From contig JAFGRO010000002.1 of the NCBI GenBank assembly GCA_016935095.1, forward strand, positions 3,306-67,305: 64,000 bases of DNA, in the 5' to 3' direction. Positions 1 through 64,000 of this stretch are shown here, piece after piece. Under the pieces are notes generated by a model. The model was given only the letters and a program-made list of their open reading frames with translations. It was not told where the DNA came from and searched no databases. The translations under genes were made by a program, and so were the position numbers. This stretch comes from Candidatus Woesearchaeota archaeon (GTDB lineage Archaea > Nanobdellota > Nanobdellia > Woesearchaeales > GW2011-AR15). Each line of letters begins with the position of its first letter. Within the stretch, counting starts at the first letter, position 1.

Positions 1-220
1 TAACTCCTGTTTTTTCAATGACCTGTTTTATCTCATTGATTCCGTCTCTATTAAAAACAGGGTTTTGCGAGATATCTTCTTCAAAAATCCATTCTATGCA
101 ATCAAGGCCAACTTTATTTGCTGAATAAAATTCATTTTTCCAGCTATCTTTAGGAAATGCCTGTATCCTGTTATTTACTGGCGGAGAAAGCCTTCCCTGC
201 ATCACACCAATTCTGTTCAT
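1..220 (-). CDS. Partial CDS (N-terminal 73 aa; continues beyond the window start). Xylose-isomerase-like TIM-barrel sugar phosphate isomerase/epimerase family; last gene of the nonulosonic acid operon.
   Basis: Reverse-complement translation starts MNRIGVMQGRLSPPVNNRIQAFPKDSWKNEFYSANKVGLDCIEWIFEED. The GxMQGRL N-terminus is typical of AP_endonuc_2/TIM-barrel sugar isomerases. Its start codon at 218-220 overlaps the upstream stop (ATGA), indicating translational coupling. Confidence 0.5.
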   Translation of the reverse strand, partial: MNRIGVMQGRLSPPVNNRIQAFPKDSWKNEFYSANKVGLDCIEWIFEEDISQNPVFNRDGINEIKQVIEKTGV

Positions 221-936
221 TTTTTATGACCTGTAGCTAAAAGCATTTTTTCTTTTGCGAATCTTATTAATTTTCTTTGTGAAGTTTCATTTCTGTCTTT
301 CCATTTTAAATAATCAGGCAATAAGCTTATTATTTTCGGAATAAAGTTTAAACAAGGATATTCCCAGATAAAAGGCAACTGCAGGAAATATTCACAGCTT
401 ACCTCTGAAAAACCATTTATCCTCATTGCATTCTGCAGTCCTTTTCTTGTAAAAGCCTTTACATGTGTGTAATCATCCCAGTAATTTTTAAACTGGCTTT
501 TCCAGTCAGGAGTCATAATAACGGCAATTCCTCCTGGTTTTAAAACCCTAAGAGCCTCTTTTAAAATATTTTCTGTATTGGATATATGCTCAATAACAGA
601 TTTTGAAAAAACAAAATCAAAGAAATTATCTTTATAAGGAAGTTTGTCTTTTTCAAGATCACAAGATTCAATCGTGAAATTTTTTAATATTTCAACACAT
701 TCTCTTCTCTTATCAATGCCATAAGCCTGGAGACCGCATCTTGAAAAACCGACCAGGTGATTGCCTTTTCCGCTGCCTATATCCAGAATCCTGCATTTCT
801 TTTTGTTTTTAATTGCATAATGCTTAAAAAATCTTTTGAAAATATAATTACATATTTTTTGGGGATAATCTCTTTTTCCGTACTCTTTCCTGAAATAATT
901 AGTTTCAAGATAGCTTGGCATTCTATAAGACCTCAT
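217..936 (-). CDS. Class I SAM-dependent methyltransferase
   Basis: SAM-binding motif I LDIGSGKGNH is followed by an acidic residue (GIDKRRE) and then a VLKPGG motif. Co-directional with and overlapping the neighbouring genes. Confidence 0.8.
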   Translation of the reverse strand: MRSYRMPSYLETNYFRKEYGKRDYPQKICNYIFKRFFKHYAIKNKKKCRILDIGSGKGNHLVGFSRCGLQAYGIDKRRECVEILKNFTIESCDLEKDKLPYKDNFFDFVFSKSVIEHISNTENILKEALRVLKPGGIAVIMTPDWKSQFKNYWDDYTHVKAFTRKGLQNAMRINGFSEVSCEYFLQLPFIWEYPCLNFIPKIISLLPDYLKWKDRNETSQRKLIRFAKEKMLLATGHKK

Positions 937-1678
937 TAACCTTTTTTCTTAATTCCCTGAATTCATCATTATTTAAAATCTTTTCAGCGTATTTTAAATC
1001 TTCAATTATATCTAAATCTGCTGTTTTATCTGTAATAAAAGCATGTATGAATTTTCCATGGAGCATGTTTGTTCTTTTAATTGTTTCTGGTTTTATTATA
1101 TCAATATATCCATTTGGTTTGAATGTAACAGGAAATTTTTGTCTTGGATAATTATGGTATTCTTCATCTTCTTTAAATTCCTGTTTACAGAAAAAGTCAT
1201 AATAGCCTCCTGCTTTTTTGAATAATTTATAAGGTGTTTCTTTTAGTATATGCGAGCTTCTCAGAGAAGTTGCTTTTTTATCAGTAATCATCTCTTCAAT
1301 TGCCTTATCTATTAGTCTGAAATCCCTGAGCGGTGTTGTAGGTCTTAGGTGTACAATCAAGTTAGGGACATAATTCTCATTTTCTTTGAGAAAATCCAGT
1401 GCATGCATTACCCATTCCCTGTCAGTTGAATAATCACCAGATATATCTACTGGTCTTAAAAAAGGAACTTCAGCTCCATATTTTTCCGCAATCTTCGCAT
1501 ATTCTTCACTGTCAGTGGAGACAATGATCCTGTTAATAAACTTAGATAATTTGGCAGCCACAACTGAATACGCAATTAATGGATGTCCTCCTAAGTTTAT
1601 GATGTTTTTATCAGTGATTCCCTTTGAGCCGCTTCTTGCGGGAATCAGTGCAAGTATTTTTAGATTTGTTTCTTTCAT
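923..1678 (-). CDS. Acylneuraminate cytidylyltransferase family (CMP-nonulosonate synthetase, NeuA/LegF-like), copy 1
   Basis: N-terminal ALIPARSGSKGITDKNI and the following fold are characteristic of CTP_transf_3 CMP-NeuAc/CMP-Kdo synthetases. Sits directly downstream of a NeuB-like synthase. Confidence 0.85.
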   Translation of the reverse strand: MKETNLKILALIPARSGSKGITDKNIINLGGHPLIAYSVVAAKLSKFINRIIVSTDSEEYAKIAEKYGAEVPFLRPVDISGDYSTDREWVMHALDFLKENENYVPNLIVHLRPTTPLRDFRLIDKAIEEMITDKKATSLRSSHILKETPYKLFKKAGGYYDFFCKQEFKEDEEYHNYPRQKFPVTFKPNGYIDIIKPETIKRTNMLHGKFIHAFITDKTADLDIIEDLKYAEKILNNDEFRELRKKVNEVL

Positions 1679-1682
1679 TTAA

Positions 1683-2714
1683 TTATAGATTATCCACTCT
1701 TCTTAGTTTTTTAATTATCGGCTTTTCCGACTCAAATATCTTTTTATTGCCGTCGCCTAAATATAAAGAGAGGAATTCAGCTTCTCTGGTAATATATTCC
1801 ATTCCCTTTTTTTCAAGGCTTGCTGCCTGGTCACTTCCATACATAGACCTGTCCAGGGTAATATGCCTTTCAACTACGCATGCTCCTAATGCGAGTGCAA
1901 CAACCGAAGGCATTATACCTGTTTCATGGCCGCTGTACCCTATAGGGCAGTTAAAGTATTTCCTGAATGTTTTTATAACATTAAGGTTCAGCTCTTCCAG
2001 CTTTGTAGGATAAGTTGATGTGCAATGCAGAATCACAAGATTTTCCTCGCCTAATATACTTAATGCTTTTTTGATTTCCTCCATTGAAGACATGCCTGTA
2101 GATAATATAACCGGCTTGCCTGTTTCTTTTATTTTATTCAGCAATGATTTATTCGTTAGAGTGGCTGAAGCAATTTTATAACATGGCACATCAAATTTTT
2201 CAAGAAAATCAACACTGCCGACATCCCAGGGAGAAGCGAACCACATTATGCCTTTTTCTTTGCAATACTCATCAATCTCTTTGTATTCTCTCTCTCCGAA
2301 TTCCAGTGCCCTTTTTAAATCACCGTTTGTAGTGCCAAAAGGACTTTCCCTTGCTCTTTCTAAGTCCTCTTTTGAATAAACAACATCAACATTCCTTTTT
2401 TGGAATTTAACAGCATGCCATCCGCAATTTACTGCCAGATCAATTAATTTTTTTGCAATATTTATATCACCGTTATGGTTAATACCTATTTCAGCAATTA
2501 AAAAAACGGGCTGCTTATGACCTATTAGCCTGTTGCCTATTTTTACTGGTTCCGGGTTTTTAATATCCAGGAATATTTTTTCATAAAAATTCCAAGCCTG
2601 GATAACTGCCTGGGTCTTATTCAGAATTAGCCCGCTGCTTTCATTGACATAGCTGCTGATCTTTTCATTTAATTCTTCAGGTATTGTTAAAGACATATAA
2701 CCTTGTTTTGGCAT
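1683..2714 (-). CDS. N-acylneuraminate-9-phosphate/nonulosonate synthase family (NeuB/LegI/PseI-like), copy 1
   Basis: FLIAEIGINHNGDINIAKKLIDLA is the NeuB TIM-barrel signature. A C-terminal SAF-like domain (LRRVDNL) is present. Same strand as and adjacent to the cytidylyltransferase. Confidence 0.9.
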   Translation of the reverse strand: MPKQGYMSLTIPEELNEKISSYVNESSGLILNKTQAVIQAWNFYEKIFLDIKNPEPVKIGNRLIGHKQPVFLIAEIGINHNGDINIAKKLIDLAVNCGWHAVKFQKRNVDVVYSKEDLERARESPFGTTNGDLKRALEFGEREYKEIDEYCKEKGIMWFASPWDVGSVDFLEKFDVPCYKIASATLTNKSLLNKIKETGKPVILSTGMSSMEEIKKALSILGEENLVILHCTSTYPTKLEELNLNVIKTFRKYFNCPIGYSGHETGIMPSVVALALGACVVERHITLDRSMYGSDQAASLEKKGMEYITREAEFLSLYLGDGNKKIFESEKPIIKKLRRVDNL

Positions 2715-2816
2715 TTTCCCACCTCTGTGTTATGTACAGTACCTTTTTTTATTTATTTAAATAATTTTCTGTCATAAATTAGTTTGTACAGTACAAGTAC
2801 CGTAATAGTTAAAGAA

Positions 2817-4454
2817 TTATCTCTTTTTTAATATGCTATTTATTGCTTTAATTAATCTGTCATTAGCTTTTCCATCTGTTTTATAACAATATTCATAAGT
2901 CTCATTTTTTCTTTTTTCATTAATAGATTCTCTGAAGTTTTCATCAAATAGCATTTTTTTAATCAATTCATTTAATTTGTCACCGTGCTTAACAATAAAG
3001 ATAGAAGATATTCCATCAAACATATTTTCAAATAAATTCTCTCCGGACTCAAATTTCAGCAAGATACAGGGCCTGTTTAAGATCATTGCCTCAATCAAAG
3101 CAGTTGAGCCGAAGCTAATTACCAAGTCAGATTCCAGAATGGAATTATATAATATATCAGCGTTTTTATTACTTAGTGAGCCAAACCTGAATCTAATGTT
3201 TTTAATCCCAATCTTTTTGATTATTTTTTTATGCAAAGATATGTCTTTTTCAAGAGGATGTGTTTTAATGATAATCTCGGAATCAGGAAACTCTTTTAAA
3301 TTGGAAAACAGATAAAATAAATATTTTTCAAACTTTTCTTTAGGAAGAACTTTAAACTGCACTAGCGGTGAAGATAAGATTAATATTTTTTTTTTCCCTT
3401 TCTTTTTTTCTTTCTTTTTTATATAATTGCAGATACGCTCATTAATAAAAGAGCCAGTAACAAATATATTTTCAGGTTTCCATTCAGAGTATTTGATCAG
3501 TCTTTTTTTATCATTCGGGCCCCATACAGCAATCTTCGAGCTTGGAAAAAATTCAAAATTTATTCCTGTTAAATTATATGCATGAACTAAAAATAAAGAA
3601 GGTATTCCAGAAGAATGGGCAGCAGCAACCGCACACCTTTCCTGCAGACCGGAAACAACCAGTACAAGATCCAGTTGCTCTTTTTTAATAATATCTTTGA
3701 TTGTGTAATAATAAAGCAGGTAAATGAACAATATTTGTTTTGAGAATAATAAATCCAGTTCTTCATTCACAAACTTCAATAAGGATTCTTTTTTATAAGC
3801 AAATAGTCTCTCTTTAATCTTTTTATCTAATCTTTTCCATTTCCCGGAATATTTTTTTGCTTCTTTTAATGAGCGATAAAATGTTTCTTTGGAAATATAC
3901 TTATCAATCCAGTGATAATACCCTGAGGAAAGAGGCTTTTCAAATGGATTAGTGATTCTTGTTCCGATTACAGGAATTAATTCAATTTTATTGTCCTTTT
4001 CAAGTCTCCTGAATAATTCTCCAATTCTGAAAATATCAATTATTTTTCTTTTTTCATCCAGTTTAATCTGGTCAGTATGCGCTAGAAGCATGACCCTTTT
4101 CTTTTTTGTCTTTTTGCTTTTTTTTTTAACATCCTTTTTTTTAATTAACCTGATATAGTATGTGAAAATAATCACGCTAAGAAAGATTCTGAGGCTGAAT
4201 GAGGCTAGTTTCATCATAAGCCTATGAAAAAAAGAATAATCTCTTTTATCTAAAATTGCATTAAACCGTTTTGTGATTTCAAAGAAAGGAAGCGGAAAGC
4301 AGCCGGCATTAAACCTGAATGAATGAAACCACCAGATTGGGATGTTATCATCAATTTTAAAGGAGTCATCAAAACTCTGTTTATTGTTGATTTTTTTTTT
4401 TGACCAAACAAGTAGTGTCTCTTCAATGTTTTTTAAGGTGTCTCTTGTTTTCAT
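2817..4454 (-). CDS. Membrane-anchored GT-B-fold glycosyltransferase-like protein (TagF/KpsS 'capsule polysaccharide biosynthesis'-like). Candidate CMP-nonulosonate transferase. Paralog of 15985..17610.
   Basis: Hydrophobic helix near residue 90 (LASFSLRIFLSVIIFTYYIRLI). Poly-Lys linker KKKDVKKKSKKTKKKR. CAVAAAHSSGIPSLFLVHAYN motif. C-terminal GT-B-like nucleotide-binding region (VISFGSTALIEAMILNRPCILL). Family assignment not confirmed. Confidence 0.5.
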   Translation of the reverse strand: MKTRDTLKNIEETLLVWSKKKINNKQSFDDSFKIDDNIPIWWFHSFRFNAGCFPLPFFEITKRFNAILDKRDYSFFHRLMMKLASFSLRIFLSVIIFTYYIRLIKKKDVKKKSKKTKKKRVMLLAHTDQIKLDEKRKIIDIFRIGELFRRLEKDNKIELIPVIGTRITNPFEKPLSSGYYHWIDKYISKETFYRSLKEAKKYSGKWKRLDKKIKERLFAYKKESLLKFVNEELDLLFSKQILFIYLLYYYTIKDIIKKEQLDLVLVVSGLQERCAVAAAHSSGIPSLFLVHAYNLTGINFEFFPSSKIAVWGPNDKKRLIKYSEWKPENIFVTGSFINERICNYIKKKEKKKGKKKILILSSPLVQFKVLPKEKFEKYLFYLFSNLKEFPDSEIIIKTHPLEKDISLHKKIIKKIGIKNIRFRFGSLSNKNADILYNSILESDLVISFGSTALIEAMILNRPCILLKFESGENLFENMFDGISSIFIVKHGDKLNELIKKMLFDENFRESINEKRKNETYEYCYKTDGKANDRLIKAINSILKKR

Positions 4455-4478
4455 ATTATTATTTCAAATATTCTTTTG

Positions 4479-6227
4479 TTAATGATATTCATTATTCTTC
4501 AATATTGAATCCAGAAACTTTGAATTATTATAGATGGCATTAGTAAAATCATCTATTTTTCCGGAATTAAATGCTTCAATAATCTCAAGAATTCCCTGTT
4601 CAGCCTTTAGTTTAGTCCTGAAATTTAATTCTTTTTTAATTTTATCAAAATTCACTCTATAGTCTCGTTTATCAACATCTTTAAGCGAAATGTTCATCTT
4701 TGAGCTGGGAATTAATTCTTTTATTTTTTCTCCTATTTCAATAATTTTATAATTCTCTTCATTAGAGCCAACATTAAAAATTTCTCCTTTTACTTTGTTA
4801 ATAGGCGCTTCCAGAACTTTGATGTATGCGTCAGCAGCATCTTTTACATGAAGCAAGGGTCTCCATTGCTCTCCTCCGAAAACTGAAAATTCTCCTTTTT
4901 TTATGGCCAACGCTGTCAATATGTTCAAAACCAAATCAAATCTTGGCCTGTGAGAGAATCCGTAAAGTGTGCCCATCCTCATGATTGTAGGAGAAAAGTT
5001 TTCATCAGTTAATTCAAATAAACCTTTTTCACTGTTAATCTTGTCTCTTGCATATAACGAGACAGGGCTTAATTCTGAGTCTTCTGTTAAAATATCCTGG
5101 CCCTGCCCATAGACACTGCAGCTGGAGGCAAAAATAAACCTGTTAATCTGGTTGTATTTGCATATCTGAGCTAAATTTAAGGTTGCAAGATAATTCTGCT
5201 CAATTGTTTTTAAGGGGGATAAACCACATGCAGGATCTCCCACTATTCCTGCCAGATGAATCACAGCATTAACATCTCTTATTGATTTTGTGATATCTTC
5301 AATATGCCTTACATCACCTGTAACCAACCTGAAATTCGGATGATTTTCCAATTCACTGAGAGACTCTTTCCCGTATAATAATCTGTCCAGAACAACAACC
5401 CAGTATCCTCTTTTTAGGAGTTTTCTGACCAAGACCGAGCCCAAATACCCTGCGCCTCCTGTCACAAGAACAGAATTTATTTTTTTGTTTTTATAAGTTG
5501 AATAATTACTAAGATAATCATAGTAACCTTTGTTATAAACCTGTTTAAGTGCAGTTACCCTGGCTTCTTTATCTAAAACAGGGATTTTAAGAAATTTATT
5601 ATGGGGGATTAATCTAATTAGCTCTTCATTATCCATATTTTCTGTTCCGGTGACTGGATTTTTATTCATAATTTTGCCAATAGGCTCTTCATGACTTACT
5701 CCGGACAGAATTCCCTCTCTTATATCATTATCTGTAACAAGTCCTTTTAACCTTTCATTATCATCAACAATTAATCCAATCCCTAACCCGGATAAATCAA
5801 TCTTTTTCATTACAGATTTTAAAGAGTCATTTTTATTTACAAACACTTTCTCAAGTTCTTTGCCTTTTATTGAAACAGGCAACTCACTAAACTTGATAAA
5901 AATGTCAGCAACTTTATTGTCATCATCCACTAGGATAAGTTTTCCGACAATATCTCTTTTTTCAGTTAGTTCAATAAGTTCCTGTTTAGAAGAATTAATG
6001 TGGGCTGTAACTGGATTAAAATTAGCAATGCTTTTCAGCTTTTTGTTAATGTCATTATCTTTTATAAGGCCTCTTCTTAAATCCCCTGCGCTTACAATGC
6101 CTTTTAGCTTTTTATCCTGGTCAACTAATATGAGAATGCCTAACCCTGTCTCATTTAATATGCCTAGTCCTTTTTCAATAGTTTCATCCTCATTAACAAG
6201 AAGGGAATCTATAATGCCCTCATTCAT
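4479..6227 (-). CDS. Fusion protein: N-terminal tandem CBS domains plus C-terminal NAD-dependent sugar-nucleotide 4,6-dehydratase/epimerase (PseB/LegB/CapD-like)
   Basis: The N-terminal ~240 aa carry repeated CBS-like segments (VTAHINSSKQELIELTEKRDIVGKLILVDDDNKV; LKGLVTDNDIREGIL). The C-terminus has the Rossmann motif VLVTGGAGYLGSVLVRKLL and an SDR extended-family fold. Confidence 0.85.
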   Translation of the reverse strand: MNEGIIDSLLVNEDETIEKGLGILNETGLGILILVDQDKKLKGIVSAGDLRRGLIKDNDINKKLKSIANFNPVTAHINSSKQELIELTEKRDIVGKLILVDDDNKVADIFIKFSELPVSIKGKELEKVFVNKNDSLKSVMKKIDLSGLGIGLIVDDNERLKGLVTDNDIREGILSGVSHEEPIGKIMNKNPVTGTENMDNEELIRLIPHNKFLKIPVLDKEARVTALKQVYNKGYYDYLSNYSTYKNKKINSVLVTGGAGYLGSVLVRKLLKRGYWVVVLDRLLYGKESLSELENHPNFRLVTGDVRHIEDITKSIRDVNAVIHLAGIVGDPACGLSPLKTIEQNYLATLNLAQICKYNQINRFIFASSCSVYGQGQDILTEDSELSPVSLYARDKINSEKGLFELTDENFSPTIMRMGTLYGFSHRPRFDLVLNILTALAIKKGEFSVFGGEQWRPLLHVKDAADAYIKVLEAPINKVKGEIFNVGSNEENYKIIEIGEKIKELIPSSKMNISLKDVDKRDYRVNFDKIKKELNFRTKLKAEQGILEIIEAFNSGKIDDFTNAIYNNSKFLDSILKNNEYH

Positions 6228-7417
6228 TTGCAGGCCTCTTTAACTTCAGTTTTGAATTTATGTATCCTGATAATAGCTTTACATATTTTGTTAATTGTCT
6301 CTTCATCCATGAAATTATAGATAGGAAGACAAATCACATTATTTGAAACAAGTTCAGTATTTTTTAAATCATTATATTCTGCTTTTTCTTTATAAGCATC
6401 AAGTTTATGCATCGGAGGATAAAAATAAAATTTTGTCATAATATTTTCAGCATTCAATGCTCTTGCTAATTCATACCTGTTTAATCCAAATTCATTTTCA
6501 TTGACAGTAAATCCAAAATCCTTGTGTGTGGAAACATTTCCCTCTTTAATAATCTGGAAATTGATGCCCTGAATGTTTTTTAGTTCCTTTTTAAATTTAT
6601 CAACATAACTGTTCCTGTTTTCAACATATTTATCTAAATCTTTTAATTGGTGCAATCCTGTGACTGCGTTGATTTCGCTCATCCTTGCATTTAAACCAGG
6701 CCTCTTGCAGGAATAATCAGGATAATTGCCATAGTTCCTGTCAATTTTTAACATTTCAGCTAATTCAGTGTTATTTGTGGCTACTATTCCTCCTTCTATT
6801 GTCGTCAAAAGCTTTGTCGGGCTGGCACTGAAAACCTCAACATCACCAAACTGCCCGATTTTTTTTCCCTGATAAGATGAACCTAATGCATGGGCACAGT
6901 CAAAGATTAATTTTAAGTTATGTTTGCTGGCAATTTCCTGTAATCTCTCAATATAACAAGGGTTTCCATACATATGTACAGCAATAATTGCCTTTGTTTC
7001 AGGACTGATATTTTTTTCAACTTCTTCAGGTGAAATAGTAAATGTTTCCCTGTCAATATCAACAAATCTGATTTTGCAGTTATTCCAGTATGCGGCATGG
7101 ACTGTTGCAGAAAAGGTAAATGCAGGAACTAGCACTTCTGAATTTCTTAAACCAAGTGCCTGCATACTTAAAATTAAGCCGGATGTACAGGAAGAAACGC
7201 CTATAACATGTTTAACACCAATATAGTTTTCCAGTTCCTCTTCAAATTTCTTTAGTTTAATATCAACAGAAGTAAGCATATTGCTGTTTAAAACAGCGCT
7301 AATGTCTTTCAGCAATTCTTTTTCAACATATTTATCAACATTGGGCCTTATAATCGGCAGTCTTTTATCAAAAACAGCTCTCCCATTTAAAATTGCAGGT
7401 TTATTGTCCATTTTCAT
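6224..7417 (-). CDS. DegT/DnrJ/EryC1/StrS-family PLP-dependent sugar aminotransferase (PseC/LegC-like)
   Basis: Aminotransferase class V-like fold with the PLP-lysine context FSASPTKLLTT. The ORF track starts it at 7477, but the MKMDNK start at 7417 avoids a 77-nt overlap with the upstream gene. Confidence 0.85.
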   Translation of the reverse strand: MKMDNKPAILNGRAVFDKRLPIIRPNVDKYVEKELLKDISAVLNSNMLTSVDIKLKKFEEELENYIGVKHVIGVSSCTSGLILSMQALGLRNSEVLVPAFTFSATVHAAYWNNCKIRFVDIDRETFTISPEEVEKNISPETKAIIAVHMYGNPCYIERLQEIASKHNLKLIFDCAHALGSSYQGKKIGQFGDVEVFSASPTKLLTTIEGGIVATNNTELAEMLKIDRNYGNYPDYSCKRPGLNARMSEINAVTGLHQLKDLDKYVENRNSYVDKFKKELKNIQGINFQIIKEGNVSTHKDFGFTVNENEFGLNRYELARALNAENIMTKFYFYPPMHKLDAYKEKAEYNDLKNTELVSNNVICLPIYNFMDEETINKICKAIIRIHKFKTEVKEACK

Positions 7418-8075
7418 TATCTCCTTTAAAAATAAATTTATTTCCATATACTTCCAGGTAAGGTAAATCCCTTGCATTTGGAAAATATGTTGCTTTTAAT
7501 CTTCTTTTAATTTCATTTTCATCCATATCAAGGCTTAATTTACATAGTTCCTGCAAATCTTTTCTTGTATATGGTCTTCTTAACCATTTCTCATCTGACC
7601 TGGGTAAGGGTTTCTCTTTTTCAATGAATTTGAGAATATCATAAAATAAGGTGAGCATATAATCCATGGTTCTTTCTTTTAAAGATTGTACTGTATCTGT
7701 ATCCTGCATCTGGAATTTGATGGTTTTCACAATTTTTCCAGAATCAACTTTTTCCAGCATATAATGACATGTGGCGCCAAATTCCTTTTCCTGATTATAA
7801 ATTGCAAAATTATAACAGCCGATGCCAGGATATTTTGGGGATGCGGGATGGAAATTTATTGAAAACTTGGCTTTATTCAATAATTCTTTTGGAACAATCC
7901 AAGGTGAAAGATACGAGATAATATAATCACCTTCCCATTCAATATTGGGGAGAGGGTCACCGCTTTCACCTTCAAATATTTCTGTATTCGGAATTTTATT
8001 TTTAATACAATCCTGAACAATTTTGCAGTATTTTGATTTTTTTGTTAATAATAGGATTTTCATTTTTAATAACAA
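7401..8075 (-). CDS. Sugar N-formyltransferase (Formyl_trans_N family)
   Basis: FHPASPKYPGIGCYNFAIYN...GATCHYMLEKVDSGKIV matches the formyltransferase SLLPxYRG/HxxxxxxDxG catalytic-core pattern. Sits between the aminotransferase and the 2-epimerase, in the slot usually filled by an N-acetyltransferase. Confidence 0.75.
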   Translation of the reverse strand: MLLKMKILLLTKKSKYCKIVQDCIKNKIPNTEIFEGESGDPLPNIEWEGDYIISYLSPWIVPKELLNKAKFSINFHPASPKYPGIGCYNFAIYNQEKEFGATCHYMLEKVDSGKIVKTIKFQMQDTDTVQSLKERTMDYMLTLFYDILKFIEKEKPLPRSDEKWLRRPYTRKDLQELCKLSLDMDENEIKRRLKATYFPNARDLPYLEVYGNKFIFKGDNENGQ

Positions 8076-9217
8076 ATCTGCTTTTGGATTATATCTTTTG
8101 AAATTTTGATTTCACTTAATACTTTACAGATTTTAACTGAAGCAGTCCCTTCTCCATAAGGGTTTTTTATGTTTTTTAATAAATCTTTAAAATTTTCATC
8201 ATATAATGCTTTATTAATCGCTTTAATAATATCAGATTTGTCAAACTCAACATCAATCACGTTATTGCTTCTTTCTCTTAGCTTTTGCCTTATGCCAATA
8301 TTTACCACAGGTATCTTAAAAGAGGGAGCTTCTATTATACCTGAGCTTGAATTTCCGATTAAAACAGAACCATATTTTAATAATGAGAGATATTCTCTGT
8401 GCTTTAAATTTTTAAAAATTCTTAAAAATTTTTGATTCTTATTTCCCTCAATTATTTTAATTATCTGAAGAGTCCCAGAATCAGCATTGGGATAAATCAA
8501 TACTGTTGGCAAATCAAATTCTTTAATTGCATCAAGTGTTATTTTAAATTGTTTTCCTGAAGACCCGATTTCAGTTGTGACAGGATGCTGTAGAAGTATT
8601 AAAAAAGGCATATCCGGATCAATATTGAATCTTTTTTTGAAATCTTGTTTTGACATTAATTCTTCATGCAAAGCAGTATCTAGTCCTGAAGAACCCACAT
8701 TAAAAACATAATCCGGATTTTCTCCCATTTTAATTATTCTCTGTTTACTTTTTTCTGTAACTGCAAAATGAATATGGCTGAATTTTGTTATGGCATGTCT
8801 TGTGCATTCATCAAGACCTCCTGAAACATCCCCTCCGTGAATATGGGCAATAACCTTATTCATAAATGCTCCTGAAACAGCAGCAGCCAACGGCTCTGTT
8901 CTGTCACCTAAAATCAATATAATATCAGGATTTAAGTCTTTGAAAGCATTGGTTAAATTAATAATGCCTTTACCAACAGACCTGCTCATAAATTCTCCGC
9001 TGTCTCCGACTTCAGTCATTGGGACTTTTTTATCAATTGCAAAACCGTCTTTAATAATGTCTTCATAGGTATTACCGTATTCTTCCAAAAGGTGCATGCC
9101 CGTTGCAATTAACTGTAATGTGATTTTGTCATTTTCAGCTAGTCTTTTTATAATTGGCCTTAAAAGCCCGTATTCTGCTCTGGTTCCGGTCACAACACAA
9201 ATCTTTGTTTTTTTCAT
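8066..9217 (-). CDS. UDP-N-acetylglucosamine 2-epimerase family, hydrolysing type (NeuC/LegG-like)
   Basis: KICVVTGTRAEYGLLRPIIKRL and HIHGGDVSGGLDECTRHAITK are Epimerase_2 (WecB/NeuC) signatures. Confidence 0.85.
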   Translation of the reverse strand: MKKTKICVVTGTRAEYGLLRPIIKRLAENDKITLQLIATGMHLLEEYGNTYEDIIKDGFAIDKKVPMTEVGDSGEFMSRSVGKGIINLTNAFKDLNPDIILILGDRTEPLAAAVSGAFMNKVIAHIHGGDVSGGLDECTRHAITKFSHIHFAVTEKSKQRIIKMGENPDYVFNVGSSGLDTALHEELMSKQDFKKRFNIDPDMPFLILLQHPVTTEIGSSGKQFKITLDAIKEFDLPTVLIYPNADSGTLQIIKIIEGNKNQKFLRIFKNLKHREYLSLLKYGSVLIGNSSSGIIEAPSFKIPVVNIGIRQKLRERSNNVIDVEFDKSDIIKAINKALYDENFKDLLKNIKNPYGEGTASVKICKVLSEIKISKDIIQKQICY

Positions 9218-9228
9218 TTATTCCACTC

Positions 9229-10365
9229 TTATTCCAGCATCTCAAATGTAATTAAAGTGTCTTTTTTAATATCCTCTTTTGCTTTTCTTCCAATGATTTT
9301 TTCTAAAAATCTCGGGTGCAGACCCATGCCCGGTCTTTTAATTATTAAATCTTTCTTTTCTATTAACTTGCCTTTATTGATGTCTTTATCTGAGATTATG
9401 CTTTTTCTTGTAATTTTTGCAATTCGTAACTCTGCGTCATATGGTTTTTTTTCAGGTGACCCGAGGATTTTTTCAATATTATCTAATTTCAGATTCTCAC
9501 CAAATTGTTTATTAATCTCTTCAAAAGCCTGTTTTGGAGAGAGAATCTTATTATTAAAAATAAATCTTGAATATTTCATTATTTTTTCAATTTCATCAGG
9601 TTCAGCAGAAGCTTTGTGGTCAGGGCCATACATTTTTTTATCAAGTGTAAAATGTTTTTCAATTACATTAGCGTTAAGACATGCCGCTATTACAGATGCT
9701 TCAATTCCCTCACTATGATCCGAGAATCCGACCAGACAATTAAATTCATTTTTAAGTGTAAGCATTGCTCTCAGGTTAATTTTATCAAGAAGCGTTGGAT
9801 AATTAGTAGTGCATTGCAGTAATATGAGTTGGTCATTATTTTTCTTAATCACATCTACAGCTTCTCTGACTTCCTGTAAATTAGCCATTCCCGTACTAAG
9901 AAAGATTGGTTTGCCTAATCTTGAAACATAATCTAAAAACGGCAAATTAGTCAAATCTCCTGAACCAATTTTAAATCCGGGAATTCCAATTTTATCAAGA
10001 ACATCAGCACTCCATTTGCCGCAGTGAGGTGTTGATAAAAAAATAATCCCCTTCTTGTCACAGTACTCTTTCATGATTTTGTGTTGCTCTTCTGTTAATT
10101 CTATCCTTTTTAATAATTCAAGATAACTTTCATCACTTCCTGTGTTTTTTTTTGAATACTCGACCTGTTCTGTTTTTTCTGTTACAAGCAGTTCTGCTTT
10201 AAAAAGCTGGAACTTAATACTATCAACACCGATTTCCAGGGCTTTGTCAACTAATTCCTTTGCAATTTTAATATCTCCGTTATGGTTGACTCCGGCTTCA
10301 GCAATAATAAAGCAGGGATGATTTTGTCCGATTATTTTGTTGCCAATCTTAATTTTATCTTTCAT
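9229..10365 (-). CDS. Nonulosonate synthase (NeuB/LegI-like), copy 2, with C-terminal SAF domain
   Basis: CFIIAEAGVNHNGDIKIAKELVDKALEIG is the NeuB signature. The C-terminal ~60 aa look like a SAF antifreeze-like domain (LIIKRPGMGL). Confidence 0.9.
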   Translation of the reverse strand: MKDKIKIGNKIIGQNHPCFIIAEAGVNHNGDIKIAKELVDKALEIGVDSIKFQLFKAELLVTEKTEQVEYSKKNTGSDESYLELLKRIELTEEQHKIMKEYCDKKGIIFLSTPHCGKWSADVLDKIGIPGFKIGSGDLTNLPFLDYVSRLGKPIFLSTGMANLQEVREAVDVIKKNNDQLILLQCTTNYPTLLDKINLRAMLTLKNEFNCLVGFSDHSEGIEASVIAACLNANVIEKHFTLDKKMYGPDHKASAEPDEIEKIMKYSRFIFNNKILSPKQAFEEINKQFGENLKLDNIEKILGSPEKKPYDAELRIAKITRKSIISDKDINKGKLIEKKDLIIKRPGMGLHPRFLEKIIGRKAKEDIKKDTLITFEMLE

Positions 10366-11582
10366 TTCTCAGTCTCCCATATTGGGTGTCTCAGCTTCCA
10401 TTCTCCTTTTTCCTTTTTCCATAAATGAGGCGACCTGAATTTATCCGCTGTCTCAAAAAATTCATCTTTGCTCATATCCAGATACTCTAAAAATTCTTTG
10501 AAATATCGTTTTGGAAATTCTGAATCAAATTTCTTTACTAATGCAATCCCTTCATCCCTTGTGATCTTTTTATTCCTTATCTCCTGGGATGCATCATAGG
10601 TTGCTCTTCCAATCCCGAATTTGATAAGAGTTGTCCAATAATGATAAGGGTCTGTCTTGTCATCAATACTGTTATATTTTGAATAAGTTCCTTCGGTTCT
10701 CTGGTCATTTGGCTGAAACCCTATCTTTTCAACAGCAAAATAATAAGCTTCCTGGGGATCCCATTTCTCATAATAGCCGACGTAGTGTACATTGATTTCT
10801 TTATTATTTGCACTATCCGGATCAAGAGGAAGATAAGGATCAAGGTCAGTCATAGTTAATCCGTATTTTTTAATAAGCTCTCTGACCTGCACTCCTCCAA
10901 GGAATAAATTCATATAATCTCCATGTAAATGAAATTTTTTTTCTCTGAGAGAAGAAAGAACATCTTTTTTTGGGTTGCCGTATTCTGCTTCATTTTCACC
11001 GTAAAATACTAGAGGGACATCATACTTTAATGCAAATTTAGCCCCAATGTTTTTTTGTCCGAGAATAAACGGCTGGAATGGGTGAAGTAAATTGACAAAT
11101 GCTAATCTCGTTAATAACCTGTGTACCTTGCCATTTGGTGTAAACAGTATATTGTCAAATCCCCCTTTTTGAGTCCATGCGCGGAAATTACGCCACCCGT
11201 AAGGTGTAAATAAATGAGGTGCCCATGTAACAGTAAGAGGGTTCATATTGTATTTGTATTTTAACAGCCATGCTGCCATTGTGCTATCCTTGCCTCCGCT
11301 TCCCGGCACTATGCAATCATACCTACCCTCTGTTCTTCTGTATTTGTCACATAATCTTTTTAATTCTTTTTCTCTTTTTTTCCAGTCGATTTTCTCTTTT
11401 AATTCTGAAACTCTGCATGCATCGCAGATTCCTTCTTCATCAAAGTTGATGGTGTGTTTTTTGGATTTAACTGTATGTCTGAATTCCAGTGAAGAAGAAG
11501 GTCTTTGATTTGAAATAACACAATGTTTGCAGTATTTCACTTCTTTTGGTAATCCATAATATGCTTCTACGTTATTGTTCAT
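10362..11582 (-). CDS. N-acetyl sugar amidotransferase (WbuX/PseA/AglX family; PP-loop ATP pyrophosphatase)
   Basis: N-terminal Zn-ribbon cysteines (CKHCVISNQRP...GICDACR). PP-loop SGGKDS. Immediately upstream of a HisF/HisH paralog, as in the WbuXYZ / AglXYZ systems. Confidence 0.8.
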   Translation of the reverse strand: MNNNVEAYYGLPKEVKYCKHCVISNQRPSSSLEFRHTVKSKKHTINFDEEGICDACRVSELKEKIDWKKREKELKRLCDKYRRTEGRYDCIVPGSGGKDSTMAAWLLKYKYNMNPLTVTWAPHLFTPYGWRNFRAWTQKGGFDNILFTPNGKVHRLLTRLAFVNLLHPFQPFILGQKNIGAKFALKYDVPLVFYGENEAEYGNPKKDVLSSLREKKFHLHGDYMNLFLGGVQVRELIKKYGLTMTDLDPYLPLDPDSANNKEINVHYVGYYEKWDPQEAYYFAVEKIGFQPNDQRTEGTYSKYNSIDDKTDPYHYWTTLIKFGIGRATYDASQEIRNKKITRDEGIALVKKFDSEFPKRYFKEFLEYLDMSKDEFFETADKFRSPHLWKKEKGEWKLRHPIWETEK

Positions 11583-11592
11583 TTTTTCACCT

Positions 11593-13026
11593 TTATAAAG
11601 AACTAAAATATTGTATTATACTCATACCCAATGCTCCGCTTTTTTCCGGGTGGAACTGTGTTGCAAACAGACTGTCTCTTCTTAATATTGAGCAGAATTT
11701 CTGCTCACCGTATGTTGTTATTGCAACAATATTTTTCGGGTTTTCAGGATAAACATAATATGAATGAATAAAATAAGCTTCTGAGCAAGAAGACTTATTT
11801 GAAATAAACTCATTAAAGAATCCATTATTAGGTGTTAACTTATTCCAACCCATGTGAGGGATCCTGTAATATGTGTCCTTAACCTCTTTTTTAGGTTTAA
11901 AAGGAACTACTTTTCCCTGTATAATATCAAGCCCTTTATGATGTCCGAACTCAAAGCTTTCACTCATCAATACCTGCATTCCGAGACAGATTCCTAAAAA
12001 AGGTTTATTGTTCTTAATATATTTTTTAATCGGTTCAATAAAACCCCTGTTTTTAAGCTCCTGCATAGCATAACCAAATGCCCCGTCCCCTGGTAAAACC
12101 AAAAGGCTTGACTTTAGGATCTCTTCAGGATTTTCAATAATCTTTACTTTGTTCCCAAAAAACCTGAAAGCATTTACAACACTTTGTAAATTGCCTGCTC
12201 CGTAATCAATAACAGAGAGGGTCTTTTTATTATTGATATTTGGCTGTTCAACTTGCCATTCATTTTTTTCTCTCATTAAAAAATTATTTTTTTTAAGGTA
12301 AGCTTTTACTTGGTCTATAGATGTTTCATTATAATGTAAGATTGTACCAAAAGCAACAGCATCACATCTGGTTACTTCAAGACAATTCAGTATATCTGCT
12401 TCATTAGAAGCTCCTCCGCAAGCTATAACCGGCACATCAACCACAGATGAGATCTTTTTTATTAGTTCAACATCATATCCTTTTCTTGTCCCTTCCTTAT
12501 CCACAGAAGTAACAAGCAATTCTCCTGCACCTAATTCAACTAATTTTTTTGCCCATTCAATAGCATCTAGATTTGTTCTTTCCCTTCCGCAGTCAATATA
12601 GTTCTCCCATTTATCTTCTCCATGATATTTTGCTTCAATAGAGCCTACTATACACTGTGATCCGAACATTCTTGAAGCCTGATTAATAAATCCGGGATTT
12701 CTTATTGCAGCAGTATTAATTGCAACTTTATCTGCTCCTGCTCTCAGCAGTTTCTTAATATCTTCTATGGTCCTTATACCTCCTCCGACAGTGATAGGAA
12801 TAAAAATCCCGTTAGAGGTTGTATTTTCAACTACCTCAAGAAGATTGTTTCGCTCGTATAAACTGGCAACAATATCAATATAAATTATTTCATCAGCTCC
12901 TGACTCATAATACTTCTTAGCAAGCAAATCAGGCTTGCCTACAACTCTTAAACCTTCCATTTGTATTCCCTTGACAACATTAGGTCCCTTTACATCCAGT
13001 CTTGGAATAATTCTGATTTTCTTCAT
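11593..13026 (-). CDS. Fused imidazole-glycerol-phosphate-synthase-like protein: HisF-like cyclase domain (WbuZ) at the N-terminus and HisH-like class I glutamine amidotransferase (WbuY) at the C-terminus
   Basis: N-terminus IIPRLDVKGPNVVKGIQMEGLRVVGKP plus a second half-barrel (VTSVDKEGTRKGYD) give a HisF fold. C-terminus LSVIDYGAGNLQSVVNAFRFFG...GICLGMQVL...FHPEKS carries the GATase Cys-His-Glu triad. Confidence 0.85.
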   Translation of the reverse strand: MKKIRIIPRLDVKGPNVVKGIQMEGLRVVGKPDLLAKKYYESGADEIIYIDIVASLYERNNLLEVVENTTSNGIFIPITVGGGIRTIEDIKKLLRAGADKVAINTAAIRNPGFINQASRMFGSQCIVGSIEAKYHGEDKWENYIDCGRERTNLDAIEWAKKLVELGAGELLVTSVDKEGTRKGYDVELIKKISSVVDVPVIACGGASNEADILNCLEVTRCDAVAFGTILHYNETSIDQVKAYLKKNNFLMREKNEWQVEQPNINNKKTLSVIDYGAGNLQSVVNAFRFFGNKVKIIENPEEILKSSLLVLPGDGAFGYAMQELKNRGFIEPIKKYIKNNKPFLGICLGMQVLMSESFEFGHHKGLDIIQGKVVPFKPKKEVKDTYYRIPHMGWNKLTPNNGFFNEFISNKSSCSEAYFIHSYYVYPENPKNIVAITTYGEQKFCSILRRDSLFATQFHPEKSGALGMSIIQYFSSL

Positions 13027-13721
13027 TTTATCTCCATTAATTTTTCAGCTATCTTCCAGTCAATAGGCTCATCAATATCTATAGAACTGATCTTATCCAT
13101 AGGAAAGGGGAATACCCTTTTTCCATAGCCATAATTACCTGATTTAAAAATTACATCTGATGTGTAAATATAAATAGCCCCGTTTATTTCATAGGTTTCT
13201 TCTTCATCCTGTGTTCTTAAGACATTAAAATCATTCTCAAAAAGAAATCTTACTTGATTTTTCTCTTTTTTTAAAATCCACTGCGGACCAAGATGTCTCT
13301 TTGTCACAGAAAACAATGTGTCTGCATTATTGTCAGCAAATATTTTTATTGCAGAATCAATATGCTCGGCTTTTCTTAATGGAGATGTTGGTTGCAGCAG
13401 GACAACAATATCCGGAATATATTTCTCATTTGCATTCAGATAATTTAAAACATGCTTTAATACATCAATTGATTTAGACGTATCTTCTGCAAGTTCTTTT
13501 GGTCTGTCGATAATCTCCGCTTTGTATAGCAATGCACTGGCTTTTATTTCAGGGTCTTCAGTAGATACTATTGTCCTGTCAATATATTTTGAGTTTAGGG
13601 ATTGCTCAATAGAATAAGCAATTAACGGCCTGCCTTTTAATAATCTAATATTTTTTTTTTTAATTCTTTTAGAGCCGCCTCTGGCAGGAATTATTGAGAT
13701 AATCTTTCTCTTACCATACAT
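13023..13721 (-). CDS. Acylneuraminate cytidylyltransferase family (CMP-nonulosonate synthetase), copy 2
   Basis: IISIIPARGGSKRIKKKNIRLLKGRPLIAYSIEQS is a CTP_transf_3 signature. 4-nt overlap with the downstream gene. Confidence 0.85.
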   Translation of the reverse strand: MYGKRKIISIIPARGGSKRIKKKNIRLLKGRPLIAYSIEQSLNSKYIDRTIVSTEDPEIKASALLYKAEIIDRPKELAEDTSKSIDVLKHVLNYLNANEKYIPDIVVLLQPTSPLRKAEHIDSAIKIFADNNADTLFSVTKRHLGPQWILKKEKNQVRFLFENDFNVLRTQDEEETYEINGAIYIYTSDVIFKSGNYGYGKRVFPFPMDKISSIDIDEPIDWKIAEKLMEIK

Positions 13722-14220
13722 AAGGATCTACCCTGTCTTTATCATCATATTCCTTCAGTTTAAGCAGGTCATATGTTTCGAATTTGTATGCTACAGTTGT
13801 AAGTGATTCAGACCACTCGCTGATAAGATTGCTGTTCTTCTTTTTAATCTCGTCACTTACCCTTGCCAAATCCTCATGGTTTTTGGCAATTATGACAAGT
13901 GTGAAATCATATTCACCTGAGATTGAAAATACTTCTGCAATTCGCGGGTGTTTTACTACAAATTCTATGAATGATTGTACTTTTTTATGGTCATAGTTGT
14001 GCAACTTTACTTTTATGTCTACAATATAGGGATATCCAAGAATCCTTGGTCTCAGCTGGATTTTCGGGTTAAAAATCTTTTCTTTTCTCATCTTTTCAAT
14101 TCTTTTTTTTACTGAGTCAACAGAAAGCCCGACCTTTTTAGCTATGTCAGTCAGTGACATCCTGCAGTCTTCCTGAAGCAGATTCAGAATAAGACAGTTT
14201 TTTTTGTCTAAATCAACCAT
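13711..14220 (-). CDS. lrp: Lrp/AsnC-family transcriptional regulator (HTH plus RAM domain), first gene of the 14-kb operon
   Basis: N-terminal HTH LLQEDCRMSLTDIAKKVGLSVDSVKKRIEKM. C-terminal RAM/AsnC_trans_reg-like domain. 169 aa is typical for archaeal Lrp. Confidence 0.85.
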   Translation of the reverse strand: MVDLDKKNCLILNLLQEDCRMSLTDIAKKVGLSVDSVKKRIEKMRKEKIFNPKIQLRPRILGYPYIVDIKVKLHNYDHKKVQSFIEFVVKHPRIAEVFSISGEYDFTLVIIAKNHEDLARVSDEIKKKNSNLISEWSESLTTVAYKFETYDLLKLKEYDDKDRVDPYVW

Positions 14221-14324
14221 CGATTGAAAACCTCCGTTTTTTTGACAAATTATTGTGCCTTCGCTTATTTTTTAGTATCAATTGTTATATTTAAATTAAG
14301 CAAAGGCTTTTCATATATGTAATT

Positions 14325-14403
14325 AAAATTTAAGATTCATATTTATATTTTTCGTATTTTTTCGTATTTTTTCTGGTTTTTATCTTAAAATTTAAGATTT
14401 CAT
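14325..14403. promoter_or_regulatory. Divergent promoter/operator region. Two 16-17-nt direct repeats (AAAATTTAAGATT(T)CAT at 14325-14340 and 14387-14403) flank a tandem 10-bp repeat (TTCGTATTTT x2 plus a degenerate third copy, 14351-14380) and an A/T-rich TATA-like element (ATTTATATTT).
   Basis: Read directly from the sequence. Lies between the divergently transcribed lrp (minus) and a B12-radical-SAM gene (plus). The 10-bp period matches one helical turn. Confidence 0.5.
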
Positions 14404-14507
14404 TAAATAAATTAGAGATAAAATCGGCTTAAGTATATAAAAAAGGATATTTCAGGTACTTTTTTAAATTAAACTTAATTTTCAGGATTAGAAAAAGTGA
14501 TGTAGCA

Positions 14508-15953
14508 ATGTTCACAAAAAAAAACAAAGTATTGTTTATAATTCATGATGTATACCAGGAAGATAATCAGTTTCCATTAGGTCCAGGTTATCTTGCTGCT
14601 GTTCTTAATGATAAAGGAGCTTATGTTGAATCATACTGTATGGATATATTTCATTATACCCATGAGCAGCTGGCAGAGCATTTGCAGAAAAACGAGTATG
14701 ATTTAATATGTCTGGGCTTTTTAGCTGCCAGGTTCAAGGAAACAGTTCTTGATTTAAGCAGAGTTATTAATCAGAATAAGAAAAATGCATGGCTTGTTTT
14801 AGGTGGTCACGGTCCCTCTCCGATTCCTGAATATGTGCTAAAAACCACACAGGCAGATGTTATTGCTATAGGCGAGGCAGAAAACACTATTGTTGAATTA
14901 TTAAAATGCAAAATATCAGATGGTGATTTATCAGAAGTGCATGGCATTGCTTACCCTGAAAATAATGAAATAAGAATAACGCAAAAAAATAATATTGTTA
15001 AAAATCTGGACAACATCCCTTTTCCCTTGTGGGATATATTTCCAATGGCTAAATATACTACTTGTTTACAATTATTTAATCAGGAGTCAAATGAAAAAAG
15101 TTTTGTATTCCTCACGAGCAGGGGCTGTGTAAACAGGTGTAATTTCTGCTACAGGCTTGAAAAAGGGCTGAGATTAAGAAGTATATCAAATATTATTGAA
15201 GAATTCAGACAATTATATGACAGATATGGTTTGAATTGTTATTTTTTCATGGATGAATTATTTGTATTAAATAAAAAACGGTTATTGGAATTTGAAAAAG
15301 CACTTAAAGATGCAAATCTGAAAATAAAATTCTCCTGCAATGCAAGAGTTGACATTATGGATGAAGAAATGGTGAGGATTCTTAAAAGATGCGGCTGCCA
15401 ATTTATAAATTTCGGTTTTGAATCAAGCGATGATAATGTGCTTAAACTCATGAATAAAAATGCGACTGTTGAACAAAATATAAGGACGCTTGAGGTTGTT
15501 AAGAAGGTAGGAGGAATAGGGATGGGTCTTAATTTTCTCTGGAATAATTTAGGTGATAGCGAAAGAACCCTGAAGCAGAATGTTGCATTAATAAAGAGAT
15601 ACAACACATATGACCAATGCCGTACAATCAGACCTGTTACGCCTTATCCCGGATCTGATTTATATTATAAATTGATTGAGCTAGGGAAACTAAAAGGTCC
15701 TGAAGATTTTTTTAACAGGTTTATAAATTCAGATTTAATTTTAGTTAACCTTATGGATATGCCAGATAAAGAAGCATATCAGCATTTGTTAAAAGCAAAC
15801 ACAGAGCTTATTCTTGACCATTATAAGCATACCCAAGGAGATATGGAAAAGGCAAATGCGCTTATCCGGAAATTCAAAGACTTGTATGAGGGCAGGATAA
15901 CTAATTTTCGTGGTGCCAGGCATTATAACAAAAACGAGCAACAGAGTAAATAG
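14508..15953 (+). CDS. Cobalamin-binding (B12) radical SAM protein, class B radical-SAM family
   Basis: N-terminal B12-binding-like Rossmann domain (KVLFIIHDVYQ...LGPGYLAAVL...DLICLG). Radical-SAM cluster motif RGCVNRCNFCY (CxxxCxxC). Confidence 0.85.
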   Translation: MFTKKNKVLFIIHDVYQEDNQFPLGPGYLAAVLNDKGAYVESYCMDIFHYTHEQLAEHLQKNEYDLICLGFLAARFKETVLDLSRVINQNKKNAWLVLGGHGPSPIPEYVLKTTQADVIAIGEAENTIVELLKCKISDGDLSEVHGIAYPENNEIRITQKNNIVKNLDNIPFPLWDIFPMAKYTTCLQLFNQESNEKSFVFLTSRGCVNRCNFCYRLEKGLRLRSISNIIEEFRQLYDRYGLNCYFFMDELFVLNKKRLLEFEKALKDANLKIKFSCNARVDIMDEEMVRILKRCGCQFINFGFESSDDNVLKLMNKNATVEQNIRTLEVVKKVGGIGMGLNFLWNNLGDSERTLKQNVALIKRYNTYDQCRTIRPVTPYPGSDLYYKLIELGKLKGPEDFFNRFINSDLILVNLMDMPDKEAYQHLLKANTELILDHYKHTQGDMEKANALIRKFKDLYEGRITNFRGARHYNKNEQQSK

Positions 15954-15984
15954 ATTATTTAAATGCAATCATGTTCGTCTTAAA

Positions 15985-17610
15985 TCAGGTTCCGGCAATT
16001 CTGTAAATCTCTTTTACAATATTTTCTGTCCCGTTAAAAGGCTGATATAAATATTTTTCAATCTCTCTCCGGTTTTTATTAAGGACTTTTGTGAGTTTAT
16101 TTTTATTATTCACAATCCTGGCTACCTTTGAAAAATCATCTTTTATTCCCTGTTTTATAATGGTTTCTAGTTCATTGTATTCATAACCGCCGATTTGCTC
16201 ATATCCCGGAACAACAAAATAAACAACCAGTTTGTTCATCAGGATTGTATCAATCATACAGGTTGATCCGAAAGAAATGCAGAACAGGCTGTTCTTTATT
16301 AAATTGTGCAGTATTTTCTGGTTATTGTGATCACTTTTAGACCTTATTATCTCAATATCCATATCTTTGAATCTGTTCTTGAAGTTGTAATATGAATTAA
16401 TCAGCTTTTCAGCCGGGTGCAGTTTAATTTTAACCTTATTAAATCCTCTGTTTTTGAGGTTTTTCAGTATGGTCTCAATAATGGATGAATATTGCTTTTT
16501 GCTAAAATAATTATCTTCAACAACAGGCTGGGTAAATAAGAGAACATATTGTCCTGAAATATCCTGATTCTGCTGTATCTCAAATTTAAGATCTTCAAAT
16601 AAATTAGTTCCTGTTGCAATTATTCGTTTTAAAGCTTCCTTGTTTTGGTATTTGGCAATAATCTTTCTTTGGGGTTTTCCGAATGTAAAATAATATTGCT
16701 TTTCCAAAAGATAAAGATACTCCAATTCAAATAATGGTCCGTGCTGGATTATAACAGAAGGAATATTTCCTGTATGTGCAGCGGCATGCGCACATTCATC
16801 TAAAAGGCCCCAGGTAGAAAATATCAGCTTGATCTTCCTTTGCTTTATGATTTTTTCAAATGTATAATAATATAAAAAGACAATACTTAACCACTCTTCT
16901 GAAAACAGGAAATTAAATTCTTCTTCAATATAGGGATAGAATGATTTGTTTTTGAGAGCAAGTATCTTTTTTATTTTATTTTTACTGAGCCTTTTCCATT
17001 TGAAATTATACTCCCTGGCTTTACGCAGGGATTTTTTAAACAGGGTATCATCAAAAAAATCTTCTGCCCTTAGAAAATCCATGCTTGGCTTAATATTTGA
17101 GAAATATGATAAGGGTTGTATCGAAACTAAATTGCATTCAAATTTATTATCTTTTTTTATTTTTTCAATGATGCTGCTCAGCCTGTAGGCAGTTACTTTG
17201 TCATTTATTGTCCGGATCTGGTCTGCATATGTCTGGAACAATATCCCTTCTCTGCTGCAATTAGTTGTCTCGGGCCTGTTCAATTTCCAGGTAAACCACC
17301 TGAAATAAAAAACAAATTTTAGATACATTAAGACAAGGCCAAATGCAATCTTCTTATTTATTTTATATAAAATGCTTCTCTTCTTATTCTTCAGGTATGC
17401 ATTAATATTGTCCTGTAAATTCCAGGATCTTATATTAAACGGCGTTCTGATTAATTTATCCTTTAGAAACCAAAATAAGGGAATTCCATTAAAATCAAGA
17501 AATTTGCCGGTTTCTATATCCTTACCTTTATATTCCGCAAATTTATAAATTAAATATCTTACCTTTTCCAGAATTTCATTACTCATTTGTATGGACCTTT
17601 GATTATTCAT
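15985..17610 (-). CDS. Membrane-anchored GT-B-like glycosyltransferase-like protein, paralog of 2817..4454
   Basis: Shares with 2817..4454 its architecture and the CAHAAAHTGNIPSVIIQHGP motif, a hydrophobic helix near residue 100 (FGLVLMYLKFVFYFRWF), and a C-terminal GT-B-like segment (FCISFGSTCMIDTILMNKLVVYF). Confidence 0.5.
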   Translation of the reverse strand: MNNQRSIQMSNEILEKVRYLIYKFAEYKGKDIETGKFLDFNGIPLFWFLKDKLIRTPFNIRSWNLQDNINAYLKNKKRSILYKINKKIAFGLVLMYLKFVFYFRWFTWKLNRPETTNCSREGILFQTYADQIRTINDKVTAYRLSSIIEKIKKDNKFECNLVSIQPLSYFSNIKPSMDFLRAEDFFDDTLFKKSLRKAREYNFKWKRLSKNKIKKILALKNKSFYPYIEEEFNFLFSEEWLSIVFLYYYTFEKIIKQRKIKLIFSTWGLLDECAHAAAHTGNIPSVIIQHGPLFELEYLYLLEKQYYFTFGKPQRKIIAKYQNKEALKRIIATGTNLFEDLKFEIQQNQDISGQYVLLFTQPVVEDNYFSKKQYSSIIETILKNLKNRGFNKVKIKLHPAEKLINSYYNFKNRFKDMDIEIIRSKSDHNNQKILHNLIKNSLFCISFGSTCMIDTILMNKLVVYFVVPGYEQIGGYEYNELETIIKQGIKDDFSKVARIVNNKNKLTKVLNKNRREIEKYLYQPFNGTENIVKEIYRIAGT

Positions 17611-17664
17611 CCTATAAACTTTTCTAAGTAAACTATTTAAAAACCTTTTCTTTCTTTTTAAAAG

Positions 17665-18687
17665 ATGATTAATTTAATTAAACAAAAATTTCAGTCTTTT
17701 GCAAATAATAACCTGTTATTCAAAAAAACCCTTTTCTTTTTAATAAATACCTTCCCTTTTGATAAAGTTTACGATTTTTTGTATAAAAATCAGATTAAAA
17801 AAATAGCTACAAAAATAAAAATTCCAGGTTATATCCTTATTGAGCCGTACAATGTCTGCAATGCCCGCTGCACAATTTGTCCTTATAAAAAAATGACCAG
17901 GAAAAAACAGCTCATGCAGATGAAATTGTTCAAAAAAATCATTGATGACTGTAAAAATAACAATATTAAGACAATTGATTTAACGTTTTATAATGAGGCT
18001 TTTTTAGACCCGCTTCTGTTTGAGAGGATAAAGTATGTTAAAGACAACAATCTGAGGATTTATCTTTTTTCAAATGGTTCTGTTTTAAATAAACAAAATA
18101 TTGACAGAATTCTTGAGATGGAAGTAGATGATATCAGTTTCAGCCTTGATGGTGCAGCTAAAAAAACATATGAAAAAATCAGAAAAGGCCTGAATTATGA
18201 TACAGTTAAGGAGAATATTCTGAATTTAATAAAAGAAAGAGATAAGAGGAAACTCAAGAAACCAAGAATCGAGCTGAATTATGTAATCACAAATGAGAAT
18301 TTAGCTGAAATTGAAAAATTTAAGGGACAATGGAAAAATCTTGCTGATAATATAAGGTTTAGTGTTGTTGACACCCGGGAACAGGAAAACAAGCTTCCGA
18401 AAAAATATAAAGTAAAAAAATCAAAAAAGCCATGGCCATGCACGAGAATCTGGGAAGCAATGCAGGTAATGAGCAATGGAAAAGTAGTGATGTGCTGTGT
18501 TGATTATGATGGTGAAGTTATTGTAGGTGATTTAAATAAACAGACCATTAAGGAAATATGGGACAGTGATAAATTTAAAAGATTAAGATTGCTGCATTTA
18601 AAAAATAAAGCAGATAAAATCCCCCTATGCAGGAAATGTTCCTGGCTTTACAGGCACAACAGGGTTAACTGGTGGTTTTTTAATTAA
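17665..18687 (+). CDS. Radical SAM protein with C-terminal SPASM/twitch-type auxiliary Cys cluster
   Basis: CNARCTICPY (CxxxCxxC) near the N-terminus. C-terminal cysteines WPCTRIW...MCCVDYDG...CRKCSW fit a SPASM auxiliary 4Fe-4S domain. Confidence 0.8.
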   Translation: MINLIKQKFQSFANNNLLFKKTLFFLINTFPFDKVYDFLYKNQIKKIATKIKIPGYILIEPYNVCNARCTICPYKKMTRKKQLMQMKLFKKIIDDCKNNNIKTIDLTFYNEAFLDPLLFERIKYVKDNNLRIYLFSNGSVLNKQNIDRILEMEVDDISFSLDGAAKKTYEKIRKGLNYDTVKENILNLIKERDKRKLKKPRIELNYVITNENLAEIEKFKGQWKNLADNIRFSVVDTREQENKLPKKYKVKKSKKPWPCTRIWEAMQVMSNGKVVMCCVDYDGEVIVGDLNKQTIKEIWDSDKFKRLRLLHLKNKADKIPLCRKCSWLYRHNRVNWWFFN

Positions 18688-20542
18688 ATTTTTTATAGTT
18701 CTCTTTTTTAATATAAATCTTATACCACAATCCGAAACTCAATAATGTGTTTAACTGATAGCGGTAGTCTTCTCTCTTATTCAGATGCTCATTAAATAAT
18801 TTGCTGACTGATTTTAAATTTAATAATGGTTTTAATTCCCTGTCAAAAATAATCTCTTCTGTGAATTCTCTTAATTCTTTTCTGAACCATTCGCCTGTAG
18901 GAAGATTAAACCCGTGTTTTTTCCTGTAAATAATCTCTTTAGGCAGTCTGTCTTTCATTGCAAGCTTTAAAATATGCTTTGTTTCAAAGCCGTTTACCTT
19001 GTGTTTAACAGGAATACCGGCTGCCAGTTCTGTAATATTATGATCAAGAAAAGGGACTCTGGCTTCGAGGGAATTCATCATGCTCATCTTGTCAACCTTA
19101 AACAGGGCATCATCAGGCAGCCATGTTTTTATCTCTGTATAGAGATTTTTATTCAGTTCAGCGTAGTTTTTGATTTTGGGATTATATCTGTCTAAAATAT
19201 TTTTTTCAGAACCAATATAATCTTTTAATTTATATGAATAAATCTTTTTTTTTAAGTCATTATCAATAAACATATTCCAGGAAAGGCTTCTTAAAGCATC
19301 ATTGTTAATAGAGTAATTCTTCAGGGCTCTTAATTCATTACCTGTTTTGTTTAGAAAATTCTTACTTAAATTTAGAATTGAATTTTTAATAACTCCGGGC
19401 AGTTTGCTATAAAATCTTCCATGATGCTGGAATAAAGCCTGCCTATACCCTATAAAGGATTCATCACCACCATCACCTGATAGTGCAACCGTAACTTTTT
19501 TTCTTGCAAACTCGCTGACCATGTGCGTTGGAATACATGCAAAATCCCCAAAAGGCTCATCCAGATGCCATGTGATTTTTGGCAATAGCTCCCTGATATG
19601 ATTGAAATCCATAATAATTTCATGATGATCAGTTTCATATCTCTCAGAAATTTTCCTTGCAAAAGGCAATTCATTATAAGAAGCTTCTTCAAAACCAACT
19701 GAAAATGTTTGTACAGGCTCTTGAGAAAATTTAGACATTGTGGCAACAACCGCACTTGAATCAATTCCCCCGCTTAAAAAAGCTCCTATCGGCACATCAG
19801 AAATTAATCTTCGCTTCACAGATAAATCCAGTTCATGCTGAATCTTTTTTACAAAATAGTCTTTTGATTTTTTTAGTGGGTTATAGTTTAAATCATACCA
19901 TTGTTTTATTATTAATTTATTATTTTTTAGTTTTAGAAAATGGCCAGGCTGGAGCTTGTAAATGTTTTTAAACAGGGTCTTTGGCCCCAGAGAGAATTTG
20001 TATGTAAAATAATTATTTAATGCTTCTAAATCAATTTCCCTATTGATACCTGTTTCAAGAATAGCCTTGATCTCAGATGCAAATATGAATTTAGTTTTGT
20101 CCCAATAATAATATAATGGTTTTATACCATACCTGTCCCTTGCAATAAACAATTCTTTTTTGTCATCATCCCATATAGCAATTGCAAACATGCCGTTTAA
20201 TAAATCAAGGCACTTTTCCTGTAGCTCTTCATATAGATGAAGAATCACTTCTGTATCTGTTCTAGAAATGAACTTATGCTTTTTTTTAAGTGCAGCTTTC
20301 AGTTCATTATAGTTGTATGTTTCACCATTATAATTTATCCATAGATTACCTTCTTCATTGCACATCGGCTGGTTGCCTTTAACAGAAGTATCAATTATAG
20401 CGAGTCTTCTCTGTCCAAAAGAAACACCTTTTGATGTATAATAGCCTGCAGCATCAGGCCCGCGGTGCTTTAAAATATTTGTGCATTTTCTGATTAATTT
20501 TTGATCTTCCCAGTTAAAGCCGATAATGCCGCACATAATCAT
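18680..20542 (-). CDS. Asparagine synthetase B-family glutamine-dependent amidotransferase (AsnB/WbpS-like)
   Basis: N-terminal MCGIIGF carries the Ntn catalytic Cys2. PP-loop SGGIDSS. Length 620 aa. Confidence 0.9.
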   Translation of the reverse strand: MIMCGIIGFNWEDQKLIRKCTNILKHRGPDAAGYYTSKGVSFGQRRLAIIDTSVKGNQPMCNEEGNLWINYNGETYNYNELKAALKKKHKFISRTDTEVILHLYEELQEKCLDLLNGMFAIAIWDDDKKELFIARDRYGIKPLYYYWDKTKFIFASEIKAILETGINREIDLEALNNYFTYKFSLGPKTLFKNIYKLQPGHFLKLKNNKLIIKQWYDLNYNPLKKSKDYFVKKIQHELDLSVKRRLISDVPIGAFLSGGIDSSAVVATMSKFSQEPVQTFSVGFEEASYNELPFARKISERYETDHHEIIMDFNHIRELLPKITWHLDEPFGDFACIPTHMVSEFARKKVTVALSGDGGDESFIGYRQALFQHHGRFYSKLPGVIKNSILNLSKNFLNKTGNELRALKNYSINNDALRSLSWNMFIDNDLKKKIYSYKLKDYIGSEKNILDRYNPKIKNYAELNKNLYTEIKTWLPDDALFKVDKMSMMNSLEARVPFLDHNITELAAGIPVKHKVNGFETKHILKLAMKDRLPKEIIYRKKHGFNLPTGEWFRKELREFTEEIIFDRELKPLLNLKSVSKLFNEHLNKREDYRYQLNTLLSFGLWYKIYIKKENYKKFN

Positions 20543-20620
20543 ATAAAAAATGAGATTGTTTAATAAGATTTTGAATTATAAACGATAAATTTATTAAGAT
20601 TTTAAAAAACAGAAAATTAG

Positions 20621-21685
20621 ATGAAAAAGAAACTATTGAAATATCTTGTTTGTCCTCTCTGCAAAGAAAAACTTTCTTTGACTATTTTTAAGAAAAAGTC
20701 AGAGATTCAGGACGGACTTCTAACTTGTGCAAACCAGCACTGGTATCCAGTAATCAACGGAATCCCGAGAATATTAAATGATTCTCTTAAAGAGCAGATA
20801 TTGTTTTCAAAAAACATGGACTTTTTTAATAAATATAAATCAAGAATTCCCGGAATCTCCAAAACAAAAGAAAACTTCCTGAGGGATAAATCAGAAACAG
20901 CAAAGATTTTCGGATATGAATGGAAAGAATTTCCAGAGCTTCATAAAATCTATGAATCTCAATTTAAAGAATGGCTTTATCCTATAAAAAAAGGATTCTT
21001 CAGGGGAAAATTTATCCTTGATGCTGGATGCGGCACTGGAAGGCATATTTACTATTCCAGGAAGTATGGCGCTAAGGAAATAATAGGTATAGATTTAAGT
21101 GAAGCTGTTGAAGTTGCATATATTAACAACAAAAAAAATAATGTCCATATTATCCAGGCAGATATTTATAATCTCCCTTTTAAAAAAGACATATTTGACT
21201 TTATTTATTCAATAGGTGTACTGCACCATCTTCCGGATCCAAAAAAAGGGTTTTTAAGTTTGTTGAAATTCGGTAAAAAAGGAAGTACAATTGCTATATG
21301 GGTTTACGGGCAACCCACAAAACTATTGAAATATATAATTGACCCGTTGCGAAAACATGTTATTACCAAGCTGCCTACACCCATGATAAAAACACTTGCT
21401 TTTTTTAATACACTTATTGTGTTTTCACTTGCGAAATTCATTTACATGCCATTAAATAAATTAACAGATAAGGCTAAATATTTGCCATTGAATTTTACAT
21501 TCAATTATTTTTCAAAATTCAATTTCAGGATTATTTTTTCAATGATGTATGATATAATTTCACCTCCTCACCAGGTATACCTGAAAAAAGAAGATATTAA
21601 TGACTGGTTCCATAGAACGGAATTAGAAAAAGTTAAGATTTCCAGAATGAAACACAGCTGGGGAGCAAACGGAATAATAAAATGA
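20621..21685 (+). CDS. SAM-dependent methyltransferase with N-terminal Trm112-like zinc-ribbon
   Basis: LLKYLVCPLCKEKLS...LTCANQHWYPVINGIPRIL gives a Trm112-type ribbon. The later ILDAGCGTGRH is class I methyltransferase motif I. Confidence 0.75.
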   Translation: MKKKLLKYLVCPLCKEKLSLTIFKKKSEIQDGLLTCANQHWYPVINGIPRILNDSLKEQILFSKNMDFFNKYKSRIPGISKTKENFLRDKSETAKIFGYEWKEFPELHKIYESQFKEWLYPIKKGFFRGKFILDAGCGTGRHIYYSRKYGAKEIIGIDLSEAVEVAYINNKKNNVHIIQADIYNLPFKKDIFDFIYSIGVLHHLPDPKKGFLSLLKFGKKGSTIAIWVYGQPTKLLKYIIDPLRKHVITKLPTPMIKTLAFFNTLIVFSLAKFIYMPLNKLTDKAKYLPLNFTFNYFSKFNFRIIFSMMYDIISPPHQVYLKKEDINDWFHRTELEKVKISRMKHSWGANGIIK

Positions 21686-22578
21686 AAGTTTCAGCAGTTG
21701 TATGTCCGCTAAACCAGGAAAAATTCATTAAAAGATGCATAGATTCAATACTGCCGCAGGTAGATGAAGTAATAGTAGTTGATGCAAGTTCAGATGACAG
21801 GACCCTTGAAATAATAGATAAGAGATATAAAAAAAACAGTAACATTTCAGTTTATATAATCCCAAGAAAAGAGCCTCTTGCATATGCAAGGAATTACGGC
21901 GCCAAGAGGGCAAAGCACGAACTTATTTTATTTGCGGACAGCGACATTATCCTGAATAAAAACTGGATAAATATAGCAAAAAAAACATTAATTAAAGAGA
22001 ATCTTGCAAGTGTTGGCGGCAGGACAAGGGTTGAAGGCAATACATTTAATAAAAGATTTTTAAGGATTCTTAGGGATAAAGAAACATTTGACAGCTGTCC
22101 TTATCCGAGCAGGGTTATATTGATGAGGAAAGGTATATTTAATGAACTTAACGGATTTAATGTGAAGAACAAAATGGGTGAGGACGAAGAGCTCTATAAA
22201 AGAGTCCTGAAAAAAGGGTATAAATCAAGGAATATATTGACAATCTATGAGACACATCTTGGAGAGCCTGATTCTTTTTCAAGGGTTTTGAAAAGGCAGG
22301 CAAAATACGGCAGGTTCTCTTATCTTGAAAGAAACCCGGCATATAGTCTTTCAAATATACTTTTATCATTGCTGATGATATCTCCTCTAAGCATATTATA
22401 TTCACTAAGGCTTTATTATTATATCTTTAAAAATAAGCTAGAGGGAACAAAGAATATTTTATTTCTCTTTATACTGCCTTTAATGAGCTATTTATTTTAT
22501 GCTGTTTATTTTTATAATAATCTGGTTGCCATGATAACAAAAAACAGGAATGTGAAATGGCATGAGCTGAAGTGGTAG
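21682..22578 (+). CDS. Family 2 glycosyltransferase (GT-A) with C-terminal membrane helices
   Basis: VVCPLNQEKFIKRCIDSILPQ...VIVVDASSDD...DSD resemble GT2 DxD-type motifs. Hydrophobic C-terminus. 4-nt overlap with the upstream methyltransferase. Confidence 0.8.
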   Translation: MKVSAVVCPLNQEKFIKRCIDSILPQVDEVIVVDASSDDRTLEIIDKRYKKNSNISVYIIPRKEPLAYARNYGAKRAKHELILFADSDIILNKNWINIAKKTLIKENLASVGGRTRVEGNTFNKRFLRILRDKETFDSCPYPSRVILMRKGIFNELNGFNVKNKMGEDEELYKRVLKKGYKSRNILTIYETHLGEPDSFSRVLKRQAKYGRFSYLERNPAYSLSNILLSLLMISPLSILYSLRLYYYIFKNKLEGTKNILFLFILPLMSYLFYAVYFYNNLVAMITKNRNVKWHELKW

Positions 22579-22652
22579 CTACTTGAAATAGATAAAAAGA
22601 ATAGGAAATAGAAAATTTAATAAATGAAATATCTTTATTTGGAAAGATTAAA

Positions 22653-23381
22653 ATGAATGATCTTTTTATCAATGAGGTTATTACAAAAAATAAATTTATT
22701 AATTATATAAATAAAATTGATGGTTTGATATCCGATATAGAGGCTGAGTTACTATTTTCTCTTGCAAAAAAGTGTAAAAACAAGGGCGTTATTGTTGAAA
22801 TAGGCTCATGGAAAGGCAAATCTACAGTATGTTTGGCGCTGGGTTCAAAAAAAGGTTCAAAAAACAAAATTTATGCTGTTGATCCACATATAATAGAAGG
22901 ATTTAATTCAACATATAATGAATTCATTACAAACATTAAGAAAGCAAAAGTAGAGGATGTAGTAATTCCTCTTGTAAAAACATCAAAAGAAGCATCAAAA
23001 AATTTCAAAGAAAAAATTGAACTGATTTTTATTGATGGAGATCATTCTTATCAAGGGGTAAGAGAGGATTTTGAACTATGGTTTCCAAAGGTTATTGATG
23101 GAGGTATTGTAGTATTTCATGATACAATTGGGCATAAAGGTCCAAAAAAATTAGTTGAAAAGGCATTGTATAAGTCAAGATTCTTTAAAAATGTACAGTT
23201 TGTAGGAAGTATCTCTTTTGGTCAAAAAGTTAAAAAAAATTCAATTATTGATAAGATAAGAAACAGATATGTTCTCTTATTAAAAGAGCTATATGAACAA
23301 ACAGGGAACTTATGTGTAAAATTAAAAGTTCCAAAGTCAATTTATTTAATTGGAAGAAAGATTGTGAAGATATTTCAATAA
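22653..23381 (+). CDS. Class I SAM-dependent methyltransferase (TylF/CmcI/O-methyltransferase family 3-like)
   Basis: GVIVEIGSWKGKSTVCLA is motif I. IFIDGDHSYQGVREDF is typical of the CmcI/MycF-type sugar O-methyltransferase fold. Confidence 0.7.
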   Translation: MNDLFINEVITKNKFINYINKIDGLISDIEAELLFSLAKKCKNKGVIVEIGSWKGKSTVCLALGSKKGSKNKIYAVDPHIIEGFNSTYNEFITNIKKAKVEDVVIPLVKTSKEASKNFKEKIELIFIDGDHSYQGVREDFELWFPKVIDGGIVVFHDTIGHKGPKKLVEKALYKSRFFKNVQFVGSISFGQKVKKNSIIDKIRNRYVLLLKELYEQTGNLCVKLKVPKSIYLIGRKIVKIFQ

Positions 23382-23416
23382 ATATCTAAATTTATAAAAT
23401 TTAGTAAACTCTCTTT

Positions 23417-24067
23417 TTATCTTTTTTTAAACTCTTCCCAGTTGTCCAGAAATTCCTGGATTGTGCTCTCTGTTCTCGGGTTCCAGGGCAGTTTCATTAA
23501 AATAGGAGTTGGTATTGTTAGAATATGAGCTCCGCTAAGCATTGCCCTGTTTATATGCGAAACCTGCCTGAAGCTTCCCAAGATGATTTCTGATTTGATT
23601 TTATGCCTTTCAAAAATCTCAACAGTTTCACAAACAATTTGTTCGGCATTATAGCCCATATCCTCTATCCTTGCCCAGAATAAGCTCACGAATGTGGCAC
23701 CTGCTTTTGCCGCTAAAACCGCCTGCTTTGTACACATGCATGCAGTAACATTGGTTTTTATGCCTTCTTTATTAAGTATGTTCACTGCTTTGAGGCCTGT
23801 AATCCCCATTGGAATTTTTACATTAACGTTATTACCCCATTTTGCAAATTTCCTGGACTGTCTAATCATTTCATCTAAATCATTTGAAGTAACCTCAATG
23901 CTTATCGGTCCTTTCACAATCTCAATAATCTCTTTCATTCTGGTTTCAAAATCAATGCCTTTTTCTTTTGATACAATGCTGGGATTAGTTGTACAGCCGT
24001 CAATAATACCCCAGCTTAAAAGTTCTTTTAATTCATCCAGATTTGCAGTGTCTGCAAATATTTTCAT
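23417..24067 (-). CDS. tal: Transaldolase / fructose-6-phosphate aldolase family (short archaeal-type Tal/FSA)
   Basis: MKIFADTANLDELKEL..GIIDGCTTNPSIV is the Tal/FSA N-terminal signature. 216 aa. Confidence 0.85.
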   Translation of the reverse strand: MKIFADTANLDELKELLSWGIIDGCTTNPSIVSKEKGIDFETRMKEIIEIVKGPISIEVTSNDLDEMIRQSRKFAKWGNNVNVKIPMGITGLKAVNILNKEGIKTNVTACMCTKQAVLAAKAGATFVSLFWARIEDMGYNAEQIVCETVEIFERHKIKSEIILGSFRQVSHINRAMLSGAHILTIPTPILMKLPWNPRTESTIQEFLDNWEEFKKR

Positions 24068-24131
24068 TTTAAATCACCCTTTTTATTATATATATTTAAA
24101 ATGAAAACTACGAACATGAGTGAGTTTGTTT

Positions 24132-24692
24132 TCATTTTTTTCCCTCCAGCTTTTTAATGATAGTTACAGCATCTTTAAGATTTTTTGCAAAATAATCAGG
24201 GTTAATCTTTTTTTCATGCATTATTTTACACAGGGCGCATTTTAATTCGGATAACATAATTGTGGTTTTGCATACTTTTCCAGCTTCAATATCTGACAAT
24301 AAATCTCCTATCATATATGATTCTTTTAAATCAATGTTGTGTTCTTTAGCAGCTCTCAGCAGCATTCCTGATTTTGGTTTTCTGCATTCACATTCTCCAG
24401 TATATTTCGGATGATGAATGCAATTGTAAATAAAATTGATTCCAAGCTCGCTTTTCATATATTCATCAATTTTTTCTAAATCCTGTTTTTTAATATAGCC
24501 AAATGCAACCCCCGGCTGGTTTGAGACTACAATTATTTTGAATCCTACTCTTTTAATTTCAGCAATTGCTTCTTTTACATCCTGCAGGATTATAAACTCA
24601 TCAAGGTTTTTTGCACTGTATATTCCTTTGTCATCATGATACATCAATTTATTAATTACACCGTCCCTGTCCAGAAAAACAGCTTTATTCAT
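24132..24692 (-). CDS. gmhB: HAD-superfamily D,D-heptose 1,7-bisphosphate phosphatase (GmhB-like)
   Basis: VFLDRDGVIN is HAD motif I of the HisB/GmhB subfamily. Cys-rich insert (CECRKP). 4-nt overlap with upstream gmhA. Confidence 0.75.
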   Translation of the reverse strand: MNKAVFLDRDGVINKLMYHDDKGIYSAKNLDEFIILQDVKEAIAEIKRVGFKIIVVSNQPGVAFGYIKKQDLEKIDEYMKSELGINFIYNCIHHPKYTGECECRKPKSGMLLRAAKEHNIDLKESYMIGDLLSDIEAGKVCKTTIMLSELKCALCKIMHEKKINPDYFAKNLKDAVTIIKKLEGKK

Positions 24693-25290
24693 TGTAATTT
24701 TGTATGAGTTCTTTTAACCTGAAAATTATTAAGTGTTGCAATACAACATGGAATGCCTCAACATGAGGTGTTGCATTAAACGGCACAACAACACATGCAT
24801 CGCAGATCTGTTTCATAGCACCGCCGTCAAACCCTGAAAACCCTATTGTTGTGCCTTTATTATCAATTACATACTGGTAAGCTTTTGTCAGGTTTTGGGA
24901 CCAATTGCCTGCGTTTCCTTTTCCAGAGCCTCCGTGAACACTAAATCCTATGAGTATATCTCCTTTTTCAAACAGGTTTTCTAATTGGCCAAGATACAGG
25001 TTTTCCCATCCCTCATCATTAACCCATGCGCTCATCAAAGGAATATTATCATTAAGACAGATTGCTTTGAACCTTTTCCTGCCTTTAGTCATTGTTGTTT
25101 TTGCAAGGTCAGCAGTGAAATGCGTTGCAGTGGAGGCTGATCCGCCGTTTCCCATTAGAAAAATCTGTTTTCCCTGTTTCCATGCATTGAACAGTAGTTC
25201 AATTACTTTGTTTATATCTTCTTTATTAACTTCATCTATGATTGTTTTACATTCTTTGAAAAAAGTATTTATGTATTCTTTGTGCACCAT
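24685..25290 (-). CDS. gmhA: Phosphoheptose (sedoheptulose-7-phosphate) isomerase, SIS domain (GmhA)
   Basis: QIFLMGNGGSASTATHFTADLAK is the canonical GmhA SIS-domain motif. Confidence 0.85.
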   Translation of the reverse strand: MVHKEYINTFFKECKTIIDEVNKEDINKVIELLFNAWKQGKQIFLMGNGGSASTATHFTADLAKTTMTKGRKRFKAICLNDNIPLMSAWVNDEGWENLYLGQLENLFEKGDILIGFSVHGGSGKGNAGNWSQNLTKAYQYVIDNKGTTIGFSGFDGGAMKQICDACVVVPFNATPHVEAFHVVLQHLIIFRLKELIQNYNE

Positions 25291-25301
25291 TTTTTTCAGC
25301 C

Positions 25302-26288
25302 TTACCTTGAATTGAATATTATCTTTGTGCCGTCAAAGTCAAATCTAAACGGCATTTCAATTAGATCTTTGCTTATCATAAACTCCCTAAATTTTTTTTG
25401 ATGCTGGTTTTCAACATAAAACATAAAAAAACCACCGCCTCCTGCGCCAATAATTTTACCTCCGATAGCTCCGTTTTTTAGTGCTGAGTTATACCACTCA
25501 TCTATTTCAGGGGTTGTCATTTTATTTGTAAATGTTTTTTTAGTATCCCAGTGAATCTTAAGCCATTCCCCAAATCTTCTTGGATTATCTTTTTCAAGTG
25601 CTTTTTTGATTTCATAGCCAATCTCTTTTGTCCTTGTTAAGTATTGCATTTTTTGTTCATCTTTTTCAGCTTCACTTTTTTGTTCTGATAAAACTTCACT
25701 TGCACTTCTTGTTATTCCTGTATAAAACAAAAGAATATTGTTTTCAAGCTCTCTTATTGTATCAAAGCTTAGATTCAAAGGAGTAACCAGCACATTCCCT
25801 TTTTGGTTGATGTTCAGGTTAATGATCCCTCCAAAAGCAGCAGCATACTGGTCTTGTTTGCCGACTGGCTCTTTAAGAACATCCATTTCAAGGTAGCATG
25901 CTTCCTCTGCGAGAGTCTTTTTTGAGACATATTCTCCTTTATATACATGAAGTGCATGAAGCAACCCGACTGTAAATGAACTTGAGCTTCCGAGACCTGC
26001 TTTTGAACTAACATCTCCAATAGAAGTAATTTCAAGATTATCATGTATCTTTAAAAATTTCAGTGCCTCTTTAACAATAGGGTGTTCTATTTCATTATTA
26101 TTATTAACAATTTCAGTCTTTGAATAACTGACACGGGTCCCTTTATGGAATCTTTTGTTAACAGAGATATACATGTATTTATCAATTGCAGCGGTTACTA
26201 AAGAGCCTTTATGTTTCTTGTAATAAAAAGGCAAATCAGTTCCCCCGCCTCCAATAGAAATCCTAAACGGTGTTTTTGATATAATCAT
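25302..26288 (-). CDS. hddA: GHMP-family sugar kinase, D-glycero-alpha-D-manno-heptose-7-phosphate kinase-like (HddA)
   Basis: GHMP ATP-binding loop (PVGKQDQ..., GLGSSSS). Glycine-rich ISIGGGGTD. Position within the gmh/hdd operon. Confidence 0.8.
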   Translation of the reverse strand: MIISKTPFRISIGGGGTDLPFYYKKHKGSLVTAAIDKYMYISVNKRFHKGTRVSYSKTEIVNNNNEIEHPIVKEALKFLKIHDNLEITSIGDVSSKAGLGSSSSFTVGLLHALHVYKGEYVSKKTLAEEACYLEMDVLKEPVGKQDQYAAAFGGIINLNINQKGNVLVTPLNLSFDTIRELENNILLFYTGITRSASEVLSEQKSEAEKDEQKMQYLTRTKEIGYEIKKALEKDNPRRFGEWLKIHWDTKKTFTNKMTTPEIDEWYNSALKNGAIGGKIIGAGGGGFFMFYVENQHQKKFREFMISKDLIEMPFRFDFDGTKIIFNSR

Positions 26289-26362
26289 CCCAAGATATAA
26301 ACAAAAATAACCGCTATATAAAGCTTTCGCCGAAAAATTTATAAAGAGAAAATCTCATAAAT

Positions 26363-27103
26363 CTAATTTGTATTTAATCCTGAGTGTTTTATCTCTTCCT
26401 CAAACTCTTTTATCCTTTCTATCTTGCCAAGCTCTTTCCAGAATCCTTTTACAGGGAAACCCATTAGTTTTTTGTTTTGTTTTAGCAACAAAGGGAATAG
26501 ATCATATGCAAAATCAAATTTCCTGTTTTCAGGAATATAATCTAAAACATCTTTATTAATAACATATATCCCGGAATTAACCCAGTTTTTTTTTCCCTGT
26601 TTTAGAAAACCCTCTAAAAATTCTGGAGAGGGCCTTTCAATAAATTCAATAATCTGAAAATCAGGCTTTACATTAATTAAACTTGAGCCAATTTTGTCTT
26701 TTATTCTCATTAAAATTGTTGCTGCTGAATTATTTGCATTATGAAACTCAAGCATATCCTTAAAAGTTAAATCGGATATAATGTCTCCGTATAAAACTCC
26801 GAAAGTATCTTCAATCAAATCAGGATTAATATTTTTAACAGCACCTGCTGTCCCAAGTAATTCTTTTTCCTGGCTGTAAGTTAAATTAACACCAAGTTCT
26901 TTCCCTTCTTTAAAATAATCTTTGATTCTTTCTGATAAGTGGCCTACACATAAAATAATATCTGTAATGCCTTGTTTTTTCAATAACTGTAATTGATACC
27001 AAAGAAGCGGCTTTTCATTGACCTCAATCATTGATTTTGGCATCTTTTCTGTTAAAGGATGCATCCTTGTTGCCAGACCGCCGCAGATAATAACAACTTG
27101 CAT
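26363..27103 (-). CDS. hddC: Sugar-phosphate nucleotidyltransferase, D-glycero-alpha-D-manno-heptose-1-phosphate guanylyltransferase-like (HddC)
   Basis: MQVVIICGGLATRMHPLTEKMPKSMIEV is the NTP_transferase G-x-G-x-R signature. Operon context. Confidence 0.8.
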   Translation of the reverse strand: MQVVIICGGLATRMHPLTEKMPKSMIEVNEKPLLWYQLQLLKKQGITDIILCVGHLSERIKDYFKEGKELGVNLTYSQEKELLGTAGAVKNINPDLIEDTFGVLYGDIISDLTFKDMLEFHNANNSAATILMRIKDKIGSSLINVKPDFQIIEFIERPSPEFLEGFLKQGKKNWVNSGIYVINKDVLDYIPENRKFDFAYDLFPLLLKQNKKLMGFPVKGFWKELGKIERIKEFEEEIKHSGLNTN

Positions 27104-27104
27104 T

Positions 27105-28040
27105 TTATTTGTTTAACAGAATATTTACTGTTTTATTTACAGCCTCTTCAGAATTAAATTCAGGCTTCCAGCCTAGATTACAGATTTTTCCAGCAGATAA
27201 ATATGAAACAGGGACGTCTCCTTTCCAGCCCTGTTTTGAGCCTGTATATTTTAATTTTACATTTTTTAGTTCCATTCCTTTAATGACTGATTTTGCAATA
27301 AAGTTCACATCACAAGTCCCCTCAGAAGCAAGATTAAAAATATTCAGCTGTTCTTTGGAATTATTCAACCCGAAAAAAATTCCTTTAATGCAATCTTCCA
27401 CATATAAATAATGCTTGGTCTGGTGGCCATCCCCTAATATCAATAACTCATCGGGATTTTTTTTAAGCTTTTTAATAAAATCAAAAATCACGCCATGAGT
27501 TTGTCTTTTCCCGATAATATTTGCAAACCTGAATATCCATGCCCTGAAATTGAAAATATGGCAAAACGCACTGATTAAATTTTCAGAATAGACTTTGCTT
27601 GCAGCATATAGTGAGATAGTTAATTTTCCGCTGTAATTTTCATCAGCAACATCTTTACCGGTATTGCCATAGACTGTGCCGCTGGATGAAAACACAATTT
27701 TATTAATATTATTTAATCTCATGGCTTCAAGGACATTATATGTTGCTACGGCATTTTGCTTTAAATCCAGATTAGTCTCTTTTAAGCCGCGTAAAACATC
27801 AGGGTTGGCTGCAAAATGAAAGACAACATCATGCTCTTTAATAGAATCTTTGAGCTTTTCAAAATCCAGTATATCTGCATGAATAAACTTGAATTTATCA
27901 TTTTCAAAATAGTGCTTTAAAAAATCCTTTTTTCCAGAGCTTAGATTATCATAAACAGTTACAGTATGACCTTCTTCAATTAGCATGTCAACTAAATTAC
28001 TTCCAATGAATCCGGCTCCTCCTGTGATAAATGCTTTCAT
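27105..28040 (-). CDS. NAD-dependent nucleotide-sugar epimerase/dehydratase (SDR extended family)
   Basis: MKAFITGGAGFIGSNLVDMLIEEGHTVTVYDNLSSG. YxxxK is expected at YAASK. First gene of the heptose operon. Confidence 0.8.
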   Translation of the reverse strand: MKAFITGGAGFIGSNLVDMLIEEGHTVTVYDNLSSGKKDFLKHYFENDKFKFIHADILDFEKLKDSIKEHDVVFHFAANPDVLRGLKETNLDLKQNAVATYNVLEAMRLNNINKIVFSSSGTVYGNTGKDVADENYSGKLTISLYAASKVYSENLISAFCHIFNFRAWIFRFANIIGKRQTHGVIFDFIKKLKKNPDELLILGDGHQTKHYLYVEDCIKGIFFGLNNSKEQLNIFNLASEGTCDVNFIAKSVIKGMELKNVKLKYTGSKQGWKGDVPVSYLSAGKICNLGWKPEFNSEEAVNKTVNILLNK

Positions 28041-28387
28041 ATTATAATTCTTCTACAATGTAAATATTAGATTTCTATAAATTGGGAATATATTTAAATA
28101 TTGTGAAACCTTTTTTAAGATTAAATGGGACTAAAATTAGAAAAATCCTGTTAAATCAATGTCTACTTGTGTTTTTTCTTCTCTTTTCAGCAACATTTGT
28201 CACATATGATAGCATAGCTACACGTGTGCAATATCAGATTTTTTACAATTAAAAAAAGAAAGTCCTTTTGTTAAACAATCTGTTTTTATGCTCTCATTTA
28301 TATTTGCACAGATGCTTGTTACAAATACAGTTATACGGGCTTTCTTTTTAACCTGACTTGTTATAATTACACGGGCATTGTACTGTG

Positions 28388-29935
28388 TTAAGGAATTGAA
28401 GTAAGTATAGAACTTTTGACAGTATTTATACTTGTATTATCTTTTTTTGGGACTAAAATATTAGCTACAACTTTTGGGAGCCCGCTAACATCCTGCTTTC
28501 TGATATGTTCAATACCACATCTTAACAGAAATAATATCTGATTTATTGTAAATAACATCTTTGGAATCTTAATATTGCCTTTTTTATTATATACTTTAAG
28601 TAGAATTCGTGAAAGGGTTTTATTCTGCGTACTCTGTATGACAGTGAGAATGTAATTTAACAATTTGTAGTTTGGATTAAACATACTATCGTTGTAATAT
28701 TTTTCAAGTAAGTTCAGCTCTTTTGCTTTATTGTATAATTCTGTACCAGGATAAAATCGAAGGGAGTATAAGAATAATGTAAATTTTCCCTTTAAATTCA
28801 GCAAAAACTTAATTGTGGAGAGCAAATCTTCTTCATTATTAACTAAAGGATTATCCATGATAATATCATAATAGGGAAATACTAAATTATTATAACTATT
28901 AATCATATCATTAACTTCAATAATTTTTGATATATTGGTAGGTCTCCTGTATAGTTTTAAGGTTTTCAAATCAGCTGATTGTATACCCATCCTTGTTCTC
29001 TTCATTCCCGCATTAACAAGAATGTCCAGTTTTTTTTTTGTGACAAAAGAAGGCATAAATCCCATTATTCCAAAAGGTATTTTTATCTCCTTTTTGTATA
29101 TTTTAGCAAATTGTTCAAGTGTTTCTTCTTTCATTGCTATGAAACCATCATCTGAAAAATTAATATATCTTATATCACGTGAAAGTGATAGGGCATATTT
29201 AATTTCATCAATTATATAATTAACACTATGGAATCTGAACTTCTCATATCCTTTTCCGATTTGTTTGTATTTGCTGTTTACACAATATGAGCAAGAATAT
29301 GGGCAACCTAAACTGGCAAAAATATGATACACAGAACCTATTAATTTTCTTCTGATCTTTTTATCTACTCTAATTATCTTATTTTTTTTAAGAATAAATT
29401 GATGACTAATTCCATAATCCGGAAAGGGCATATTATCAATGTTTTGTATTACAGGCCTAATCTTATTTTTTATAATTTTTCCATTTTGATTCATACTCCA
29501 AATATTCTGAATATTTGTTCTTGTTGGTTCTCTACAATACTCCAACAGGGAGTCAAACCCTTCTCCAATATTAATGAGGCCAGATATTTTTATTGCATCT
29601 TCAGGGAAGATAGTCGGATGAATCCCTCCCAAAATAATCGGTTTTTTTAGTTTTTTCAATGATTTGTACAATGAAGCAACTCTTTTCCTATCCATACTCA
29701 TCATTGTAATTCCAATTAAATCACACTCTTTTATTATTGAGTTTATTTGTTTAATTATGTTATTACTATACTCAGAAAAAGATTGTCTAAAAAATAATTG
29801 CCACATTTCTGAATACGTAGTTAAGAAGATAAGTTTTGTTTCAATTTTATTTTTTCTTAAGTAAGAAGACACCAACCTCAGACCATATGCCCTATAACTA
29901 TCTAATGGACTGATTAAGGCTACTTTTTTTATCAT
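28388..29935 (-). CDS. Cobalamin-binding radical SAM protein (second paralog)
   Basis: N-terminal B12-binding-like domain (VALISPLDS...DLIGITMM...ILGGIHPT). Radical-SAM motif SLGCPYSCSYC. Confidence 0.8.
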   Translation of the reverse strand: MIKKVALISPLDSYRAYGLRLVSSYLRKNKIETKLIFLTTYSEMWQLFFRQSFSEYSNNIIKQINSIIKECDLIGITMMSMDRKRVASLYKSLKKLKKPIILGGIHPTIFPEDAIKISGLINIGEGFDSLLEYCREPTRTNIQNIWSMNQNGKIIKNKIRPVIQNIDNMPFPDYGISHQFILKKNKIIRVDKKIRRKLIGSVYHIFASLGCPYSCSYCVNSKYKQIGKGYEKFRFHSVNYIIDEIKYALSLSRDIRYINFSDDGFIAMKEETLEQFAKIYKKEIKIPFGIMGFMPSFVTKKKLDILVNAGMKRTRMGIQSADLKTLKLYRRPTNISKIIEVNDMINSYNNLVFPYYDIIMDNPLVNNEEDLLSTIKFLLNLKGKFTLFLYSLRFYPGTELYNKAKELNLLEKYYNDSMFNPNYKLLNYILTVIQSTQNKTLSRILLKVYNKKGNIKIPKMLFTINQILFLLRCGIEHIRKQDVSGLPKVVANILVPKKDNTSINTVKSSILTSIP

Positions 29936-30169
29936 ATTTTTTTAAATAAGTAAATTCTATTTAAAACCTTCGATATCTGAGTTTCACTTTAAAAATAATA
30001 ATTTTTGACCAACAAAATTAATGACCAATAACCCAAATATTTTATCAGATATATTAAGAAACTTCACAAAAAAGATTAGACTTAAAATACTAATTACTCA
30101 TGAAAGGCCATATACTGAAAAAATCCCATGATTTTTTTATTTTGAGATTATCTCTATTCTTTGATATTT

Positions 30170-30916
30170 TCAGGGTTTTTGGTAAACAAAAAACAGAGAT
30201 AAACCCACTGGAAAATGAAAAGAATGTTTAATTAAAAAATTTTCAAAATTCAGTATCCTGTATAAAATCCAGTTAAAAAGAGGATTAAGGTTAATTAATT
30301 CGGATTTTTCATCTTTAACAAAAATCTTAAGAATTAATTTTCTGAAAGCCATAGGAAAAAATAAAATACAATTCCAATAATAAATGTAAACCTTTTTAAA
30401 TTTTTTAAATAATCTTTCAATGTCTCTTTTTGAATATCTCCTATAGTGTTTTTCATATAGGTCCATGGGTCCAAATAAAACCTTATGTGCCGGAACAGTG
30501 CCAATAAACAGACCTCCTTTTTTTAAGATTCGAAAAGCTTCTTTTACTGTTTTTTTATCATCTTTGATATGTTCAAGAACATCTGAACAAATTACAATAT
30601 CAAACTTTTTTTTAAAATCCAGCTTGTTGGCATCCATTAATAAAATCTTTTTTTGTTTTTTTTTTAATATATTAACTATTTTTATGGAAATGTCAATAGA
30701 AGTTACATCTCCGTATTTTTCATATGATTCAATATCTTCACCGACACCTACTCCTTCATTTAATATTATAACCTTCTTTTTGTTTTTCTTAAGAACCAGC
30801 ATTTCAAGGAATTTTGCAATTAATTCTCTTTTTGCACGAAACCACCAGTAATCTTTCTGATAGCCTAATGTTTTATAATCCTGATAATCCATTTTTTTCT
30901 TTAAACTTACTGTCAA
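30170..30916 (-). CDS. Class I SAM-dependent methyltransferase
   Basis: VIILNEGVGVGED is motif I. DIVICSDVLEHI and LKKGGLFI resemble motifs II and III. Confidence 0.7.
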   Translation of the reverse strand: MTVSLKKKMDYQDYKTLGYQKDYWWFRAKRELIAKFLEMLVLKKNKKKVIILNEGVGVGEDIESYEKYGDVTSIDISIKIVNILKKKQKKILLMDANKLDFKKKFDIVICSDVLEHIKDDKKTVKEAFRILKKGGLFIGTVPAHKVLFGPMDLYEKHYRRYSKRDIERLFKKFKKVYIYYWNCILFFPMAFRKLILKIFVKDEKSELINLNPLFNWILYRILNFENFLIKHSFHFPVGLSLFFVYQKP

Positions 30917-31595
30917 GTCTTCTTTTTAAAACTATTAAATCAAATGCCATTTTAAAGGGATCATAAATACTCATTTTGCTATTATCCTTGTGTTCCCATT
31001 CAATAGGAATATTTGTTAAAGTAAAATTTAATTTATTAATCCTGTAAAATAATTCAACATCAAAAATCCACCCTGTTGAATCTAATGAACTGAATAATTT
31101 TCTTGCCACATCTGATTTAAACCCTTTAAATCCACAAAGATTATCTTCAATCCCTAAACCGAAGATTAAATTAACATATGGGTTAAACAAAGAGGAGGTA
31201 AATTTTCTTAATAAAGGTTGATTTATACTTGATTCTTCTAATGACCTGTTTCCGACAACAACATCATACTCCTCCAGTTTTTCAATCATTTTCGGAATCT
31301 CTTTTGGCTTAATTGAGCCATCTGCATCAATAAACATGACTTTTTCTGCCTTTGAGCTGAATATTCCTTTTCTTATTGCATATCCTTTCCCGCGGTTTTT
31401 TGAGTAGGTAATTATTCTGCAGTTATTATTCTGCACTTTTTTAAGTTTAGATAATGTTCTGTCAGTGCTGCCGTCATTGACTAATATAATCTCATAATCT
31501 TCTAATCCTTCTTTACAAAAAGAGATGAGTTCATTTAAGAAAGGAAGAGCCCTTTTCTCTTCATTGTACAAAGGAACTATTATTGAACAATCCAT
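30873..31595 (-). CDS. Family 2 glycosyltransferase, polyprenol-phosphate sugar synthase-like (GtrB/DPM1-like, soluble form)
   Basis: CSIIVPLYNEEKRALPFL..EIILVNDGSTDRT...FIDADG are GT2 signature motifs. Confidence 0.8.
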   Translation of the reverse strand: MDCSIIVPLYNEEKRALPFLNELISFCKEGLEDYEIILVNDGSTDRTLSKLKKVQNNNCRIITYSKNRGKGYAIRKGIFSSKAEKVMFIDADGSIKPKEIPKMIEKLEEYDVVVGNRSLEESSINQPLLRKFTSSLFNPYVNLIFGLGIEDNLCGFKGFKSDVARKLFSSLDSTGWIFDVELFYRINKLNFTLTNIPIEWEHKDNSKMSIYDPFKMAFDLIVLKRRLDSKFKEKNGLSGL

Positions 31596-31601
31596 TCTAT
31601 T

Positions 31602-32531
31602 TCATCTGTTTTTTTCAAGTGTTTTTATCTCCATCAGCGCACTAGGGATTAAGATGTTATAAGCATACAACATGTATCTAAAAACAGAGTTACCTATAAA
31701 AAGTTGTGCAAGTATTAAAAAAATCAAAGGAAATGCTTTTTTTACAAACCGCGGAGCTATCTTATAATTTTTTAAAGCAAATATCCAAATACTTGAATAA
31801 ATTATTATTACAATTAAAAGATAATAGGGTCTAGTAAGCAGCATTCTTAAACCAAACCAGTTATCCTTTAAATTAGCATAAAATATGGGATCTCCAACTT
31901 CGGTTCCACCTAAATTAAACTTTATTAAATAAACAGTTATTATTATTAAAGCAATTAACAAACCGGTTCTTACTAATTTTTTTTTTTGAAGAAAATAAAA
32001 AACAGGGCAAAATAAAATTTGAATCTTGTTTAATGCACCAATTACACATACTAAACAGAGCCACATAAAATGTGCATTAATAAGCATTAAATAAAAAAAT
32101 AATGTTTGCAGAAAAATTGAAATTGCATCTGCTTTTACCCATACTAAATAATGAGTTGAGGGATTAAGCAAAAAAAGCAACACTCCAATAAATGCAATAA
32201 TTCTGGAAAAACCTAGCTTTTTTAAATAATAAAAAAACACAATAGTTGTAGAAATAACAAAAAAAGAATTTAATATAAAAAAGTTAATATGAACATTAAA
32301 GGGAAGAAACTTGACTAACAAGGGAGTTAATATCCTGTATTTCATATTTGTATTTTCCTGGAGTAACTTTCCTTGACTCATCTCAATATAAGTCTTGCTG
32401 TCCCATGACTCTTCCCAGTACTGGTGGTAGAATCTATAGCTTATTCCGGACCAGAGAGTTGCACAAGCCCCTAAAATAAGAATAATTATAATTAAATCTT
32501 TTTTCAATTCTTTAGATAAAATCAAAACCAC
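31602..32531 (-). CDS. Polytopic integral membrane protein (about 9 predicted TM helices), unknown function. Possible glycan polymerase or GT-C-like component.
   Basis: Hydrophobic throughout with regularly spaced ~20-aa apolar segments. No recognisable soluble domain. Confidence 0.45.
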   Translation of the reverse strand: MVLILSKELKKDLIIIILILGACATLWSGISYRFYHQYWEESWDSKTYIEMSQGKLLQENTNMKYRILTPLLVKFLPFNVHINFFILNSFFVISTTIVFFYYLKKLGFSRIIAFIGVLLFLLNPSTHYLVWVKADAISIFLQTLFFYLMLINAHFMWLCLVCVIGALNKIQILFCPVFYFLQKKKLVRTGLLIALIIITVYLIKFNLGGTEVGDPIFYANLKDNWFGLRMLLTRPYYLLIVIIIYSSIWIFALKNYKIAPRFVKKAFPLIFLILAQLFIGNSVFRYMLYAYNILIPSALMEIKTLEKNR

Positions 32532-32534
32532 CTG

Positions 32535-32888
32535 CTACTTTTTCATTCTCATTAAACAAACTCCAAGACCCCCTAAAAATACTAATAGAGGAATTAATAT
32601 ATATATAAATTTATTCAATGGGACACCGATCATTGATAAGATAAACCACAAAGTCGGACAGACAACCAGGCCGATAATATTGCAGATAATAAATTTTTCA
32701 ATAAATGAGAGATCTAAAAGAGAGGTCCATGTAAGATATGGAAAAAAGAACAAATACCAATAAACAACTCCGAATTTCAATGCTTTTAAAATATCATTGA
32801 AAACAGCACCAATAATTAACCAGACAATTAATCCGGAGATGCCTAAATAAATCATGTCTTTATTTCTTTTATCTCTTTGTTTTTTCAT
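32535..32888 (-). CDS. Small 4-TM membrane protein, GtrA-like (polyprenol-linked sugar translocation family)
   Basis: 117 aa with four hydrophobic helices. Neighbours a GtrB-like GT2 and a UbiA-family enzyme. Confidence 0.45.
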   Translation of the reverse strand: MKKQRDKRNKDMIYLGISGLIVWLIIGAVFNDILKALKFGVVYWYLFFFPYLTWTSLLDLSFIEKFIICNIIGLVVCPTLWFILSMIGVPLNKFIYILIPLLVFLGGLGVCLMRMKK

Positions 32889-34485
32889 TTTTCAGTATAA
32901 CAATATTGTTCTGCTCATAAATTTTCGTAAAATTATTTATGTTTATGAGAATATCATTAATTATAAACTGGTTCAGTTGCCAGATGTTCTGGTTTAGATG
33001 CTCAAAAATAATATAATCAAAGTCTATGAACCGTTTAGGACAAAATCCAATTTCCTGTTTTTCATAATTAAAAAGAGACAGCTCTTTTTCAAACCTGATA
33101 ACAAAACTGCTTCCTTCCGGGCAAAAATCAATCTCAGGGAGTTCTCTGTTTTCTGCAATATATTGTGCTGCTTCCGGAAGTCTTTCAACTTCTAAAATAT
33201 AGTTTGCCCTTTTAAGGAACATATTTGCTCCCTGGTAAAACCCGTCAAAAAAGAAAATTAAGTCATCTTCAGTGGTTATACTGTTCAGCCAGTTCAGCAA
33301 ATCAAACTTCTCTTTTGTTATATGCTGGTATTGTAGCCTGTTTTTTAATTCAGTATAATGAGGGATTCCCGCTGCAATAAATATTAAACAAACAGCTAAA
33401 ACTATAATTGTTTTATTCAGGTTGATTAAATTTGCAATATTTTTTACAAGGAGAGAATAAATAATATAAGCTGCTATCGGATAAACAAAAAAAGGCAAAA
33501 TTGCCTTATGTCTTAAGATATAAGTCGGAACTATAAACATTGCGCCTATGTAAATATAGGCAAAGAAATAACCTTCTAATAAAATAAAATCCTTGTATTT
33601 TTTCCAGTTTAGTAATACCTGAATTAAGCCTGTTATTGCCAAAATCAATATTATTATTGACAAATCACTTAATTCCGGAAAAAGCAGGGGAATCTTTTCA
33701 GAAGGTATATGGAATTTAATACTGTTTTTGCCCCTGTTTTCAAACCACATTAATACCCTTGGTATGTAAAGTACAAACGGGATTATTGAAATGAGACCCA
33801 TGATCAGGATTCTCCTGGATATCTGGATTATATTTTTGCATTTGATGATCTTAATTAGAACAATAAACAGTAATGGAATAAAAGCAGCAAGCTCAGAAAA
33901 ATGGCTTAAGTAAATCCCTGTTAATGCTAATGTTAAAACAATTGTTTTCCAGAACTTTTCTTCAATTACGTAATCATAGAAGATATAATATGAAAATATT
34001 AATAACAGATTGCCCAGTGCCTGGATGCTCATGCCAATGTATGAGTTATAGATCCATACGTCTATATTAAATGGGAGAACAAACATGCTCCCTGCAATCA
34101 ATCCGATTTTTTTTGAATTAAAAATCTTTGATGCAAAAATATATATTATCAATATCTGGAATGCATTGTAAACCATCCCGAAAATAGCCGAAATATTCCA
34201 TGTCTGCAATCCTGTCACTTTTCCTGTTGCTGCAACATGAATATAAAATAAGGGGGGAAGTACATTGATAATATCTGCTTTATTATACACAAAATAAGGC
34301 GGCATATTTTTATAGGATCCTGTATTGATGATATTATCTGCAACAAGCTGATGATTAAATGCATCTGCTGCCTTAAGGTTTCCTGGATAATCAAAAATAC
34401 CTACCGTTGAAATTCTGAGAATTAAACCCAAAACAAATAAAATAAGGATTATCCAGTCTTCATTGATTATTATTTTATTTTTCAT
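32869..34485 (-). CDS. Large polytopic membrane protein (about 11 TM helices) with a C-terminal soluble domain of roughly 160 aa. Candidate GT-C-type glycosyltransferase.
   Basis: Topology inferred by eye from the hydrophobic profile. The C-terminal ~160 aa (LKNRLQYQHITKEKF...) are hydrophilic. Confidence 0.45.
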   Translation of the reverse strand: MKNKIIINEDWIILILFVLGLILRISTVGIFDYPGNLKAADAFNHQLVADNIINTGSYKNMPPYFVYNKADIINVLPPLFYIHVAATGKVTGLQTWNISAIFGMVYNAFQILIIYIFASKIFNSKKIGLIAGSMFVLPFNIDVWIYNSYIGMSIQALGNLLLIFSYYIFYDYVIEEKFWKTIVLTLALTGIYLSHFSELAAFIPLLFIVLIKIIKCKNIIQISRRILIMGLISIIPFVLYIPRVLMWFENRGKNSIKFHIPSEKIPLLFPELSDLSIIILILAITGLIQVLLNWKKYKDFILLEGYFFAYIYIGAMFIVPTYILRHKAILPFFVYPIAAYIIYSLLVKNIANLINLNKTIIVLAVCLIFIAAGIPHYTELKNRLQYQHITKEKFDLLNWLNSITTEDDLIFFFDGFYQGANMFLKRANYILEVERLPEAAQYIAENRELPEIDFCPEGSSFVIRFEKELSLFNYEKQEIGFCPKRFIDFDYIIFEHLNQNIWQLNQFIINDILININNFTKIYEQNNIVILKNEKTKR

Positions 34486-34488
34486 TAT

Positions 34489-35361
34489 CTATAAAAAGTA
34501 TACCGAAATAAATGCAATTACTGCCCAGAGCAGGATTCCGGAAAAAATCTTTTTGTCCTTGTATATCAAATGGGGATGCCTTGTAATTTTTGAGCCTGAT
34601 TCCACAAGGTAAAGATACCTGAAAATCACATACAAGGAAACAGGCAGGCTAAACAAAAGATAAGTGAATTCACTAAAAAAGATATACAGGCTGTAAACAA
34701 TAATCAATATTGTAGTTGAGATTACTGTTAATGCCTTAGTCAGGCTCAGATTATAATAGCCCAGAACTTTTTTATGGGAGACAGATTTTTTTCCTAACAG
34801 CTTCAAGTCAGATTCCCTTTTGCTGACAGATAAAAACAATGATAAAAAAAAAGGACAGAAAATCAGCCATTGGCTTACTTTTACATAAGGGAGGTTGCCC
34901 TGTGAAATTACAAAAGCGCCGCTTACAGCCCTTATTACAAAATTTATTGCAATAATGACAACATCAATAAATGGCTCATTTTTTAATATCAGTGAATAAA
35001 AAGTCCCGGTTATAAAAAGGCTTAAAACAAAAATAAAAAACATTAATGATAAATTAAAACTGCTTAAAAAAGATACTATTAATAATAATGATGCTATAAT
35101 AACTGCACTTAGTTTTGTAATTCTTCCGGATGCCAGCGGTCTTGTCCTTTTTTCAGGGTGTGCTTTATCCTGCTTAATATCAATTAAATCGTTAATTATA
35201 TAATTCACAGAAGAAACCAGGCATAATATAAAGAACCCGTAAACTGTTTTCTGGATTGCAGATAAATTAAATAATTGTTTAGCAAACACCAGAGGAAGAA
35301 ATATTACCAGATTTTTATAATACTGGTGAGGTCTTGCGAGCTTTATTAAATCTTTAATCAT
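34489..35361 (-). CDS. UbiA-family prenyltransferase, decaprenyl-phosphate phosphoribosyltransferase (DPPR synthase)-like
   Basis: LARPHQYYKNLVIFLPLVFA plus the Asp-rich motif NDLIDIKQDKAHPEKRTRPLASG (NDxxDxxxD) typical of the UbiA/DPPR-synthase clade. 8-9 TM helices. Confidence 0.8.
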   Translation of the reverse strand: MIKDLIKLARPHQYYKNLVIFLPLVFAKQLFNLSAIQKTVYGFFILCLVSSVNYIINDLIDIKQDKAHPEKRTRPLASGRITKLSAVIIASLLLIVSFLSSFNLSLMFFIFVLSLFITGTFYSLILKNEPFIDVVIIAINFVIRAVSGAFVISQGNLPYVKVSQWLIFCPFFLSLFLSVSKRESDLKLLGKKSVSHKKVLGYYNLSLTKALTVISTTILIIVYSLYIFFSEFTYLLFSLPVSLYVIFRYLYLVESGSKITRHPHLIYKDKKIFSGILLWAVIAFISVYFL

Positions 35362-35435
35362 TCAATTAAATAAATATTGATTTTTTATAAATTTTTCTGG
35401 CAATAAAGAAAATTTTTTTAAACTGGGCTGAATTC

Positions 35436-36518
35436 ATGGAAAATATGGCTAAGTCAAAAGTCATAGTTTTAAAAACAAAACCAGGCAATGTGCTCAATGA
35501 TTACAAAAAGCTGATGGAACTTGCTGATTTTAAAAAACACATTCCTGTTAATGAAGAGACTTTAATCAAATTGAATTTGTCCTGGTCATTGTATTTTCCC
35601 GCATGCTCAACAGAACCATGGCAGCTCGAGGGAGTTCTCAAAACATTGATTGGCTCAAATTATAATCCAAAAAAACTGCATGCAGTTGAAAATAAGACTG
35701 TTGTTACAAATGTCTGGAAAGGGGCAAAAGGCAATAAATGGCTGCCCTTATTAAAAAAATATAATGTTGAATATGAGCCGCTGACAGAAGTAAAATGGGT
35801 TAAGTATAAGCCAAAAGCAAAACTAGATGCAATTCCACAGCTTTATCCTGAAGGTCATTTGATTCCTGAGATGTTTATTGGAAAGAACATTATACATCTT
35901 CCTACAGTCAAAACACACGGCCATACAACAATTACCGGCTCTATGAAAAATGCATTCGGCGGCCTGATTACAGAAAGAAGACATCATTCCCATAAGCTTA
36001 TACATGAGGTATTGGTTGATTTATTAAAAATCCAGAAGGAAATTCACCCGAATATATTTACTGTAATGGATGGCACTGTCTGTGGAGAAGGTGCAGGACC
36101 GCGCACAATGGAGCCGGTGATTAAAGATTATATTTTAGCCAGCTCTGACCCAGTGGCAATTGATGCTGTCTCTGCAAAAATGATGGGTTTTGAGCCATTG
36201 AAAATTAAATTTATAAAAATGGCTAATGATTACGGTCTCGGCAAAGGAGATTTAAGCCAGGTTGAAGTTATTGGTGAAGATATTTCAAAAATAAATTTCG
36301 GGTTCAAAACAAAAAAATCACTTGTGGTTTTTTTTGACCAGATATTGAGGACAAAATATCCTGTCCTGGAGCCAATCCTTTTTCATACGCCTCTATTTAA
36401 GATATGCATATTCGGCAGTGCATTTTATCATGATTATTTATGGTACCCGGTTGTTGGCAAAAGAAAAATCAGGAAATTCCTGAAAACAGAATGGGGGGAA
36501 TTATTCAGTAAATATTGA
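35436..36518 (+). CDS. DUF362-domain protein (COG2006-like; uncharacterised)
   Basis: The KTHGHTTITGSMKNAFGGL region and overall length fit DUF362. Assigned from memory of the family pattern; moderate certainty. Confidence 0.55.
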   Translation: MENMAKSKVIVLKTKPGNVLNDYKKLMELADFKKHIPVNEETLIKLNLSWSLYFPACSTEPWQLEGVLKTLIGSNYNPKKLHAVENKTVVTNVWKGAKGNKWLPLLKKYNVEYEPLTEVKWVKYKPKAKLDAIPQLYPEGHLIPEMFIGKNIIHLPTVKTHGHTTITGSMKNAFGGLITERRHHSHKLIHEVLVDLLKIQKEIHPNIFTVMDGTVCGEGAGPRTMEPVIKDYILASSDPVAIDAVSAKMMGFEPLKIKFIKMANDYGLGKGDLSQVEVIGEDISKINFGFKTKKSLVVFFDQILRTKYPVLEPILFHTPLFKICIFGSAFYHDYLWYPVVGKRKIRKFLKTEWGELFSKY

Positions 36519-36563
36519 TTAATTTCCAAAAATAATATATATTGTTCTTTATTTTTCCGGGTT

Positions 36564-37241
36564 ATGGATAAAACATACATTGTTATTCCTGCATATAATG
36601 AGCAGAACTCGATCAAAAAAGTAATACAGGATTTAAAAAAGCAGGGGTACATGAATATTATCGTAGTTGATGACGGGAGCATTGATAAAACAGGTAAAAT
36701 CGCAAAACAACAGGGAGCCATTGTTTTAAGTCATTTAATCAACCGCGGCCAGGGTGCAGCACTGAAAACAGGAATAGACTTTGCTTTAATGAAAAAAGCA
36801 GATATAATTGTGACATTTGATGCAGACGGACAGTTCCTTGCAAAGGACATAAAAAAAGTAATTATGCCTGTAAAAAAAGGCAACGCAGAGGTTGTTTTAG
36901 GCTCAAGATTTCTAGGAAAGGCAAAAAATATCCCTCTTTTTAAAAAGATTGTCTTGAAGTTAGGCGTATTACTTGTGTTTTTTTTATATGGGATTAAAGT
37001 AACAGACTCGCAAAATGGGTTCAGGGCATTTTCCAGGCATGCTGCGTCACAGATTGAAATCAGGAGCAATAAAATGGAACATGCCGGAGAAATCTTCCAT
37101 GAAATTAAAAAAAATAATCTGGCTTTTAAAGAGGTTCCTGTTACTGTTTTATATACAAGATATTCATTACAGAAAGGACAATCATGGTCAAGAAGCATTA
37201 TGCTAGGCTTAAAAATGATATTAAAAAAATTAATGGTGTAA
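36564..37241 (+). CDS. Family 2 glycosyltransferase (Dpm1/GtrB-like, soluble)
   Basis: YIVIPAYNEQNSIKKVIQDL...IIVVDDGSIDKT...TFDADGQF are GT2 signature motifs. Confidence 0.85.
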   Translation: MDKTYIVIPAYNEQNSIKKVIQDLKKQGYMNIIVVDDGSIDKTGKIAKQQGAIVLSHLINRGQGAALKTGIDFALMKKADIIVTFDADGQFLAKDIKKVIMPVKKGNAEVVLGSRFLGKAKNIPLFKKIVLKLGVLLVFFLYGIKVTDSQNGFRAFSRHAASQIEIRSNKMEHAGEIFHEIKKNNLAFKEVPVTVLYTRYSLQKGQSWSRSIMLGLKMILKKLMV

Positions 37242-37580
37242 ATGAAAATGAATATAATCCAATTATTTGCAATATTATTCAGCTTATTTGCGGCAAGCAG
37301 GGTTTTTTTAAGGACAAAAGACAAAAAACTTACAATACCTGAATTTGTTTTCTGGATGTTTATATGGGGCTCGTTGATAATAACTGCATTTATTCCTGAT
37401 GTGACTAGCATGATAGCTAATTTTGTAGGTATAGGAAGAGGCGTGGATATTATTATCTACATGAGTATAGGAACAGTATTTTATCTCATTTTCAGGCTTT
37501 ATGTTAAATTAGAGGATGTAGAGCGGGAACTCACTGTTGTTATAAGAGAGCTGGCTTTTATGAAGAAAAGGAAAAAATGA
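37242..37580 (+). CDS. Small membrane protein, DUF2304-like (commonly paired with GT2 enzymes)
   Basis: 112 aa with 3 TM helices and a charged C-terminal tail. 1-nt spacing from the upstream GT2 and 4-nt overlap with the downstream GT4. Confidence 0.55.
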   Translation: MKMNIIQLFAILFSLFAASRVFLRTKDKKLTIPEFVFWMFIWGSLIITAFIPDVTSMIANFVGIGRGVDIIIYMSIGTVFYLIFRLYVKLEDVERELTVVIRELAFMKKRKK

Positions 37581-38719
37581 AGATTCTGTTTATCACTGAG
37601 TATTTTCCAAGTAGCTCAAAACTTAATATTAGAGGAGGAATAGAAGCAAGAATATATTTAATTGCAAAAGAGCTCGCGAAAAAACACAATATCTCAATAA
37701 TATGTTCAAGAGAGAAAAACACTAAATCATTTGAGGAAATAGATAAAATAAATATATTTCGTGTTGGCAGTCCAAGGGATTATATACAATCTGGTTCAGT
37801 ATTCTCCAGAATGGAATTTATGATTTCAGCATTTATTGAAGGGAGAAAAATTGATTTTGATATTGTTGAAGGGCAAAATTTTTTTTCATATTTACCTGCT
37901 TATATGCTCTCAAAAGTAAAAAGGAAGCCAGGTATCTCAATGTATGCAGACACTATTAAAAATAATTGGCTGAAATATCTTGGGTTTTTTGACGGGCTTG
38001 TAATGGAGATTTTTGAAAGAATCCTGTTCTTGTTTAAAAATAAGTATTTTATTACAATAAGTAATCATGTTAAAAATAAATTAATTAAATCTAGGATAAA
38101 TAAAGAAAAAATTAAGGTTGTATATTGCGGCATTGACCTAAAAAAATACAAATTCAAGGATAAAAAATACCCTCAGAAAACAATATGTTGTGTTGCAAGA
38201 CTTGCGAAGCATAAAAGAATAGATGATTTATTAAAAGCAATAAAAATCCTGAAAAAACATTACCCTGAAATCAGGTGCAGGTTAATCGGAACTGGCCCAG
38301 AAAAAAGCAAACTTGAAAAAGTAGTGAATGAACTTAAGATTAAAAAAAATGTTAAGTTTTTAGGCTTTCTAAAAAATCATAAAGAAGTAATAAGAGAGAT
38401 TAAAAAATCACATCTGGTTTGTCTGCCTTCATTAACAGAGGGATTCGGCATTATTACAATAGAAGCCATGGCATGTAATGTTCCTTATGTGAATTCAGAT
38501 ATTCCTGCAACAAGGGAAATTACCAAAGCAGGGCAGGGCGGCCTGCTCTTTAAACCTGGAGATTACAGGGATTTGGCAGAAAAGATTATATACTTGCTGA
38601 GCAATAAAAAAATATATGCAGAAAAAGCAAAACAAGGGAAGGAATTTGTGCAAAAATATGATATAAAAAATATTGCAGATGAGCTTGAGAGGATATATTT
38701 AAATTTGGTTGAAAAATGA
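37577..38719 (+). CDS. GT-B glycosyltransferase, family 4-like (Glycos_transf_1)
   Basis: C-terminal LVCLPSLTEGFGIITIEAMACNVPYVNSD is the EX7E-type GT4 motif. Confidence 0.85.
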   Translation: MKILFITEYFPSSSKLNIRGGIEARIYLIAKELAKKHNISIICSREKNTKSFEEIDKINIFRVGSPRDYIQSGSVFSRMEFMISAFIEGRKIDFDIVEGQNFFSYLPAYMLSKVKRKPGISMYADTIKNNWLKYLGFFDGLVMEIFERILFLFKNKYFITISNHVKNKLIKSRINKEKIKVVYCGIDLKKYKFKDKKYPQKTICCVARLAKHKRIDDLLKAIKILKKHYPEIRCRLIGTGPEKSKLEKVVNELKIKKNVKFLGFLKNHKEVIREIKKSHLVCLPSLTEGFGIITIEAMACNVPYVNSDIPATREITKAGQGGLLFKPGDYRDLAEKIIYLLSNKKIYAEKAKQGKEFVQKYDIKNIADELERIYLNLVEK

Positions 38720-39984
38720 AAGTATTATTAGTTACAGAATACTTCCCTCCGAAAATCTTTGGGGGAGGAGAAATCTCTGCTGAAATACTTGCGGAATCCT
38801 TAGCAGAAAAAGGCATTGATGTAAGTGTTCTGACTTCTTATTTTGAAGGCTCAAATGAGTTTCAAAAAAAAAATAAAGTGAATATTTACAGGTTATTGAA
38901 AACAGGAGATTCTCCTGATAATTTAAAAGAAAATCTTAGAAGAGTTTTCGTATTCAATAATTCAGTCAGGAAAGAGGTTATTAAATTAGATGGAAAGGAG
39001 AATTTTGATATTATTCATTGCTTAAATATAACTTCAACAACAGGAGTTGCAAACGCAAAACTGAATAAAAAATTAGTTGCCACAATAAACAGCTATGCGC
39101 ATTTGTGCCCAAAGGCAAATCTTTTTTATAAAGAAAAAAAAATATGTTCAGGCTGCGGGTTTTTTAAATTTATTGAGTGTATGTCTGTTTCAGATTATGT
39201 CGGGAAGCAGAAAATTACTTCATTTATTAAATATAACCCTATTTTTCTTAAGCTATTATACTTGGAATATTTAAGAAAAAAAAATTCATTGAAAAACTTT
39301 AACTTATTCTGCCGGAGCAAATTTATTTCATGGTTTGTAAAAAACAACAGAATAGCAAAGAAGAGGATTGGAATAGAATATCCCTTATATGAGCCGAAAA
39401 AGAAAATAATCAAAATGAAAGATATTGAAAAAAAAACAGAGAACACAACGACAATTTCATATATCGGTTCATTAGAAAAAATCAAAGGCGTGGATTTATT
39501 ATTAAGGGCATATGCAAAAATCAAGGAAAAACTTAATTCAATTTTAATTATAGTTGGAGAGGGCTCTCAGAAAATCTATCTTGAAAATTTAGCAAGGGAC
39601 CTTACCATAAAAGACAGGGTTCTGTTTACAGGAGATATAGATTATAAATATATTCCCCATATTTATGATATAAGCAGTATAATTGCGTTTTTGCCAAGAT
39701 GGCCGGAGCCTTTTTCAAGGACACTTTTAGAGGCATTGTATTATGGCAAACCAATTATTGCAACTAAATCTGGCGGGAATTTTGATGCTGTTTTTGAAGG
39801 CAAAAACGGCATTCTGGTTTCAACAAATGTCAATGAAATCTCTGAAAAACTGGAAAAATTAATCTGGTATAACAAGTTAAGGAAAAAGATGGGCGAAGAA
39901 TCCAAAAAATTATTTCAGAAGAAGTTTGGGAAAGACAAGATAATTGAGAGTATAATTGATTTCTATAAAAAAGCAGAGCAATAG
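38716..39984 (+). CDS. GT-B glycosyltransferase, family 4-like
   Basis: N-terminal KVLLVTEYFPPKIFGGGEISAEILAESLAEKG is a Glyco_trans_4 N-domain. C-terminus FLPRWPEPFSRTLLEALYYGKPIIATKSGG. Confidence 0.8.
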   Translation: MKVLLVTEYFPPKIFGGGEISAEILAESLAEKGIDVSVLTSYFEGSNEFQKKNKVNIYRLLKTGDSPDNLKENLRRVFVFNNSVRKEVIKLDGKENFDIIHCLNITSTTGVANAKLNKKLVATINSYAHLCPKANLFYKEKKICSGCGFFKFIECMSVSDYVGKQKITSFIKYNPIFLKLLYLEYLRKKNSLKNFNLFCRSKFISWFVKNNRIAKKRIGIEYPLYEPKKKIIKMKDIEKKTENTTTISYIGSLEKIKGVDLLLRAYAKIKEKLNSILIIVGEGSQKIYLENLARDLTIKDRVLFTGDIDYKYIPHIYDISSIIAFLPRWPEPFSRTLLEALYYGKPIIATKSGGNFDAVFEGKNGILVSTNVNEISEKLEKLIWYNKLRKKMGEESKKLFQKKFGKDKIIESIIDFYKKAEQ

Positions 39985-40028
39985 ATTTTGGAAAAAAATA
40001 TAAAGAACATAGTTTAAATGGTTTTATA

Positions 40029-40457
40029 ATGATAGTTTTTAATGAGAGTTTGTTAATTATAATTTCAGGGATTATAGGTGTTGTTATTGTCTTTGTTTTC
40101 TTTATTGTTGAGAAATATTTAATTAAAAAACGCCAGGTTAAAATGACTTCAGCAGATTATGGACTAATGTCTGCTGAATTAAAGACTTTTAAGCGATCCG
40201 CAGCAAAAAAAAAGGCAGCAGCAAAAATTAAAAAAACAACTCCATCAGAAACTCCTGAAATAATACATAAAGATCCATTCCATACCTTCCTTGCAATAGG
40301 AATTGCTATATTTGCGTTCATAATATTGATATTCTCTGTTATTGAGCTTTTCCAGGGAAAAGAATATAGTGCACATCTTCTCTTAGGTTTGTCATTGATT
40401 GCGAATGCAATGCTTGTATACAAAGGCAAACCTCCCACAACAACACCAAGTCCATAA
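40029..40457 (+). CDS. Hypothetical small membrane protein (2 TM) with Lys/Ala-rich linker and Pro/Thr-rich C-terminal tail
   Basis: Sequence only: two hydrophobic segments, KKKAAAKIKKTTPSETPE, and C-terminal KGKPPTTTPSP. Confidence 0.4.
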   Translation: MIVFNESLLIIISGIIGVVIVFVFFIVEKYLIKKRQVKMTSADYGLMSAELKTFKRSAAKKKAAAKIKKTTPSETPEIIHKDPFHTFLAIGIAIFAFIILIFSVIELFQGKEYSAHLLLGLSLIANAMLVYKGKPPTTTPSP

Positions 40458-40478
40458 AAAACAGAAACAAACTATCTT

Positions 40479-41237
40479 TTATCTCTTCTCATTCCACTCT
40501 TTATTTGCAAACTGTTCTTTTCTTATATTCTCAGCAAGGGCAAATTCTTCTTTTGTTATCTCGCTTATTTCAAATTCAATTTTGAAATATTCTTCAAAAC
40601 CTTTTTTCAGAGCATCGCATAATTCCTGATAGCTTACTTCTCTTCCAAGCTCTTTTTTTAGAGAGGTTACCCTCTCTTTTACGTTCTGGATTAATTTATC
40701 TCTTATCTTTTCATTTGGAACTAATAAAACAGAGAACATCCTATCAACATCAACATCCATTATCAGTGTGCCGTGCTGGAGAATTGTTTTTTCTTTTCTT
40801 GTCTGCGCGCATCCTGATATTTTTTTGCCGTTGACAATCAGGTCATTTAATGGAACATACTTAGCTTCAATACTAATCTGTTTTAAGCCGTTAATAATTG
40901 CGCCGCAAATAGCTTCATATGATTTATTTATATCCTTAGGAATAAATTCATTCTGTTCTTTTATTGTTACGCTGTATGTTAATTCTTTTTCATGAAAAAC
41001 AGCTCCTCCTCCAGTAATCCTCCTTACATAGTCTATGCCGAGTTCTTTGCACTTTGCAATATCAACTTCTTCTTTTAAGGACTGGAAATAACCGATAGAG
41101 ACAGCAGGAGGAATCCACTGGTATAATCTCAGTGCCGGAGCTTTATTTAATTTAAGCAGAGCATAGTCAATTGCCATGTTAGTAAAGGCATCCCTTTTTT
41201 TATCAATTATTAATCTCCATTTCATTTTCAGAATCAA
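40479..41237 (-). CDS. lplA: Lipoate-protein ligase A catalytic domain (BPL/LPL family; archaeal split LplA-N type)
   Basis: NMAIDYALL...GKKISGCAQTRKEKTILQHGTLIMDVDVD is the BPL_LplA_LipB catalytic-domain pattern, including the conserved K in GKKISG. 252 aa, with no C-terminal LplA domain. Confidence 0.7.
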   Translation of the reverse strand: MILKMKWRLIIDKKRDAFTNMAIDYALLKLNKAPALRLYQWIPPAVSIGYFQSLKEEVDIAKCKELGIDYVRRITGGGAVFHEKELTYSVTIKEQNEFIPKDINKSYEAICGAIINGLKQISIEAKYVPLNDLIVNGKKISGCAQTRKEKTILQHGTLIMDVDVDRMFSVLLVPNEKIRDKLIQNVKERVTSLKKELGREVSYQELCDALKKGFEEYFKIEFEISEITKEEFALAENIRKEQFANKEWNEKR

Positions 41238-42241
41238 AACAACCTGTTTTTCCAGGTTTTGGGTGTTAATTCATTGACAATCTCCAGATCAATATGGTAT
41301 TTAAACGGCTTAACACCACGTTTTTTAATCCAGTCAATCATCTCTTTTAATCCTTTTTCAAGGCTGTATTCAGTTTTATACCCGAGCAGTTTCCTTGCCT
41401 TATTTGCTGAGCAGTTTGCTAAAAAAACTTCCTGCGGACGGTCTTTAAAATACCTTGGCTTGATTTTAAAATCCAACAGCCTGCCTATTGTGTAAGCCAA
41501 TTCGTTTATTGTAACAAATTCTTCATCCGGTCCGATATTGATTGTCTCTCCTGCAACATCATCCTGAAAGCCGAGTTTTATAAGGCACTGCAGGCAGTCC
41601 TGGATAAAGCTGAAGCACCTTTTCTGCTCTCCATTGCCGTAAATTATAGGTTGTTTGCCCTGCAGCATCAGGTTTATCATGATGCTGGCAACATTCCTGT
41701 AAGGGTCATCATATTTCTGCCTTGGCCCGATAATATTATGCGGCACGGCAATTACATATTCCATGCCGTGTATTTCACATAAGTTTTTGATTAACTGCTC
41801 GCTGGCATATTTTCCTATCCCGTAAGGGTCCTGCGGCTTTGGAGTCATGTCTTCTGTAAAAGGGATTTGATTCTCTCCGTAACGCGCCATGCTGCTTGTA
41901 AAAACAAATCTTTTTACATTATTGGAAATGGCCGCACTTAATACAGATGCTGTGTTCTGCTGGACATTTTTATTAATATAATAAGGTGAGAATACAGATA
42001 ATCCCTCATAAGCAGCAGCTGCACAATGATAGACAATGTCAACATCCTTTGTGATTTTTTTCATTGAATTCAGGAAATTGCAGTCATACTGGTAGAATTC
42101 AACCTCTGCAGGCACATTATCAAGATATCCTCCAATCAGGTTGTCGCAGCCGACAACATGATGCCCGAGCTCAATCAATGCTTCTGCCAAATGGCTGCCA
42201 AGGAATCCTGCAACACCTGTGATAAATATCTTTTTTTTCAT
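41234..42241 (-). CDS. NAD-dependent nucleotide-sugar epimerase/dehydratase (SDR; UDP-glucuronate decarboxylase/4-epimerase-like)
   Basis: MKKKIFITGVAGFLGSHLAEALIELGHHVVGCDNL. The ORF track extends to 42295, but the MKKK start at 42241 is more plausible. Confidence 0.85.
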   Translation of the reverse strand: MKKKIFITGVAGFLGSHLAEALIELGHHVVGCDNLIGGYLDNVPAEVEFYQYDCNFLNSMKKITKDVDIVYHCAAAAYEGLSVFSPYYINKNVQQNTASVLSAAISNNVKRFVFTSSMARYGENQIPFTEDMTPKPQDPYGIGKYASEQLIKNLCEIHGMEYVIAVPHNIIGPRQKYDDPYRNVASIMINLMLQGKQPIIYGNGEQKRCFSFIQDCLQCLIKLGFQDDVAGETINIGPDEEFVTINELAYTIGRLLDFKIKPRYFKDRPQEVFLANCSANKARKLLGYKTEYSLEKGLKEMIDWIKKRGVKPFKYHIDLEIVNELTPKTWKNRLF

Positions 42242-42293
42242 ATAAATTTCACAAAACTTAAAAAAAAGACAGTAATTTAAATAATTTACTGGC

Positions 42294-43430
42294 ATGGGAA
42301 AGAGAATTAAAGTTGTTTATTTAGGAACCTGGGAAAAGAAATATTCAAGAAACAGGATAATTATAAATGGTTTAAAGCGAGCAAATGCAGATGTTGAATT
42401 ATTTCACATTGAGACAGTATGGAATAAGAAAACACATAAAACAAAACTTTCAAAAATCCGGATTATACTTGATCTAATTAAATCTTATTTTTTGATGATT
42501 TATTATTTTTTTAAGATTAGAACTTATGATTACATTGTTATTGGCTATCCTGGCTGGTTTGATGTTCCTTTAACATGGCTGCTGAATAAATTCAGGCCAG
42601 GAAAATTAGTTTTTGACTCTTATTTTTCTATTTATGATTCAATAGTCAATGACAGGAAATCAGTAAGAGCAAAGTCTCTTTACGCGAGATTATTGTTCTT
42701 TACTGATAAGATCTGCTGCAGGCTGGCAGATATAATCTTGCTGGACACAGATGAGCACATAAATTACTTTGTTAATACTTTTAAAATCAGAAAAAACAAA
42801 TTTATCAGGGTATTTATAGGAGCTGATGACAAGATATTTTATCCGAAAAAAAGAAAAAAGAAGAATAAAAGATTCAAGGTTATTTTTCACGGCAAGTTTA
42901 TACCTTTGCAGGGTCTTTCCTATATAATAGAAGCGGCAAAGCTTCTTGAAAAACAGGATATTGAATTTGAGATTATCGGGGATGGCCAGTTAAAAGAGGA
43001 TATTGTTAAATTAAGTAAAAAACTAAATACAAATAATATCCATTTTACAGATTTTGTTCCGGTTACAGAATTACCCGGGCTTTTATTTAAAGCAGATGTT
43101 GGTTTGGGTATATTCGGAGATACAGAAAAAGCAAAGCGTGTAATCCCCAATAAGGCATTTGAAATCCTGGCAATGAAGCTGCCATTGATTACAGGAGATT
43201 CTCCTGCTGCCAGAGAAGTCCTTGAGAATAAAAAGCACTGCATACTCTGCAAGATGGCTGATCCGGATGCACTGGCTAAATCCATTTTATTATTGAAAAA
43301 TAACCCTTTGCTGAGAAAAAAAATCAGTATAAACGGGCACAGGTTATTCAGAGAGAGATTTTCAGTAAATGCAATAGGCAGAGATTTAAAAAAAACCCTG
43401 GTTTGTCTTTGCAATAAAAAAGATTTATAA
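42294..43430 (+). CDS. GT-B glycosyltransferase, family 4-like
   Basis: C-terminal half VGLGIFGDTEKAKRVIPNKAFEILAMKLPLITGDSPAAREVL is Glycos_transf_1-like. Divergent from the epimerase. Confidence 0.75.
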   Translation: MGKRIKVVYLGTWEKKYSRNRIIINGLKRANADVELFHIETVWNKKTHKTKLSKIRIILDLIKSYFLMIYYFFKIRTYDYIVIGYPGWFDVPLTWLLNKFRPGKLVFDSYFSIYDSIVNDRKSVRAKSLYARLLFFTDKICCRLADIILLDTDEHINYFVNTFKIRKNKFIRVFIGADDKIFYPKKRKKKNKRFKVIFHGKFIPLQGLSYIIEAAKLLEKQDIEFEIIGDGQLKEDIVKLSKKLNTNNIHFTDFVPVTELPGLLFKADVGLGIFGDTEKAKRVIPNKAFEILAMKLPLITGDSPAAREVLENKKHCILCKMADPDALAKSILLLKNNPLLRKKISINGHRLFRERFSVNAIGRDLKKTLVCLCNKKDL

Positions 43431-43454
43431 ACAGTTATAATTTATTCTGAGATA

Positions 43455-45146
43455 ATGCCAAAACAGAAAAAAAAGAAAACATCTGATGAAGTTGAGATTA
43501 CACTACCAGATTTTTTTAAAAAATATAAATTTAAGATTTCCCATTTGATACTTTTGTTGATTCTTATTTATGGCTTATATTTGAGATACTATCATGTAGA
43601 TTATCCTGTAATAGGTTATCATAACTGGAAAGAGATGCATTATCTGACAGAAGCAAGAAATTTTGCAAGAGACGGTTTTTTCAAACATGGTTTTTTTATT
43701 CCTTCTACAAATATATTCAACACTTATGTTAATCAGTATGGCGCGCATTCAGATACATTCCCCTTAACGTCCATAATAACAGGAATGGCATTCAGGATTT
43801 TTGGCAACAGCCTTAAGATAGCCAGATTAATCAGTATATTTTTTTCACTCGGCTCTGTGGTATTTTTCTATCTTATTGTAAAAGAACTGTTCAAAAATGA
43901 AGAGCTTGCTATTGTTGGAGCTATGCTAATGTCTTTAAATCCTTTATTAGTGTTTTTTGGGAGACAGGTTCAATTAATAAATGCTTCATTATTTTTTTGC
44001 CTTGCAGGAGTGTACTTTTATCTTGGCTGGATAAAAGATTTTTCCTGGAAAAACACAATTTTGTTTTCCTTTTGCACTGTGCTGGGAATCATAACCAAAT
44101 ATTCATTTTTCTTATTTTTAGTTCCTATGTTGTTTATATTTCCTTTTAAAAAACTTCTTGACAGGGGCTTATGGAAAAAGTACCTAGCTGCATTTTTAAT
44201 TGGATTGGTTATATCTTTATGGATACCTTATACAATGTTTATTTATAAACAGCCGGGCGGGGATTCTTCAATCGAAAAGGAAGTCACTTCTGTAAATCTC
44301 AATAAAATTTTTGAAAAATCTTTTTGGGATACCATGAAATCTTATGCAGCTGATAATTATTCATTAACAGGGGTTGTGTTTGCTGTTCTTGGCTTGTTAT
44401 TATCTATACTGATCTTTACCAGTAAAACAACTCATGCTGGATACAGGTTTTTCCTGTTTTATTTTATTGCTTCTATTCCCTGGTTTGTCTTAATGAGTTT
44501 CAAGCTTTCCGGGCATAATTATCACCAGTATCCGATATTGCCATTAGTAGTATTTTTTATAGCATATCTGTTTGTTATTGTTGCCAATTCAATAAAGAAA
44601 TTTATTTCTTCAAGGTCATTGCAGCTTATTATCTTTGTTATAGTTGTCGGAATATTTTTTGCAATACTTTTGCCGCCTTCAATTGAAGCTAAAAACAGGA
44701 TGTTTGACACACAGTTCCAGGGACTGGATATTGCAGGCGAGTATGTAAACCAACATAAACTTCCCGGTGAGAGTTTAATGCATAGCAGCCATCAGGCACA
44801 GGGCATAGTGTGGCATTCAGATACAATGGGCACTGGCGGGATTCCCGGCAATATCTCTCTGCAGGAGGAAGCAAGAAATGCAAACTGGCTGTTTATTTAT
44901 AGTTGGGACTTTAATATTTTAAATGACGATCCGAGATCAGAGTATATAAAAAATAATTATAGGATTGTCCAATTTGGATTTTATTTAATAAATAATAATC
45001 AGGTCATGCCGGTTTATTTCCTTTTGAAAAAAGGAGGTAATTTTAATGAAACTGAGCTAAATGAGGCGCTTCAATCAAAAGTGCAGTTCAAAGACTATGA
45101 GTTGACCGGGGGGTTGAGAAGGCTTTATTATGTAAATTTGGAATAA
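43455..45146 (+). CDS. GT-C-fold polyprenol-phosphate-sugar-dependent glycosyltransferase (ArnT/PMT family 39/83-like), about 12 TM
   Basis: N-terminal TM bundle with the conserved extracytoplasmic loop (YHNWKEMHYLTEARNFARDGFF). Many TM helices. C-terminal soluble domain. Confidence 0.65.
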   Translation: MPKQKKKKTSDEVEITLPDFFKKYKFKISHLILLLILIYGLYLRYYHVDYPVIGYHNWKEMHYLTEARNFARDGFFKHGFFIPSTNIFNTYVNQYGAHSDTFPLTSIITGMAFRIFGNSLKIARLISIFFSLGSVVFFYLIVKELFKNEELAIVGAMLMSLNPLLVFFGRQVQLINASLFFCLAGVYFYLGWIKDFSWKNTILFSFCTVLGIITKYSFFLFLVPMLFIFPFKKLLDRGLWKKYLAAFLIGLVISLWIPYTMFIYKQPGGDSSIEKEVTSVNLNKIFEKSFWDTMKSYAADNYSLTGVVFAVLGLLLSILIFTSKTTHAGYRFFLFYFIASIPWFVLMSFKLSGHNYHQYPILPLVVFFIAYLFVIVANSIKKFISSRSLQLIIFVIVVGIFFAILLPPSIEAKNRMFDTQFQGLDIAGEYVNQHKLPGESLMHSSHQAQGIVWHSDTMGTGGIPGNISLQEEARNANWLFIYSWDFNILNDDPRSEYIKNNYRIVQFGFYLINNNQVMPVYFLLKKGGNFNETELNEALQSKVQFKDYELTGGLRRLYYVNLE

Positions 45147-46085
45147 TTAATTTTTAGAATAATTAATAGTTTCTCTTATTTTATAACTTTGTATGTTTTC
45201 TTTTTTTGAAATAACCAGTTCGCCAATTAGACCAATGCCGGTTAGCTGCACTCCAAGAATAATTAACAATACACCAAGAATTAACATTGCAAGGTGAGTT
45301 GCAAAAGCTTCTTTGAGGAAAATATTACAATATAAAACATAGAGTTCAGCAATAAAACCAAGAATAAATGAAAACATTCCCAAACCTCCAAATAAATGAA
45401 GGGGCCTTTGATTAAAATTTGTTAAAAATTTAACTGTTAAAAGATCTAATGCGCCTGTAATAATTCTTTTTGAACCATATTTGCTTTTGCCGAATCTTCT
45501 TTCATGATGCTTAACCTTTGTTTCACCTACTGAAAAACCGTCCCTTGAAACAATTGCAGGGATATATCTATAAAGATCACCGTAGATATTAAGGCTTTTT
45601 GCCACTTTTGCTTTCATTGCTTTGAAACCAGAATCATGGTCATGTAATTTAAGACCAAAAAACAGATAATTAAGAAAATTAAAGATCTTTGAGGCAATTA
45701 TCTTATGCAATGGGTCTTTTCTTTCAAATTTCCAGCCCATTACAAGGTCATATTTTTTTATACCTTCCAGGAATTTCGGAATCTCTCTGGGATCATCCTG
45801 TAGATCAGCATCCATTGTAATTACAATATCCCCTTTGATGGCATTAAAACCGGCCATATATGCAGCTGATTTTTTAAAATTCCTTAGAAAACTTATGCAC
45901 TTTACTTTTTTGTCTTTTTTAGCTATCCTTTTTATTAATTCAAAAGAATTGTCTGTTGAACCGTCATCAACAAAAATAATCTCATAATCTTTCCTGATTT
46001 TAGATAAAACACTGTTTAGTTTATTATATAATAAATCAATATTTTTTTTTTCATTATATACGGGAATAACAACTGAAAGCTCCAT
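45147..46085 (-). CDS. Family 2 glycosyltransferase with C-terminal TM helices: dolichol/polyprenol-phosphate hexose synthase-like (DPM1/ArnC/AglD-like)
   Basis: LSVVIPVYNEKKNIDLL..EIIFVDDGSTDNS..TMDADLQDDP are ArnC/DPM1 motifs. Two C-terminal TM helices. Confidence 0.85.
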   Translation of the reverse strand: MELSVVIPVYNEKKNIDLLYNKLNSVLSKIRKDYEIIFVDDGSTDNSFELIKRIAKKDKKVKCISFLRNFKKSAAYMAGFNAIKGDIVITMDADLQDDPREIPKFLEGIKKYDLVMGWKFERKDPLHKIIASKIFNFLNYLFFGLKLHDHDSGFKAMKAKVAKSLNIYGDLYRYIPAIVSRDGFSVGETKVKHHERRFGKSKYGSKRIITGALDLLTVKFLTNFNQRPLHLFGGLGMFSFILGFIAELYVLYCNIFLKEAFATHLAMLILGVLLIILGVQLTGIGLIGELVISKKENIQSYKIRETINYSKN

Positions 46086-46133
46086 TTTTAAATAAGAATT
46101 GTTATTTTTATTATAAATCTTTTTGAAAATATT

Positions 46134-47309
46134 CTAATTACATTTATCTAGAAGCCTTTTATAGACTTTAATCGTTTCAAGACACATTCTTTTTATTGTA
46201 TAAAACTCAGCTGTTTTTTCTCCTTGTTTAATAATCTTTTTCCTTAATTTATTGTTATTTATTAATCCAAGTGTATATTCTGCAAATTTATTATAATCTC
46301 CTGGATCAACAACAAAACCGTTTATGCTGTTTTTTATCAGCTCTTTTGTGCCGCCCACATTTCCTCCGATACATGGAATCTTCGAGACCATTGCCTCTAG
46401 GAACACAATGCCGAATCCCTCTATCAGAGAGGGCATAGCAAATATATCTGATCTTTGGAAGTAACTCAGGGTTTTTTCATATTCCTGCAGGCCTAGAAAC
46501 TCAAATTTGTCCAGAACATTATACTTCCTGCATAAATCCTTCAGTTTATTTTCATTCGGATCTTTTCCAATAACATAGACTTTAATATCCGGAATACTCT
46601 TTTCAATTAATGGAACTGCTTTTATTATTGTAGGAAGGCCTTTTCTCTGATAATTCCCGCCTACAAATAATATTCTCTTGCCAGATTGCTTTATTTTTTT
46701 GAGTTTTTTAATCCTATTTAAATTGATTCCATAGTAGATTGTTCTTAGCTTATTTTTGCTGATTTTGTATACTTTGTTCATTATATTACCAATATAATCT
46801 GTGTTGGTAATAACATAGTCTAATCTCGGAAGGGAAATTCTTTCCATAAAATTTACAAAATTATAATAAGCCCATCTTTTTATCCAGTCTCTATAGAATC
46901 TTTTATAGTAAAAAGGGTTTAAGCTTGCACTGGCAAAATAATAGTCATTCATCGTGCCAATGACCTTTGTTGAGTTTTTTTTCCTGCATAAGTTATAGAA
47001 CAGAGATTCTCTTGCATCAGTAAAATGAATTATGTCAAACTTTCCTTTTTTTTCAAGTTTTTTTAATAACTTAGCGAATTCATATGAAAGGCTGAACCAA
47101 GAACCGTGAGTTATATCAATCCTGGATTTTTTTACTCTATAAATGCATATGTTTTTTTCTTTTTTGAAAACCGAATCATCCGGGCAGATGACTGTTTTTT
47201 TAAATGAATCATTTGAAAGATTATTTATCAGATTAGTAGAATACGTTCCGATGCCTGATCTATTTACACCGTATTGCTGGGTAACAAAACAGATTTTTAT
47301 TTTTTTCAT
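46134..47309 (-). CDS. GT-B glycosyltransferase, family 4-like
   Basis: FAMPSLIEGFGIVFLEAMVSKIPCIGGNVGG is the EX7E motif. Confidence 0.8.
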   Translation of the reverse strand: MKKIKICFVTQQYGVNRSGIGTYSTNLINNLSNDSFKKTVICPDDSVFKKEKNICIYRVKKSRIDITHGSWFSLSYEFAKLLKKLEKKGKFDIIHFTDARESLFYNLCRKKNSTKVIGTMNDYYFASASLNPFYYKRFYRDWIKRWAYYNFVNFMERISLPRLDYVITNTDYIGNIMNKVYKISKNKLRTIYYGINLNRIKKLKKIKQSGKRILFVGGNYQRKGLPTIIKAVPLIEKSIPDIKVYVIGKDPNENKLKDLCRKYNVLDKFEFLGLQEYEKTLSYFQRSDIFAMPSLIEGFGIVFLEAMVSKIPCIGGNVGGTKELIKNSINGFVVDPGDYNKFAEYTLGLINNNKLRKKIIKQGEKTAEFYTIKRMCLETIKVYKRLLDKCN

Positions 47310-47359
47310 AGTTCTTTTCTTTATTAAATCTTGACTCTGGAAAACAGGTTGAGTTTTTT

Positions 47360-47380
47360 TTCATATTTTTTCATATTAAT
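47360..47380. promoter_or_regulatory. Tandem 10-bp repeat TTCATATTTT/TTCATATTAA about 55 nt upstream of the third B12-radical-SAM gene. Same motif as at 14351-14370.
   Basis: Direct sequence comparison: TTCGTATTTT x2 upstream of 14508 against TTCATATTTT x2 upstream of 47431. Confidence 0.45.
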
Positions 47381-47430
47381 TTTGAAAACTATAAAAAACT
47401 ATTTAAAAAACAATCTGTTTCTTATCAATC

Positions 47431-49164
47431 GTGATTTTAGTGAGGGGAACTATTAAAAATAAAACTACAAAAATTCTCCTGGTTAAAGCCCCGGATGTAT
47501 ATACAAAATACGGCCGCGGAGGCGAGATATGGCTTCCTATAGAGTTAGCCGAGTTAGCTGCGTATGTTTTAAAACATAATAAAAATGTGAATATTGAGAT
47601 ATTTTCCCCCCATCTGGAAAAACTGCCTTTTAGAAAAGTAGTTAACAAATGCTGTTCTGGAAATTATGATATAATAGGCATTTCATATATGACGGTGTCT
47701 GCAGATTATGCTTACCAGCTCTCTTCTTTTATAAAAAAATTTACCAAGTCCCTGCTTGTTCACGGAGGCACACATGTAACTTTATGCCCTAATGAAGTAA
47801 TTGAACATTGCGATATAGGCATTATTGGCGAAGGCGAATTGACTTTTTCGGAGATAATTGAAAAATATCAGCAAAAAGCATTAACTCTTTCAAAGATAAA
47901 AGGAATTGTTTACAAGGAAAATAATAATATAAAAATAACCCCTTCAAGGGAATTTATTAAAGATATGGATGAAATGCCCTTTCCAAGATATGACCTTCTG
48001 CCAATGGATAAATATGATAAGCCGCTGCATTATACCGGTGAGAGGATGATTGATATTATGGAATCCCGCGGTTGTCCCTATAATTGCTCATTTTGCGTTT
48101 CACCAACACACTGGAGAAGAAGATTAAGAATGCACTCTCCACAGTATATTATAAACCATATTAAATTGTTGATTAAGAATTATAATATAACTAATTTCCA
48201 TTTCCACGGAGATAATTTCATGATTCAGCCCGGATTTGTGAAAAGATTATGCGACTTGATAATAAAAAACAAACTAAAAATCAAATGGTGTGCATTAACA
48301 AGACCCGAGCATGTTATTAAACATAAAAATTTATTACCTTTAATGAAAAAAGCCGGTTGTTTTGGCATTGAAATCGGAATAGACAGTGCAGAAGAAAACG
48401 CACTGGCTGCAACAAATAAGGGACAGGATTTAAGCACAGCATTAAATGCCTTAAAAATTCTTAAAAAAAAGGGAATGATTCTGTTATATACCTTAATGGG
48501 CTTTAATCCGGAAGAAACAATCTATGGCTATTATAAGCAGCAGATAGTTGTTTTCAAAAAAATATTTGGCTTTGATACTATTAAGGGCGGGCAGGCATCT
48601 ACGCCGTACCCTTCAACGGATTATGGAATAAACTATGGCAGATATGGTGTTTTATTGGCTCATACATGGGATGAATATGACCATTCTCTAATCCCTTTTA
48701 TTCCTAATTCATTATTAGACGGAAAACCCCTGAGAACCAAAAAAAAGTTATGGTTAAACGATTATTATATAATTATAGGTGGTTATTATAATTGGAGGGT
48801 TGATATATTCCCTGTATATAATTCATTGTTTACAAGATTCTTTCTATCATTGGATTATATGAGGAGACTAAAGAGATTTTACTCGCTTTGTTTTGGCAAG
48901 TATACTCTTAGGGAGATTGCAACAATTATTGAAAACCACACCGGAATGAAACATGAAGAATCTATGAGATTCTGTGGGTTCTGTACTTTAATTCTTGCTA
49001 AAATGGGCCTTATAACTGATGCTAACCTTGACCCAATAAAAAGAGCTGAAATAAAGCCGATTTATAAGGGATTTTCTGGAAATTTGAAATCCTTGTTCAT
49101 CTACATATTAATGGCAGTGAGATTTTATTTCGGGAATAAGGAAAGGATTAAAGGAAGAATGTAA
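47431..49164 (+). CDS. Cobalamin-binding radical SAM protein (third paralog); GTG start per ORF track
   Basis: B12-binding-like N-terminal domain (ILLVKAPDV...DIIGISYMT...LLVHGGTH). Radical-SAM motif SRGCPYNCSFC. Paralogous to 14508..15953 and 28388..29935. Confidence 0.8.
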   Translation: MILVRGTIKNKTTKILLVKAPDVYTKYGRGGEIWLPIELAELAAYVLKHNKNVNIEIFSPHLEKLPFRKVVNKCCSGNYDIIGISYMTVSADYAYQLSSFIKKFTKSLLVHGGTHVTLCPNEVIEHCDIGIIGEGELTFSEIIEKYQQKALTLSKIKGIVYKENNNIKITPSREFIKDMDEMPFPRYDLLPMDKYDKPLHYTGERMIDIMESRGCPYNCSFCVSPTHWRRRLRMHSPQYIINHIKLLIKNYNITNFHFHGDNFMIQPGFVKRLCDLIIKNKLKIKWCALTRPEHVIKHKNLLPLMKKAGCFGIEIGIDSAEENALAATNKGQDLSTALNALKILKKKGMILLYTLMGFNPEETIYGYYKQQIVVFKKIFGFDTIKGGQASTPYPSTDYGINYGRYGVLLAHTWDEYDHSLIPFIPNSLLDGKPLRTKKKLWLNDYYIIIGGYYNWRVDIFPVYNSLFTRFFLSLDYMRRLKRFYSLCFGKYTLREIATIIENHTGMKHEESMRFCGFCTLILAKMGLITDANLDPIKRAEIKPIYKGFSGNLKSLFIYILMAVRFYFGNKERIKGRM

Positions 49165-49200
49165 ATAGTTTTTAAAACAACTTACCTTTCCTATATTAAT

Positions 49201-49866
49201 ATGCTAAATCCAGGAACAGATGCAATTAAGAAATTAATTGACAATTATTACCCTAATTTAAATATGCTCTATGGTCCTGCTGCTTCAGGAAAAACAACCT
49301 GCTGTTATCTTGCATCAATTGAATGCGCCAAACTTGGAAAAAAAACAATCTATATTGATACTGAAAATGGTTTTAACACAGAAAGATTTGCTCAGCTGGC
49401 CGGAGATGATTCTACAGGGTTTCTGAAAAATATTTTCCTGCTCAAAATTAATTCTTTTAATGAGCAAAGGGATTTTTTCAGAAAGCTTCCAGAATTAGCA
49501 TCTAATAAAAAAATAAAACTGATTATAGTAGATACAATCGGAAAACATTACAGGCGAGCTTTAAAAGAAAACCATTACATGGCAAATAATGCAATGCTCA
49601 AGGAGTTGAGAATCTTAAAAGAAATATCAGCTAAGAACAAAATAATCTTAATTGCAAACCAGGTCTATCAGAACATTGAAAAATATAATGAAGTTAACAT
49701 GGTTGGCGGAAATCTGGTAAAAGAAAAAATGGACTGCCTGGTTGAGCTGCAAAAAACAGTCTATAATAACAGGTATGCGGTTTTAAGAAAATATTTTGAT
49801 GAAAATTTTAAATTAAATGAAAAGATTAAGTTTGAGATAACTGAAAAAGGTATTTTTAATTTATGA
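49201..49866 (+). CDS. radB: RadB, archaeal RecA/RadA paralog
   Basis: Walker A LYGPAASGKTT and YIDTENGFNTERFAQLAG closely match archaeal RadB (YGPYASGKTT...YVDTEGGFSPERL). 221 aa. Confidence 0.8.
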   Translation: MLNPGTDAIKKLIDNYYPNLNMLYGPAASGKTTCCYLASIECAKLGKKTIYIDTENGFNTERFAQLAGDDSTGFLKNIFLLKINSFNEQRDFFRKLPELASNKKIKLIIVDTIGKHYRRALKENHYMANNAMLKELRILKEISAKNKIILIANQVYQNIEKYNEVNMVGGNLVKEKMDCLVELQKTVYNNRYAVLRKYFDENFKLNEKIKFEITEKGIFNL

Positions 49867-50703
49867 TTATTTTTTCTCTCCTGTGACGCCATTGAACACT
49901 TCTTTTAATGAAGAAAATCCTGCAATCCCTAATCTTTTGATTACGTTTTTCTTTAAATCAATGTTCCTGTGTTTGGCTCCGGGGTTGCCTGTGTAATGGA
50001 ATAATTTTCCATGTTTTTTAATTACCCTGAATAGTTCATTATAGAATTCCTGAGAATAAAGTAAATTAGCTAAGCTTAATCTAGGGGGATCATGAATAAT
50101 CCTGTCAAAAAAATCATTTTTTAATTCTTTTATATCCTGAAATATGTCTCCTTTTTTTCTTATTATTTTTTTATTGTCAAACAAATCTTCAGACCAGGGA
50201 TTTATCTTCTCGAGTTCAATGACTGCATCGTCTCTTTCAAAAGTATGGACCGAATCAGCAGTTTCTGAGGCCATTATTGCAGTATAACCAAGACCGGTGC
50301 ATGTATCAAGGACATTGCCAATGCAGGGTTTGATAAAGCTTATTTTTTTAATAGTATCCTGCTTAGGCGTAATGTCTTTCACACAATGCATCCTTATACC
50401 TGAGATTTCAATTGTGGGCCATGATTTAGTCGGAAATAACTTATAGTATTTGTTGGTTTTTTCAGAAAAAAACTCAATCTTTTCAATGCCGTTATTTTTT
50501 ATGAAAAAACAGCTTGTGTCTTTTTTAATGATTTTTTTGACTATTTGTTCTTCAATAAATTGATTATCCGGGAAAATAAATCTATTGGATTTTATGATTA
50601 TATTATTTTGCGTTTTTCCTAAATCTAAAGATATATTTACAGAAGAAGCTCCTGTTTTCTTTGCCTGCAGAAGCTGGTTTGCCTGAAAATAAGAGATTAT
50701 CAT
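49867..50703 (-). CDS. Putative SAM-dependent methyltransferase (N-methyltransferase-like D-P-P-R motif)
   Basis: VLDTCTGLGYTAIMAS is motif I-like. IIHDPPR resembles the (D/N)PP(Y/F) motif IV of amino-methyltransferases. Confidence 0.55.
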   Translation of the reverse strand: MIISYFQANQLLQAKKTGASSVNISLDLGKTQNNIIIKSNRFIFPDNQFIEEQIVKKIIKKDTSCFFIKNNGIEKIEFFSEKTNKYYKLFPTKSWPTIEISGIRMHCVKDITPKQDTIKKISFIKPCIGNVLDTCTGLGYTAIMASETADSVHTFERDDAVIELEKINPWSEDLFDNKKIIRKKGDIFQDIKELKNDFFDRIIHDPPRLSLANLLYSQEFYNELFRVIKKHGKLFHYTGNPGAKHRNIDLKKNVIKRLGIAGFSSLKEVFNGVTGEKK

Positions 50704-50704
50704 T

Positions 50705-51568
50705 TTAACCAGAAATCCGTAATGCAGAAAAGATCATAATGAATGCAGCAGCAAATCTGATTGCATAAACCTTTAGTGAATGTTTCTCAAGTAAATCAGG
50801 CTTAAAAAGAGATACTAAAAAGACAATGAACATTGAAAAAGGCAAGGAAATTATTGAGGTTGAGATACTTACATTTGAAGCATAGGCAAGGTTTGCAGAG
50901 ATATTTCCAAGGGCAATGCAAAGAGCAGCAATACCAACACTGCCAATCTGTTTTATATTTATTTTAAAAACTTCTTTATAAAATAAAGGAAGTGTAAAGA
51001 GTAATATAATTTGTGTAATCAGTGGATTAAATAAATTTGTTTCCCAATAGCCAGTATCTGCAACTGCTTTGTTTATGTATATCCCTGTCAAAGCTAAAAA
51101 TAAAGCCATAAGCAATCCATAAAGAACTGATTTTCTGAAAAATGATTTTAAATTAAACTTTTCATCAAGACTCACAAAAAATCCAGCAAAAATTATTAAT
51201 ATAATGAATACAATTTGGTTAAAAGTTAAGACTTCTCTTAAAATAATAAAACTTAATAATACAGCAAATACTGTCCTGAAATTAAACAGAGGACTCATAA
51301 CAGTCACATCAAGATGATAAAATGATAAAATATAAAAAATTAGGAACAGGGCATTAAATACAGCAGATAAAATCAGATTTTCCCAACTTATTGGGATTCC
51401 AACATTATTCTTTATTGCTAATGGAATTGTAAAAATAAGTGAAAAAAGCGCAAAAAGGAAATTAAACAACCAGAAATTCTTAATTGTATATTTGCTTGTA
51501 AGTTTTCCTATTACATTTGTAAGGCCATATAAAATAGCAGCCAACCAGGCGTATATTACATATGACAT
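50705..51568 (-). CDS. EamA/DMT-superfamily transporter (10 TM, two EamA repeats)
   Basis: Two 5-TM halves with the typical start LAAILYGLTNVIGKL. 287 aa. Confidence 0.7.
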   Translation of the reverse strand: MSYVIYAWLAAILYGLTNVIGKLTSKYTIKNFWLFNFLFALFSLIFTIPLAIKNNVGIPISWENLILSAVFNALFLIFYILSFYHLDVTVMSPLFNFRTVFAVLLSFIILREVLTFNQIVFIILIIFAGFFVSLDEKFNLKSFFRKSVLYGLLMALFLALTGIYINKAVADTGYWETNLFNPLITQIILLFTLPLFYKEVFKINIKQIGSVGIAALCIALGNISANLAYASNVSISTSIISLPFSMFIVFLVSLFKPDLLEKHSLKVYAIRFAAAFIMIFSALRISG

Positions 51569-51633
51569 AAACCAAGGATTATAATTCAGTATTAATATAA
51601 TTTACTAATATTTAGAATAATAAATAAAAAAAA

Positions 51634-52233
51634 TTATTCAGGAGTAAAGTCTTCAATTGTATATTTGAACTCTTTTTCCTTGAATTGTCCTTTTGCTTTT
51701 AGGAATTCTTTGGTCAATATATAGAATAATAATCCAAGGCTTTTCTTTCCTTTATTGTTGCAAGGGACAACCAGGTCAATGTTATTGCTTTGGTTGTTTG
51801 TGTCACATAATGCAATGATAGGAATCCCTATTTTTAATGCATCCAGTACAGCATTCCTGTCAGGCCATGAGTCTGTTACAACAAGGACCTTTGGCTCAAT
51901 AAAATTCTTAAGCTGTGGGTTTGTAAGCATTCCCGGAGGATATCTTCCTGCAACTATCTGTGCGCCTGTTATTTTTCCGAACATCTTTACTGGAAGCCAT
52001 CCGTTTTCACGCCTGCTTACAATGAGAATATCTTCTGGCTCGTACTGTGCTAAAAAATTTGCCATTATTTTTGTTCTTTCATTGATTTTTTGCACATTCA
52101 ATACGCTTAGACCGTCTGGTCTTGTCTTGTAAATGAATTGCTCCATGTACTTTGTCTTGAATTTAGTTCCGATATGGATTCCTGCTTTTAGATAAACATC
52201 ATTTGGAACCAGTAGTTCTTCTTCTTTTGCCAT
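51634..52233 (-). CDS. rps2: 30S ribosomal protein S2 (uS2), archaeal type
   Basis: LLVPNDVYLKAGIHIGTKFKTKYMEQFIY...RPDGLSVLNVQKINERTKIMANF matches archaeal uS2. About 200 aa with no bacterial-type extensions. Confidence 0.9.
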   Translation of the reverse strand: MAKEEELLVPNDVYLKAGIHIGTKFKTKYMEQFIYKTRPDGLSVLNVQKINERTKIMANFLAQYEPEDILIVSRRENGWLPVKMFGKITGAQIVAGRYPPGMLTNPQLKNFIEPKVLVVTDSWPDRNAVLDALKIGIPIIALCDTNNQSNNIDLVVPCNNKGKKSLGLLFYILTKEFLKAKGQFKEKEFKYTIEDFTPE

Positions 52234-52566
52234 ATTGAGTCACCTTTAGTTTTGATTACTGCACAGAATAAAGAAACAATCTATTCCTGCTTCTTTATCG
52301 CCCAAGCAGCACGATACAAGTCCCTTTGAGCTAACCTTGTATCAAGGCAATGTATGCATGAAAACATAAGTGATTTATAAAAGTTGCCATAACTTTTATA
52401 TATAAGTTTAGGTTCTCATTAGAACTATGTCTGGCAGAATAAACAAAAAATTTTTAATTTTTGCTAGTTTAAGTTCTCTAATTATTATTGCTATTATATA
52501 GAATTGCCCTAGTCTTTTTTTTACTAGGGTTATTAAATTCATAGATTAGAGAATAAGAGAAAAAAA

Positions 52567-53691
52567 ATGTATATTTGCGGAGTAGGAAGGACAAAATTCG
52601 GGAAACTTGAACTGGAATTACCAGAGATTATGACAGAGGCAGTTACAAAAGCATTAATAGATGCAAAATTAAGATTAAAAGATATTGATGCAATATTTAT
52701 TTCAAATAATCTGGCTGGGTTAAACCAGGGGCAATTGCACCTTAACTCTTTGTTAGCAACTATTTTGAAAATTGATATACCTATATTTAGACTAGAATCA
52801 ACATGCGCTTCAGGAGGCGCTACATTTTACAATAGCTTGTTTTCACTTTCTAAATTCAAGAATATACTTGTTTTAGGCGTGGAAAAGATGACAGGCCTTG
52901 CATCAGATTTGCTTTCAACAAATATTGGCACAACATCTGACCTGAACCTGGACCAGGAACAGGGTTTTATTTTTCCTGTTGGCGCAGCTATGATTATTGA
53001 AAGATATGAAAAAAGATTCGGGAATGTGATGGATGACCTTGCTTTAATCTCTTTAAAAAACCATGAAAACGGAAACTTGAATGAGTATGCCCATTTCTAT
53101 GGAAAAGAAGTCACTCTTGAAAAAATCAAGGGTTCAAGGACAATAGTTGGAAAATTGAGATTATATGACTGCTCTCCTGTTTCAGACGGTGCAGTTGCCT
53201 TGGTTGTATCCAAACAAAAAAGAGATAGACGCTCAATAAAGATTCAGGCTTGTGAAATGGCGACAGGACCTATCTCTTTAAGTTTAAATCCCAGAACAAG
53301 CATGCCTGCTGTTAAAACAGCATGTAAAAGAGCATTAAGCTCTGCAGGAATGAAGATTTTAGATATGGACTTAATTGAGATTCATGACGGCTATACAATC
53401 ATTGAATTGATTACAATGGAAGATCTTGGATTATGCAAACCAGGACAAGCAGGTAAACTTATAAGAGAAGGTAAAACAAAACTCAATGGAAAAATTCCTA
53501 TTAATACTGATGGCGGCTTAAAAGCAAACGGCCATCCGATTGGTGCGACCGGATTAGCACAGATTTATGAAATAGTCACACAGTTGAGAGGAGAAGCAGG
53601 CAAAAGACAGGTAAATGCAAAAACAGGTCTAGCACATAATATCGGAGGAATGGTTGGAAGCTGTGTTGTCAGCATATTTAAGAGAGATTAA
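52567..53691 (+). CDS. Thiolase-like protein (archaeal acetyl-CoA acetyltransferase / SCP-x-type thiolase)
   Basis: MYICGVGRTKFGK. Nucleophile-Cys region ESTCASGGATF. C-terminal GHPIGATGL...NIGGMVGSCVV. Followed by a DUF35 partner, as in archaea. Confidence 0.85.
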   Translation: MYICGVGRTKFGKLELELPEIMTEAVTKALIDAKLRLKDIDAIFISNNLAGLNQGQLHLNSLLATILKIDIPIFRLESTCASGGATFYNSLFSLSKFKNILVLGVEKMTGLASDLLSTNIGTTSDLNLDQEQGFIFPVGAAMIIERYEKRFGNVMDDLALISLKNHENGNLNEYAHFYGKEVTLEKIKGSRTIVGKLRLYDCSPVSDGAVALVVSKQKRDRRSIKIQACEMATGPISLSLNPRTSMPAVKTACKRALSSAGMKILDMDLIEIHDGYTIIELITMEDLGLCKPGQAGKLIREGKTKLNGKIPINTDGGLKANGHPIGATGLAQIYEIVTQLRGEAGKRQVNAKTGLAHNIGGMVGSCVVSIFKRD

Positions 53692-53692
53692 A

Positions 53693-53941
53693 ATGCCTTA
53701 TAAATGCAATAAATGCAAAAAACAATGGATGCATAAGATAGGAAAATGCATATTCTGTGATGGAGAGCTGCATGAAATTATCCCTGAAAACCTTGAAGTA
53801 ATGCATTGTATAGAGGTAAATATACCTTCAAAACAACATCCTGAGGTTCCTTATTATGTTTTGCAGGTCAAAGATAAATCAGGCAATATCTATTTCAGAA
53901 AATCCAAAACACAAAAAAAACCAGGTGAAAAATGGGCTTAA
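53693..53941 (+). CDS. DUF35-family Zn-ribbon/OB-fold protein (thiolase partner). Start chosen at MPYKC.
   Basis: CNKCKKQ...CIFCDGE is a four-Cys ribbon, followed by an OB-like segment. Sits immediately after the thiolase. Confidence 0.7.
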   Translation: MPYKCNKCKKQWMHKIGKCIFCDGELHEIIPENLEVMHCIEVNIPSKQHPEVPYYVLQVKDKSGNIYFRKSKTQKKPGEKWA

Positions 53942-54687
53942 TCAATATAGAGACAAACGGAAAAATCTGTACAATAGCTCTTAACAGAGAGCAAAGGCTG
54001 AATGCATTGAACACAGAATTGATTAATGAATTAGCTAATGCAATACAAAATCTAAAGGATGAAAGAATTGTTATTTTTAAAGGAAAGGGAAAAGCATTTG
54101 CAGCAGGTGCTGATGTTAAAGAAATGAGTGAAATGGATAATTCCAAACTAAAGGAATTTTCTAAAAAAGGCCAGCAGCTTTTAAATAGAATTGAAGACCT
54201 TGATAAACTGACAATTGCTGTTATTAATGGATTTTGTTTCGGAGGAGGTCTTGAACTTGCATGTGCATGCGATTTAAGAATTTCTTCAAAAATCTCAAAA
54301 TTCGGTCTTCCTGAATTAAAGCTGGGAGTGATTCCCGGATTCGGCGCTTTTTTCCGTGTGCAGAAATTAATCGGCAATTCCGGATTAAAAAATATTCTTT
54401 TCACAGGAAAAATAATTAATGCTGAAGAGGCAAAGGCAATTGGATTAGTTAATGAAATTGCAGAAGATGCTGAAAAAGAAGCTGAAAAAATAATTAATAA
54501 TTTTTTAGAGAATATATCATTTACTGCTTTTGTAAAAGCAAAGACAGTTCTTAATAAAAATCGGTTAAAGAACAGGAATGAATTATTAGAGTTGGAAAAT
54601 AAAACTTTTTCAGATGTCTGCACGCATAATGATAAAAAAGAAGGGATACGTGCTTTTTTAGAAAAAAGAGAACCAAAATTTGAATGA
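53932..54687 (+). CDS. Enoyl-CoA hydratase/isomerase (crotonase superfamily)
   Basis: ICTIALNREQRLNALN...AFAAGADVKEM...AVINGFCFGGGLELACACDLRI are crotonase oxyanion-hole motifs. Confidence 0.85.
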   Translation: MGLINIETNGKICTIALNREQRLNALNTELINELANAIQNLKDERIVIFKGKGKAFAAGADVKEMSEMDNSKLKEFSKKGQQLLNRIEDLDKLTIAVINGFCFGGGLELACACDLRISSKISKFGLPELKLGVIPGFGAFFRVQKLIGNSGLKNILFTGKIINAEEAKAIGLVNEIAEDAEKEAEKIINNFLENISFTAFVKAKTVLNKNRLKNRNELLELENKTFSDVCTHNDKKEGIRAFLEKREPKFE

Positions 54688-55535
54688 GGAAAAAAATGAA
54701 AGTTGCTGTTATCGGCGCAGGCACAATGGGGCATGGGATTGCCCAGCTATTTGCTATGAATGGCTATGAAGTTTTTTTGGTTGATGTTAATGAAGAAGTA
54801 GTAAGAACAGCTTTGCAAAAAATTGAAAAAAGCCTTGATAAATTCGTAAAAAAACAGATGATTACAGGCAAAGAATCTGTCTTGGAGAAGATTAAAACTT
54901 CTACAAACTTTAATGATGCAAAAGATGTTGATCTTGTTGTTGAAGCAGCATCTGAAAAACAGGAAATAAAAAAAAAGATTTTTGAAAATTTAGACCAGAT
55001 TTGCAAAAAAGAGACAATCCTTGCATCAAATACATCTTCCATACCGATAACTAAACTAGGAAATTTTACAAAAAGGCCTGAAAAAGTTATAGGTTTGCAT
55101 TTTTTCAATCCCCCACAGATAATGAAACTTGTTGAAGTGATTTTAGGAGAGAAAACATCTCCTGAAACAAAAAATAAAGTAATTGAAATTTCAGAAAATC
55201 TTGGGAAAACTCCAGTTACTGTGATAGACAGCCCTGCCTTTGTGACTAGCAGGCTAATCATGATTATGATTAATGAAGCTGTGCAATGCTTATATGAAAA
55301 AATTGCAACAAAAGAAGATATTGATACTGCGATGAAGCTCGGCATGAACCATCCGATGGGTCCTCTTGAGCTGGCGGATTTAGTCGGATTAGACATTGTG
55401 CTTGCAATTGTAAACACAATGTATGAAGGATTTAAAGATGAAAAATATAAGCCAAGCCCTTTATTAGTTGAAAAAGTAGAGAAAGGAGAACTCGGAAGAA
55501 AAACAGGAAAAGGGTTTTATGATTATGAAAAATGA
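54684..55535 (+). CDS. 3-hydroxyacyl-CoA (3-hydroxybutyryl-CoA) dehydrogenase, NAD-binding
   Basis: MKVAVIGAGTMGHGIAQLFAMNGYEV gives the Rossmann fold. The C-terminal 3HCDH_C domain has HFFNP. Confidence 0.9.
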   Translation: MRKKMKVAVIGAGTMGHGIAQLFAMNGYEVFLVDVNEEVVRTALQKIEKSLDKFVKKQMITGKESVLEKIKTSTNFNDAKDVDLVVEAASEKQEIKKKIFENLDQICKKETILASNTSSIPITKLGNFTKRPEKVIGLHFFNPPQIMKLVEVILGEKTSPETKNKVIEISENLGKTPVTVIDSPAFVTSRLIMIMINEAVQCLYEKIATKEDIDTAMKLGMNHPMGPLELADLVGLDIVLAIVNTMYEGFKDEKYKPSPLLVEKVEKGELGRKTGKGFYDYEK

Positions 55536-56101
55536 AACAAGATAAGAAAAAAAATAAAGTATTTATAATTCATGGAATTAACGGGCATCCTAATAAAAAC
55601 TGGTTTCCGTGGCTTAAAGATAAGCTTGAAAAAACAGGGTGCACTGTAGTAGTGCCTGAATTTCCAATAGGTGAAAACCTTTCATTTAGGAATTGGATAA
55701 ATACATTTAATGATTATAAAGAGCTACTTAATAAAGATACTATTGCAATAGGTCATAGTTTAGGTGTTGTTTTTCTTTTGAATATATTAGAACTCTATCA
55801 ACTCAAATGTGCTTTTTTGATTGCTGGATTTATCTCTCCATTAGAAAATGAACCTATTGATACAAGAATTAAGTCATTCATTAAAAAAAAATATAACTGG
55901 AAAAAAATAAAAAAAAATTGTGAAAAATTCTATATTATTCATTCAGATAATGATCCTGTTGTTGACTTGAAAAAAGCATATGAACTTTCTGAATTATTGG
56001 ATACAGAGGTTAAAATAATAAAAAATGTAGGGCATTTTAGCCAGAAAACCGGATTTTTTAGATTTGATTATTTATACAATGAAATAATTAAAATCATTTA
56101 A
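55532..56101 (+). CDS. Alpha/beta-hydrolase-fold serine hydrolase (YdeN/RBBP9-like)
   Basis: VFIIHGINGHPNKNWFPWL then the nucleophile elbow GHSLG. Later HSDNDPVV and GHF fit Asp and His of the triad. Confidence 0.65.
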   Translation: MKQDKKKNKVFIIHGINGHPNKNWFPWLKDKLEKTGCTVVVPEFPIGENLSFRNWINTFNDYKELLNKDTIAIGHSLGVVFLLNILELYQLKCAFLIAGFISPLENEPIDTRIKSFIKKKYNWKKIKKNCEKFYIIHSDNDPVVDLKKAYELSELLDTEVKIIKNVGHFSQKTGFFRFDYLYNEIIKII

Positions 56102-56114
56102 AACAAGATTTAAA

Positions 56115-56309
56115 ATGAAAAAAAAATTTAAGGTACTCATCAACAACAAATGGTGCAAATGCTGCAGCTTGTGCATTAAGTTCTGTCCTGTAAAAAACCT
56201 TACAATGACTGAGCAGGGAGTAAAAGACAGCGGCAAATGCATTGGCTGTAAATTATGCGAGAGATACTGTCCTGATTTTGCGATTGAGGTTCAAGAGATA
56301 AAAAAATGA
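56115..56309 (+). CDS. 2x[4Fe-4S] ferredoxin, delta subunit of a 2-oxoacid:ferredoxin oxidoreductase (PorD/VorD-like)
   Basis: Two CxxCxxCxxxCP motifs (CKCCSLCIKFCP, CIGCKLCERYCP). 64 aa. Upstream of OFOR alpha, beta and gamma subunits. Confidence 0.8.
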   Translation: MKKKFKVLINNKWCKCCSLCIKFCPVKNLTMTEQGVKDSGKCIGCKLCERYCPDFAIEVQEIKK

Positions 56310-57229
56310 CAAACAAAATAGCTATAATGGGTGCTGGTGCAGTTGGAAGTTATTATGGGGCTCTTTTAATTAGAGCAGGATTTGATGTGATTCTTATTGC
56401 AAGAGGTAAACATCTTGAAGCAATGAAAAAAAATGGACTTTCAATTAAGAGCTTTAAAGGAGATTTTCGTGTTGATGTAAATGCTACTGATAATCCTGAA
56501 GAAATCAGTCCTGTAGATTTTATCTTATTTACAGTAAAATCATATGACACAGAAACAGCTATTTCTCAAATAAAACCAATTATTCATGAAAATACACTTG
56601 TTATGTCTTTACAAAATGGTATTGATAATGACGAAAAAATTGAAAAAGTTGTTGGAAAAGGAAAACTTATTCCAGCTTTAACAAAAATAGGTGTATCAAT
56701 ACCTGAACCAGGAATAATAAACCATAGCGCAAAAGGAATAATTATTTTTAATGAATCAAATGGAGAAAAAACTAAAAGAATAAAGCAAATTGAAGATATT
56801 TTTAAGAAGGCAAATATTGAATATAATATACCTAAAGACATTCTACTTGAGAAATGGAAAAAATTTCTATGGAACTCTTCATTTAATGTGATTACTGCAA
56901 TAACAAAAAAAACACTTACTGAATTACTAAATTCTGAAATGAGTAATGAATTAATAAATCGGAGTATGAAAGAGGTTATTGCGATTGCACAAAAAAAGAA
57001 TATTTTATTAGGTCATGAAATTATTCAAACCCAGATTGATTTTTCCAGACAATTGGGGAATTTTAAGACTTCTATGCTTCAAGATATTGAAAAAGGAAAA
57101 AGAATTGAAAGCTGGGCATTAAGCGGTATAATCTCAAAATTAGGAAAAGAATTGGGCATAGATACTCCTGTTAACGAAACATTATATTATTTGTTAAAAA
57201 TAATTGGTCCAAAAGATGAAACTGACTAA
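56306..57229 (+). CDS. 2-dehydropantoate 2-reductase family (PanE/ApbA) NAD(P)H-dependent 2-ketoacid reductase
   Basis: KIAIMGAGAVGSYYGALL gives the Rossmann fold. KTSMLQDIEKGKRIE is the canonical ApbA/PanE active-site motif. Confidence 0.85.
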   Translation: MTNKIAIMGAGAVGSYYGALLIRAGFDVILIARGKHLEAMKKNGLSIKSFKGDFRVDVNATDNPEEISPVDFILFTVKSYDTETAISQIKPIIHENTLVMSLQNGIDNDEKIEKVVGKGKLIPALTKIGVSIPEPGIINHSAKGIIIFNESNGEKTKRIKQIEDIFKKANIEYNIPKDILLEKWKKFLWNSSFNVITAITKKTLTELLNSEMSNELINRSMKEVIAIAQKKNILLGHEIIQTQIDFSRQLGNFKTSMLQDIEKGKRIESWALSGIISKLGKELGIDTPVNETLYYLLKIIGPKDETD

Positions 57230-58250
57230 TGGTAATACTGCAATTGTGCTCGGAGCATTAAAAGCCGGATGCAGGCTTTTTGCAGGTTATCCTATAACAC
57301 CTGCTTCCAGTATTTTAGAAGAAATATCTGCAACTAAAATCAAGGTAATGCAGATGGAAGACGAAATTGCAAGCATTAACTGTGCAATCGGTGCAAGTCT
57401 TGCAGGAGTAAAATCAATGACCGCTACATCCGGCCCGGGATTTTCACTGATGCAGGAAGCAATAGGATATTCAAACATGATTGAAGTTCCGCTTGTTATT
57501 GTTGATGTGCAGAGGGTTGGTCCCGCAACAGGAATGCCTACAAAGCCATCTCAGGGAGATATTATGCAATCCCGTTTTGGAAGCCACGGGGATTATTGCC
57601 CTCTGGTATTTTATCCGAATTCTGTTGAAGAGCTCTATAAGTACACGATTAAGGCATTTAATAATGCTGAAATAGGAGAAATGCCTGTTGTACTGTTAAG
57701 TGATGCTTTTCTTGCTAACCTGTATGAAACAGTAAATCTGGATGACAATATTGAAATAAAAAAAAGGAAATTAAAGCCACTGGGAAAAGCAGCAAGACAC
57801 ATAACAGGGCTTGCACACCAGAGAAATTCTCCCAAGCCGCAGAGCCCGAAAGAGTACAGGAGCTTTATCGACAGGATTTTTAAAAAAACTTATGTTACTG
57901 CCAAAGAAAATAATGATTATGAATTTTCAGGTAAAAAAAACTCAGATACATTAATAGTTAGTTATGGATGTGTTTCAAGGTTTTTATCTGATTTAAAAAA
58001 TAAATATGCCTTTTTCCGCCCGATAAGGATATGGCCTTTCCTGAAAAAAGAGCTTGGACTGATTGCCAAAAATTACAAAAAAGTGGTTGTTGTTGAGATG
58101 AACAACGGCCAGTACAGGCATGAAGTTGAAAGAGTGATTAGAAAACGGCTGTTCTTTTTCAGGGTGCTTGGCGGAGAAATTGATATTAAAAAAATAGAAA
58201 AAAATATTGAAAAATTAAAATGCAAGACTACCTCACTTTACTCAAATTAA
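57204..58250 (+). CDS. 2-oxoacid:ferredoxin oxidoreductase, alpha subunit (PorA/VorA/KorA family), operon 1
   Basis: LFAGYPITPASSILEEIS...SMTATSGPGFSLMQEAIGY resemble POR domain I motifs. Confidence 0.85.
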   Translation: MVQKMKLTNGNTAIVLGALKAGCRLFAGYPITPASSILEEISATKIKVMQMEDEIASINCAIGASLAGVKSMTATSGPGFSLMQEAIGYSNMIEVPLVIVDVQRVGPATGMPTKPSQGDIMQSRFGSHGDYCPLVFYPNSVEELYKYTIKAFNNAEIGEMPVVLLSDAFLANLYETVNLDDNIEIKKRKLKPLGKAARHITGLAHQRNSPKPQSPKEYRSFIDRIFKKTYVTAKENNDYEFSGKKNSDTLIVSYGCVSRFLSDLKNKYAFFRPIRIWPFLKKELGLIAKNYKKVVVVEMNNGQYRHEVERVIRKRLFFFRVLGGEIDIKKIEKNIEKLKCKTTSLYSN

Positions 58251-58954
58251 AAAAACTGCCTACAACATGGTGTCCCGGTTGCGGCAACGGCCTAGTTGTT
58301 AAAGCATTAGCACAGGCTATGCATGAATTAAAGATGAATAAGCATAATACAGTTATTGTTTCGGGCATCGGATGCAATGGAAGAAGCGCCGGTTATTTTA
58401 ATTTGGAGTCAATCCACACATTGCATGGCAGGGCGATTCCTGTTGCTGAAGGCATTAAAACTGCTAATCCAAAACTTAATGTTATTGTGCTTAGCGGGGA
58501 CGGTGATTTACTTGCAATCGGAGGCAATCACCTGCTTCATGCATCAAGAAGAAAAACAAACATAACAGTTATCTGTGTAAATAACAGGATTTACGGGATG
58601 ACAGGCGGTCAGGCATCTCCAACCACACCTCTGAATGCAAAAACAGCATCCACTCCTTTCGGGAATGAGTTTCCAGAGATAGATGTACAGCCGGTTGTGC
58701 TTGCGAATAATAATCTTTATGCAAGATCAACTGTATATCATTTTGATCATCTGAAACAGGTAATAAAAAAGGCTCTTTTAGATAAAGAGTTTTCATTTGT
58801 TGAAGTGATGAGTAACTGTTATCAGGGATACGGCAAAAAAGCAGGATATATGCACCCTTATGAGATAATCATGGACTTTAAAAAAAATTATAATATGAGC
58901 AGGAGCCATAAAAAAGAGCTTAAAAAAAATGAGATTGGTTTTGTGAAAAAATGA
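58220..58954 (+). CDS. 2-oxoacid:ferredoxin oxidoreductase, beta subunit (TPP-binding), operon 1
   Basis: WCPGCGNG Cys-motif. TPP fold GDGDLLAIGGNH. Confidence 0.9.
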   Translation: MQDYLTLLKLKKLPTTWCPGCGNGLVVKALAQAMHELKMNKHNTVIVSGIGCNGRSAGYFNLESIHTLHGRAIPVAEGIKTANPKLNVIVLSGDGDLLAIGGNHLLHASRRKTNITVICVNNRIYGMTGGQASPTTPLNAKTASTPFGNEFPEIDVQPVVLANNNLYARSTVYHFDHLKQVIKKALLDKEFSFVEVMSNCYQGYGKKAGYMHPYEIIMDFKKNYNMSRSHKKELKKNEIGFVKK

Positions 58955-59403
58955 AAATAAAGCTGATAGGAAATGCAGGGCAGGGAATTAAAACAATCTC
59001 TCTTATACTATCTAAAATATTTACTGAAAACGGAAAATATGTCTGCTTTAGTCTTAATTACGGCACAAATGTGAGATCCGGCATTATAACATCAGATATA
59101 ATTTACTCGGATGAAAAAATTGAAAATCCCAAAATCATAACTCCTGATATTGCAGTTATACTTTCAAATGCCAATAAAACGGATTTTAAAAACTCAGAAG
59201 TCATAAGTTATGAAGAAACCGATTTTGAAAAAATATCTTTTAACGCTTTTAAAAAGGCGAGATTTGCAAACATGATTGCAATGGGAAAATTATTAAGGCT
59301 GTTAAAATTTGATTTTAAAAAAATCAATTTCAAAGATAAATTGCCGGAAAAATTCCAGGAAAAGAACATAGAAGCAATAAAACTAGGGTATGATTTAAAA
59401 TGA
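58951..59403 (+). CDS. 2-oxoacid:ferredoxin oxidoreductase, gamma subunit, operon 1
   Basis: MKIKLIGNAGQGIKTISLILSKIF is the gamma-subunit G-x-G-G-Q-G motif. Confidence 0.8.
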   Translation: MKIKLIGNAGQGIKTISLILSKIFTENGKYVCFSLNYGTNVRSGIITSDIIYSDEKIENPKIITPDIAVILSNANKTDFKNSEVISYEETDFEKISFNAFKKARFANMIAMGKLLRLLKFDFKKINFKDKLPEKFQEKNIEAIKLGYDLK

Positions 59404-59594
59404 TTAAAATAAACAAAGAATATTGTAAAGGATGTAAGCTGTGCATTGAAAACTGCCCGAAAAAATGCATTTCATTATCAAAAGAAGTAAATGACAAAGG
59501 TTATTTTTATGCAGTCTATAAAGAAGGATGCACCAGCTGTAAATTCTGTGCTTTGATATGCCCTGATGCATGCATTGAGGTTATTAAAGAATGA
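59400..59594 (+). CDS. 2x[4Fe-4S] ferredoxin delta subunit, operon 2
   Basis: CKGCKLCIENCP and CTSCKFCALICP. 64 aa. Confidence 0.8.
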   Translation: MIKINKEYCKGCKLCIENCPKKCISLSKEVNDKGYFYAVYKEGCTSCKFCALICPDACIEVIKE

Positions 59595-60712
59595 AAAATA
59601 TAACAAATTATTATTTACCAACAAGAATTGTATTTGGGAATAATTCAATTGAGAGAATTCCTGAACTAGTTACAGAATTTAATCCAAAAAACATTGCTTT
59701 GGTTACTGGAAAGACAGCAATGAGAAAATTTGGTGTGACAGACAGAGTAATTAAATTATTAGATAGATATAATGTAGTAGTTTTTGACAAAGTAGAAGAA
59801 AATCCGTGTTGTGAGACAGTAGATTTATGTGTGGAGTTCTTGAAACAAAATAATTGTGATATTGTTATTGGATTAGGAGGAGGGTCTGCAATGGATGTTG
59901 CTAAGTCAGCTGCAGTCCTTGTAAATAATCCCGGGGAAACATTGGATTATCACATGCAGAATCAAATGATAAAAAAAACAGGATTACCTTTTATAGCAAT
60001 TACAACCACATCAGGAACTGCATCTGAAGTAACTAAATTTGCAGTGCTTACCAATGCTTCATTGAAATTAAAAAAGGCACTGGTCCATGATTTTCTTTAT
60101 CCGGAAATTGCACTTATTGACCCACTATTAACAAAAACAATGAATAAAGATATTACTTATTCAACTGGATTAGATGCATTAAGCCATGCAGTTGAAGCAT
60201 ACTGGTCAAAAAATACAAATCCAATCTCTCAGATTCATTCTCTAGAATCAATAAAGCTTGTGTTTGAAAACCTAAAAGGAGCATGTGAAACTCCTGATGA
60301 TTTAAAATACAGAGAAGGAATGGCAAAAGCAAGCCTTTTTGCGGGTCTTTCATTCAGCAATGCAGGTACAAATGTATTGCATGCAATATCTTATCCTCTT
60401 ACAGTGCATTATAATGTTTTGCACGGGATCGCATGTGCAGCTGCAATGAAGGAATTTTTCAAAGTTAATAAAGATGCAATAGACTTACAAAGAATAATTA
60501 AAACAACAAACTCACCAGATTTTGATGATTTTCTTAACAAATTAGATGAGTTGCTTAATATAAATGAAAAATTAGATTTATCAAAGTTTGGCTTAAAAAA
60601 AGAAGATATGAATGATTTTGTTGAAAAAGCATATCTTCCAAGTAAATTTAAAAATAATCCTGTAGAAATATCAAAAGAACAATTAAAAAAAATATTATCT
60701 GAAATCTTATAA
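59591..60712 (+). CDS. Iron-containing (group III) alcohol dehydrogenase
   Basis: GLGGGSAMDVAKSAA is the Fe-ADH signature. Metal-binding His region HAISYPLTVHYNVLHG. Confidence 0.85.
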   Translation: MKNITNYYLPTRIVFGNNSIERIPELVTEFNPKNIALVTGKTAMRKFGVTDRVIKLLDRYNVVVFDKVEENPCCETVDLCVEFLKQNNCDIVIGLGGGSAMDVAKSAAVLVNNPGETLDYHMQNQMIKKTGLPFIAITTTSGTASEVTKFAVLTNASLKLKKALVHDFLYPEIALIDPLLTKTMNKDITYSTGLDALSHAVEAYWSKNTNPISQIHSLESIKLVFENLKGACETPDDLKYREGMAKASLFAGLSFSNAGTNVLHAISYPLTVHYNVLHGIACAAAMKEFFKVNKDAIDLQRIIKTTNSPDFDDFLNKLDELLNINEKLDLSKFGLKKEDMNDFVEKAYLPSKFKNNPVEISKEQLKKILSEIL

Positions 60713-60715
60713 AAA

Positions 60716-61765
60716 ATGACAAATAAAAAAGTCTTGAAAAAAGGAAACCATGTAATTGGTGCAGCAGCAATTGAAGCCGGCTGTGAATTTTATGCAGGCT
60801 ATCCTATAACCCCACAGAATGAATTAACTGAGTACATGGCAAAGCACATGGTCCTGAATAAAAGGCCGTTTGTTCAGGCAGAGTCAGAAGTCTCTGCAAT
60901 TAACATGGTTTTTGGTGCAAGTGCAGCAGGGGCACGTGCAATGACTTCCTCTTCCTCGCCTGGAATCAGCTTAAAGCAGGAAGGAATTTCATATATTGCA
61001 GGAGCAAACCTTCCATGTGTAATTGTAAATATGGTGCGAGGAGGCCCCGGTTTAGGCAATATTGCGGGTGCTCAATCAGACTATTTCCAGGCTACTCGCG
61101 GCGGAGGTCATGGTGATTACAGGTTAATAGTTCTTGGTCCGAATTCTGTGCAGGAGCTTTATGATTATACTATGAAATCTTTTGATCTTGCAGATAAATA
61201 CAGAATTCCTGTAATGATTTTAGGAGACGGCTACCTGGGCCAGATGATGGAATCCCTTACATTGCATAAATATGCTAAACCAAAAAATTTGCCGAAAAAA
61301 ACCTGGGCACTGACAGGATGTAAAGGAAGGAATCCCAATGTTATTAAAACACTTTACTTAACACCTGAAGATGCTCTTGAAAAGCATAATCTTGAATTAA
61401 ATGTAAAATATGAAAAAATCAAAAAAGAGCTGCAGCTATTTGAGACAATCAATGTGCAGAATGCCGAGCTTGTTATAGTAGCATATGGCACAGTTTCAAG
61501 AGTTGTTAAGAATGTTATTGAATCTTCTGATAAAAAAATAGGTTTATTCAGGCCGATAAGCCTATGGCCATTTCCTGAAAACGCTTTGAGAAATTTAAAA
61601 TGCAAAAAATTCCTAGTAGTGGAGATGAGCCTTGGCCAGATGGTTGAGGATGTTAAATTGTCTTTGTTTGGAACAGATGCAAGTGTTGATTTAATTGCGA
61701 GACCCGGCGGAATGATTCCAACCGAAGAAGAGATACATAAGAAGATTAAATTGATGCTGAAATGA
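60716..61765 (+). CDS. 2-oxoacid:ferredoxin oxidoreductase alpha subunit, operon 2
   Basis: FYAGYPITPQNELTEYM...AMTSSSSPGISLKQEGISY. Confidence 0.85.
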   Translation: MTNKKVLKKGNHVIGAAAIEAGCEFYAGYPITPQNELTEYMAKHMVLNKRPFVQAESEVSAINMVFGASAAGARAMTSSSSPGISLKQEGISYIAGANLPCVIVNMVRGGPGLGNIAGAQSDYFQATRGGGHGDYRLIVLGPNSVQELYDYTMKSFDLADKYRIPVMILGDGYLGQMMESLTLHKYAKPKNLPKKTWALTGCKGRNPNVIKTLYLTPEDALEKHNLELNVKYEKIKKELQLFETINVQNAELVIVAYGTVSRVVKNVIESSDKKIGLFRPISLWPFPENALRNLKCKKFLVVEMSLGQMVEDVKLSLFGTDASVDLIARPGGMIPTEEEIHKKIKLMLK

Positions 61766-62010
61766 AAAAAAATTTATTGTTTGCCGAAGTTATTGGATGG
61801 TATGGGGCATTTGCAATACTTATAGCATATGCGCTGAATACTTTGTTGATTGTTACTGCGGATTCATTAGTTTATCAACTGCTTAATTTAACAGGATCAT
61901 TTGGGTTGCTTGCAATTGCTTTTGTGAAAAAGGTTTATCAATCAGTTTTAATTAACGGGATATGGATTCTTATTGCGGTTATCGGGCTTATTAATATAAT
62001 TATAAATTAA
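61762..62010 (+). CDS. Small hydrophobic protein (82 aa, about 3 TM) embedded in the OFOR operon
   Basis: Start overlaps the alpha-subunit stop (ATGA). The beta subunit starts 14 nt after its stop. Entirely hydrophobic sequence. Confidence 0.45.
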   Translation: MKKNLLFAEVIGWYGAFAILIAYALNTLLIVTADSLVYQLLNLTGSFGLLAIAFVKKVYQSVLINGIWILIAVIGLINIIIN

Positions 62011-62024
62011 TAAATGATGTTAAA

Positions 62025-62765
62025 ATGAAACTCTATCAAAGACCAAAATCATTGAAAAATGTGCACACTCACTTTTGCCCGGGATGCGGGCATGGAATTA
62101 TCCATAAATTAATCTGCGAGGTAGTTGATGAACTTAAGATAAGAGAGAAAATGATTGCAATTGCTCCTGTTGGCTGCGGTGTTTTTGGCTATAACTACTG
62201 GGATTTTGATGTAAGTGAGGCAGCTCACGGAAGAACACCAGCTGTTGCAACCGGAATCAAAAGAGTGCATCCTGATAAAATTGTATTGAGTTACCAGGGA
62301 GATGGAGACTTAGCTGCTATCGGCACTGCAGAGATAATCCATGCTGCTAACCGAGGAGAAAATATAACTGTTATTTTTGTGAATAATGCAATCTATGGAA
62401 TGACAGGCGGCCAGATGGCTCCCACAACACTAATGGGCCAGAAATCAACAACAACGCCTTTTGGCAGGGAAAAGAATTTAGGATATCCTATAAAAGTATG
62501 TGAATTGCTTGCTCAGCTAGAGGGCACAACTTATTTAGAGAGAACATCTGTTAATTCTCCATTAAATGTGATGAAAACAAGAAAAGCAATAAAAAAAGCA
62601 TTTGAGCTGCAGATTACAAATAAAGGTTTTTCTTTGATTGAAGTACTTTCAATGTGTCCTACAAACTGGAAAAAAGATGCAATTGAATCATGTAACTTTG
62701 TTAAAGAACAGATGATGAAAATATTTCCATTAGGCGTAATAAAGGATACGACAAAGACAAAATGA
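62025..62765 (+). CDS. 2-oxoacid:ferredoxin oxidoreductase beta subunit (TPP-binding), operon 2
   Basis: FCPGCGHG. TPP fold GDGDLAAIGTAE. Confidence 0.9.
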   Translation: MKLYQRPKSLKNVHTHFCPGCGHGIIHKLICEVVDELKIREKMIAIAPVGCGVFGYNYWDFDVSEAAHGRTPAVATGIKRVHPDKIVLSYQGDGDLAAIGTAEIIHAANRGENITVIFVNNAIYGMTGGQMAPTTLMGQKSTTTPFGREKNLGYPIKVCELLAQLEGTTYLERTSVNSPLNVMKTRKAIKKAFELQITNKGFSLIEVLSMCPTNWKKDAIESCNFVKEQMMKIFPLGVIKDTTKTK

Positions 62766-63301
62766 AAACACAAATAATTGTTGCAGGTTTTGGAGGCCAG
62801 GGTGTTTTAACTCTCGGAGTTATATTAGCTAATGCTGCTGTTTTAGAAGATAAAAATGCAACATGGCTTCCCAGTTATGGCCCTGAGATGAGAGGCGGAA
62901 CTGCAAACTGCCATGTAATAATCTCTGAAGAAGATATTGGAAGCGCTGTTATCTCCCAGCCGGATATATTAATTGCATTTAATCATCCCAGCTTGGAGAA
63001 GTTCCTTCCAAGATTAAAAAAAAACGGGCTTTTGATAATAAATTCTTCTTTAATTAAAGAAGAGATTATCAGGAAAGATATTAAATTAGTTTCTTTGCCT
63101 TTGGTTGAGCTTGCTGCAAAAATTCAGAATCAAAAAACAATAAATATTATTGCCATGGGCGCGTTGCTTGAACTAACTGAATTAGTAAAAACTTCTTCAG
63201 TTGTTGATTCAATAAAACAAAATTTCAAGGACAAACAGGATATAATTGAATTAAATAAAAAAGCTCTTGAACTGGGTAGAGAACATGTCAAAAAAAATTA
63301 G
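62762..63301 (+). CDS. 2-oxoacid:ferredoxin oxidoreductase gamma subunit, operon 2
   Basis: IIVAGFGGQGVLTLGVILANAA. Confidence 0.8.
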   Translation: MKTQIIVAGFGGQGVLTLGVILANAAVLEDKNATWLPSYGPEMRGGTANCHVIISEEDIGSAVISQPDILIAFNHPSLEKFLPRLKKNGLLIINSSLIKEEIIRKDIKLVSLPLVELAAKIQNQKTINIIAMGALLELTELVKTSSVVDSIKQNFKDKQDIIELNKKALELGREHVKKN

Positions 63302-63677
63302 GATTCTAATTGCTAAGCCAGGGCTGGATGGCCATGACAGGGGCGCAAAAGTAATGGCAAATGCATTCCGTGATTCTGGTGTAGAGGTAATTTATACTGG
63401 GTTAAGGCAGACACCTTTGCAAATAGTAAATGCAGCTATCCAGGAAGATGTCTTGGTTATTGGGTTGAGTGTTCTTTCAGGGGCGCATATGCACCTCTGC
63501 AAAGAAGTGCTTAAATTACTGAAAGAAAAAAAAGCTTTTGATATTAATGTTGTTGTCGGCGGGATAATCCCTGAGAAAGATATCAAAGAGTTGAAAAGGA
63601 TCGGAATTAAATCAGTGTTTGGTCCTGGGACATTTATGAAAGATGCTGTTGAATTTGTTAAAAAGTTGGTAAAATGA
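63267..63677 (+). CDS. Methylmalonyl-CoA mutase small subunit / B12-binding domain (MCM C-terminal domain homolog). Likely true start at MSKK (63285).
   Basis: IRILIAKPGLDGHDRGAKVMANAFRDSGVEVIYTGLRQTP contains the DxHxxG B12-binding signature. Confidence 0.85.
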   Translation: MNWVENMSKKIRILIAKPGLDGHDRGAKVMANAFRDSGVEVIYTGLRQTPLQIVNAAIQEDVLVIGLSVLSGAHMHLCKEVLKLLKEKKAFDINVVVGGIIPEKDIKELKRIGIKSVFGPGTFMKDAVEFVKKLVK

Positions 63678-64000
63678 ACTCTCGGGAAATTGCAAAGACA
63701 ATCTCAAAAATAGAGAATAATGAGCTTAAAGTAAACTCAACTAGAAATTATAATGCTCATGTAATTGGAATTACAGGTCCTCTTGGGGTGGGAAAATCAA
63801 CTCTTGTTTTTCAGATTGCAAAACATTATGCAGATGCAGGAATTAAGCTTGGAATTATATTAAATGACCCTTCCAGCGAAAACGGAGGCTCTTTTTTAGG
63901 AGACAGAATCAGGATGCAGAAACTTTGCGAGTATGATAATGTTTTTATAAGGAGCCTTTCTGCAAAAGATTCCGGAGGAGTTGCTAAAATCTCAGGAGAA
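63674..64000 (+). CDS. meaB: MeaB/ArgK-family G-protein (methylmalonyl-CoA mutase chaperone), N-terminal 109 aa; continues beyond the window end
   Basis: Manual translation from the ATG at 63674, which overlaps the upstream stop as ATGA: MNSREIAKT...HVIGITGPLGVGKSTLVFQIAKHY...GIILNDPSS. P-loop as in MeaB. Confidence 0.8.
   Translation, partial: MNSREIAKTISKIENNELKVNSTRNYNAHVIGITGPLGVGKSTLVFQIAKHYADAGIKLGIILNDPSSENGGSFLGDRIRMQKLCEYDNVFIRSLSAKDSGGVAKISGE

Follow-up and report, generated by a model that had tools for sequence, protein, structure and literature searches.

Which genes are controlled by the 287-nt spacer at 14221-14507, and by what, is the question raised by this locus, in which a minus-strand gene for an Lrp/AsnC regulator (hereafter lrp) diverges from a plus-strand B12-binding radical-SAM open reading frame. 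To our knowledge, the control of transcription has hardly been explored in the DPANN archaea, a group of uncultured or host-dependent organisms. A first-pass annotation of the window (the whole 64-kb stretch of DNA analysed here) had described the spacer as a structured control region, in which flanking repeats surround tandem 10-bp repeats, and had proposed that the ensemble forms a multi-site operator. The repeat coordinates and the spacer length proved correct to the base, and the spacer is indeed a structured control region. The multi-site operator held for the flanking repeats, which are conserved palindromes that are helically phased in orthologous loci, and failed for the tandem 10-mers. 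We propose that the spacer is an autoregulated promoter-operator module of the lrp-nonulosonate operon with cooperative Lrp binding, a reading to which we assign a probability of roughly 0.7.

The product of lrp (13711-14220, minus strand) is a 169-aa regulator of the Lrp/AsnC (FFRP) family, as first annotated, on the combined evidence of Pfam (HTH_AsnC-type, 9.5e-14; AsnC_trans_reg, 1e-9), the nearest structures, an AF2 model and Foldseek. The N-terminal AsnC-type helix-turn-helix matched PF13404 over residues 4-45 with 51.4 bits (cut-off 27), and the C-terminal RAM (AsnC_trans_reg) domain matched PF01037 with 38.5 bits (cut-off 25). The AF2 monomer model (pLDDT 86.9) displayed a three-helix HTH, a full beta-alpha-beta-beta-alpha-beta RAM domain (E64-72, H77-89, E93-98, E105-111, H114-127, E132-139), and an extra C-terminal helix; residue numbers taken from the alignment and from this model are one lower than in the full protein, as Met1 is missing from them. 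The top Foldseek matches of the model were Lrp/AsnC proteins throughout, and the nearest solved structures are LrpA 1i1g (E 2.2e-12) and FL11/PH1519. No NCBIfam equivalog was reached (LysM 51.7 bits against a cut-off of 180, LrpA 47.1 against 250, Lrp 45.4 against 233, AsnC 44.2 against 227), and the protein is a member of a separate subfamily that is marked by a C-terminal extension. Because the RAM domain is intact, a small-molecule effector is expected; that this effector might be an amino acid is a pure conjecture from family membership alone. At NCBI, a Candidatus Woesearchaeota archaeon has a protein with 100% identity to it. The sole return of a look-up of the exact protein was a 2-kb contig identical to the window (run SRR13394437), which hence offers no strain variation.

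The gene content downstream of lrp points to its likely target. The nonulosonate operon (217-13721, minus strand) is co-directional with lrp and comprises, in order, a PseF-like cytidylyltransferase, a WbuZ/HisF-HisH fusion, a WbuX amidotransferase, NeuB, NeuC, a formyltransferase, an aminotransferase, and a CBS-dehydratase, followed by further genes that include a second NeuB-like and a second cytidylyltransferase-like gene. As first annotated, lrp is the first gene of this operon; 11 nt of overlap join its stop to the start of the next gene, and most of the operon junctions are short gaps or overlaps. The target pathway is clearly the biosynthesis of a legionaminic/pseudaminic-type nonulosonic acid, with acetamidino or formyl decoration. 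Such nonulosonic acids typically decorate S-layers, pili or archaella. Nonulosonate genes were also found within the flanks in 30 of the 35 orthologous loci, usually directly downstream of lrp.

The flanking repeats, initially delimited as AAAATTTAAGATTCAT (14325-14340) and AAAATTTAAGATTTCAT (14387-14403), share an exact 15-nt repeat, TTAAAATTTAAGATT (14323-14337 and 14385-14399), whose two copies start 62 bp from each other. Its right-hand copy is the core of a 17-bp palindrome at 14382-14398 that the first-pass annotation had missed. The spacer contains two copies of a 15-bp palindromic box with the consensus TCTTAAA-W-TTTAAGA, one of them perfect and the other a half-site. The perfect copy, the putative distal operator box O_D (14382-14398), is the palindrome ATCTTAAA-A-TTTAAGAT with the core CTTAA[AAT]TTAAG. 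The half-palindromic copy, the putative proximal box O_P (14320-14336; ATCTTAAATTTTAATTA in the minus-strand reading), has a perfect TATA-proximal half and a degenerate other half, with 2 mismatches to the 15-mer; it begins 3 nt downstream of the predicted TATA and spans the predicted start-site region. With a position weight matrix built from ortholog boxes, O_D scored 26.5 bits of a possible 28.1 and the next best site in the 64-kb window 11.1 bits, while O_P, in which the critical G of the second half is missing, scored 6.4 bits. Box and matrix scans detected no other palindromic box elsewhere in the window, and the middle half-box of many orthologs is not present in it. A distance of 62 bp, or about six helical turns, separates the box centres and puts both boxes on one face of the DNA. 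We predict that the flanking repeats are an operator composed of Lrp sites.

Conservation of the box extends well beyond the window. The compared loci, from DPANN archaea plus the window, were recovered by an alignment-based scan of a genome collection (a single-protein query gave nothing), and about 30 further genomes of DPANN archaea have the same box in the same place before the same Lrp-type gene. The records with this Lrp subfamily are labelled Woesearchaeota, Nanoarchaeia, Undinarchaeales and Micrarchaeota. Among the 38 loci used for the box-enrichment count, 34 displayed a box (at most 2 mismatches) in the 300 nt that precede the lrp ATG, and a total of 36 boxes in 11.1 kb of upstream DNA compares with 16 in 431 kb elsewhere, a density about 90 times higher upstream. 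The strict core CTTAA-WWW-TTAAG gave 30 upstream matches in 29 of the 38 loci and one elsewhere in 442 kb. This sole off-site core, in locus L018, belongs to a second, complete box-BRE/TATA module that immediately precedes the cytidylyltransferase gene.

The positions of these elements are also fixed. Across 39 loci, CTTAA occurs at -80, TTAAG at -75/-70, CTTAA at -50, BRE at -40, TATA at -35/-30, and TTAAG at -10, which places the box centres (near -73, -43 and -12 in the orthologs) about 30-31 bp apart. The distal box usually lies at -80 from the ATG, with a range of -79 to -81 (or -90). Box spacings across loci are 19-21, 30-32, 60-62 and 72 bp, and the commonest distal-to-proximal spacing is 60-62 bp (10/17 measured loci), with 62 bp in the window. 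The arm positions are almost invariant among 37 boxes, with the core CTTAA[AAT/ATT]TTAAG. Orthologs keep the TTAAG half-site at -10, between TATA and ATG, and in many of them the middle half-box is fused to the BRE. The regulator's own control region therefore holds several helically aligned sites, as in FFRP-type operators. Moreover, the box follows homologs with a common recognition loop even where the genomic context differs: the DNA-contacting loop LSVDSVKKR is common to all box-bearing homologs, and no box accompanies the four members of the family that are most distant (23-31% identity). Among the at least 120 metagenome matches listed for the exact 17-mer, only 3 adjoin an Lrp homologue, with positions from -82 to -90 in each case; an AT-rich 17-mer is unspecific at such a database scale, which leaves this reciprocal search with little power. 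From co-occurrence and from the form of the site, we infer that the box is bound by the neighbouring Lrp and not by another factor.

Between the two boxes lies the minus-strand core promoter of lrp, the predicted elements of which are a BRE, ACGAAA (14355-14350), and a TATA, TATAAATA (14347-14340). The segment ATTTATATTT (14341-14350) had already been recognised as TATA-like, and our results agree with this assignment, made by matrix and alignment only. With a matrix derived from 33 ortholog promoters, the highest BRE/TATA score of the spacer, 9.3 bits, was obtained at 14338-14357 on the minus strand. Its offset from the distal box is that of TACGAAAGATTTAAATA in L003, L012, L020 and L021, and orthologs show TACGAAA-TTTAAATA at the matching offset. 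Because the minus-strand BRE stands at the ortholog offset from the distal box, this TATA would serve lrp and not primarily the radical-SAM gene. Transcription of lrp is expected to start near 14314-14320.

The leader that follows is atypical. The boxes stand at -177 and -115 before the ATG in the window versus -80 and -19 in the orthologs, and the short form is also that of the closest relatives (65-70% identity). The leader of about 95 nt (14221-14319, minus strand), which separates the lrp ATG from the canonical promoter module, carries a second TATA-like element, TTTAAATATA (14284-14293; 5.1 bits), a 7-codon uORF (14291-14314), an 11-bp inverted repeat (14257-14267 / 14297-14307), and a Shine-Dalgarno sequence, GGAGGT (14230-14235). 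The RNA fold of the leader has a z of -2.57. No Rfam match was obtained for 14100-14650 at E <= 1, so that the spacer is not accounted for by a known RNA element, and a check for repeated or mobile elements detected no significant second copy of the leader in the window or in the ortholog loci. An origin of the leader as a partial promoter duplicate (71% identity over 34 nt) was judged unconvincing in AT-rich DNA.

On the other side of the module, the B12-binding radical-SAM gene (14508-15953, plus strand; Pfam B12-binding and Radical_SAM, no NCBIfam equivalog at cut-off) is a possible second target. Only L006 and L016 have a homologous gene in this divergent position, and the divergent partner is not conserved. 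Two candidate promoter elements on the plus strand, TTAAATAAA (14403-14411), a few nt beyond O_D, and GTATATAAAA (14433-14442), might weakly be proposed for this gene; the plus-strand BRE/TATA matrix score at 14392-14411 is 6.6 bits. In other divergent loci the outermost box lies about 8-20 nt (by eye) upstream of the TATA-like element of the divergent gene. Since O_D is closely followed by a TATA-like element that faces the radical-SAM gene, co-control of this gene by the box is plausible.

These elements on either side of the module make room for a different role of the boxes, namely that of an upstream activating site for TTTAAATATA and/or for the radical-SAM promoter, with TBP recruitment of the Ptr2/LysM type. 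The downstream TATA-like element in the extra leader could then be the active lrp promoter, with the boxes acting from upstream, and the closeness of O_D to the element facing the radical-SAM gene, seen also in L006, L007, L025 and L034, would fit Lrp-family activators, which bind just upstream of the BRE (PMC2995911). However, the BRE/TATA between the boxes outscores the downstream element (9.3 vs 5.1 bits), and in nearly all orthologs the proximal half-box sits between TATA and ATG, which is the position of a repressor. We consider a mainly activating role unlikely. It is quite unlikely, in turn, that the conserved boxes are bound by another protein, such as a transcription factor or a basal-factor variant, while Lrp regulates other targets. 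The link between box and Lrp is correlative, but the 13/15-bp palindrome with an AAT/ATT centre is characteristic of archaeal Lrp/FFRP sites, the box tracks the recognition loop through changes of genomic context, and the other promoters of the window and of 431 kb of related loci lack it.

A further alternative, that the tandem 10-bp repeats are themselves a cooperative Lrp array to which the direct repeats are accessory, starts from an element that is statistically real. The unit TTCGTATTTT occupies 14351-14360 and again 14361-14370, followed by a degenerate unit, TTCTGGTTTT, at 14371-14380. On the minus strand the element (14348-14381) reads as TACGAAAAAA x2.6, perfect over 14348-14373, and TRF reported a period of 10, 2.6 copies and 100% matches. 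This is the longest perfect short tandem in the window, its 26 nt being the only perfect run of at least 14 matches at lags of 7-15 in 64 kb, and no comparable perfect period run arose in 60 first-order Markov simulations. With the degenerate unit included, the DNA between O_D and TATA has four A-tracts at a phasing of 9-10 bp. No second chain of four such phased T5+ tracts (14348-14381) exists in the window, and 100 simulations produced none. The phase is exactly 10 bp, and the tandem sits between the two boxes, roughly at the position of the middle half-box of many orthologs. Nevertheless, the TACGAAAAAA units have no similarity to the conserved box and are direct, not palindromic; the tandem was found in none of about 40 orthologous control regions; and on the minus strand its last unit falls on the lrp BRE. 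We therefore hold an Lrp array of 10-mers to be very unlikely, and interpret these units, initially proposed as operator sites, as a local, lineage-specific oddity that carries the BRE. Another 10-bp tandem, at 47356-47377, was rejected as an instance of the same element, having no box and no BRE/TATA by eye. The suspicion that all of these repeats are a composition artefact of an AT-rich spacer, or an insertion scar with the 15-nt repeats as target-site duplication, draws on the 32% G+C of the window, on the many low-scoring tandem repeats found throughout it, and on the short-word frequencies of the repeat units, which, singly counted, are near chance. Yet the tandem repeat and the phased tracts go beyond every simulation, and both boxes stand at fixed positions in dozens of species-level genomes; the conservation data rule this explanation out, leaving it a probability close to nil. 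The related concern that the repeats might abound at non-promoter positions was allayed within the 64-kb window by word counts and the matrix scan.

Based on these findings, we return to the autoregulated promoter-operator module. Lrp dimers would bind the boxes cooperatively, within a higher oligomer held together via their RAM domains, and the bound Lrp would bend or wrap the promoter DNA between the boxes. By analogy with Pyrococcus LrpA, occupation of O_P would block the recruitment of RNA polymerase, so that lrp would be negatively autoregulated and the nonulosonate genes, co-transcribed with it, would be repressed as well. Meanwhile, O_D, along with the middle half-box in many orthologs, could activate at low occupancy, as in a dual switch of the Ss-LrpB kind. 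The tandem 10-mers probably represent a lineage-specific duplication of an A-rich 10-mer bearing the BRE, which would incidentally have yielded the four phased A-tracts and would pre-bend the DNA between the boxes. The radical-SAM gene may share this control through O_D.

On a broader scale, we tentatively postulate, at somewhat less than even odds, a hitherto undescribed, DPANN-wide Lrp subfamily dedicated to nonulosonic-acid clusters, with its own operator, TCTTAAA-W-TTTAAGA, a fixed three-box architecture phased at about 30 bp around a leaderless promoter, and a RAM domain perhaps sensing a pathway-related metabolite. The C-terminal extension of the RAM domain is conserved in the proposed subfamily. 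With this extension, the domain may sense glutamine or a nucleotide sugar and not a classical feast/famine amino acid. If true, the subfamily gives host-dependent archaea a switch for the remodelling of the cell surface. Our full-text literature search found no paper linking Lrp regulators with nonulosonate synthesis in archaea; if confirmed, this would be, as far as we found, the first archaeal regulator devoted to nonulosonate synthesis, and CTTAA would extend the FFRP recognition code by a new arm specificity. The outcome is a concrete and testable regulator-operator pair, with a precisely defined 15-bp site and a conserved promoter architecture.

Autoregulation via phased palindromes is textbook for the Lrp family. 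In bacterial nucleoprotein promoters of the Lrp/IHF type, A-tracts every ~10 bp between protein sites favour DNA bending; those described here differ in being lineage-specific, probably a by-product of the 10-bp duplication, and known from sequence alone. Among archaeal Lrp proteins autoregulation is usual (PMC2995911). The box, a palindrome of 13-15 bp, fits the published form of FFRP sites, abcde[AAT/ATT]e'd'c'b'a' (PMC2715240). Pyrococcus furiosus LrpA, likewise of the archaeal Lrp family, represses from a site downstream of TATA by blocking RNA polymerase recruitment (PMC2995911). The site in its own promoter borders TATA downstream, as do the half-sites of the orthologs and O_P, which borders the predicted TATA and overlaps the predicted start. 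The window differs from LrpA in the box sequence, in the additional distal full palindrome 62 bp away, in that lrp heads a 13-gene sugar operon, and in the LrpA equivalog score of 47 against a cut-off of 250. Pyrococcus FL11 (PH1519), which also autoregulates, is alike in the form of its site and in its contact leucine: Leu23 of the lrp product aligns with FL11 Leu24, the contact residue for the d and e base pairs, and d and e are A:T pairs in both this box and the FL11 site. This points to a corresponding Leu-to-d/e contact, the remaining residue-to-base matches being ambiguous. In contrast, the arms are CTTAA here and TGAAA/CGAAA in FL11, the loop is S-V-D-S-x-K here and A-E-S-T-x-H in FL11, and FL11 senses lysine and controls amino-acid metabolism, whereas the genes linked here make nonulosonic acids. 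Finally, the arrangement is reminiscent of Ss-LrpB of Sulfolobus solfataricus, whose own control region also carries several helically aligned 15-bp palindromic boxes, and which binds cooperatively, wraps DNA, and exerts a dual, concentration-dependent autoregulation (PMC2995911). Ss-LrpB has another consensus, TTGCAA[AAT/ATT]TTGCAA, and belongs to a crenarchaeon with different targets, while in the window one of the boxes lies downstream of TATA.

The spacer between lrp and the divergent radical-SAM gene (14221-14507, 287 nt) separates a minus-strand ORF of 169 aa (13711-14220; Pfam HTH_AsnC-type and AsnC_trans_reg) from a plus-strand ORF of 481 aa (14508-15953; Pfam B12-binding and Radical_SAM). 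All the repeat elements that the first-pass annotation had reported in this spacer were found in place by sequence inspection. The exact repeat in common is a 15-nt sequence, TTAAAATTTAAGATT, which starts at 14323 and, 62 nt further on, again at 14385 (14323-14337, 14385-14399). Around the right copy the sequence forms a perfect 17-bp palindrome, ATCTTAAA-A-TTTAAGAT (14382-14398), which had been overlooked; in the left copy one palindrome half is intact and the other not. No further site within two mismatches of TCTTAAANTTTAAGA occurs in the window, and a matrix built from ortholog boxes scored 14383-14397 at 26.5 bits, versus 11.1 bits for the second-best site in the whole window. Between the two copies lies a 26-nt array of period 10 (14348-14373), the sole perfect run of at least 14 matches at lags 7-15 in the 64 kb; comparable perfect runs appeared in none of 60 Markov simulations. 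When the degenerate unit is counted in, four T5+ tracts result, spaced 9-10 nt apart (14348-14381), the sole four-tract chain in the window and one seen in none of 100 simulations. Short-word counts were unremarkable for the window, which has 32% G+C. Another perfect 10-bp tandem, TTTTTTCATA x2.2 (47356-47377), lies in a divergent intergenic region (46134-47309, minus; 47431-49164, plus), where no Lrp box was found and no BRE/TATA was seen by eye.

An NCBI entry from a Candidatus Woesearchaeota archaeon matches the Lrp protein at 100% identity, so that archaeal promoter logic (BRE/TATA) is applicable to the spacer. More than 100 homologs with 50-70% identity occur in DPANN metagenome bins. Using an alignment of 46 homologs as query, we scanned a collection holding one genome per species, which returned 59 loci; the loci compared derive from metagenome-assembled genomes, and taxon labels such as "Methanosarcinales" on some of the records are the depositors' own. 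Synteny was assessed by tblastn of the window proteins against these loci. Among L002-L036, most of which have lrp homologs of at least 50% identity, nonulosonate homologs (cytidylyltransferase, NeuB, WbuX, HisF/HisH, NeuC) flanked lrp in 30 of 35 loci, in most cases immediately behind it in the same orientation, and the closest relatives displayed the identical arrangement. Among the remaining five, the L005 contig measures 1.5 kb and L020 stops just past lrp. In the window, lrp runs 11 nt into the gene behind it, and a total of 12 co-directional genes come after lrp, mostly overlapping or separated by short gaps. Thus, gene order and synteny bear out the placement of lrp at the head of a nonulosonate operon, and show this arrangement to be conserved. 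By NCBIfam, the operon encodes a PseF-like cytidylyltransferase, a WbuZ/HisF-HisH fusion, a WbuX amidotransferase, NeuB, NeuC, a formyltransferase, a PseC/LegC-like aminotransferase and a LegB-like dehydratase. It holds two NeuB-like synthases (1683-2714, 9229-10365) and two CTP_transf_3-like cytidylyltransferases (923-1678, 13023-13721), which suggests two nonulosonate branches or products.

The window palindrome recurs in nearly all ortholog upstream regions. With up to two mismatches, the 15-mer matched 36 times in the 11.1 kb made up by the 300 nt upstream of lrp (34 of 38 loci), versus 16 times in the remaining 431 kb. The strict core CTTAA-WWW-TTAAG occurred 30 times upstream of lrp (29 loci) and only once elsewhere in 442 kb. 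Relative to the lrp ATG, set in orthologs by rule, the box mostly starts at -79 to -81. The single outside match belongs to L018, a locus in which lrp stands apart from the sugar genes and a complete second module (7040-7147) immediately precedes the cytidylyltransferase ATG (7145). Besides a box, this module contains a half-box that is fused to AGAAAG-ATTTAAATA, as well as a proximal TTCTTAAGAA, which indicates that the operator is tied to nonulosonate genes, beyond lrp alone. Many metagenome contigs, unrelated and mostly AT-rich, also contain the exact 17-mer ATCTTAAAWTTTAAGAT (at least 120 stretches), an AT-rich word with little specificity at metagenome scale; among the matches listed, 3 of 120 stood next to an Lrp homologue, each time at -82 to -90.

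Element positions counted over 39 loci outlined the promoter architecture of the orthologs. CTTAA, the left arm of the distal box, peaked at -80 (17 loci, plus 6 at -90), and TTAAG, its right arm, at -75/-70 (19 loci). These were followed by CTTAA of a middle half-box at -50 (17 loci), [CA]GAAA of the predicted BRE at -40 (14 loci), TTTAWAWA of the predicted TATA at -35/-30 (29 loci) and TTAAG of a proximal half-box at -10 (17 loci). These peaks give the order full distal box, middle half-box fused to the BRE, TATA, proximal half-box and an essentially leaderless ATG. The box centres fall near -73, -43 and -12, about three helical turns from one to the next. Of 17 distal-to-proximal spacings measured, 10 were 60-62 bp, three were 72 bp and two were 31 bp. 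The near-identical L007, L008 and L011 (one labelled Undinarchaeales) have a distance of 72 bp, and carry arrays of three to four boxes and half-boxes at about 20-nt spacing (~5880-5990).

On its minus strand, the window spacer reads ATCTTAAATTTTAAGAT - aaaaaccagaaaaaa - TACGAAAAAA - TACGAAAAA-TATAAATA - tga - ATCTTAAATTTTAATTA. The top BRE/TATA match in the spacer, with a matrix from 33 ortholog promoters, was TACGAAAAATATAAATA (14338-14357, minus; 9.3 bits), and its offset from the distal box equals that of TACGAAAGATTTAAATA in L003, L012, L020 and L021. Best matrix match and ortholog offset together make ATTTATATTT, noted as TATA-like in the first-pass annotation, the predicted TATA of lrp. 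The two parts of the multi-site operator proposed there fared differently. The flanking direct repeats correspond to the distal (14382-14398) and proximal (14320-14336) boxes, 62 bp apart, the commonest spacing in orthologs. The tandem 10-bp duplication is absent from every ortholog control region compared, and its last TTCGTATTTT unit is the predicted BRE of lrp, which argues against these units as an operator. We read the tandem as a lineage-specific slippage event, the phased A-tracts of which may help to bend the DNA between the boxes.

The lrp leader of the window is atypical. Its boxes stand at -177 and -115, versus -80 and -19 in orthologs, with about 95 nt extra between the promoter module and the lrp ATG (14221-14319, minus). 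A 7-codon uORF (14314-14291) has its ATG at the position of the ortholog lrp ATG, and after it comes an inverted repeat of 11 bp (14297-14307/14257-14267) with a predicted hairpin in the minus-strand RNA (fold z = -2.57); its single imperfect pair is G.U in that RNA only. Further in are a second, weaker TATA-like element (5.1 bits), a candidate alternative promoter of lrp, and a GGAGGT Shine-Dalgarno. The leader matched no Rfam family, no significant copies of it were found in the window or the loci, and the closest relatives (65-70% identity) carry the short form. It could be a scar left by rearrangement, or else a small leader with a regulatory role. Strong BRE/TATA matrix matches at 43414-43433, 35382-35401 and 29956-29975, which are predictions as are all promoter elements here, precede the ATGs at 43455, 35361 and 29935 by 21-30 nt, and one at 28089-28108 precedes the ATG at 28040 by about 50 nt. 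Most first genes thus look leaderless, lrp and the radical-SAM gene being exceptions.

Several indirect lines suggest that the Lrp encoded next door binds the box. Its AF2 model (pLDDT 86.9) displayed a complete HTH plus RAM fold, Foldseek top matches were Lrp/AsnC structures only, and the nearest solved structures are LrpA and FL11. The window box shares the form abcde[AAT/ATT]e'd'c'b'a', established for archaeal Lrp/FFRP proteins by SELEX and crystallography (PMC2715240). Leu24 of FL11 contacts base pairs d and e (PMC2715240); in our alignment it corresponds to Leu23 here, and d/e are A:T pairs in both sites. The loop LSVDSVKKR is common to all retrieved homologs, and the protein matched no NCBIfam equivalog. 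A C-terminal extension past the RAM domain (~30 aa, 13711-13830), with a predicted extra helix (residues 151-163), is conserved in the subfamily and contains invariant Trp, Thr, Phe, Glu and Tyr (WSESLTTxxYKFExYD). Distant homologs (L042-L053, 33-43% identity; labelled Aenigmatarchaeota, Nanoarchaeota and others) retain TCTTA-N5-TAAGA between TATA and ATG (e.g. L051, 5930-5962), and their flanks gave no tblastn match to window proteins. The presence of the box outside sugar clusters indicates that the autoregulatory design predates the sugar-cluster link. The four most distant family members had no box of any kind.

Autoregulation is usual among archaeal Lrp proteins (PMC2995911), and the conserved three-box layout, to which Lrp would bind cooperatively, wrapping the DNA, fits autoregulation of this type. 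Not far past the distal box, at a distance of a few nt, is a TATA-like TTAAATAAA that faces the radical-SAM gene, and similar elements occur in several other divergent loci. The divergent partner varies among genomes (L006 and L016 alone have a radical-SAM gene there, others have HisFH), so co-regulation of the radical-SAM gene through the distal box and this candidate TATA is a plausible possibility. LrpA binds a site that borders the TATA downstream, where it leaves TBP and TFB on the promoter but keeps RNA polymerase from being recruited (PMC2995911), and the proximal box of the window and its orthologs borders the predicted TATA in the same place. In the activator arrangement of Ptr2, LysM and Ss-LrpB, the site lies just upstream of the BRE, and Ss-LrpB joins both arrangements in a concentration-dependent switch (PMC2995911). 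Our preferred reading is that the lrp-nonulosonate transcript is, on balance, negatively autoregulated. A full-text search within the scope of one searchable library found no literature linking such an Lrp to nonulosonate clusters. This kind of regulatory system is already well known; what is new is the Lrp subfamily, its box specificity and the consistency with which DPANN archaea link it to nonulosonate clusters.

Follow-up and report, generated by a model that had tools for sequence, protein, structure and literature searches.

R1, one of three radical SAM proteins encoded on a Candidatus Woesearchaeota MAG contig, very probably tailors nonulosonic acids of the legionaminic/pseudaminic type, as judged from gene order, because R1 orthologues and R1-like genes are linked to genes encoding NeuB and a CMP-synthetase in 10 of 12 loci, versus none of the seven loci of homologues of its two companions, R2 and R3. 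The enzyme class suggests that R1 is most plausibly a C-methyltransferase. The reading that best explains the window (the whole 64,000-nucleotide stretch of DNA analysed) is that of a surface-glycan island of about 50 kb, in which R1 would C-methylate a nonulosonic acid, R3 would act on another glycan, and the role of R2 is a local guess; we give this combined reading a probability of roughly 0.55.

The three open reading frames were confirmed by a mechanical ORF listing at the coordinates first assigned to them by an earlier, sequence-only reading of this DNA:

14508..15953, + strand: R1, radical SAM protein with a B12 domain (481 aa, ATG start)
28388..29935, − strand: R2, radical SAM protein with a class-B fold, from a subfamily other than that of R1 (515 aa, ATG start)
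47431..49164, + strand: R3, class-B radical SAM protein of a third, small subfamily (577 aa, GTG start)

The translated proteins carry a CxxxCxxC motif (CVNRCNFC in R1, CPYSCSYC in R2, and CPYNCSFC in R3) inside the Pfam Radical_SAM domain PF04055, which scores 73.6, 54.0, and 75.9 bits, respectively, against a cutoff of 29.5, and all three thus belong to the radical SAM superfamily. The B12-binding domain PF02310 (cutoff 32.1 bits) is detected in R1 (42.0 bits) and R3 (40.2 bits), while R2 stays below the cutoff at 26.5 bits. Despite this score, both domains of the R2 AlphaFold model (pLDDT 90.3) can be superposed on those of the cobalamin-dependent enzymes TsrM, MgmA, CysS, OxsB, and TokK, and the predicted structure confirms a B12-type fold; the R1 model (pLDDT 88.6) superposes on the same five enzymes, also over both domains. 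A Rossmann B12-type domain therefore precedes the barrel in R1 (Pfam and model), R2 (model), and R3 (Pfam), which is the class-B architecture that the sequence-only reading had proposed, and its reservation that the B12-binding fold might be missing does not apply. The same reading had called the three proteins paralogous, a description that holds at the level of the superfamily and fails for close kinship: pairwise identity is 27% for R1 and R3, 23% for R1 and R2, and 28% for R2 and R3, so that the proteins represent three separate subfamilies rather than recent paralogues, and their close homologues form three separate sets. R1 has GGHGPS at the place of the GGxHxT-like motif of R2 and R3. 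No transmembrane segment is predicted in any of the three. Annotation of the neighbouring genes agrees with the placement of all three among nucleotide-sugar and glycosyltransferase genes.

None of the curated family cutoffs of the NCBIfam models (BchE, HpnJ, AprD4, and others) is reached by R1, R2, or R3. The top-scoring models for the three proteins are those of BchE, HpnJ, ladderane-lipid, and MCR-methylase enzymes, all far below their cutoffs. The BchE model (TIGR02026, cutoff 481.35 bits) gives 125.3 bits for R1, 49.8 for R2, and 149.2 for R3, and the HpnJ (TIGR03471), HpnR (TIGR04367), and ladderane-lipid radical SAM (TIGR04072) models give at most 113 bits against cutoffs of 577.6, 650, and 360. 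The likeness to the BchE, HpnJ, and ladderane-lipid families thus lies in their being the highest-scoring curated models, and the difference in scores of 50–149 bits against cutoffs of 360–578; as these matches amount to only 10–30% of the cutoffs, they reflect generic superfamily similarity, and the clustering with BchE-like or lipid-modifying enzymes that had been considered a threat to the sequence-only reading does not apply. The AprD4 model (NF033070, cutoff 500 bits) aligns with the core alone, at 77.6 bits for R1, 22.1 for R2, and 52.9 for R3, and the PhpK model (TIGR04479), related to GenK, Fom3, and GenD1, gives 87–91 bits against a cutoff of 600. Homologues of the three proteins are frequently labelled “BchE” by public annotation pipelines. 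Because the scores lie so far below the cutoffs and no tetrapyrrole or hopanoid genes occur near R1, R2, or R3, the public label “anaerobic Mg-protoporphyrin cyclase” is a misnomer.

The genes around R1 in the window are the following:

217..2714, − strand: second ulosonic-acid module, comprising a class I methyltransferase, a CMP-transferase, and a short NeuB without a SAF domain
2817..4454, − strand: GT-B protein of the BFO_1060 / “surface carbohydrate biosynthesis” type (weak match), a candidate nonulosonic acid transferase
4479..8075, − strand: CBS+SDR 4,6-dehydratase-like protein (582 aa), DegT/PseC/LegC-type aminotransferase, and formyltransferase
8066..9217, − strand: NeuC-type hydrolysing 2-epimerase (455.1 bits, cutoff 235.9)
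9229..10365, − strand: NeuB-type nonulosonic acid synthase with a SAF domain (399.2 bits, NeuB cutoff 399.65)
10362..11582, − strand: WbuX N-acetyl-sugar amidotransferase (374.6 bits, cutoff 203.2)
11593..13026, − strand: HisF–HisH fusion, a WbuZ/WbuY-like glutamine amidotransferase pair for acetamidino formation
13023..13721, − strand: CMP-ulosonic acid synthetase (CTP_transf_3), with PseF as best match, below cutoff
13711..14220, − strand: Lrp/AsnC-type regulator, divergent from R1
15985..17610, − strand: 541-aa protein with no family match, convergent with R1
17665..18687, + strand: radical SAM/SPASM protein with no equivalog match
18680..20542, − strand: AsnB-type glutamine amidotransferase

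The genes at 4479..8075 account for the first reactions of a 5,7-diamino-tetradeoxy-nonulosonic acid pathway, and the cassette brings together NeuB, whose score is borderline, NeuC, and a CTP_transf_3 protein recognised at the Pfam level (98 bits); this CMP-synthetase does not reach the PseF equivalog (157 bits versus 205.7). A WbuXYZ acetamidino module is also present, in which WbuX and HisH (188.4 bits, cutoff 105.4) exceed their cutoffs and WbuZ lies slightly below (276.1 bits, cutoff 299.7). R1 is monocistronic and is separated from the regulator gene by a repeat-containing intergenic region of 287 bp, and its position, divergent from the Lrp/NulO operon rather than inside it, counts against a role in the pathway. 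The 541-aa protein is distantly related to the product of 2817..4454, as both match the same protein of locus L005.

R1 orthologues with 59–75% identity occur in DPANN archaea, methanogens, CPR and CPR-like bacteria, and Desulfovibrionales (a Solidesulfovibrio), and the clade has a sharp boundary: among 44,360 superfamily representatives, about 30 representative clusters score above 260 bits. In unrelated genomes, the orthologues are physically linked to nonulosonic acid cassettes consisting of NeuB, a CMP-synthetase, NeuC, and an aminotransferase, often accompanied by a radical SAM/SPASM protein and a WbuXYZ module. In each of the positive loci (the window, L005–L010, L022, L026, and L028), both a NeuB-type synthase and a CMP-transferase are encoded no more than about 4 kb from R1 or the R1-like gene, and the other two of the 12 loci end about 1 kb from the gene; against the R2- and R3-homologue loci, which served as controls, the one-sided Fisher test gives p of about 7e-4. 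The most constant neighbour of R1 orthologues is the CMP-ulosonic acid synthetase. The R1 orthologue in L005 overlaps the stop of the CMP-transferase gene and the start of the NeuB gene on the same strand, and that in L022 follows HisH–HisF–rSAM/SPASM–WbuX in one co-directional operon. Homologues of the radical SAM/SPASM protein at 17665..18687 recur in L005, L022 (two copies), and L026, and weakly in L006, and the more distant R1-like genes of L026 and L028 have homologues of all three genes at 217..2714 nearby. The neighbours also include putative nonulosonic acid transferases of the BFO_1060 or PseD/Maf type, both below curated cutoffs. WbuXYZ stands beside R1 in only five of eight close loci, which speaks against naming an exact substrate. 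This gene order, kept across domains, strongly supports the proposal of the sequence-only reading that a nonulosonic acid is the modified sugar, as far as R1 is concerned; the notion that such modifications are an archaeal matter does not stand, since the R1 clade is common to archaea and bacteria.

The proposed chemistry would begin with the cleavage of SAM by the reduced [4Fe–4S] cluster of R1 to yield a 5'-deoxyadenosyl radical, which would abstract a hydrogen atom at an unactivated carbon, either in the sugar itself or in its CMP/NDP-linked precursor. The substrate radical would then take a methyl group from methylcobalamin, to be regenerated by a second SAM, and the product would be a C-methylated (C10) ulosonic acid, subsequently CMP-activated and transferred. 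GenK-, GenD1-, and Fom3-type class B enzymes C-methylate aminoglycoside sugars or phosphonates. They offer a precedent, by likeness of chemistry, for the B12-radical SAM methylation of an unactivated amino-sugar carbon proposed for R1; they belong to secondary-metabolite clusters of actinomycetes, whereas the setting of R1, in anaerobic archaea and bacteria, is a primary cassette for cell-surface nonulosonic acids. Solved structures of cobalamin-dependent radical SAM C-methyltransferases, namely MgmA (9CCB), CysS (9N1B-D), TokK (7KDX), and TsrM (6WTE), show 15–19% identity, and the substrates of these enzymes are peptides, carbapenems, tryptophan, and polyketide-type methoxy groups, with no nonulosonic acids among them.

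R1 might instead act on the nonulosonic acid pathway without methylation, by an AprD4-like dehydration or deoxygenation, an epimerisation, or an OxsB- or HpnJ-like rearrangement, with an N-terminal domain that is structural or cobalamin-free; we regard this as somewhat unlikely. The N-terminal domain of AprD4 is B12-like and is not known to bind cobalamin. Among enzymes of solved structure, the sugar diol-dehydratase AprD4 is closest to the R1 core, and structure searches place this cobalamin-free enzyme level with the cobalamin enzymes. The top Foldseek match of the R1 model is OxsB (PDB 5UL2-4), a cobalamin-dependent ring-contraction enzyme with the same two-domain architecture and about 20% identity, showing that an R1-type architecture is capable of non-methylating chemistry on a sugar ring. 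OxsB is larger (744 aa) and has additional domains; its substrate is a deoxyadenosine phosphate, and it requires the partner OxsA. The supply of cofactor also weighs against cobalamin-dependent methylation: the window contains no cobalamin uptake or salvage genes, and DPANN and CPR organisms are, to our knowledge, generally unable to make cobalamin. An Rfam scan of the window found neither a cobalamin riboswitch nor any other RNA. Against a non-methylating R1, the AprD4 family model aligns with R1 residues 158–405 only, and the alignment with AprD4 itself (PDB 6FD2), a radical SAM 1,2-diol dehydratase of apramycin biosynthesis, is confined to the core (200–405 of the R1 family profile), whereas the R1 N-terminal domain exceeds the Pfam B12-binding cutoff. 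The alignment of the same profile spans both domains for cobalamin-bound OxsB (23–369, 76.9 bits) and cobalamin-bound CysS (6–361), and this match of the R1 N-terminal domain with their cobalamin domains, and not with that of AprD4, is a weak positive hint of cobalamin binding. Most characterised enzymes of class-B architecture are methyltransferases, and a MetK gene adjoins the R1-like gene in L026. C-methylation of a nonulosonic acid hence remains the preferred reading for R1. Mass spectrometry of Magnetospirillum gryphiswaldense and Methanococcus has brought to light backbone-extended (+CH2) “higher-carbon” (C10) CMP-ulosonic acids, with no structure or gene assigned. That the R1 clade makes such compounds from nine-carbon legionaminic/pseudaminic-type sugars by cobalamin-dependent radical C-methylation at an unactivated carbon, for example the C9 methyl, is a speculative extension that we consider unlikely.

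A further alternative, very unlikely for the three proteins taken together, is that they are not glycan enzymes and instead modify lipids, cofactors, RNA, or proteins within a variable, horizontally acquired island. Such a view could draw on the lipid, tetrapyrrole, and MCR models at the head of the NCBIfam matches, on the R2 homologue of Desulfatiferula, which lies among hydrolase, HipA, and RHS toxin genes, and on the fact that R2 and R3, like R1, are monocistronic or gap-separated in the window. The scores of those models speak against it, however, as do the association of R1 with NeuB and CMP-transferase genes in both archaeal and bacterial loci, same-strand overlaps included, and the glycosyltransferases that flank R3 homologues in every locus examined. 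For R2 alone, a role outside glycan metabolism remains plausible.

R2 lies between intergenic gaps of 348 bp and 235 bp, upstream of a gene cluster of the same strand:

23417..28040, − strand: nucleotide-heptose operon downstream of R2, with FSA/transaldolase, GmhB-like, GmhA-like, HddA-like kinase, HddC-like nucleotidyltransferase, and dehydratase-like SDR genes

The named families are the best or near-best matches of these genes, all below equivalog cutoffs (GmhA 94 bits versus 209, HddA 162 versus 600, GmhB 134 versus 178, and HddC 113 versus 300). It is doubtful that R2 alters the heptose made by this operon, say by C-methylating or deoxygenating GDP-glycero-manno-heptose. In favour of it, R2 is co-directional with a complete FSA/GmhA/HddA/GmhB/HddC/SDR set 348 bp away, and the R2 homologue of L014 has a gene of the heptosyltransferase family GT9 at a distance of about 3.6 kb. 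The wide gaps on both sides nonetheless suggest a separate transcription unit, and the R2 homologues of L014–L017 have no heptose-pathway gene closer than 10 kb, nor do the short contigs L011 and L012 carry one, so that the heptose link suspected in the sequence-only reading finds no echo elsewhere. R2 has roughly 30 close homologues; a metagenome scan returned a single close homologue, on a 3.4-kb contig, and the neighbours differ in every locus examined. Because the neighbourhood is not conserved, a role of R2 in the heptose pathway beside it is no more than a guess from this one locus.

Glycosyltransferase genes stand immediately upstream of R3:

43455..47309, mixed strands: PMT_2 (GT-C) glycosyltransferase (+), GT2 (−), and GT4 (−)

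The R3 orthogroup is tiny, at about 17 proteins. A GT4 gene adjoins R3 or its homologue in the window, L018, and L019, a PMT_2 gene is present in the window and L018, the closest R3 homologue is flanked by the same GT4 and PMT_2 families, and glycan genes occur at the R3-homologue loci L020 and L021; the PMT_2 proteins beside R3 and beside its homologue show no detectable orthology. Since the R3 clade recurs beside GT4 and other glycosyltransferases, R3 probably acts on another glycan of this cell envelope. Membrane anchoring through the C-terminal extension of R3 (about 180 aa) was rejected, as no transmembrane segment is predicted. A B12-rSAM–GT4 fusion protein (P0355) was dropped as support for R3; being equally similar to R1 and R3, it shows only that the broad superfamily can fuse to glycosyltransferases.

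Nonulosonic acids cap flagella, S-layers, and lipopolysaccharides, and motility, immune evasion, and recognition by phages are under their control. All nonulosonic acid tailoring that we know of is N- or O-linked and proceeds by polar chemistry, and we know of no radical SAM enzyme among those that tailor legionaminic or pseudaminic acid. Described tailoring of these sugars comprises acetamidino formation, N-methylation, and O-methylglyceroyl addition, as by Campylobacter PtmG/PtmH (bioRxiv 10.64898/2026.04.20.719630). As proposed for the R1 family, the accessory genes lie among the core genes and their products act at the (CMP-)sugar level, and one such system, the WbuX/HisH/HisF module, is present in the window itself. 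For Campylobacter fetus, one paper lists uncharacterised phase-variable radical SAM genes of the MoaA/NifB/PqqE/SkfB family, numbered close to formyltransferase and methyltransferase genes. In the literature searched, no relevant prior work ties radical SAM or B12 enzymes to legionaminic, pseudaminic, nonulosonic, or sialic acid, to flagellin glycosylation, or to polysaccharides.

The R1 family is thus a highly conserved, uncharacterised family that travels with nonulosonic acid genes, pointing to an undescribed radical modification of such sugars. If this is true, radical SAM tailoring would be a new, carbon-skeleton type of nonulosonic acid modification, extending from DPANN archaea to Desulfovibrionales, and a proper family assignment would replace the misleading “BchE / Mg-protoporphyrin cyclase” labels on some members. 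It also raises the question of whether cobalamin-auxotrophic, genome-reduced DPANN and CPR organisms obtain B12 from elsewhere or have repurposed the domain. Should the C10 proposal hold as well, the C10 ulosonic acids that metabolomics has left unexplained would gain a specific candidate gene in R1, and the surfaces of anaerobic archaea, DPANN/CPR episymbionts, and sulfate reducers would widely bear C-alkylated sialic-acid-like sugars.

Three open reading frames of the window, termed R1, R2 and R3, encode radical SAM proteins of class B architecture, and the coordinates and CxxxCxxC motifs given for them in the sequence-only reading agree with the translations. They lie among the following features of the window, whose GC content is ~32%.

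217–13721, minus strand: nonulosonic acid region, consisting of a short module and a legionaminic-type set
13711–14220, minus strand: Lrp/AsnC regulator, from which R1 runs divergently
14508–15953, plus strand: R1, 481 aa, motif CVNRCNFC
15985–20542: 541-aa glycosyltransferase-like protein, radical SAM/SPASM protein, AsnB-type amidotransferase
20621–23381, plus strand: methyltransferases and GT2
23417–28040, minus strand: heptose operon FSA/GmhB/GmhA/HddA/HddC/SDR
28388–29935, minus strand: R2, 515 aa, motif CPYSCSYC
30170–47309: further methyltransferase, GT2, UbiA, membrane proteins, GT4s, PMT_2, others
47431–49164, plus strand: R3, 577 aa, GTG start, motif CPYNCSFC
49201–52233: KaiC/Rad51-like protein, EamA, ribosomal protein uS2
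beyond 52567: central metabolism

The Radical_SAM domain is present in all three proteins (54–76 bits; Pfam cutoff 29.5). The B12-binding-like N-terminus that had been assigned to each holds for R1 and R3 (PF02310, 42.0 and 40.2 bits; Pfam cutoff 32.1), whereas R2 falls below the cutoff at 26.5 bits. The proteins had also been called paralogous; with pairwise identities of 23–28%, and with homology searches returning a separate set of close homologues for each, they are three subfamilies rather than recent paralogues. None of them reached membership of a curated NCBIfam family, as the top models (BchE, HpnJ, the ladderane-lipid enzyme, BzaD, the MCR glutamine methylase, PhpK, and AprD4) were matched at 50–149 bits against cutoffs of 360–775; the proteins thus do not cluster with BchE-like or lipid enzymes, the placement set against the idea of sugar modification. 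The observation itself is confirmed, and its interpretation, in which sugars, possibly a nonulosonic acid or a heptose, are modified, is supported in part, most strongly for R1 and the nonulosonic acid.

The neighbourhoods of R1 orthologues were compared against the annotated genes of the window. In all six of the genome loci found (L005–L010), the orthologue adjoins a CMP-transferase inside a NeuB/NeuC/DegT/dehydratase set; the L005 copy shares its strand with CMP-transferase and NeuB and overlaps the stop of the former and the start of the latter. The orthologue of a Solidesulfovibrio MAG (L022) resides in a single co-directional operon with the order SDR–DegT–acetyltransferase–NeuB–CMP-transferase–HisH–HisF–rSAM/SPASM–WbuX–R1–rSAM/SPASM. 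Four more distant relatives (43–50% identity) lie on IMG/VR contigs, two of which carry homologues of NeuB, of CMP-transferase and of the short module of the window (217–2714), while the other two end ~1 kb from the R1-like gene. Overall, NeuB and CMP-transferase occur within ~4 kb in 10 of 12 R1 or R1-like loci, compared with none of the seven loci of R2 or R3 homologues (one-sided Fisher p ~7e-4), and R1 is most probably an enzyme of the nonulosonic acid pathway (probability about 0.85). The WbuXYZ acetamidino module accompanies R1 in five of the eight close loci. R1 is found alongside legionaminic-type gene sets, which contain NeuC, as well as pseudaminic-type ones that lack it (L022), so what they share is the 5,7-diamino-3,5,7,9-tetradeoxy-nonulosonic acid scaffold itself. 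The large neighbours of R1-type genes show weak similarity, always below curated cutoffs, to glycosyltransferases of the BFO_1060/"surface carbohydrate" type or to the flagellin-modification protein PseD/Maf.

Several further features of these loci were observed. A radical SAM/SPASM protein outside the curated families recurs (window 17665–18687; L005 4651–5670; L022 7559–8578 and 11347–12348), its two Solidesulfovibrio copies flanking WbuX and R1, and it may provide a second radical step in the same pathway. A 606-aa ORF of L009 (9558–11378) shares 50% identity with the window NeuB over its NeuB-like part; as CMP-transferase was not detected there as a gene of its own, the ORF may be a NeuB–CMP-synthetase fusion. 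On the contigs classed as viral (L025–L028), the R1-like genes have neighbours for NeuB, CMP-transferase, methyltransferase, a PseD/Maf-like protein and MetK; these contigs are cellular and wrongly classified, or else they belong to viruses that carry ulosonic-acid cassettes. On L026, the SAM synthetase MetK (564 bits; cutoff 309) directly follows the R1-like gene.

In the window, the legionaminic-type set comprises a CBS–SDR dehydratase, a DegT aminotransferase, a formyltransferase, NeuC (455 bits; cutoff 236), NeuB (399.2, just short of 399.65), WbuX (375 bits; cutoff 203), a HisF–HisH fusion, and a CMP-transferase. Its putative 4,6-dehydratase (4479–6227) is a 582-aa fusion: ~230 N-terminal residues similar to the CBS region at the C-terminus of KpsF/GutQ are followed by a LegB/PseB-like SDR with all scores below cutoffs. 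Such an architecture is unusual for the enzyme that opens a nonulosonic acid pathway. The short module (217–2714), a second and compact ulosonic-acid module, encodes a class I methyltransferase, a CMP-transferase, and a short NeuB without a SAF domain (272 bits, under the NeuB cutoff). All three genes have homologues in the loci of the more distant R1-like genes (L026 and L028), sometimes together with a SIS isomerase, which suggests a distinct ulosonic acid pathway. In the region between the regulator and R1 (14221–14507), a 15-bp direct repeat, TTAAAATTTAAGATT, occurs at ~14323 and ~14386; the region also has TTTTTCGTA repeated in tandem and, ~65 nt upstream of where R1 starts, a TATA-like AAGTATATAAAAAAGG. 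These elements may constitute an operator and a divergent promoter.

To the observed architecture and pathway association of R1, class precedent adds a candidate chemistry, C-methylation, as catalyzed by GenK, Fom3, TokK, CysS, and MgmA. The reduced cluster would split SAM into a 5'-dA radical, which would take a hydrogen from an unactivated sp3 carbon; methylcobalamin would then methylate the substrate radical and be recharged by a second SAM. We give C-methyltransferase activity about even odds. Non-methylating radical chemistry on the same pathway is a tentative alternative, to which AprD4 lends weight as the top sequence match to the R1 core and as joint best structural match to the predicted R1 model; AprD4 is a sugar diol-dehydratase whose B12-like domain is not known to bind cobalamin. 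The R1 family profile, however, aligns over both domains with cobalamin-bound OxsB and CysS and with AprD4 over the core only, which modestly favours a functional cobalamin domain in R1. DPANN and CPR organisms usually cannot synthesize cobalamin, and the Rfam scan and gene map revealed nothing bearing on its supply within the window.

Magnetospirillum gryphiswaldense is reported to have CMP-activated ulosonic acids with a backbone marker fragment of m/z 311.10, compared with 297.09 for legionaminic/pseudaminic acids, a shift that corresponds to an additional CH2 in the carbon chain and for which the authors argue against O-methylation; the same species occurs at low abundance in Methanococcus, and these acids are without an assigned structure or gene (bioRxiv 10.64898/2026.04.20.719630; Kleikamp et al. 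2020, PMC8157484). If an R1-type enzyme C-methylates, its product would be exactly such an acid, which makes the family a lead for their source. Alternatively, a C10 sugar could arise if a NeuB-type enzyme condensed PEP with an amino sugar derived from a heptose, and a heptose operon is present in the window.

Action of R2 in that adjacent heptose pathway is an unlikely local guess, because heptose-pathway genes were absent near the homologues in the loci examined, and gaps of 348 bp and 235 bp separate R2 from its neighbours. Approximately 30 close R2 homologues (44–56% identity) come mostly from Desulfobacterota-type bacteria; one is placed between genes for an AlgX-like and an MBOAT protein, with GT9, PMT_2 and sulfatase genes close by, another next to genes for an alpha/beta hydrolase, HipA and an RHS toxin, and a 31% relative has an SDR gene on one side and a methyltransferase gene on the other.

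R3 belongs to a small orthogroup (six proteins at 50–52% identity, one at 40%, ~ten at 31–37%). Its nearest homologue for which neighbouring genes are available (Patescibacteria, 51%) has GT4 and PMT_2 on its flanks, the families that also flank R3, with no detectable orthology between the PMT_2 proteins. A 37% homologue lies between GT4 and GT9, and a 31% homologue adjoins an SDR epimerase/dehydratase, a methyltransferase, an ABC-2 exporter pair, another radical SAM gene, and GT4s; these glycosyltransferase neighbours associate R3 with glycans at the family level. The C-terminal extension of R3 (~180 residues) has no predicted transmembrane segments. An 891-aa protein, P0355, fuses an N-terminal class B radical SAM part to a C-terminal GT4 glycosyltransferase and is equally similar to R1 and R3. 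A second, unrelated class B gene occurs in the glycan cluster of an R1 or R3 homologue at L006 17279–18718 and L021 7243–8805; therefore, several B12-type radical SAM genes per glycan island are not unique to the window. Between R2 and R3, at 31602–35361, a UbiA-family prenyltransferase precedes three multi-pass membrane proteins outside Pfam families (538 aa, ~9 hydrophobic segments; 309 aa, ~8; 117 aa, 3), a group reminiscent of a polyprenyl-phosphate-sugar/GT-C type system.

The three proteins are already deposited, with identical NCBI entries named only "(B12-binding domain-containing) radical SAM protein", and some homologues are wrongly labelled Mg-protoporphyrin cyclase. A full-text literature search, with most subscription journals outside its coverage, found nothing that links radical SAM enzymes, B12-type or otherwise, to legionaminic acid, pseudaminic acid, any other nonulosonic acid or flagellin glycosylation; a Campylobacter study lists uncharacterised phase-variable radical SAM (MoaA/NifB/PqqE/SkfB-family) genes whose gene numbers are close to those of formyltransferase and methyltransferase genes. 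Class B enzymes in sugar pathways are already known, while the link of the R1 family to this pathway appears undescribed. An exhaustive search with R1 retrieved 44,360 representative clusters of the superfamily, of which only ~30 scored above 260 bits; below these, scores drop to the generic level (30–32% identity), so the clade is sharply delimited. Its members, 59–75% identical, span Woesearchaeota, Pacearchaeota, Diapherotrites/Iainarchaeum, Methanosarcinales, Methanoregulaceae, several Patescibacteria, and Solidesulfovibrio, an unusually high conservation between domains. The most valuable outcome is the specific, testable proposal that anaerobic archaea and bacteria share, in the R1 clade, a conserved accessory enzyme for making nonulosonic acids.

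What the first reader, a model, noticed from the sequence alone, without database searches (positions are those of the whole stretch)
17665..21685. SPASM radical-SAM, AsnB-type amidotransferase and Trm112-ribbon methyltransferase tailoring module
A SPASM/twitch radical-SAM (often a peptide or sugar maturase, or a sugar epimerase/dehydratase) is immediately followed by a 620-aa asparagine-synthetase-family enzyme on the opposite strand, then a Zn-ribbon methyltransferase co-transcribed with a GT2. AsnB paralogs in O-antigen loci (WbpS-type) amidate uronic acids or attach amino acids. Together the module predicts an amidated or amino-acid-decorated, radical-modified sugar. No precursor-peptide-like small ORF is evident, so a RiPP explanation is less likely than glycan tailoring.
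Basis: partly seen in the sequence, partly recalled or inferred. Interest (0 to 1): 0.55.

Follow-up and report, generated by a model that had tools for sequence, protein, structure and literature searches.

The report
Archaeal surface-sugar tailoring genes
These genes belong to a large sugar-coat gene island of an uncultured Woesearchaeota archaeon and hold two separate sugar-decorating units, an amide-forming enzyme paired with a methylase and a radical enzyme resembling BtrN; this is interesting to specialists but not a new kind of system.

Summary
In detail: all four ORFs exist at the stated coordinates. The AsnB start is better placed at 20536.

The window matches a Candidatus Woesearchaeota (DPANN) contig. 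Positions 1-49 kb form one glycan island, with two nonulosonic-acid pathways, an NDP-heptose pathway, many glycosyltransferases and three B12 radical-SAM genes.

The RiPP reading is rejected. There is no precursor ORF, peptidase or exporter.

The proposed "module" is two evolutionarily independent units:

1. **AsnB plus Trm112-ribbon methyltransferase.** This is a conserved pair. AsnB lies directly beside the methyltransferase in 14 of about 50 informative metagenome loci, usually as ArnC-like GT2, then AsnB, then MT. AsnB has an intact glutaminase site and PP-loop. Every context examined was a glycan cluster, as for WbpS. It most likely makes a methylated sugar carboxamide, not an amino-acid adduct.

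2. **The radical-SAM enzyme.** It is a single-auxiliary-cluster Twitch enzyme, not a full SPASM. BtrN is its closest solved structure. The family is large (5,277 clusters at E<=1e-30) and uncharacterised. In 80 loci it co-occurs with B12 radical-SAM genes (36) but rarely with AsnB (3) and never with the MT (0).

Substrates remain inferred.

The parts
14508..15953 (+). B12-binding radical-SAM enzyme (481 aa). It lies outside the finding but is the likely functional partner of the Twitch rSAM.
   Evidence: Pfam B12-binding plus Radical_SAM. B12-rSAM homologues occur within the flanks of 36/80 Twitch-rSAM loci, and within 1 kb in 23. They occur in only 4/80 control (MT) loci.
15985..17610 (-). 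541-aa protein, a putative nonulosonic-acid (NulO) transferase. It is a paralogue of 2817-4454.
   Evidence: No Pfam, NCBIfam or PDB sequence hit. It is 24% identical (E 8e-38) to 2817-4454, which sits by the second NeuB/CMP-transferase set. It is 28% identical over its full length to the L088 protein that carries a weak polysialyltransferase hit and sits between AsnB and the CMP-NulO synthetase.
17665..18687 (+). Twitch-type (BtrN-like) radical-SAM enzyme, 340 aa. It has the CX3CX2C motif at C65/C69/C72 and a single four-Cys auxiliary cluster at C259, C277, C322 and C325.
   Evidence: The only PDB sequence hit is BtrN. The Foldseek top hit is BtrN 4M7T (E 3.7e-15, TMt 0.75), followed by BlsE. 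The model has pLDDT 90.7.
18680..20536 (-). Glutamine-dependent AsnB-family amidotransferase, WbpS-like, 618 aa counted from Met3.
   Evidence: Pfam and NCBIfam. MCGIIG N-terminus, conserved R/N-G-E/D glutaminase residues and the SGGIDSS PP-loop. Orthologues and homologues all lie in glycan clusters. It is adjacent to the Trm112-MT in 14 metagenome loci and in L092.
20537..20620 (.). AT-rich divergent intergenic region between AsnB and the methyltransferase operon. It contains no ORF.
   Evidence: Sequence read directly and ORF list. TATA-like stretches were read by eye only. The bacterial promoter scan was uninformative.
20621..21685 (+). Class-I SAM methyltransferase with a fused N-terminal Trm112-like zinc ribbon (C11, C14, C36) and a conserved C-terminal domain of about 110 aa.
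   Evidence: Residues 1-55 hit A. fulgidus Trm112 (6ZXW_H, E 2.8e-6). The family has 2,447 hits, conserved over the full length.
21682..22578 (+). GT2 glycosyltransferase with two predicted C-terminal membrane helices. It is translationally coupled to the MT.
   Evidence: Pfam. Hydrophobic segments at 221-242 and 257-278. Homologues of 38-39% identity lie near the AsnB orthologues in L087 and L088.
22653..23381 (+). Methyltransf_24 (CmcI/TylF-like) methyltransferase, the last gene of the + strand run.
   Evidence: Pfam PF13578 E 6.7e-26, with weak RMNT_CmcI and TylF hits.

Best explanation
The region is part of a roughly 48-kb surface-glycan biosynthesis island of a Woesearchaeota (DPANN) archaeon. 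It contains two independent tailoring units rather than one module.

Unit B covers 18680-23381: AsnB, the Trm112-ribbon MT, a membrane-anchored GT2 and a second MT.
- AsnB hydrolyses glutamine at its Cys2 site. It adenylates a sugar carboxylate at its PP-loop site and converts it to a primary carboxamide, as WbpS, WbqG and PGN_1234 do for uronic acids.
- The adjacent Trm112-ribbon methyltransferase then methylates the same residue.
- The GT2 with C-terminal membrane helices installs the sugar or carries it on a polyprenyl (dolichyl) phosphate. A GT-C enzyme of the island would then transfer it.

Unit A is the Twitch rSAM at 17665-18687, with the B12-rSAM at 14508-15953.
- This BtrN-like enzyme abstracts a hydrogen atom from a sugar carbon.
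- With its single auxiliary [4Fe-4S] cluster as electron acceptor, it most likely oxidises a secondary alcohol to a ketone. A related epimerisation or decarboxylation is also possible.
- It works alongside a cobalamin-dependent rSAM, probably a C-methylase.

What is shown: domain content, catalytic motifs, fold, genomic associations and the absence of RiPP features.

What is inferred: the substrates (uronic acid versus nonulosonic acid), the site of methylation, the lipid-linked route and the rSAM chemistry.
For: Context:
- The island holds two NeuB/CMP-transferase sets, WbuX plus a HisF-HisH fusion, a formyltransferase and DegT.
- It also holds a GmhA/GmhB/kinase/NTP-transferase heptose set, many GTs, PMT_2 and three B12-rSAMs.
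- Proteins are 100% identical to NCBI Woesearchaeota entries.

AsnB:
- MCGIIG start, conserved glutaminase residues and the SGGIDSS loop.
- The best NCBIfam model is TIGR03108 eps_aminotran_1 at 534 bits, against AsnB NF006949 at 337 bits, which is below its 499 cutoff. WbpS and WbqG are members of eps_aminotran_1 and make uronamides (PMC7468200).
- The closest solved relative is the hydroxyamidotransferase 7YLZ (E 1e-58), ahead of ASNS/AsnB at 1e-44.
- DPANN orthologues of 65-71% identity (L087-L089) and 46-47% homologues (L173, L174) all sit in glycan clusters. L088 is syntenic with the window's NulO cassette. L174 has a WbpB/E/D-like trio.

AsnB-MT pair:
- AsnB is present in 17/80 MT-family metagenome loci. 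It is directly adjacent in 14. Of those, 13 have it upstream and co-directional, and one (L123) is divergent as in the window.
- About 50 loci have enough upstream DNA to judge.
- The Acidobacteria MAG locus L092 reads SDR | ArnC-like GT2 - AsnB - Trm112-MT.
- GT-C/PMT_2 or 10-12-TM proteins flank several cassettes.
- Precedent: the T. forsythia O-glycan cluster has asnB plus Mtf genes and a methylated ManNAcCONH2 residue (PMC6120980).

rSAM:
- Four-Cys Twitch pattern.
- BtrN is the only PDB sequence hit and the best fold hit, with the glucuronate decarboxylase BlsE third.
- Neighbours of 40 homologues: rSAM 17 (of which B12 11), GT2 15, MT about 15, GT1/4 11, Wzx 5.
- B12-rSAM is present in 36/80 loci, against 4/80 in the MT-locus control.
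Against: - No enzyme of either unit has a characterised orthologue. AsnB is below the TIGR03108 cutoff (534 vs 817) and passes the broad asn_synth_AEB model.
- No UDP-sugar 6-dehydrogenase, which would supply a uronic acid, was found anywhere in 1-50 kb. The carboxylate may therefore be something else, or the gene lies elsewhere in the genome.
- The acidic SGxGxDE pocket that binds aspartate's amino group in ASNS is retained as SGDGGDE. Aspartate use is not excluded by motifs.
- The window's GT2 (21682) is not the ArnC-like type found in the bacterial cassettes. The ArnC-like GT2 sits 25 kb away at 45147-46085.
- Fold hits of the MT are generic, with TM 0.3-0.4.
- Fold E-values for the rSAM differ by only about 3-4 orders of magnitude between BtrN and the peptide-modifying SPASM enzymes.
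- The co-occurrence counts rest on tblastn with crude thresholds and on MAG or metagenome fragments.
Confidence: 0.6

Rival explanations
1. One integrated module. The rSAM, AsnB and MT act in sequence on the same sugar, giving a radical-modified, amidated and methylated residue.
For: The genes are physically contiguous, and rSAM and AsnB overlap at their 3' ends. AsnB homologues in L173 and L174 lie directly beside B12-rSAM genes, so rSAM chemistry and AsnB do meet in glycan clusters. L042 and L043 carry both AsnB and the Twitch rSAM within 6 kb.
Against: AsnB occurs in only 3/80 Twitch-rSAM loci, and the Trm112-MT in none. The Twitch rSAM occurs in 0/80 MT loci. The syntenic locus L088 has AsnB, an MT and the NulO-transferase-like gene without either rSAM. 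The rSAM is on the opposite strand and monocistronic.
Confidence: 0.15
2. The carboxylate amidated by AsnB belongs to a nonulosonic acid, either its C1 carboxyl or a carboxylated N-acyl group, rather than to a hexuronic acid.
For: In three of four DPANN loci (window, L087, L088), AsnB sits next to NeuB, the CMP-NulO synthetase and the putative NulO transferase. No UDP-sugar 6-dehydrogenase is present in the window.
Against: I found no precedent for NulO carboxamides in the papers read. All demonstrated or proposed AsnB-type sugar amidations concern uronic acids. L089, L174 and the bacterial cassettes lack NulO genes.
Confidence: 0.2
3. AsnB is the organism's housekeeping asparagine synthetase and happens to lie in the island.
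For: It passes the broad TIGR01536 asn_synth_AEB model (498 bits, cutoff 267) and keeps the acidic SGxGxDE motif. All sources name it 'asparagine synthase'.
Against: It is below the AsnB equivalog cutoff and closer to a non-Asn amidotransferase in the PDB. Every one of seven or more contexts examined is a glycan cluster. It also shows recurrent operonic linkage to an MT and a GT2.
Confidence: 0.05
4. RiPP or protein maturation. The rSAM modifies a peptide or protein, such as a sactipeptide, a peptide epimerisation target or a sulfatase formylglycine. AsnB would act as a lasso-type or macrolactam cyclase.
For: SPASM/Twitch enzymes often mature peptides. Fold hits ranked 4-24 are CteB, SuiB, anSME, SkfB and EpeE. 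One homologue (L002) follows a sulfatase gene. AsnB hits the lasso-cyclase model at 260 bits, below its 525 cutoff.
Against: The spacers and surroundings hold no small ORF. Neither the window nor the neighbour census shows a peptidase or ABC exporter. Sulfatase is not among the 25 commonest neighbour families. The intact glutaminase Cys2 is not expected of lasso cyclases (my own knowledge). The best hits are the sugar-acting BtrN and BlsE.
Confidence: 0.03

Closest known systems
WbpS / WbqG / PGN_1234 (AsnB-type uronic-acid amidotransferases; NCBIfam eps_aminotran_1)
   Same: Ntn-glutaminase plus PP-loop synthetase architecture and a length of about 620 aa. It is encoded inside a surface-glycan cluster. 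The eps_aminotran_1 model is the best-scoring NCBIfam model.
   Different: The score is below that model's cutoff. No uronic-acid (UDP-sugar 6-dehydrogenase) gene lies nearby. It is archaeal (DPANN). It is specifically paired with a Trm112-ribbon methyltransferase.
Tannerella forsythia protein O-glycosylation cluster (asnB, mtfJ/O/Y, gtf genes, pse genes)
   Same: An AsnB-like gene, several SAM methyltransferases, GTs and a nonulosonic-acid pathway share one locus. The glycan contains a methylated N-acetylmannosaminuronamide (PMC6120980).
   Different: That cluster carries wecB/wecC for the uronic acid. It has no radical-SAM enzymes and no Trm112-fused MT. The role of its AsnB was not tested there.
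BtrN (2-deoxy-scyllo-inosamine dehydrogenase, Twitch radical SAM; PDB 4M7T)
   Same: CX3CX2C motif plus one four-Cys auxiliary cluster with nearly the same spacing. It is the only PDB sequence hit and the best Foldseek hit. It acts on a carbohydrate-like small molecule.
   Different: Identity is about 17%. The window protein has a conserved three-helix N-terminal extension of about 55 aa and a CPYxKMTRKK motif. It is encoded in surface-glycan clusters rather than aminoglycoside clusters. Its usual partner is a B12-rSAM.
ArnC/ArnT and Rhizobium RgtE/RgtA-D lipid-linked single-sugar decoration pathways
   Same: The bacterial AsnB/Trm112-MT cassettes start with an ArnC-like GT2 (173-224 bits to NF007986). 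They often include a GalE-like SDR and a GT-C/PMT_2 membrane protein. The window also encodes these at 41234-46085.
   Different: The Arn and Rgt systems have no amidotransferase or methyltransferase. The comparison with Rgt rests on my own knowledge. The window's MT-coupled GT2 is a different GT2 subtype.
Trm112-methyltransferase holoenzymes (Trm9, Trm11, Mtq2, Hvo_0019)
   Same: The N-terminal 55 residues match archaeal Trm112 (6ZXW_H, E 2.8e-6; Pfam PF03966), with conserved zinc-ribbon cysteines. They are joined to a class-I MT.
   Different: The ribbon is fused in cis. The context is glycan biosynthesis, not translation. The MT domain is not of the Mtq2/HemK type, and there is an extra C-terminal domain.

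Membership tests
SPASM radical-SAM (two auxiliary [4Fe-4S] clusters) | Seven-cysteine motif CX9-15GX4C ... CX2CX5CX3C ... C that ligates two auxiliary clusters | tested here: not met
   Only C259-x12-G-x4-C277 and C322-x2-C325 are conserved across 26 homologues. Nothing follows CX2C before the C-terminus. Pfam SPASM still matches the first half.
Twitch radical-SAM (BtrN-like) | CX3CX2C radical-SAM cluster plus one auxiliary cluster ligated by four Cys in an abridged SPASM fold | tested here: met
   C65/C69/C72 are invariant. Four conserved downstream Cys have spacing x17, x44, x2, against x18, x43, x2 in BtrN (BtrN spacing from my own knowledge). BtrN is the only PDB sequence hit and the top fold hit, with TMt 0.75. 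Cluster content itself cannot be tested in silico.
Twitch radical-SAM (BtrN-like) | Dehydrogenase chemistry on a sugar or cyclitol secondary alcohol | not testable with these tools
   Inference from fold and glycan-cluster context only.
WbpS-type sugar-acid amidotransferase (eps_aminotran_1) | Ntn glutaminase Cys plus a PP-loop ATP pyrophosphatase domain | tested here: met
   MCGIIG, conserved R, N-G-E and D residues, and SGGIDSS.
WbpS-type sugar-acid amidotransferase (eps_aminotran_1) | Score above the curated cutoff of TIGR03108 | tested here: not met
   534.5 bits against an 816.9 cutoff, although it is the best-scoring model.
WbpS-type sugar-acid amidotransferase (eps_aminotran_1) | Encoded in a glycan cluster together with genes that make a uronic acid | tested here: inconclusive
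   The glycan cluster criterion is met in every locus seen. No UDP-sugar 6-dehydrogenase lies in window 1-50 kb. A WbpB/E/D-like trio is present only in L174.
WbpS-type sugar-acid amidotransferase (eps_aminotran_1) | Phylogenetic clustering with WbpS, WbqG and PGN_1234 rather than AsnB or LtsA | not tested
   The reference sequences could not be obtained.
Housekeeping asparagine synthetase B | Score above the AsnB equivalog cutoff (NF006949) | tested here: not met
   336.8 bits against a 499 cutoff. The broad TIGR01536 model is passed.
Housekeeping asparagine synthetase B | Aspartate-binding acidic pocket (human E364, D367, E368) | tested here: inconclusive
   The window protein has SGDGGDE. 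The motif is also kept in the non-Asn enzyme 7YLZ, so it does not discriminate.
RiPP biosynthetic cluster | Precursor-peptide ORF next to the maturase | tested here: not met
   No intergenic ORF of 20 aa or more in 15.9-23.4 kb. The spacers are 54 and 78 nt.
RiPP biosynthetic cluster | Leader peptidase and/or ABC exporter in the cluster | tested here: not met
   None in the window's annotated ORFs. None among the 25 commonest neighbour families of 40 homologous loci.
Trm112 family | Zinc-ribbon domain matching PF03966 / Trm112_arch | tested here: met
   PF03966 scores 26.5 bits (cutoff 22). 6ZXW_H gives E 2.8e-6. C11, C14 and C36 are invariant. NCBIfam Trm112_arch scores 46 bits, below its 77 cutoff. 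It is a fused domain, not a stand-alone activator.
Polyprenyl-phosphate glycosyltransferase (ArnC/GtrB/DPM1-like GT2) | GT2 catalytic domain followed by two C-terminal transmembrane helices, with similarity to ArnC | tested here: inconclusive
   The 21682-22578 GT2 has two hydrophobic C-terminal segments but no ArnC-level hit. The 45147-46085 GT2 and the cassette GT2s hit ArnC at 173-224 bits, below the 529 cutoff.

The most novel reading that the evidence does not exclude
Two previously undescribed and widespread glycan-tailoring systems meet here.

(a) A conserved GT2 - AsnB - Trm112-ribbon-MT cassette, shared by Acidobacteria-type bacteria and DPANN archaea. It would build a polyprenyl-phosphate-linked sugar acid, amidate it and methylate it. 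The methyl group might go on the new amide nitrogen, by analogy with Trm112-Mtq2 methylation of glutamine amides. A GT-C enzyme would then transfer the sugar to the cell surface.

(b) A family of more than 5,000 clusters of BtrN-like Twitch radical-SAM enzymes. Together with B12-dependent radical-SAM partners, they would perform radical C-H oxidation and C-methylation on surface-glycan sugars of anaerobes. This chemistry is so far known only from antibiotic pathways.
Probability: 0.3. Interest if true: 0.65.

Novelty: new variant of a known kind. Interest (0 to 1): 0.42.

Why it matters
DPANN archaea depend on contact with host cells, and their surface glycans are essentially unknown.

If the inferences hold, this island shows that these organisms invest in amidated, methylated and radical-modified sugars.

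It also points to two uncharacterised enzyme sets with wide distribution in uncultured anaerobes: the AsnB/Trm112-MT pair and the Twitch/B12 radical-SAM pair. Both are tractable targets for heterologous biochemistry.

The result also corrects a tempting over-grouping of adjacent genes into one module.

Tried and rejected
- **Aspartate-pocket motif test for AsnB.** The acidic SGxGxDE motif is conserved in the window protein, in ASNS and in the non-Asn enzyme 7YLZ, so it does not discriminate.
- **Bacterial promoter scan.** It found 28 sites against 28.5 expected. This is uninformative for an archaeon.
- **tRNA and Rfam scans.** Nothing was found in the window.
- **Locus search with the 26-sequence rSAM alignment.** It failed because the alignment was too divergent. 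I repeated it with 13 sequences.
- **Literature searches.** Searches for a Trm112/AsnB glycan cassette, for Twitch rSAMs in glycans and for the enzyme that attaches threonine to the M. maripaludis glycan gave no direct precedent.
- **Foldseek of the MT model.** It returned only generic class-I MTs at low TM. The sugar O-MT AtmM was first, by a negligible margin.
- **Counting polytopic membrane proteins near the MT and rSAM loci.** The fractions were about 35% and 31%, which does not discriminate.
- **anSME/sulfatase-maturase idea.** It was raised by L002. Sulfatase is not among the 25 commonest neighbour families.
- **Reference phylogeny of AsnB.** It could not be done. Sequences of WbpS, WbqG, LtsA and E. 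coli AsnB could not be imported.

Full report
**Observation**

ORF listing and Pfam/NCBIfam scans confirm the four genes.
- 17665-18687 (+): radical-SAM/SPASM protein of 340 aa.
- 18680-20542 (-): GATase/Asn_synthase protein. It converges on the rSAM gene with an 8-nt overlap.
- 20621-21685 (+): Trm112p-ribbon plus class-I methyltransferase.
- 21682-22578 (+): GT2, overlapping the MT stop by 4 nt.
- 22653-23381 (+): a CmcI/TylF-like Methyltransf_24 gene that follows on the same strand.

The AsnB ORF starts MIMCGIIG. NCBI's identical protein is 618 aa. The true start is therefore 20536, which gives the catalytic N-terminal cysteine.

**Source and setting**

Proteins 100% identical to the window's are filed by NCBI under Candidatus Woesearchaeota archaeon, on a 75.8-kb contig. 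GC content is about 32%. There are no tRNA or Rfam hits.

Positions 1-49 kb form one glycan island.
- Two nonulosonic-acid (NulO) sets are present: NeuB at 1683-2714 and 9229-10365, and CMP-transferases at 923-1678 and 13023-13721.
- Associated NulO genes are a 2-epimerase, DegT, a formyltransferase, the WbuX amidotransferase and a HisF-HisH fusion for acetamidino groups, plus an AsnC regulator.
- An NDP-heptose set with a transaldolase lies at 23417-28040.
- There are three B12-binding rSAMs: 14508-15953, 28388-29935 and 47431-49164.
- There are many GT2 and GT4 genes, a PMT_2 GT-C enzyme (43455-45146), an ArnC-like GT2 (45147-46085) and a PpgS-like GT2.
- No UDP-sugar 6-dehydrogenase was found.

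**RiPP test**

The two spacers are 54 and 78 nt, AT-rich and hold no ORF. Every ORF of 20 aa or more in 15.9-23.4 kb lies inside a large gene in another frame. No peptidase or ABC exporter is present. The RiPP reading is rejected.

**The radical-SAM enzyme**

Alignment of 26 homologues gives these conserved cysteines:
- C65, C69 and C72 are invariant (CX3CX2C).
- Only four cysteines are conserved downstream: C259, C277, C322 and C325.

That is one auxiliary cluster, the Twitch pattern, not the seven-Cys SPASM motif.

Evidence on its relatives:
- The only PDB sequence hit is BtrN (E 4.5e-10).
- An AlphaFold model (pLDDT 90.7) matches BtrN best (E 3.7e-15, TMt 0.75).
- The glucuronate decarboxylase BlsE follows. 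After that come the peptide-modifying enzymes CteB, SuiB, anSME, SkfB and EpeE.
- No NCBIfam model is passed.
- A profile search finds 5,277 50%-identity clusters at E<=1e-30. The family is therefore large and uncharacterised.
- Relatives in 80 genome loci are all MAGs: DPANN, CPR, Chloroflexota, Omnitrophota and others.

Pfam scans of the two genes on either side in 40 loci gave 146 proteins:

| Neighbour family | Count |
|---|---|
| Radical_SAM | 17 (11 with a B12 domain) |
| GT2 | 15 |
| Class-I MT | about 15 |
| GT1/4 | 11 |
| Wzx | 5 |

Asn_synthase and peptidase families do not appear among the 25 commonest families.

**Co-occurrence test**

I ran tblastn of all window proteins against the 80 rSAM loci and the 80 MT-family loci.

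| Query | 80 rSAM loci | 80 MT-family loci |
|---|---|---|
| B12-rSAM | 36 (23 within 1 kb) | 4 |
| AsnB | 3 | 17 |
| Trm112-MT | 0 | 80 (defining) |
| Twitch rSAM | 80 (defining) | 0 |

In the window, the Twitch gene and the B12-rSAM at 14508-15953 flank the 541-aa gene on the opposite strand. The syntenic locus L088 lacks both rSAMs. The rSAM therefore belongs with B12-rSAMs, not with AsnB.

**AsnB**

- The glutaminase residues and the SGGIDSS PP-loop are intact. Ammonia transfer to an adenylated carboxylate is therefore expected.
- The best NCBIfam model is eps_aminotran_1 (534 bits, below its cutoff). The AsnB equivalog is not reached.
- WbpS and WbqG, which make uronamides, belong to eps_aminotran_1. 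P. gingivalis PGN_1234 was shown genetically to do the same (PMC7468200).
- The closest solved relative is a hydroxyamidotransferase, ahead of ASNS and AsnB.
- The aspartate-pocket motif does not discriminate.

Genomic contexts:
- DPANN orthologues of 65-71% identity all sit in glycan clusters (L087-L089).
- L088 reproduces the window's NulO cassette gene for gene. It places AsnB, a small MT and a homologue of the 541-aa protein in a row.
- The closest non-DPANN homologues (L173, L174) are also in glycan clusters. L174 has a WbpB/E/D-like trio.

**The methyltransferase and the conserved pair**

- Residues 1-55 match archaeal Trm112 (6ZXW_H, E 2.8e-6).
- C11, C14 and C36 are invariant in a full-length-conserved family of 2,447 hits.
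- Its model has pLDDT 91.7 but gives only generic MT fold hits.

In 80 metagenome loci of this family, AsnB is present in 17 and directly adjacent in 14.
- In 13 it is upstream and co-directional. In one (L123) it is divergent, as in the window.
- About 50 loci have enough upstream DNA to judge.
- The usual order is ArnC-like GT2, then AsnB, then Trm112-MT. A GalE-like SDR, a second MT and a GT-C/PMT_2 or 10-12-TM protein are often nearby.
- The window's MT-coupled GT2 has two C-terminal hydrophobic helices.

This is a conserved unit across Bacteria and DPANN archaea.

**Mechanism proposed**

- AsnB converts a sugar carboxylate to a primary amide.
- The ribbon-MT methylates the same residue.
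- The GT2 installs the sugar or loads it on a lipid carrier.

The T. forsythia cluster is the nearest described parallel. It has asnB, Mtf genes and pse genes, and its glycan contains a methylated ManNAcCONH2 (PMC6120980).

Whether the acid is a uronic acid or a NulO is open. NulO linkage in three DPANN loci and the missing dehydrogenase argue for NulO. All known precedent argues for uronic acid.

The Twitch rSAM is inferred to oxidise or otherwise radical-modify a sugar C-H together with a B12-rSAM.

**Verdict**

- The glycan-tailoring interpretation is supported, and RiPP is rejected.
- The single-module idea is not supported.
- These are new variants of known kinds of enzyme, of moderate specialist interest.

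Noticed in passing
window 15985-17610 (-) and 2817-4454 (-): Two paralogous proteins of about 540 aa (24% identity, E 8e-38) have no Pfam, NCBIfam or PDB sequence match. Each lies beside one of the two NeuB/CMP-transferase sets. A homologue in L088 has a weak polysialyltransferase hit. They are candidates for an undescribed family of archaeal nonulosonic-acid transferases.
   Followed up: partly
window 7401-13721 (-): This NulO cassette holds a formyltransferase, a WbuX amidotransferase and a fused HisF-HisH protein (477 aa). It predicts an N-formyl and/or acetamidino nonulosonic acid. The cassette and an AsnC-type regulator (13711-14220) are conserved in L088.
   Followed up: partly
window 27105-34485 (-): A cassette of SDR, B12-rSAM, MT and 240-aa GT2 is followed by 8-TM, 3-TM and 9-TM membrane proteins. 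The same combination, with PMT_2 GT-C proteins, recurs in L002 and L087. It looks like a conserved lipid-linked sugar decoration unit that includes a cobalamin rSAM.
   Followed up: partly
window 23417-28040 (-): A complete NDP-heptose pathway is present: SIS isomerase, GHMP kinase, HAD phosphatase, nucleotidyltransferase and SDR. It is preceded by a transaldolase, presumably to supply sedoheptulose-7-phosphate. Heptose genes also accompany the Twitch rSAM in L007, L008, L026 and L049.
   Followed up: no
window 4479-6227 (-): A 582-aa fusion of CBS domains (KpsF/GutQ-like C-terminal region) with an SDR epimerase/dehydratase. This is an unusual architecture for the first step of a NulO pathway.
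   Followed up: no
window 40479-41237 (-), 34489-35361 (-), 35436-36518 (+): A lipoate-protein ligase, a UbiA prenyltransferase and a DUF362 protein lie within the glycan island. Their relation to it is unknown.
   Followed up: no
P0016, P0021; L004:1638-4464: Some Twitch-rSAM homologues are fused to an N-terminal GNAT acetyltransferase (455 aa). L004 carries two Twitch paralogues flanking a methyltransferase.
   Followed up: no
L173:6001-9400; L174:6001-9359: In the closest non-DPANN homologues of AsnB, a B12-binding rSAM gene overlaps the AsnB 3' end. It is convergent in L173 and co-directional in L174. This suggests a second recurrent association, AsnB with B12-rSAM.
   Followed up: no
window 53895-54734 (-) / 53932-54687 (+), and 54684-55535 (+) / 54764-55417 (-): Long ORFs overlap on opposite strands downstream of the island, next to thiolase and 2-oxoacid:ferredoxin oxidoreductase genes. 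I did not check which strand is coding.
   Followed up: no
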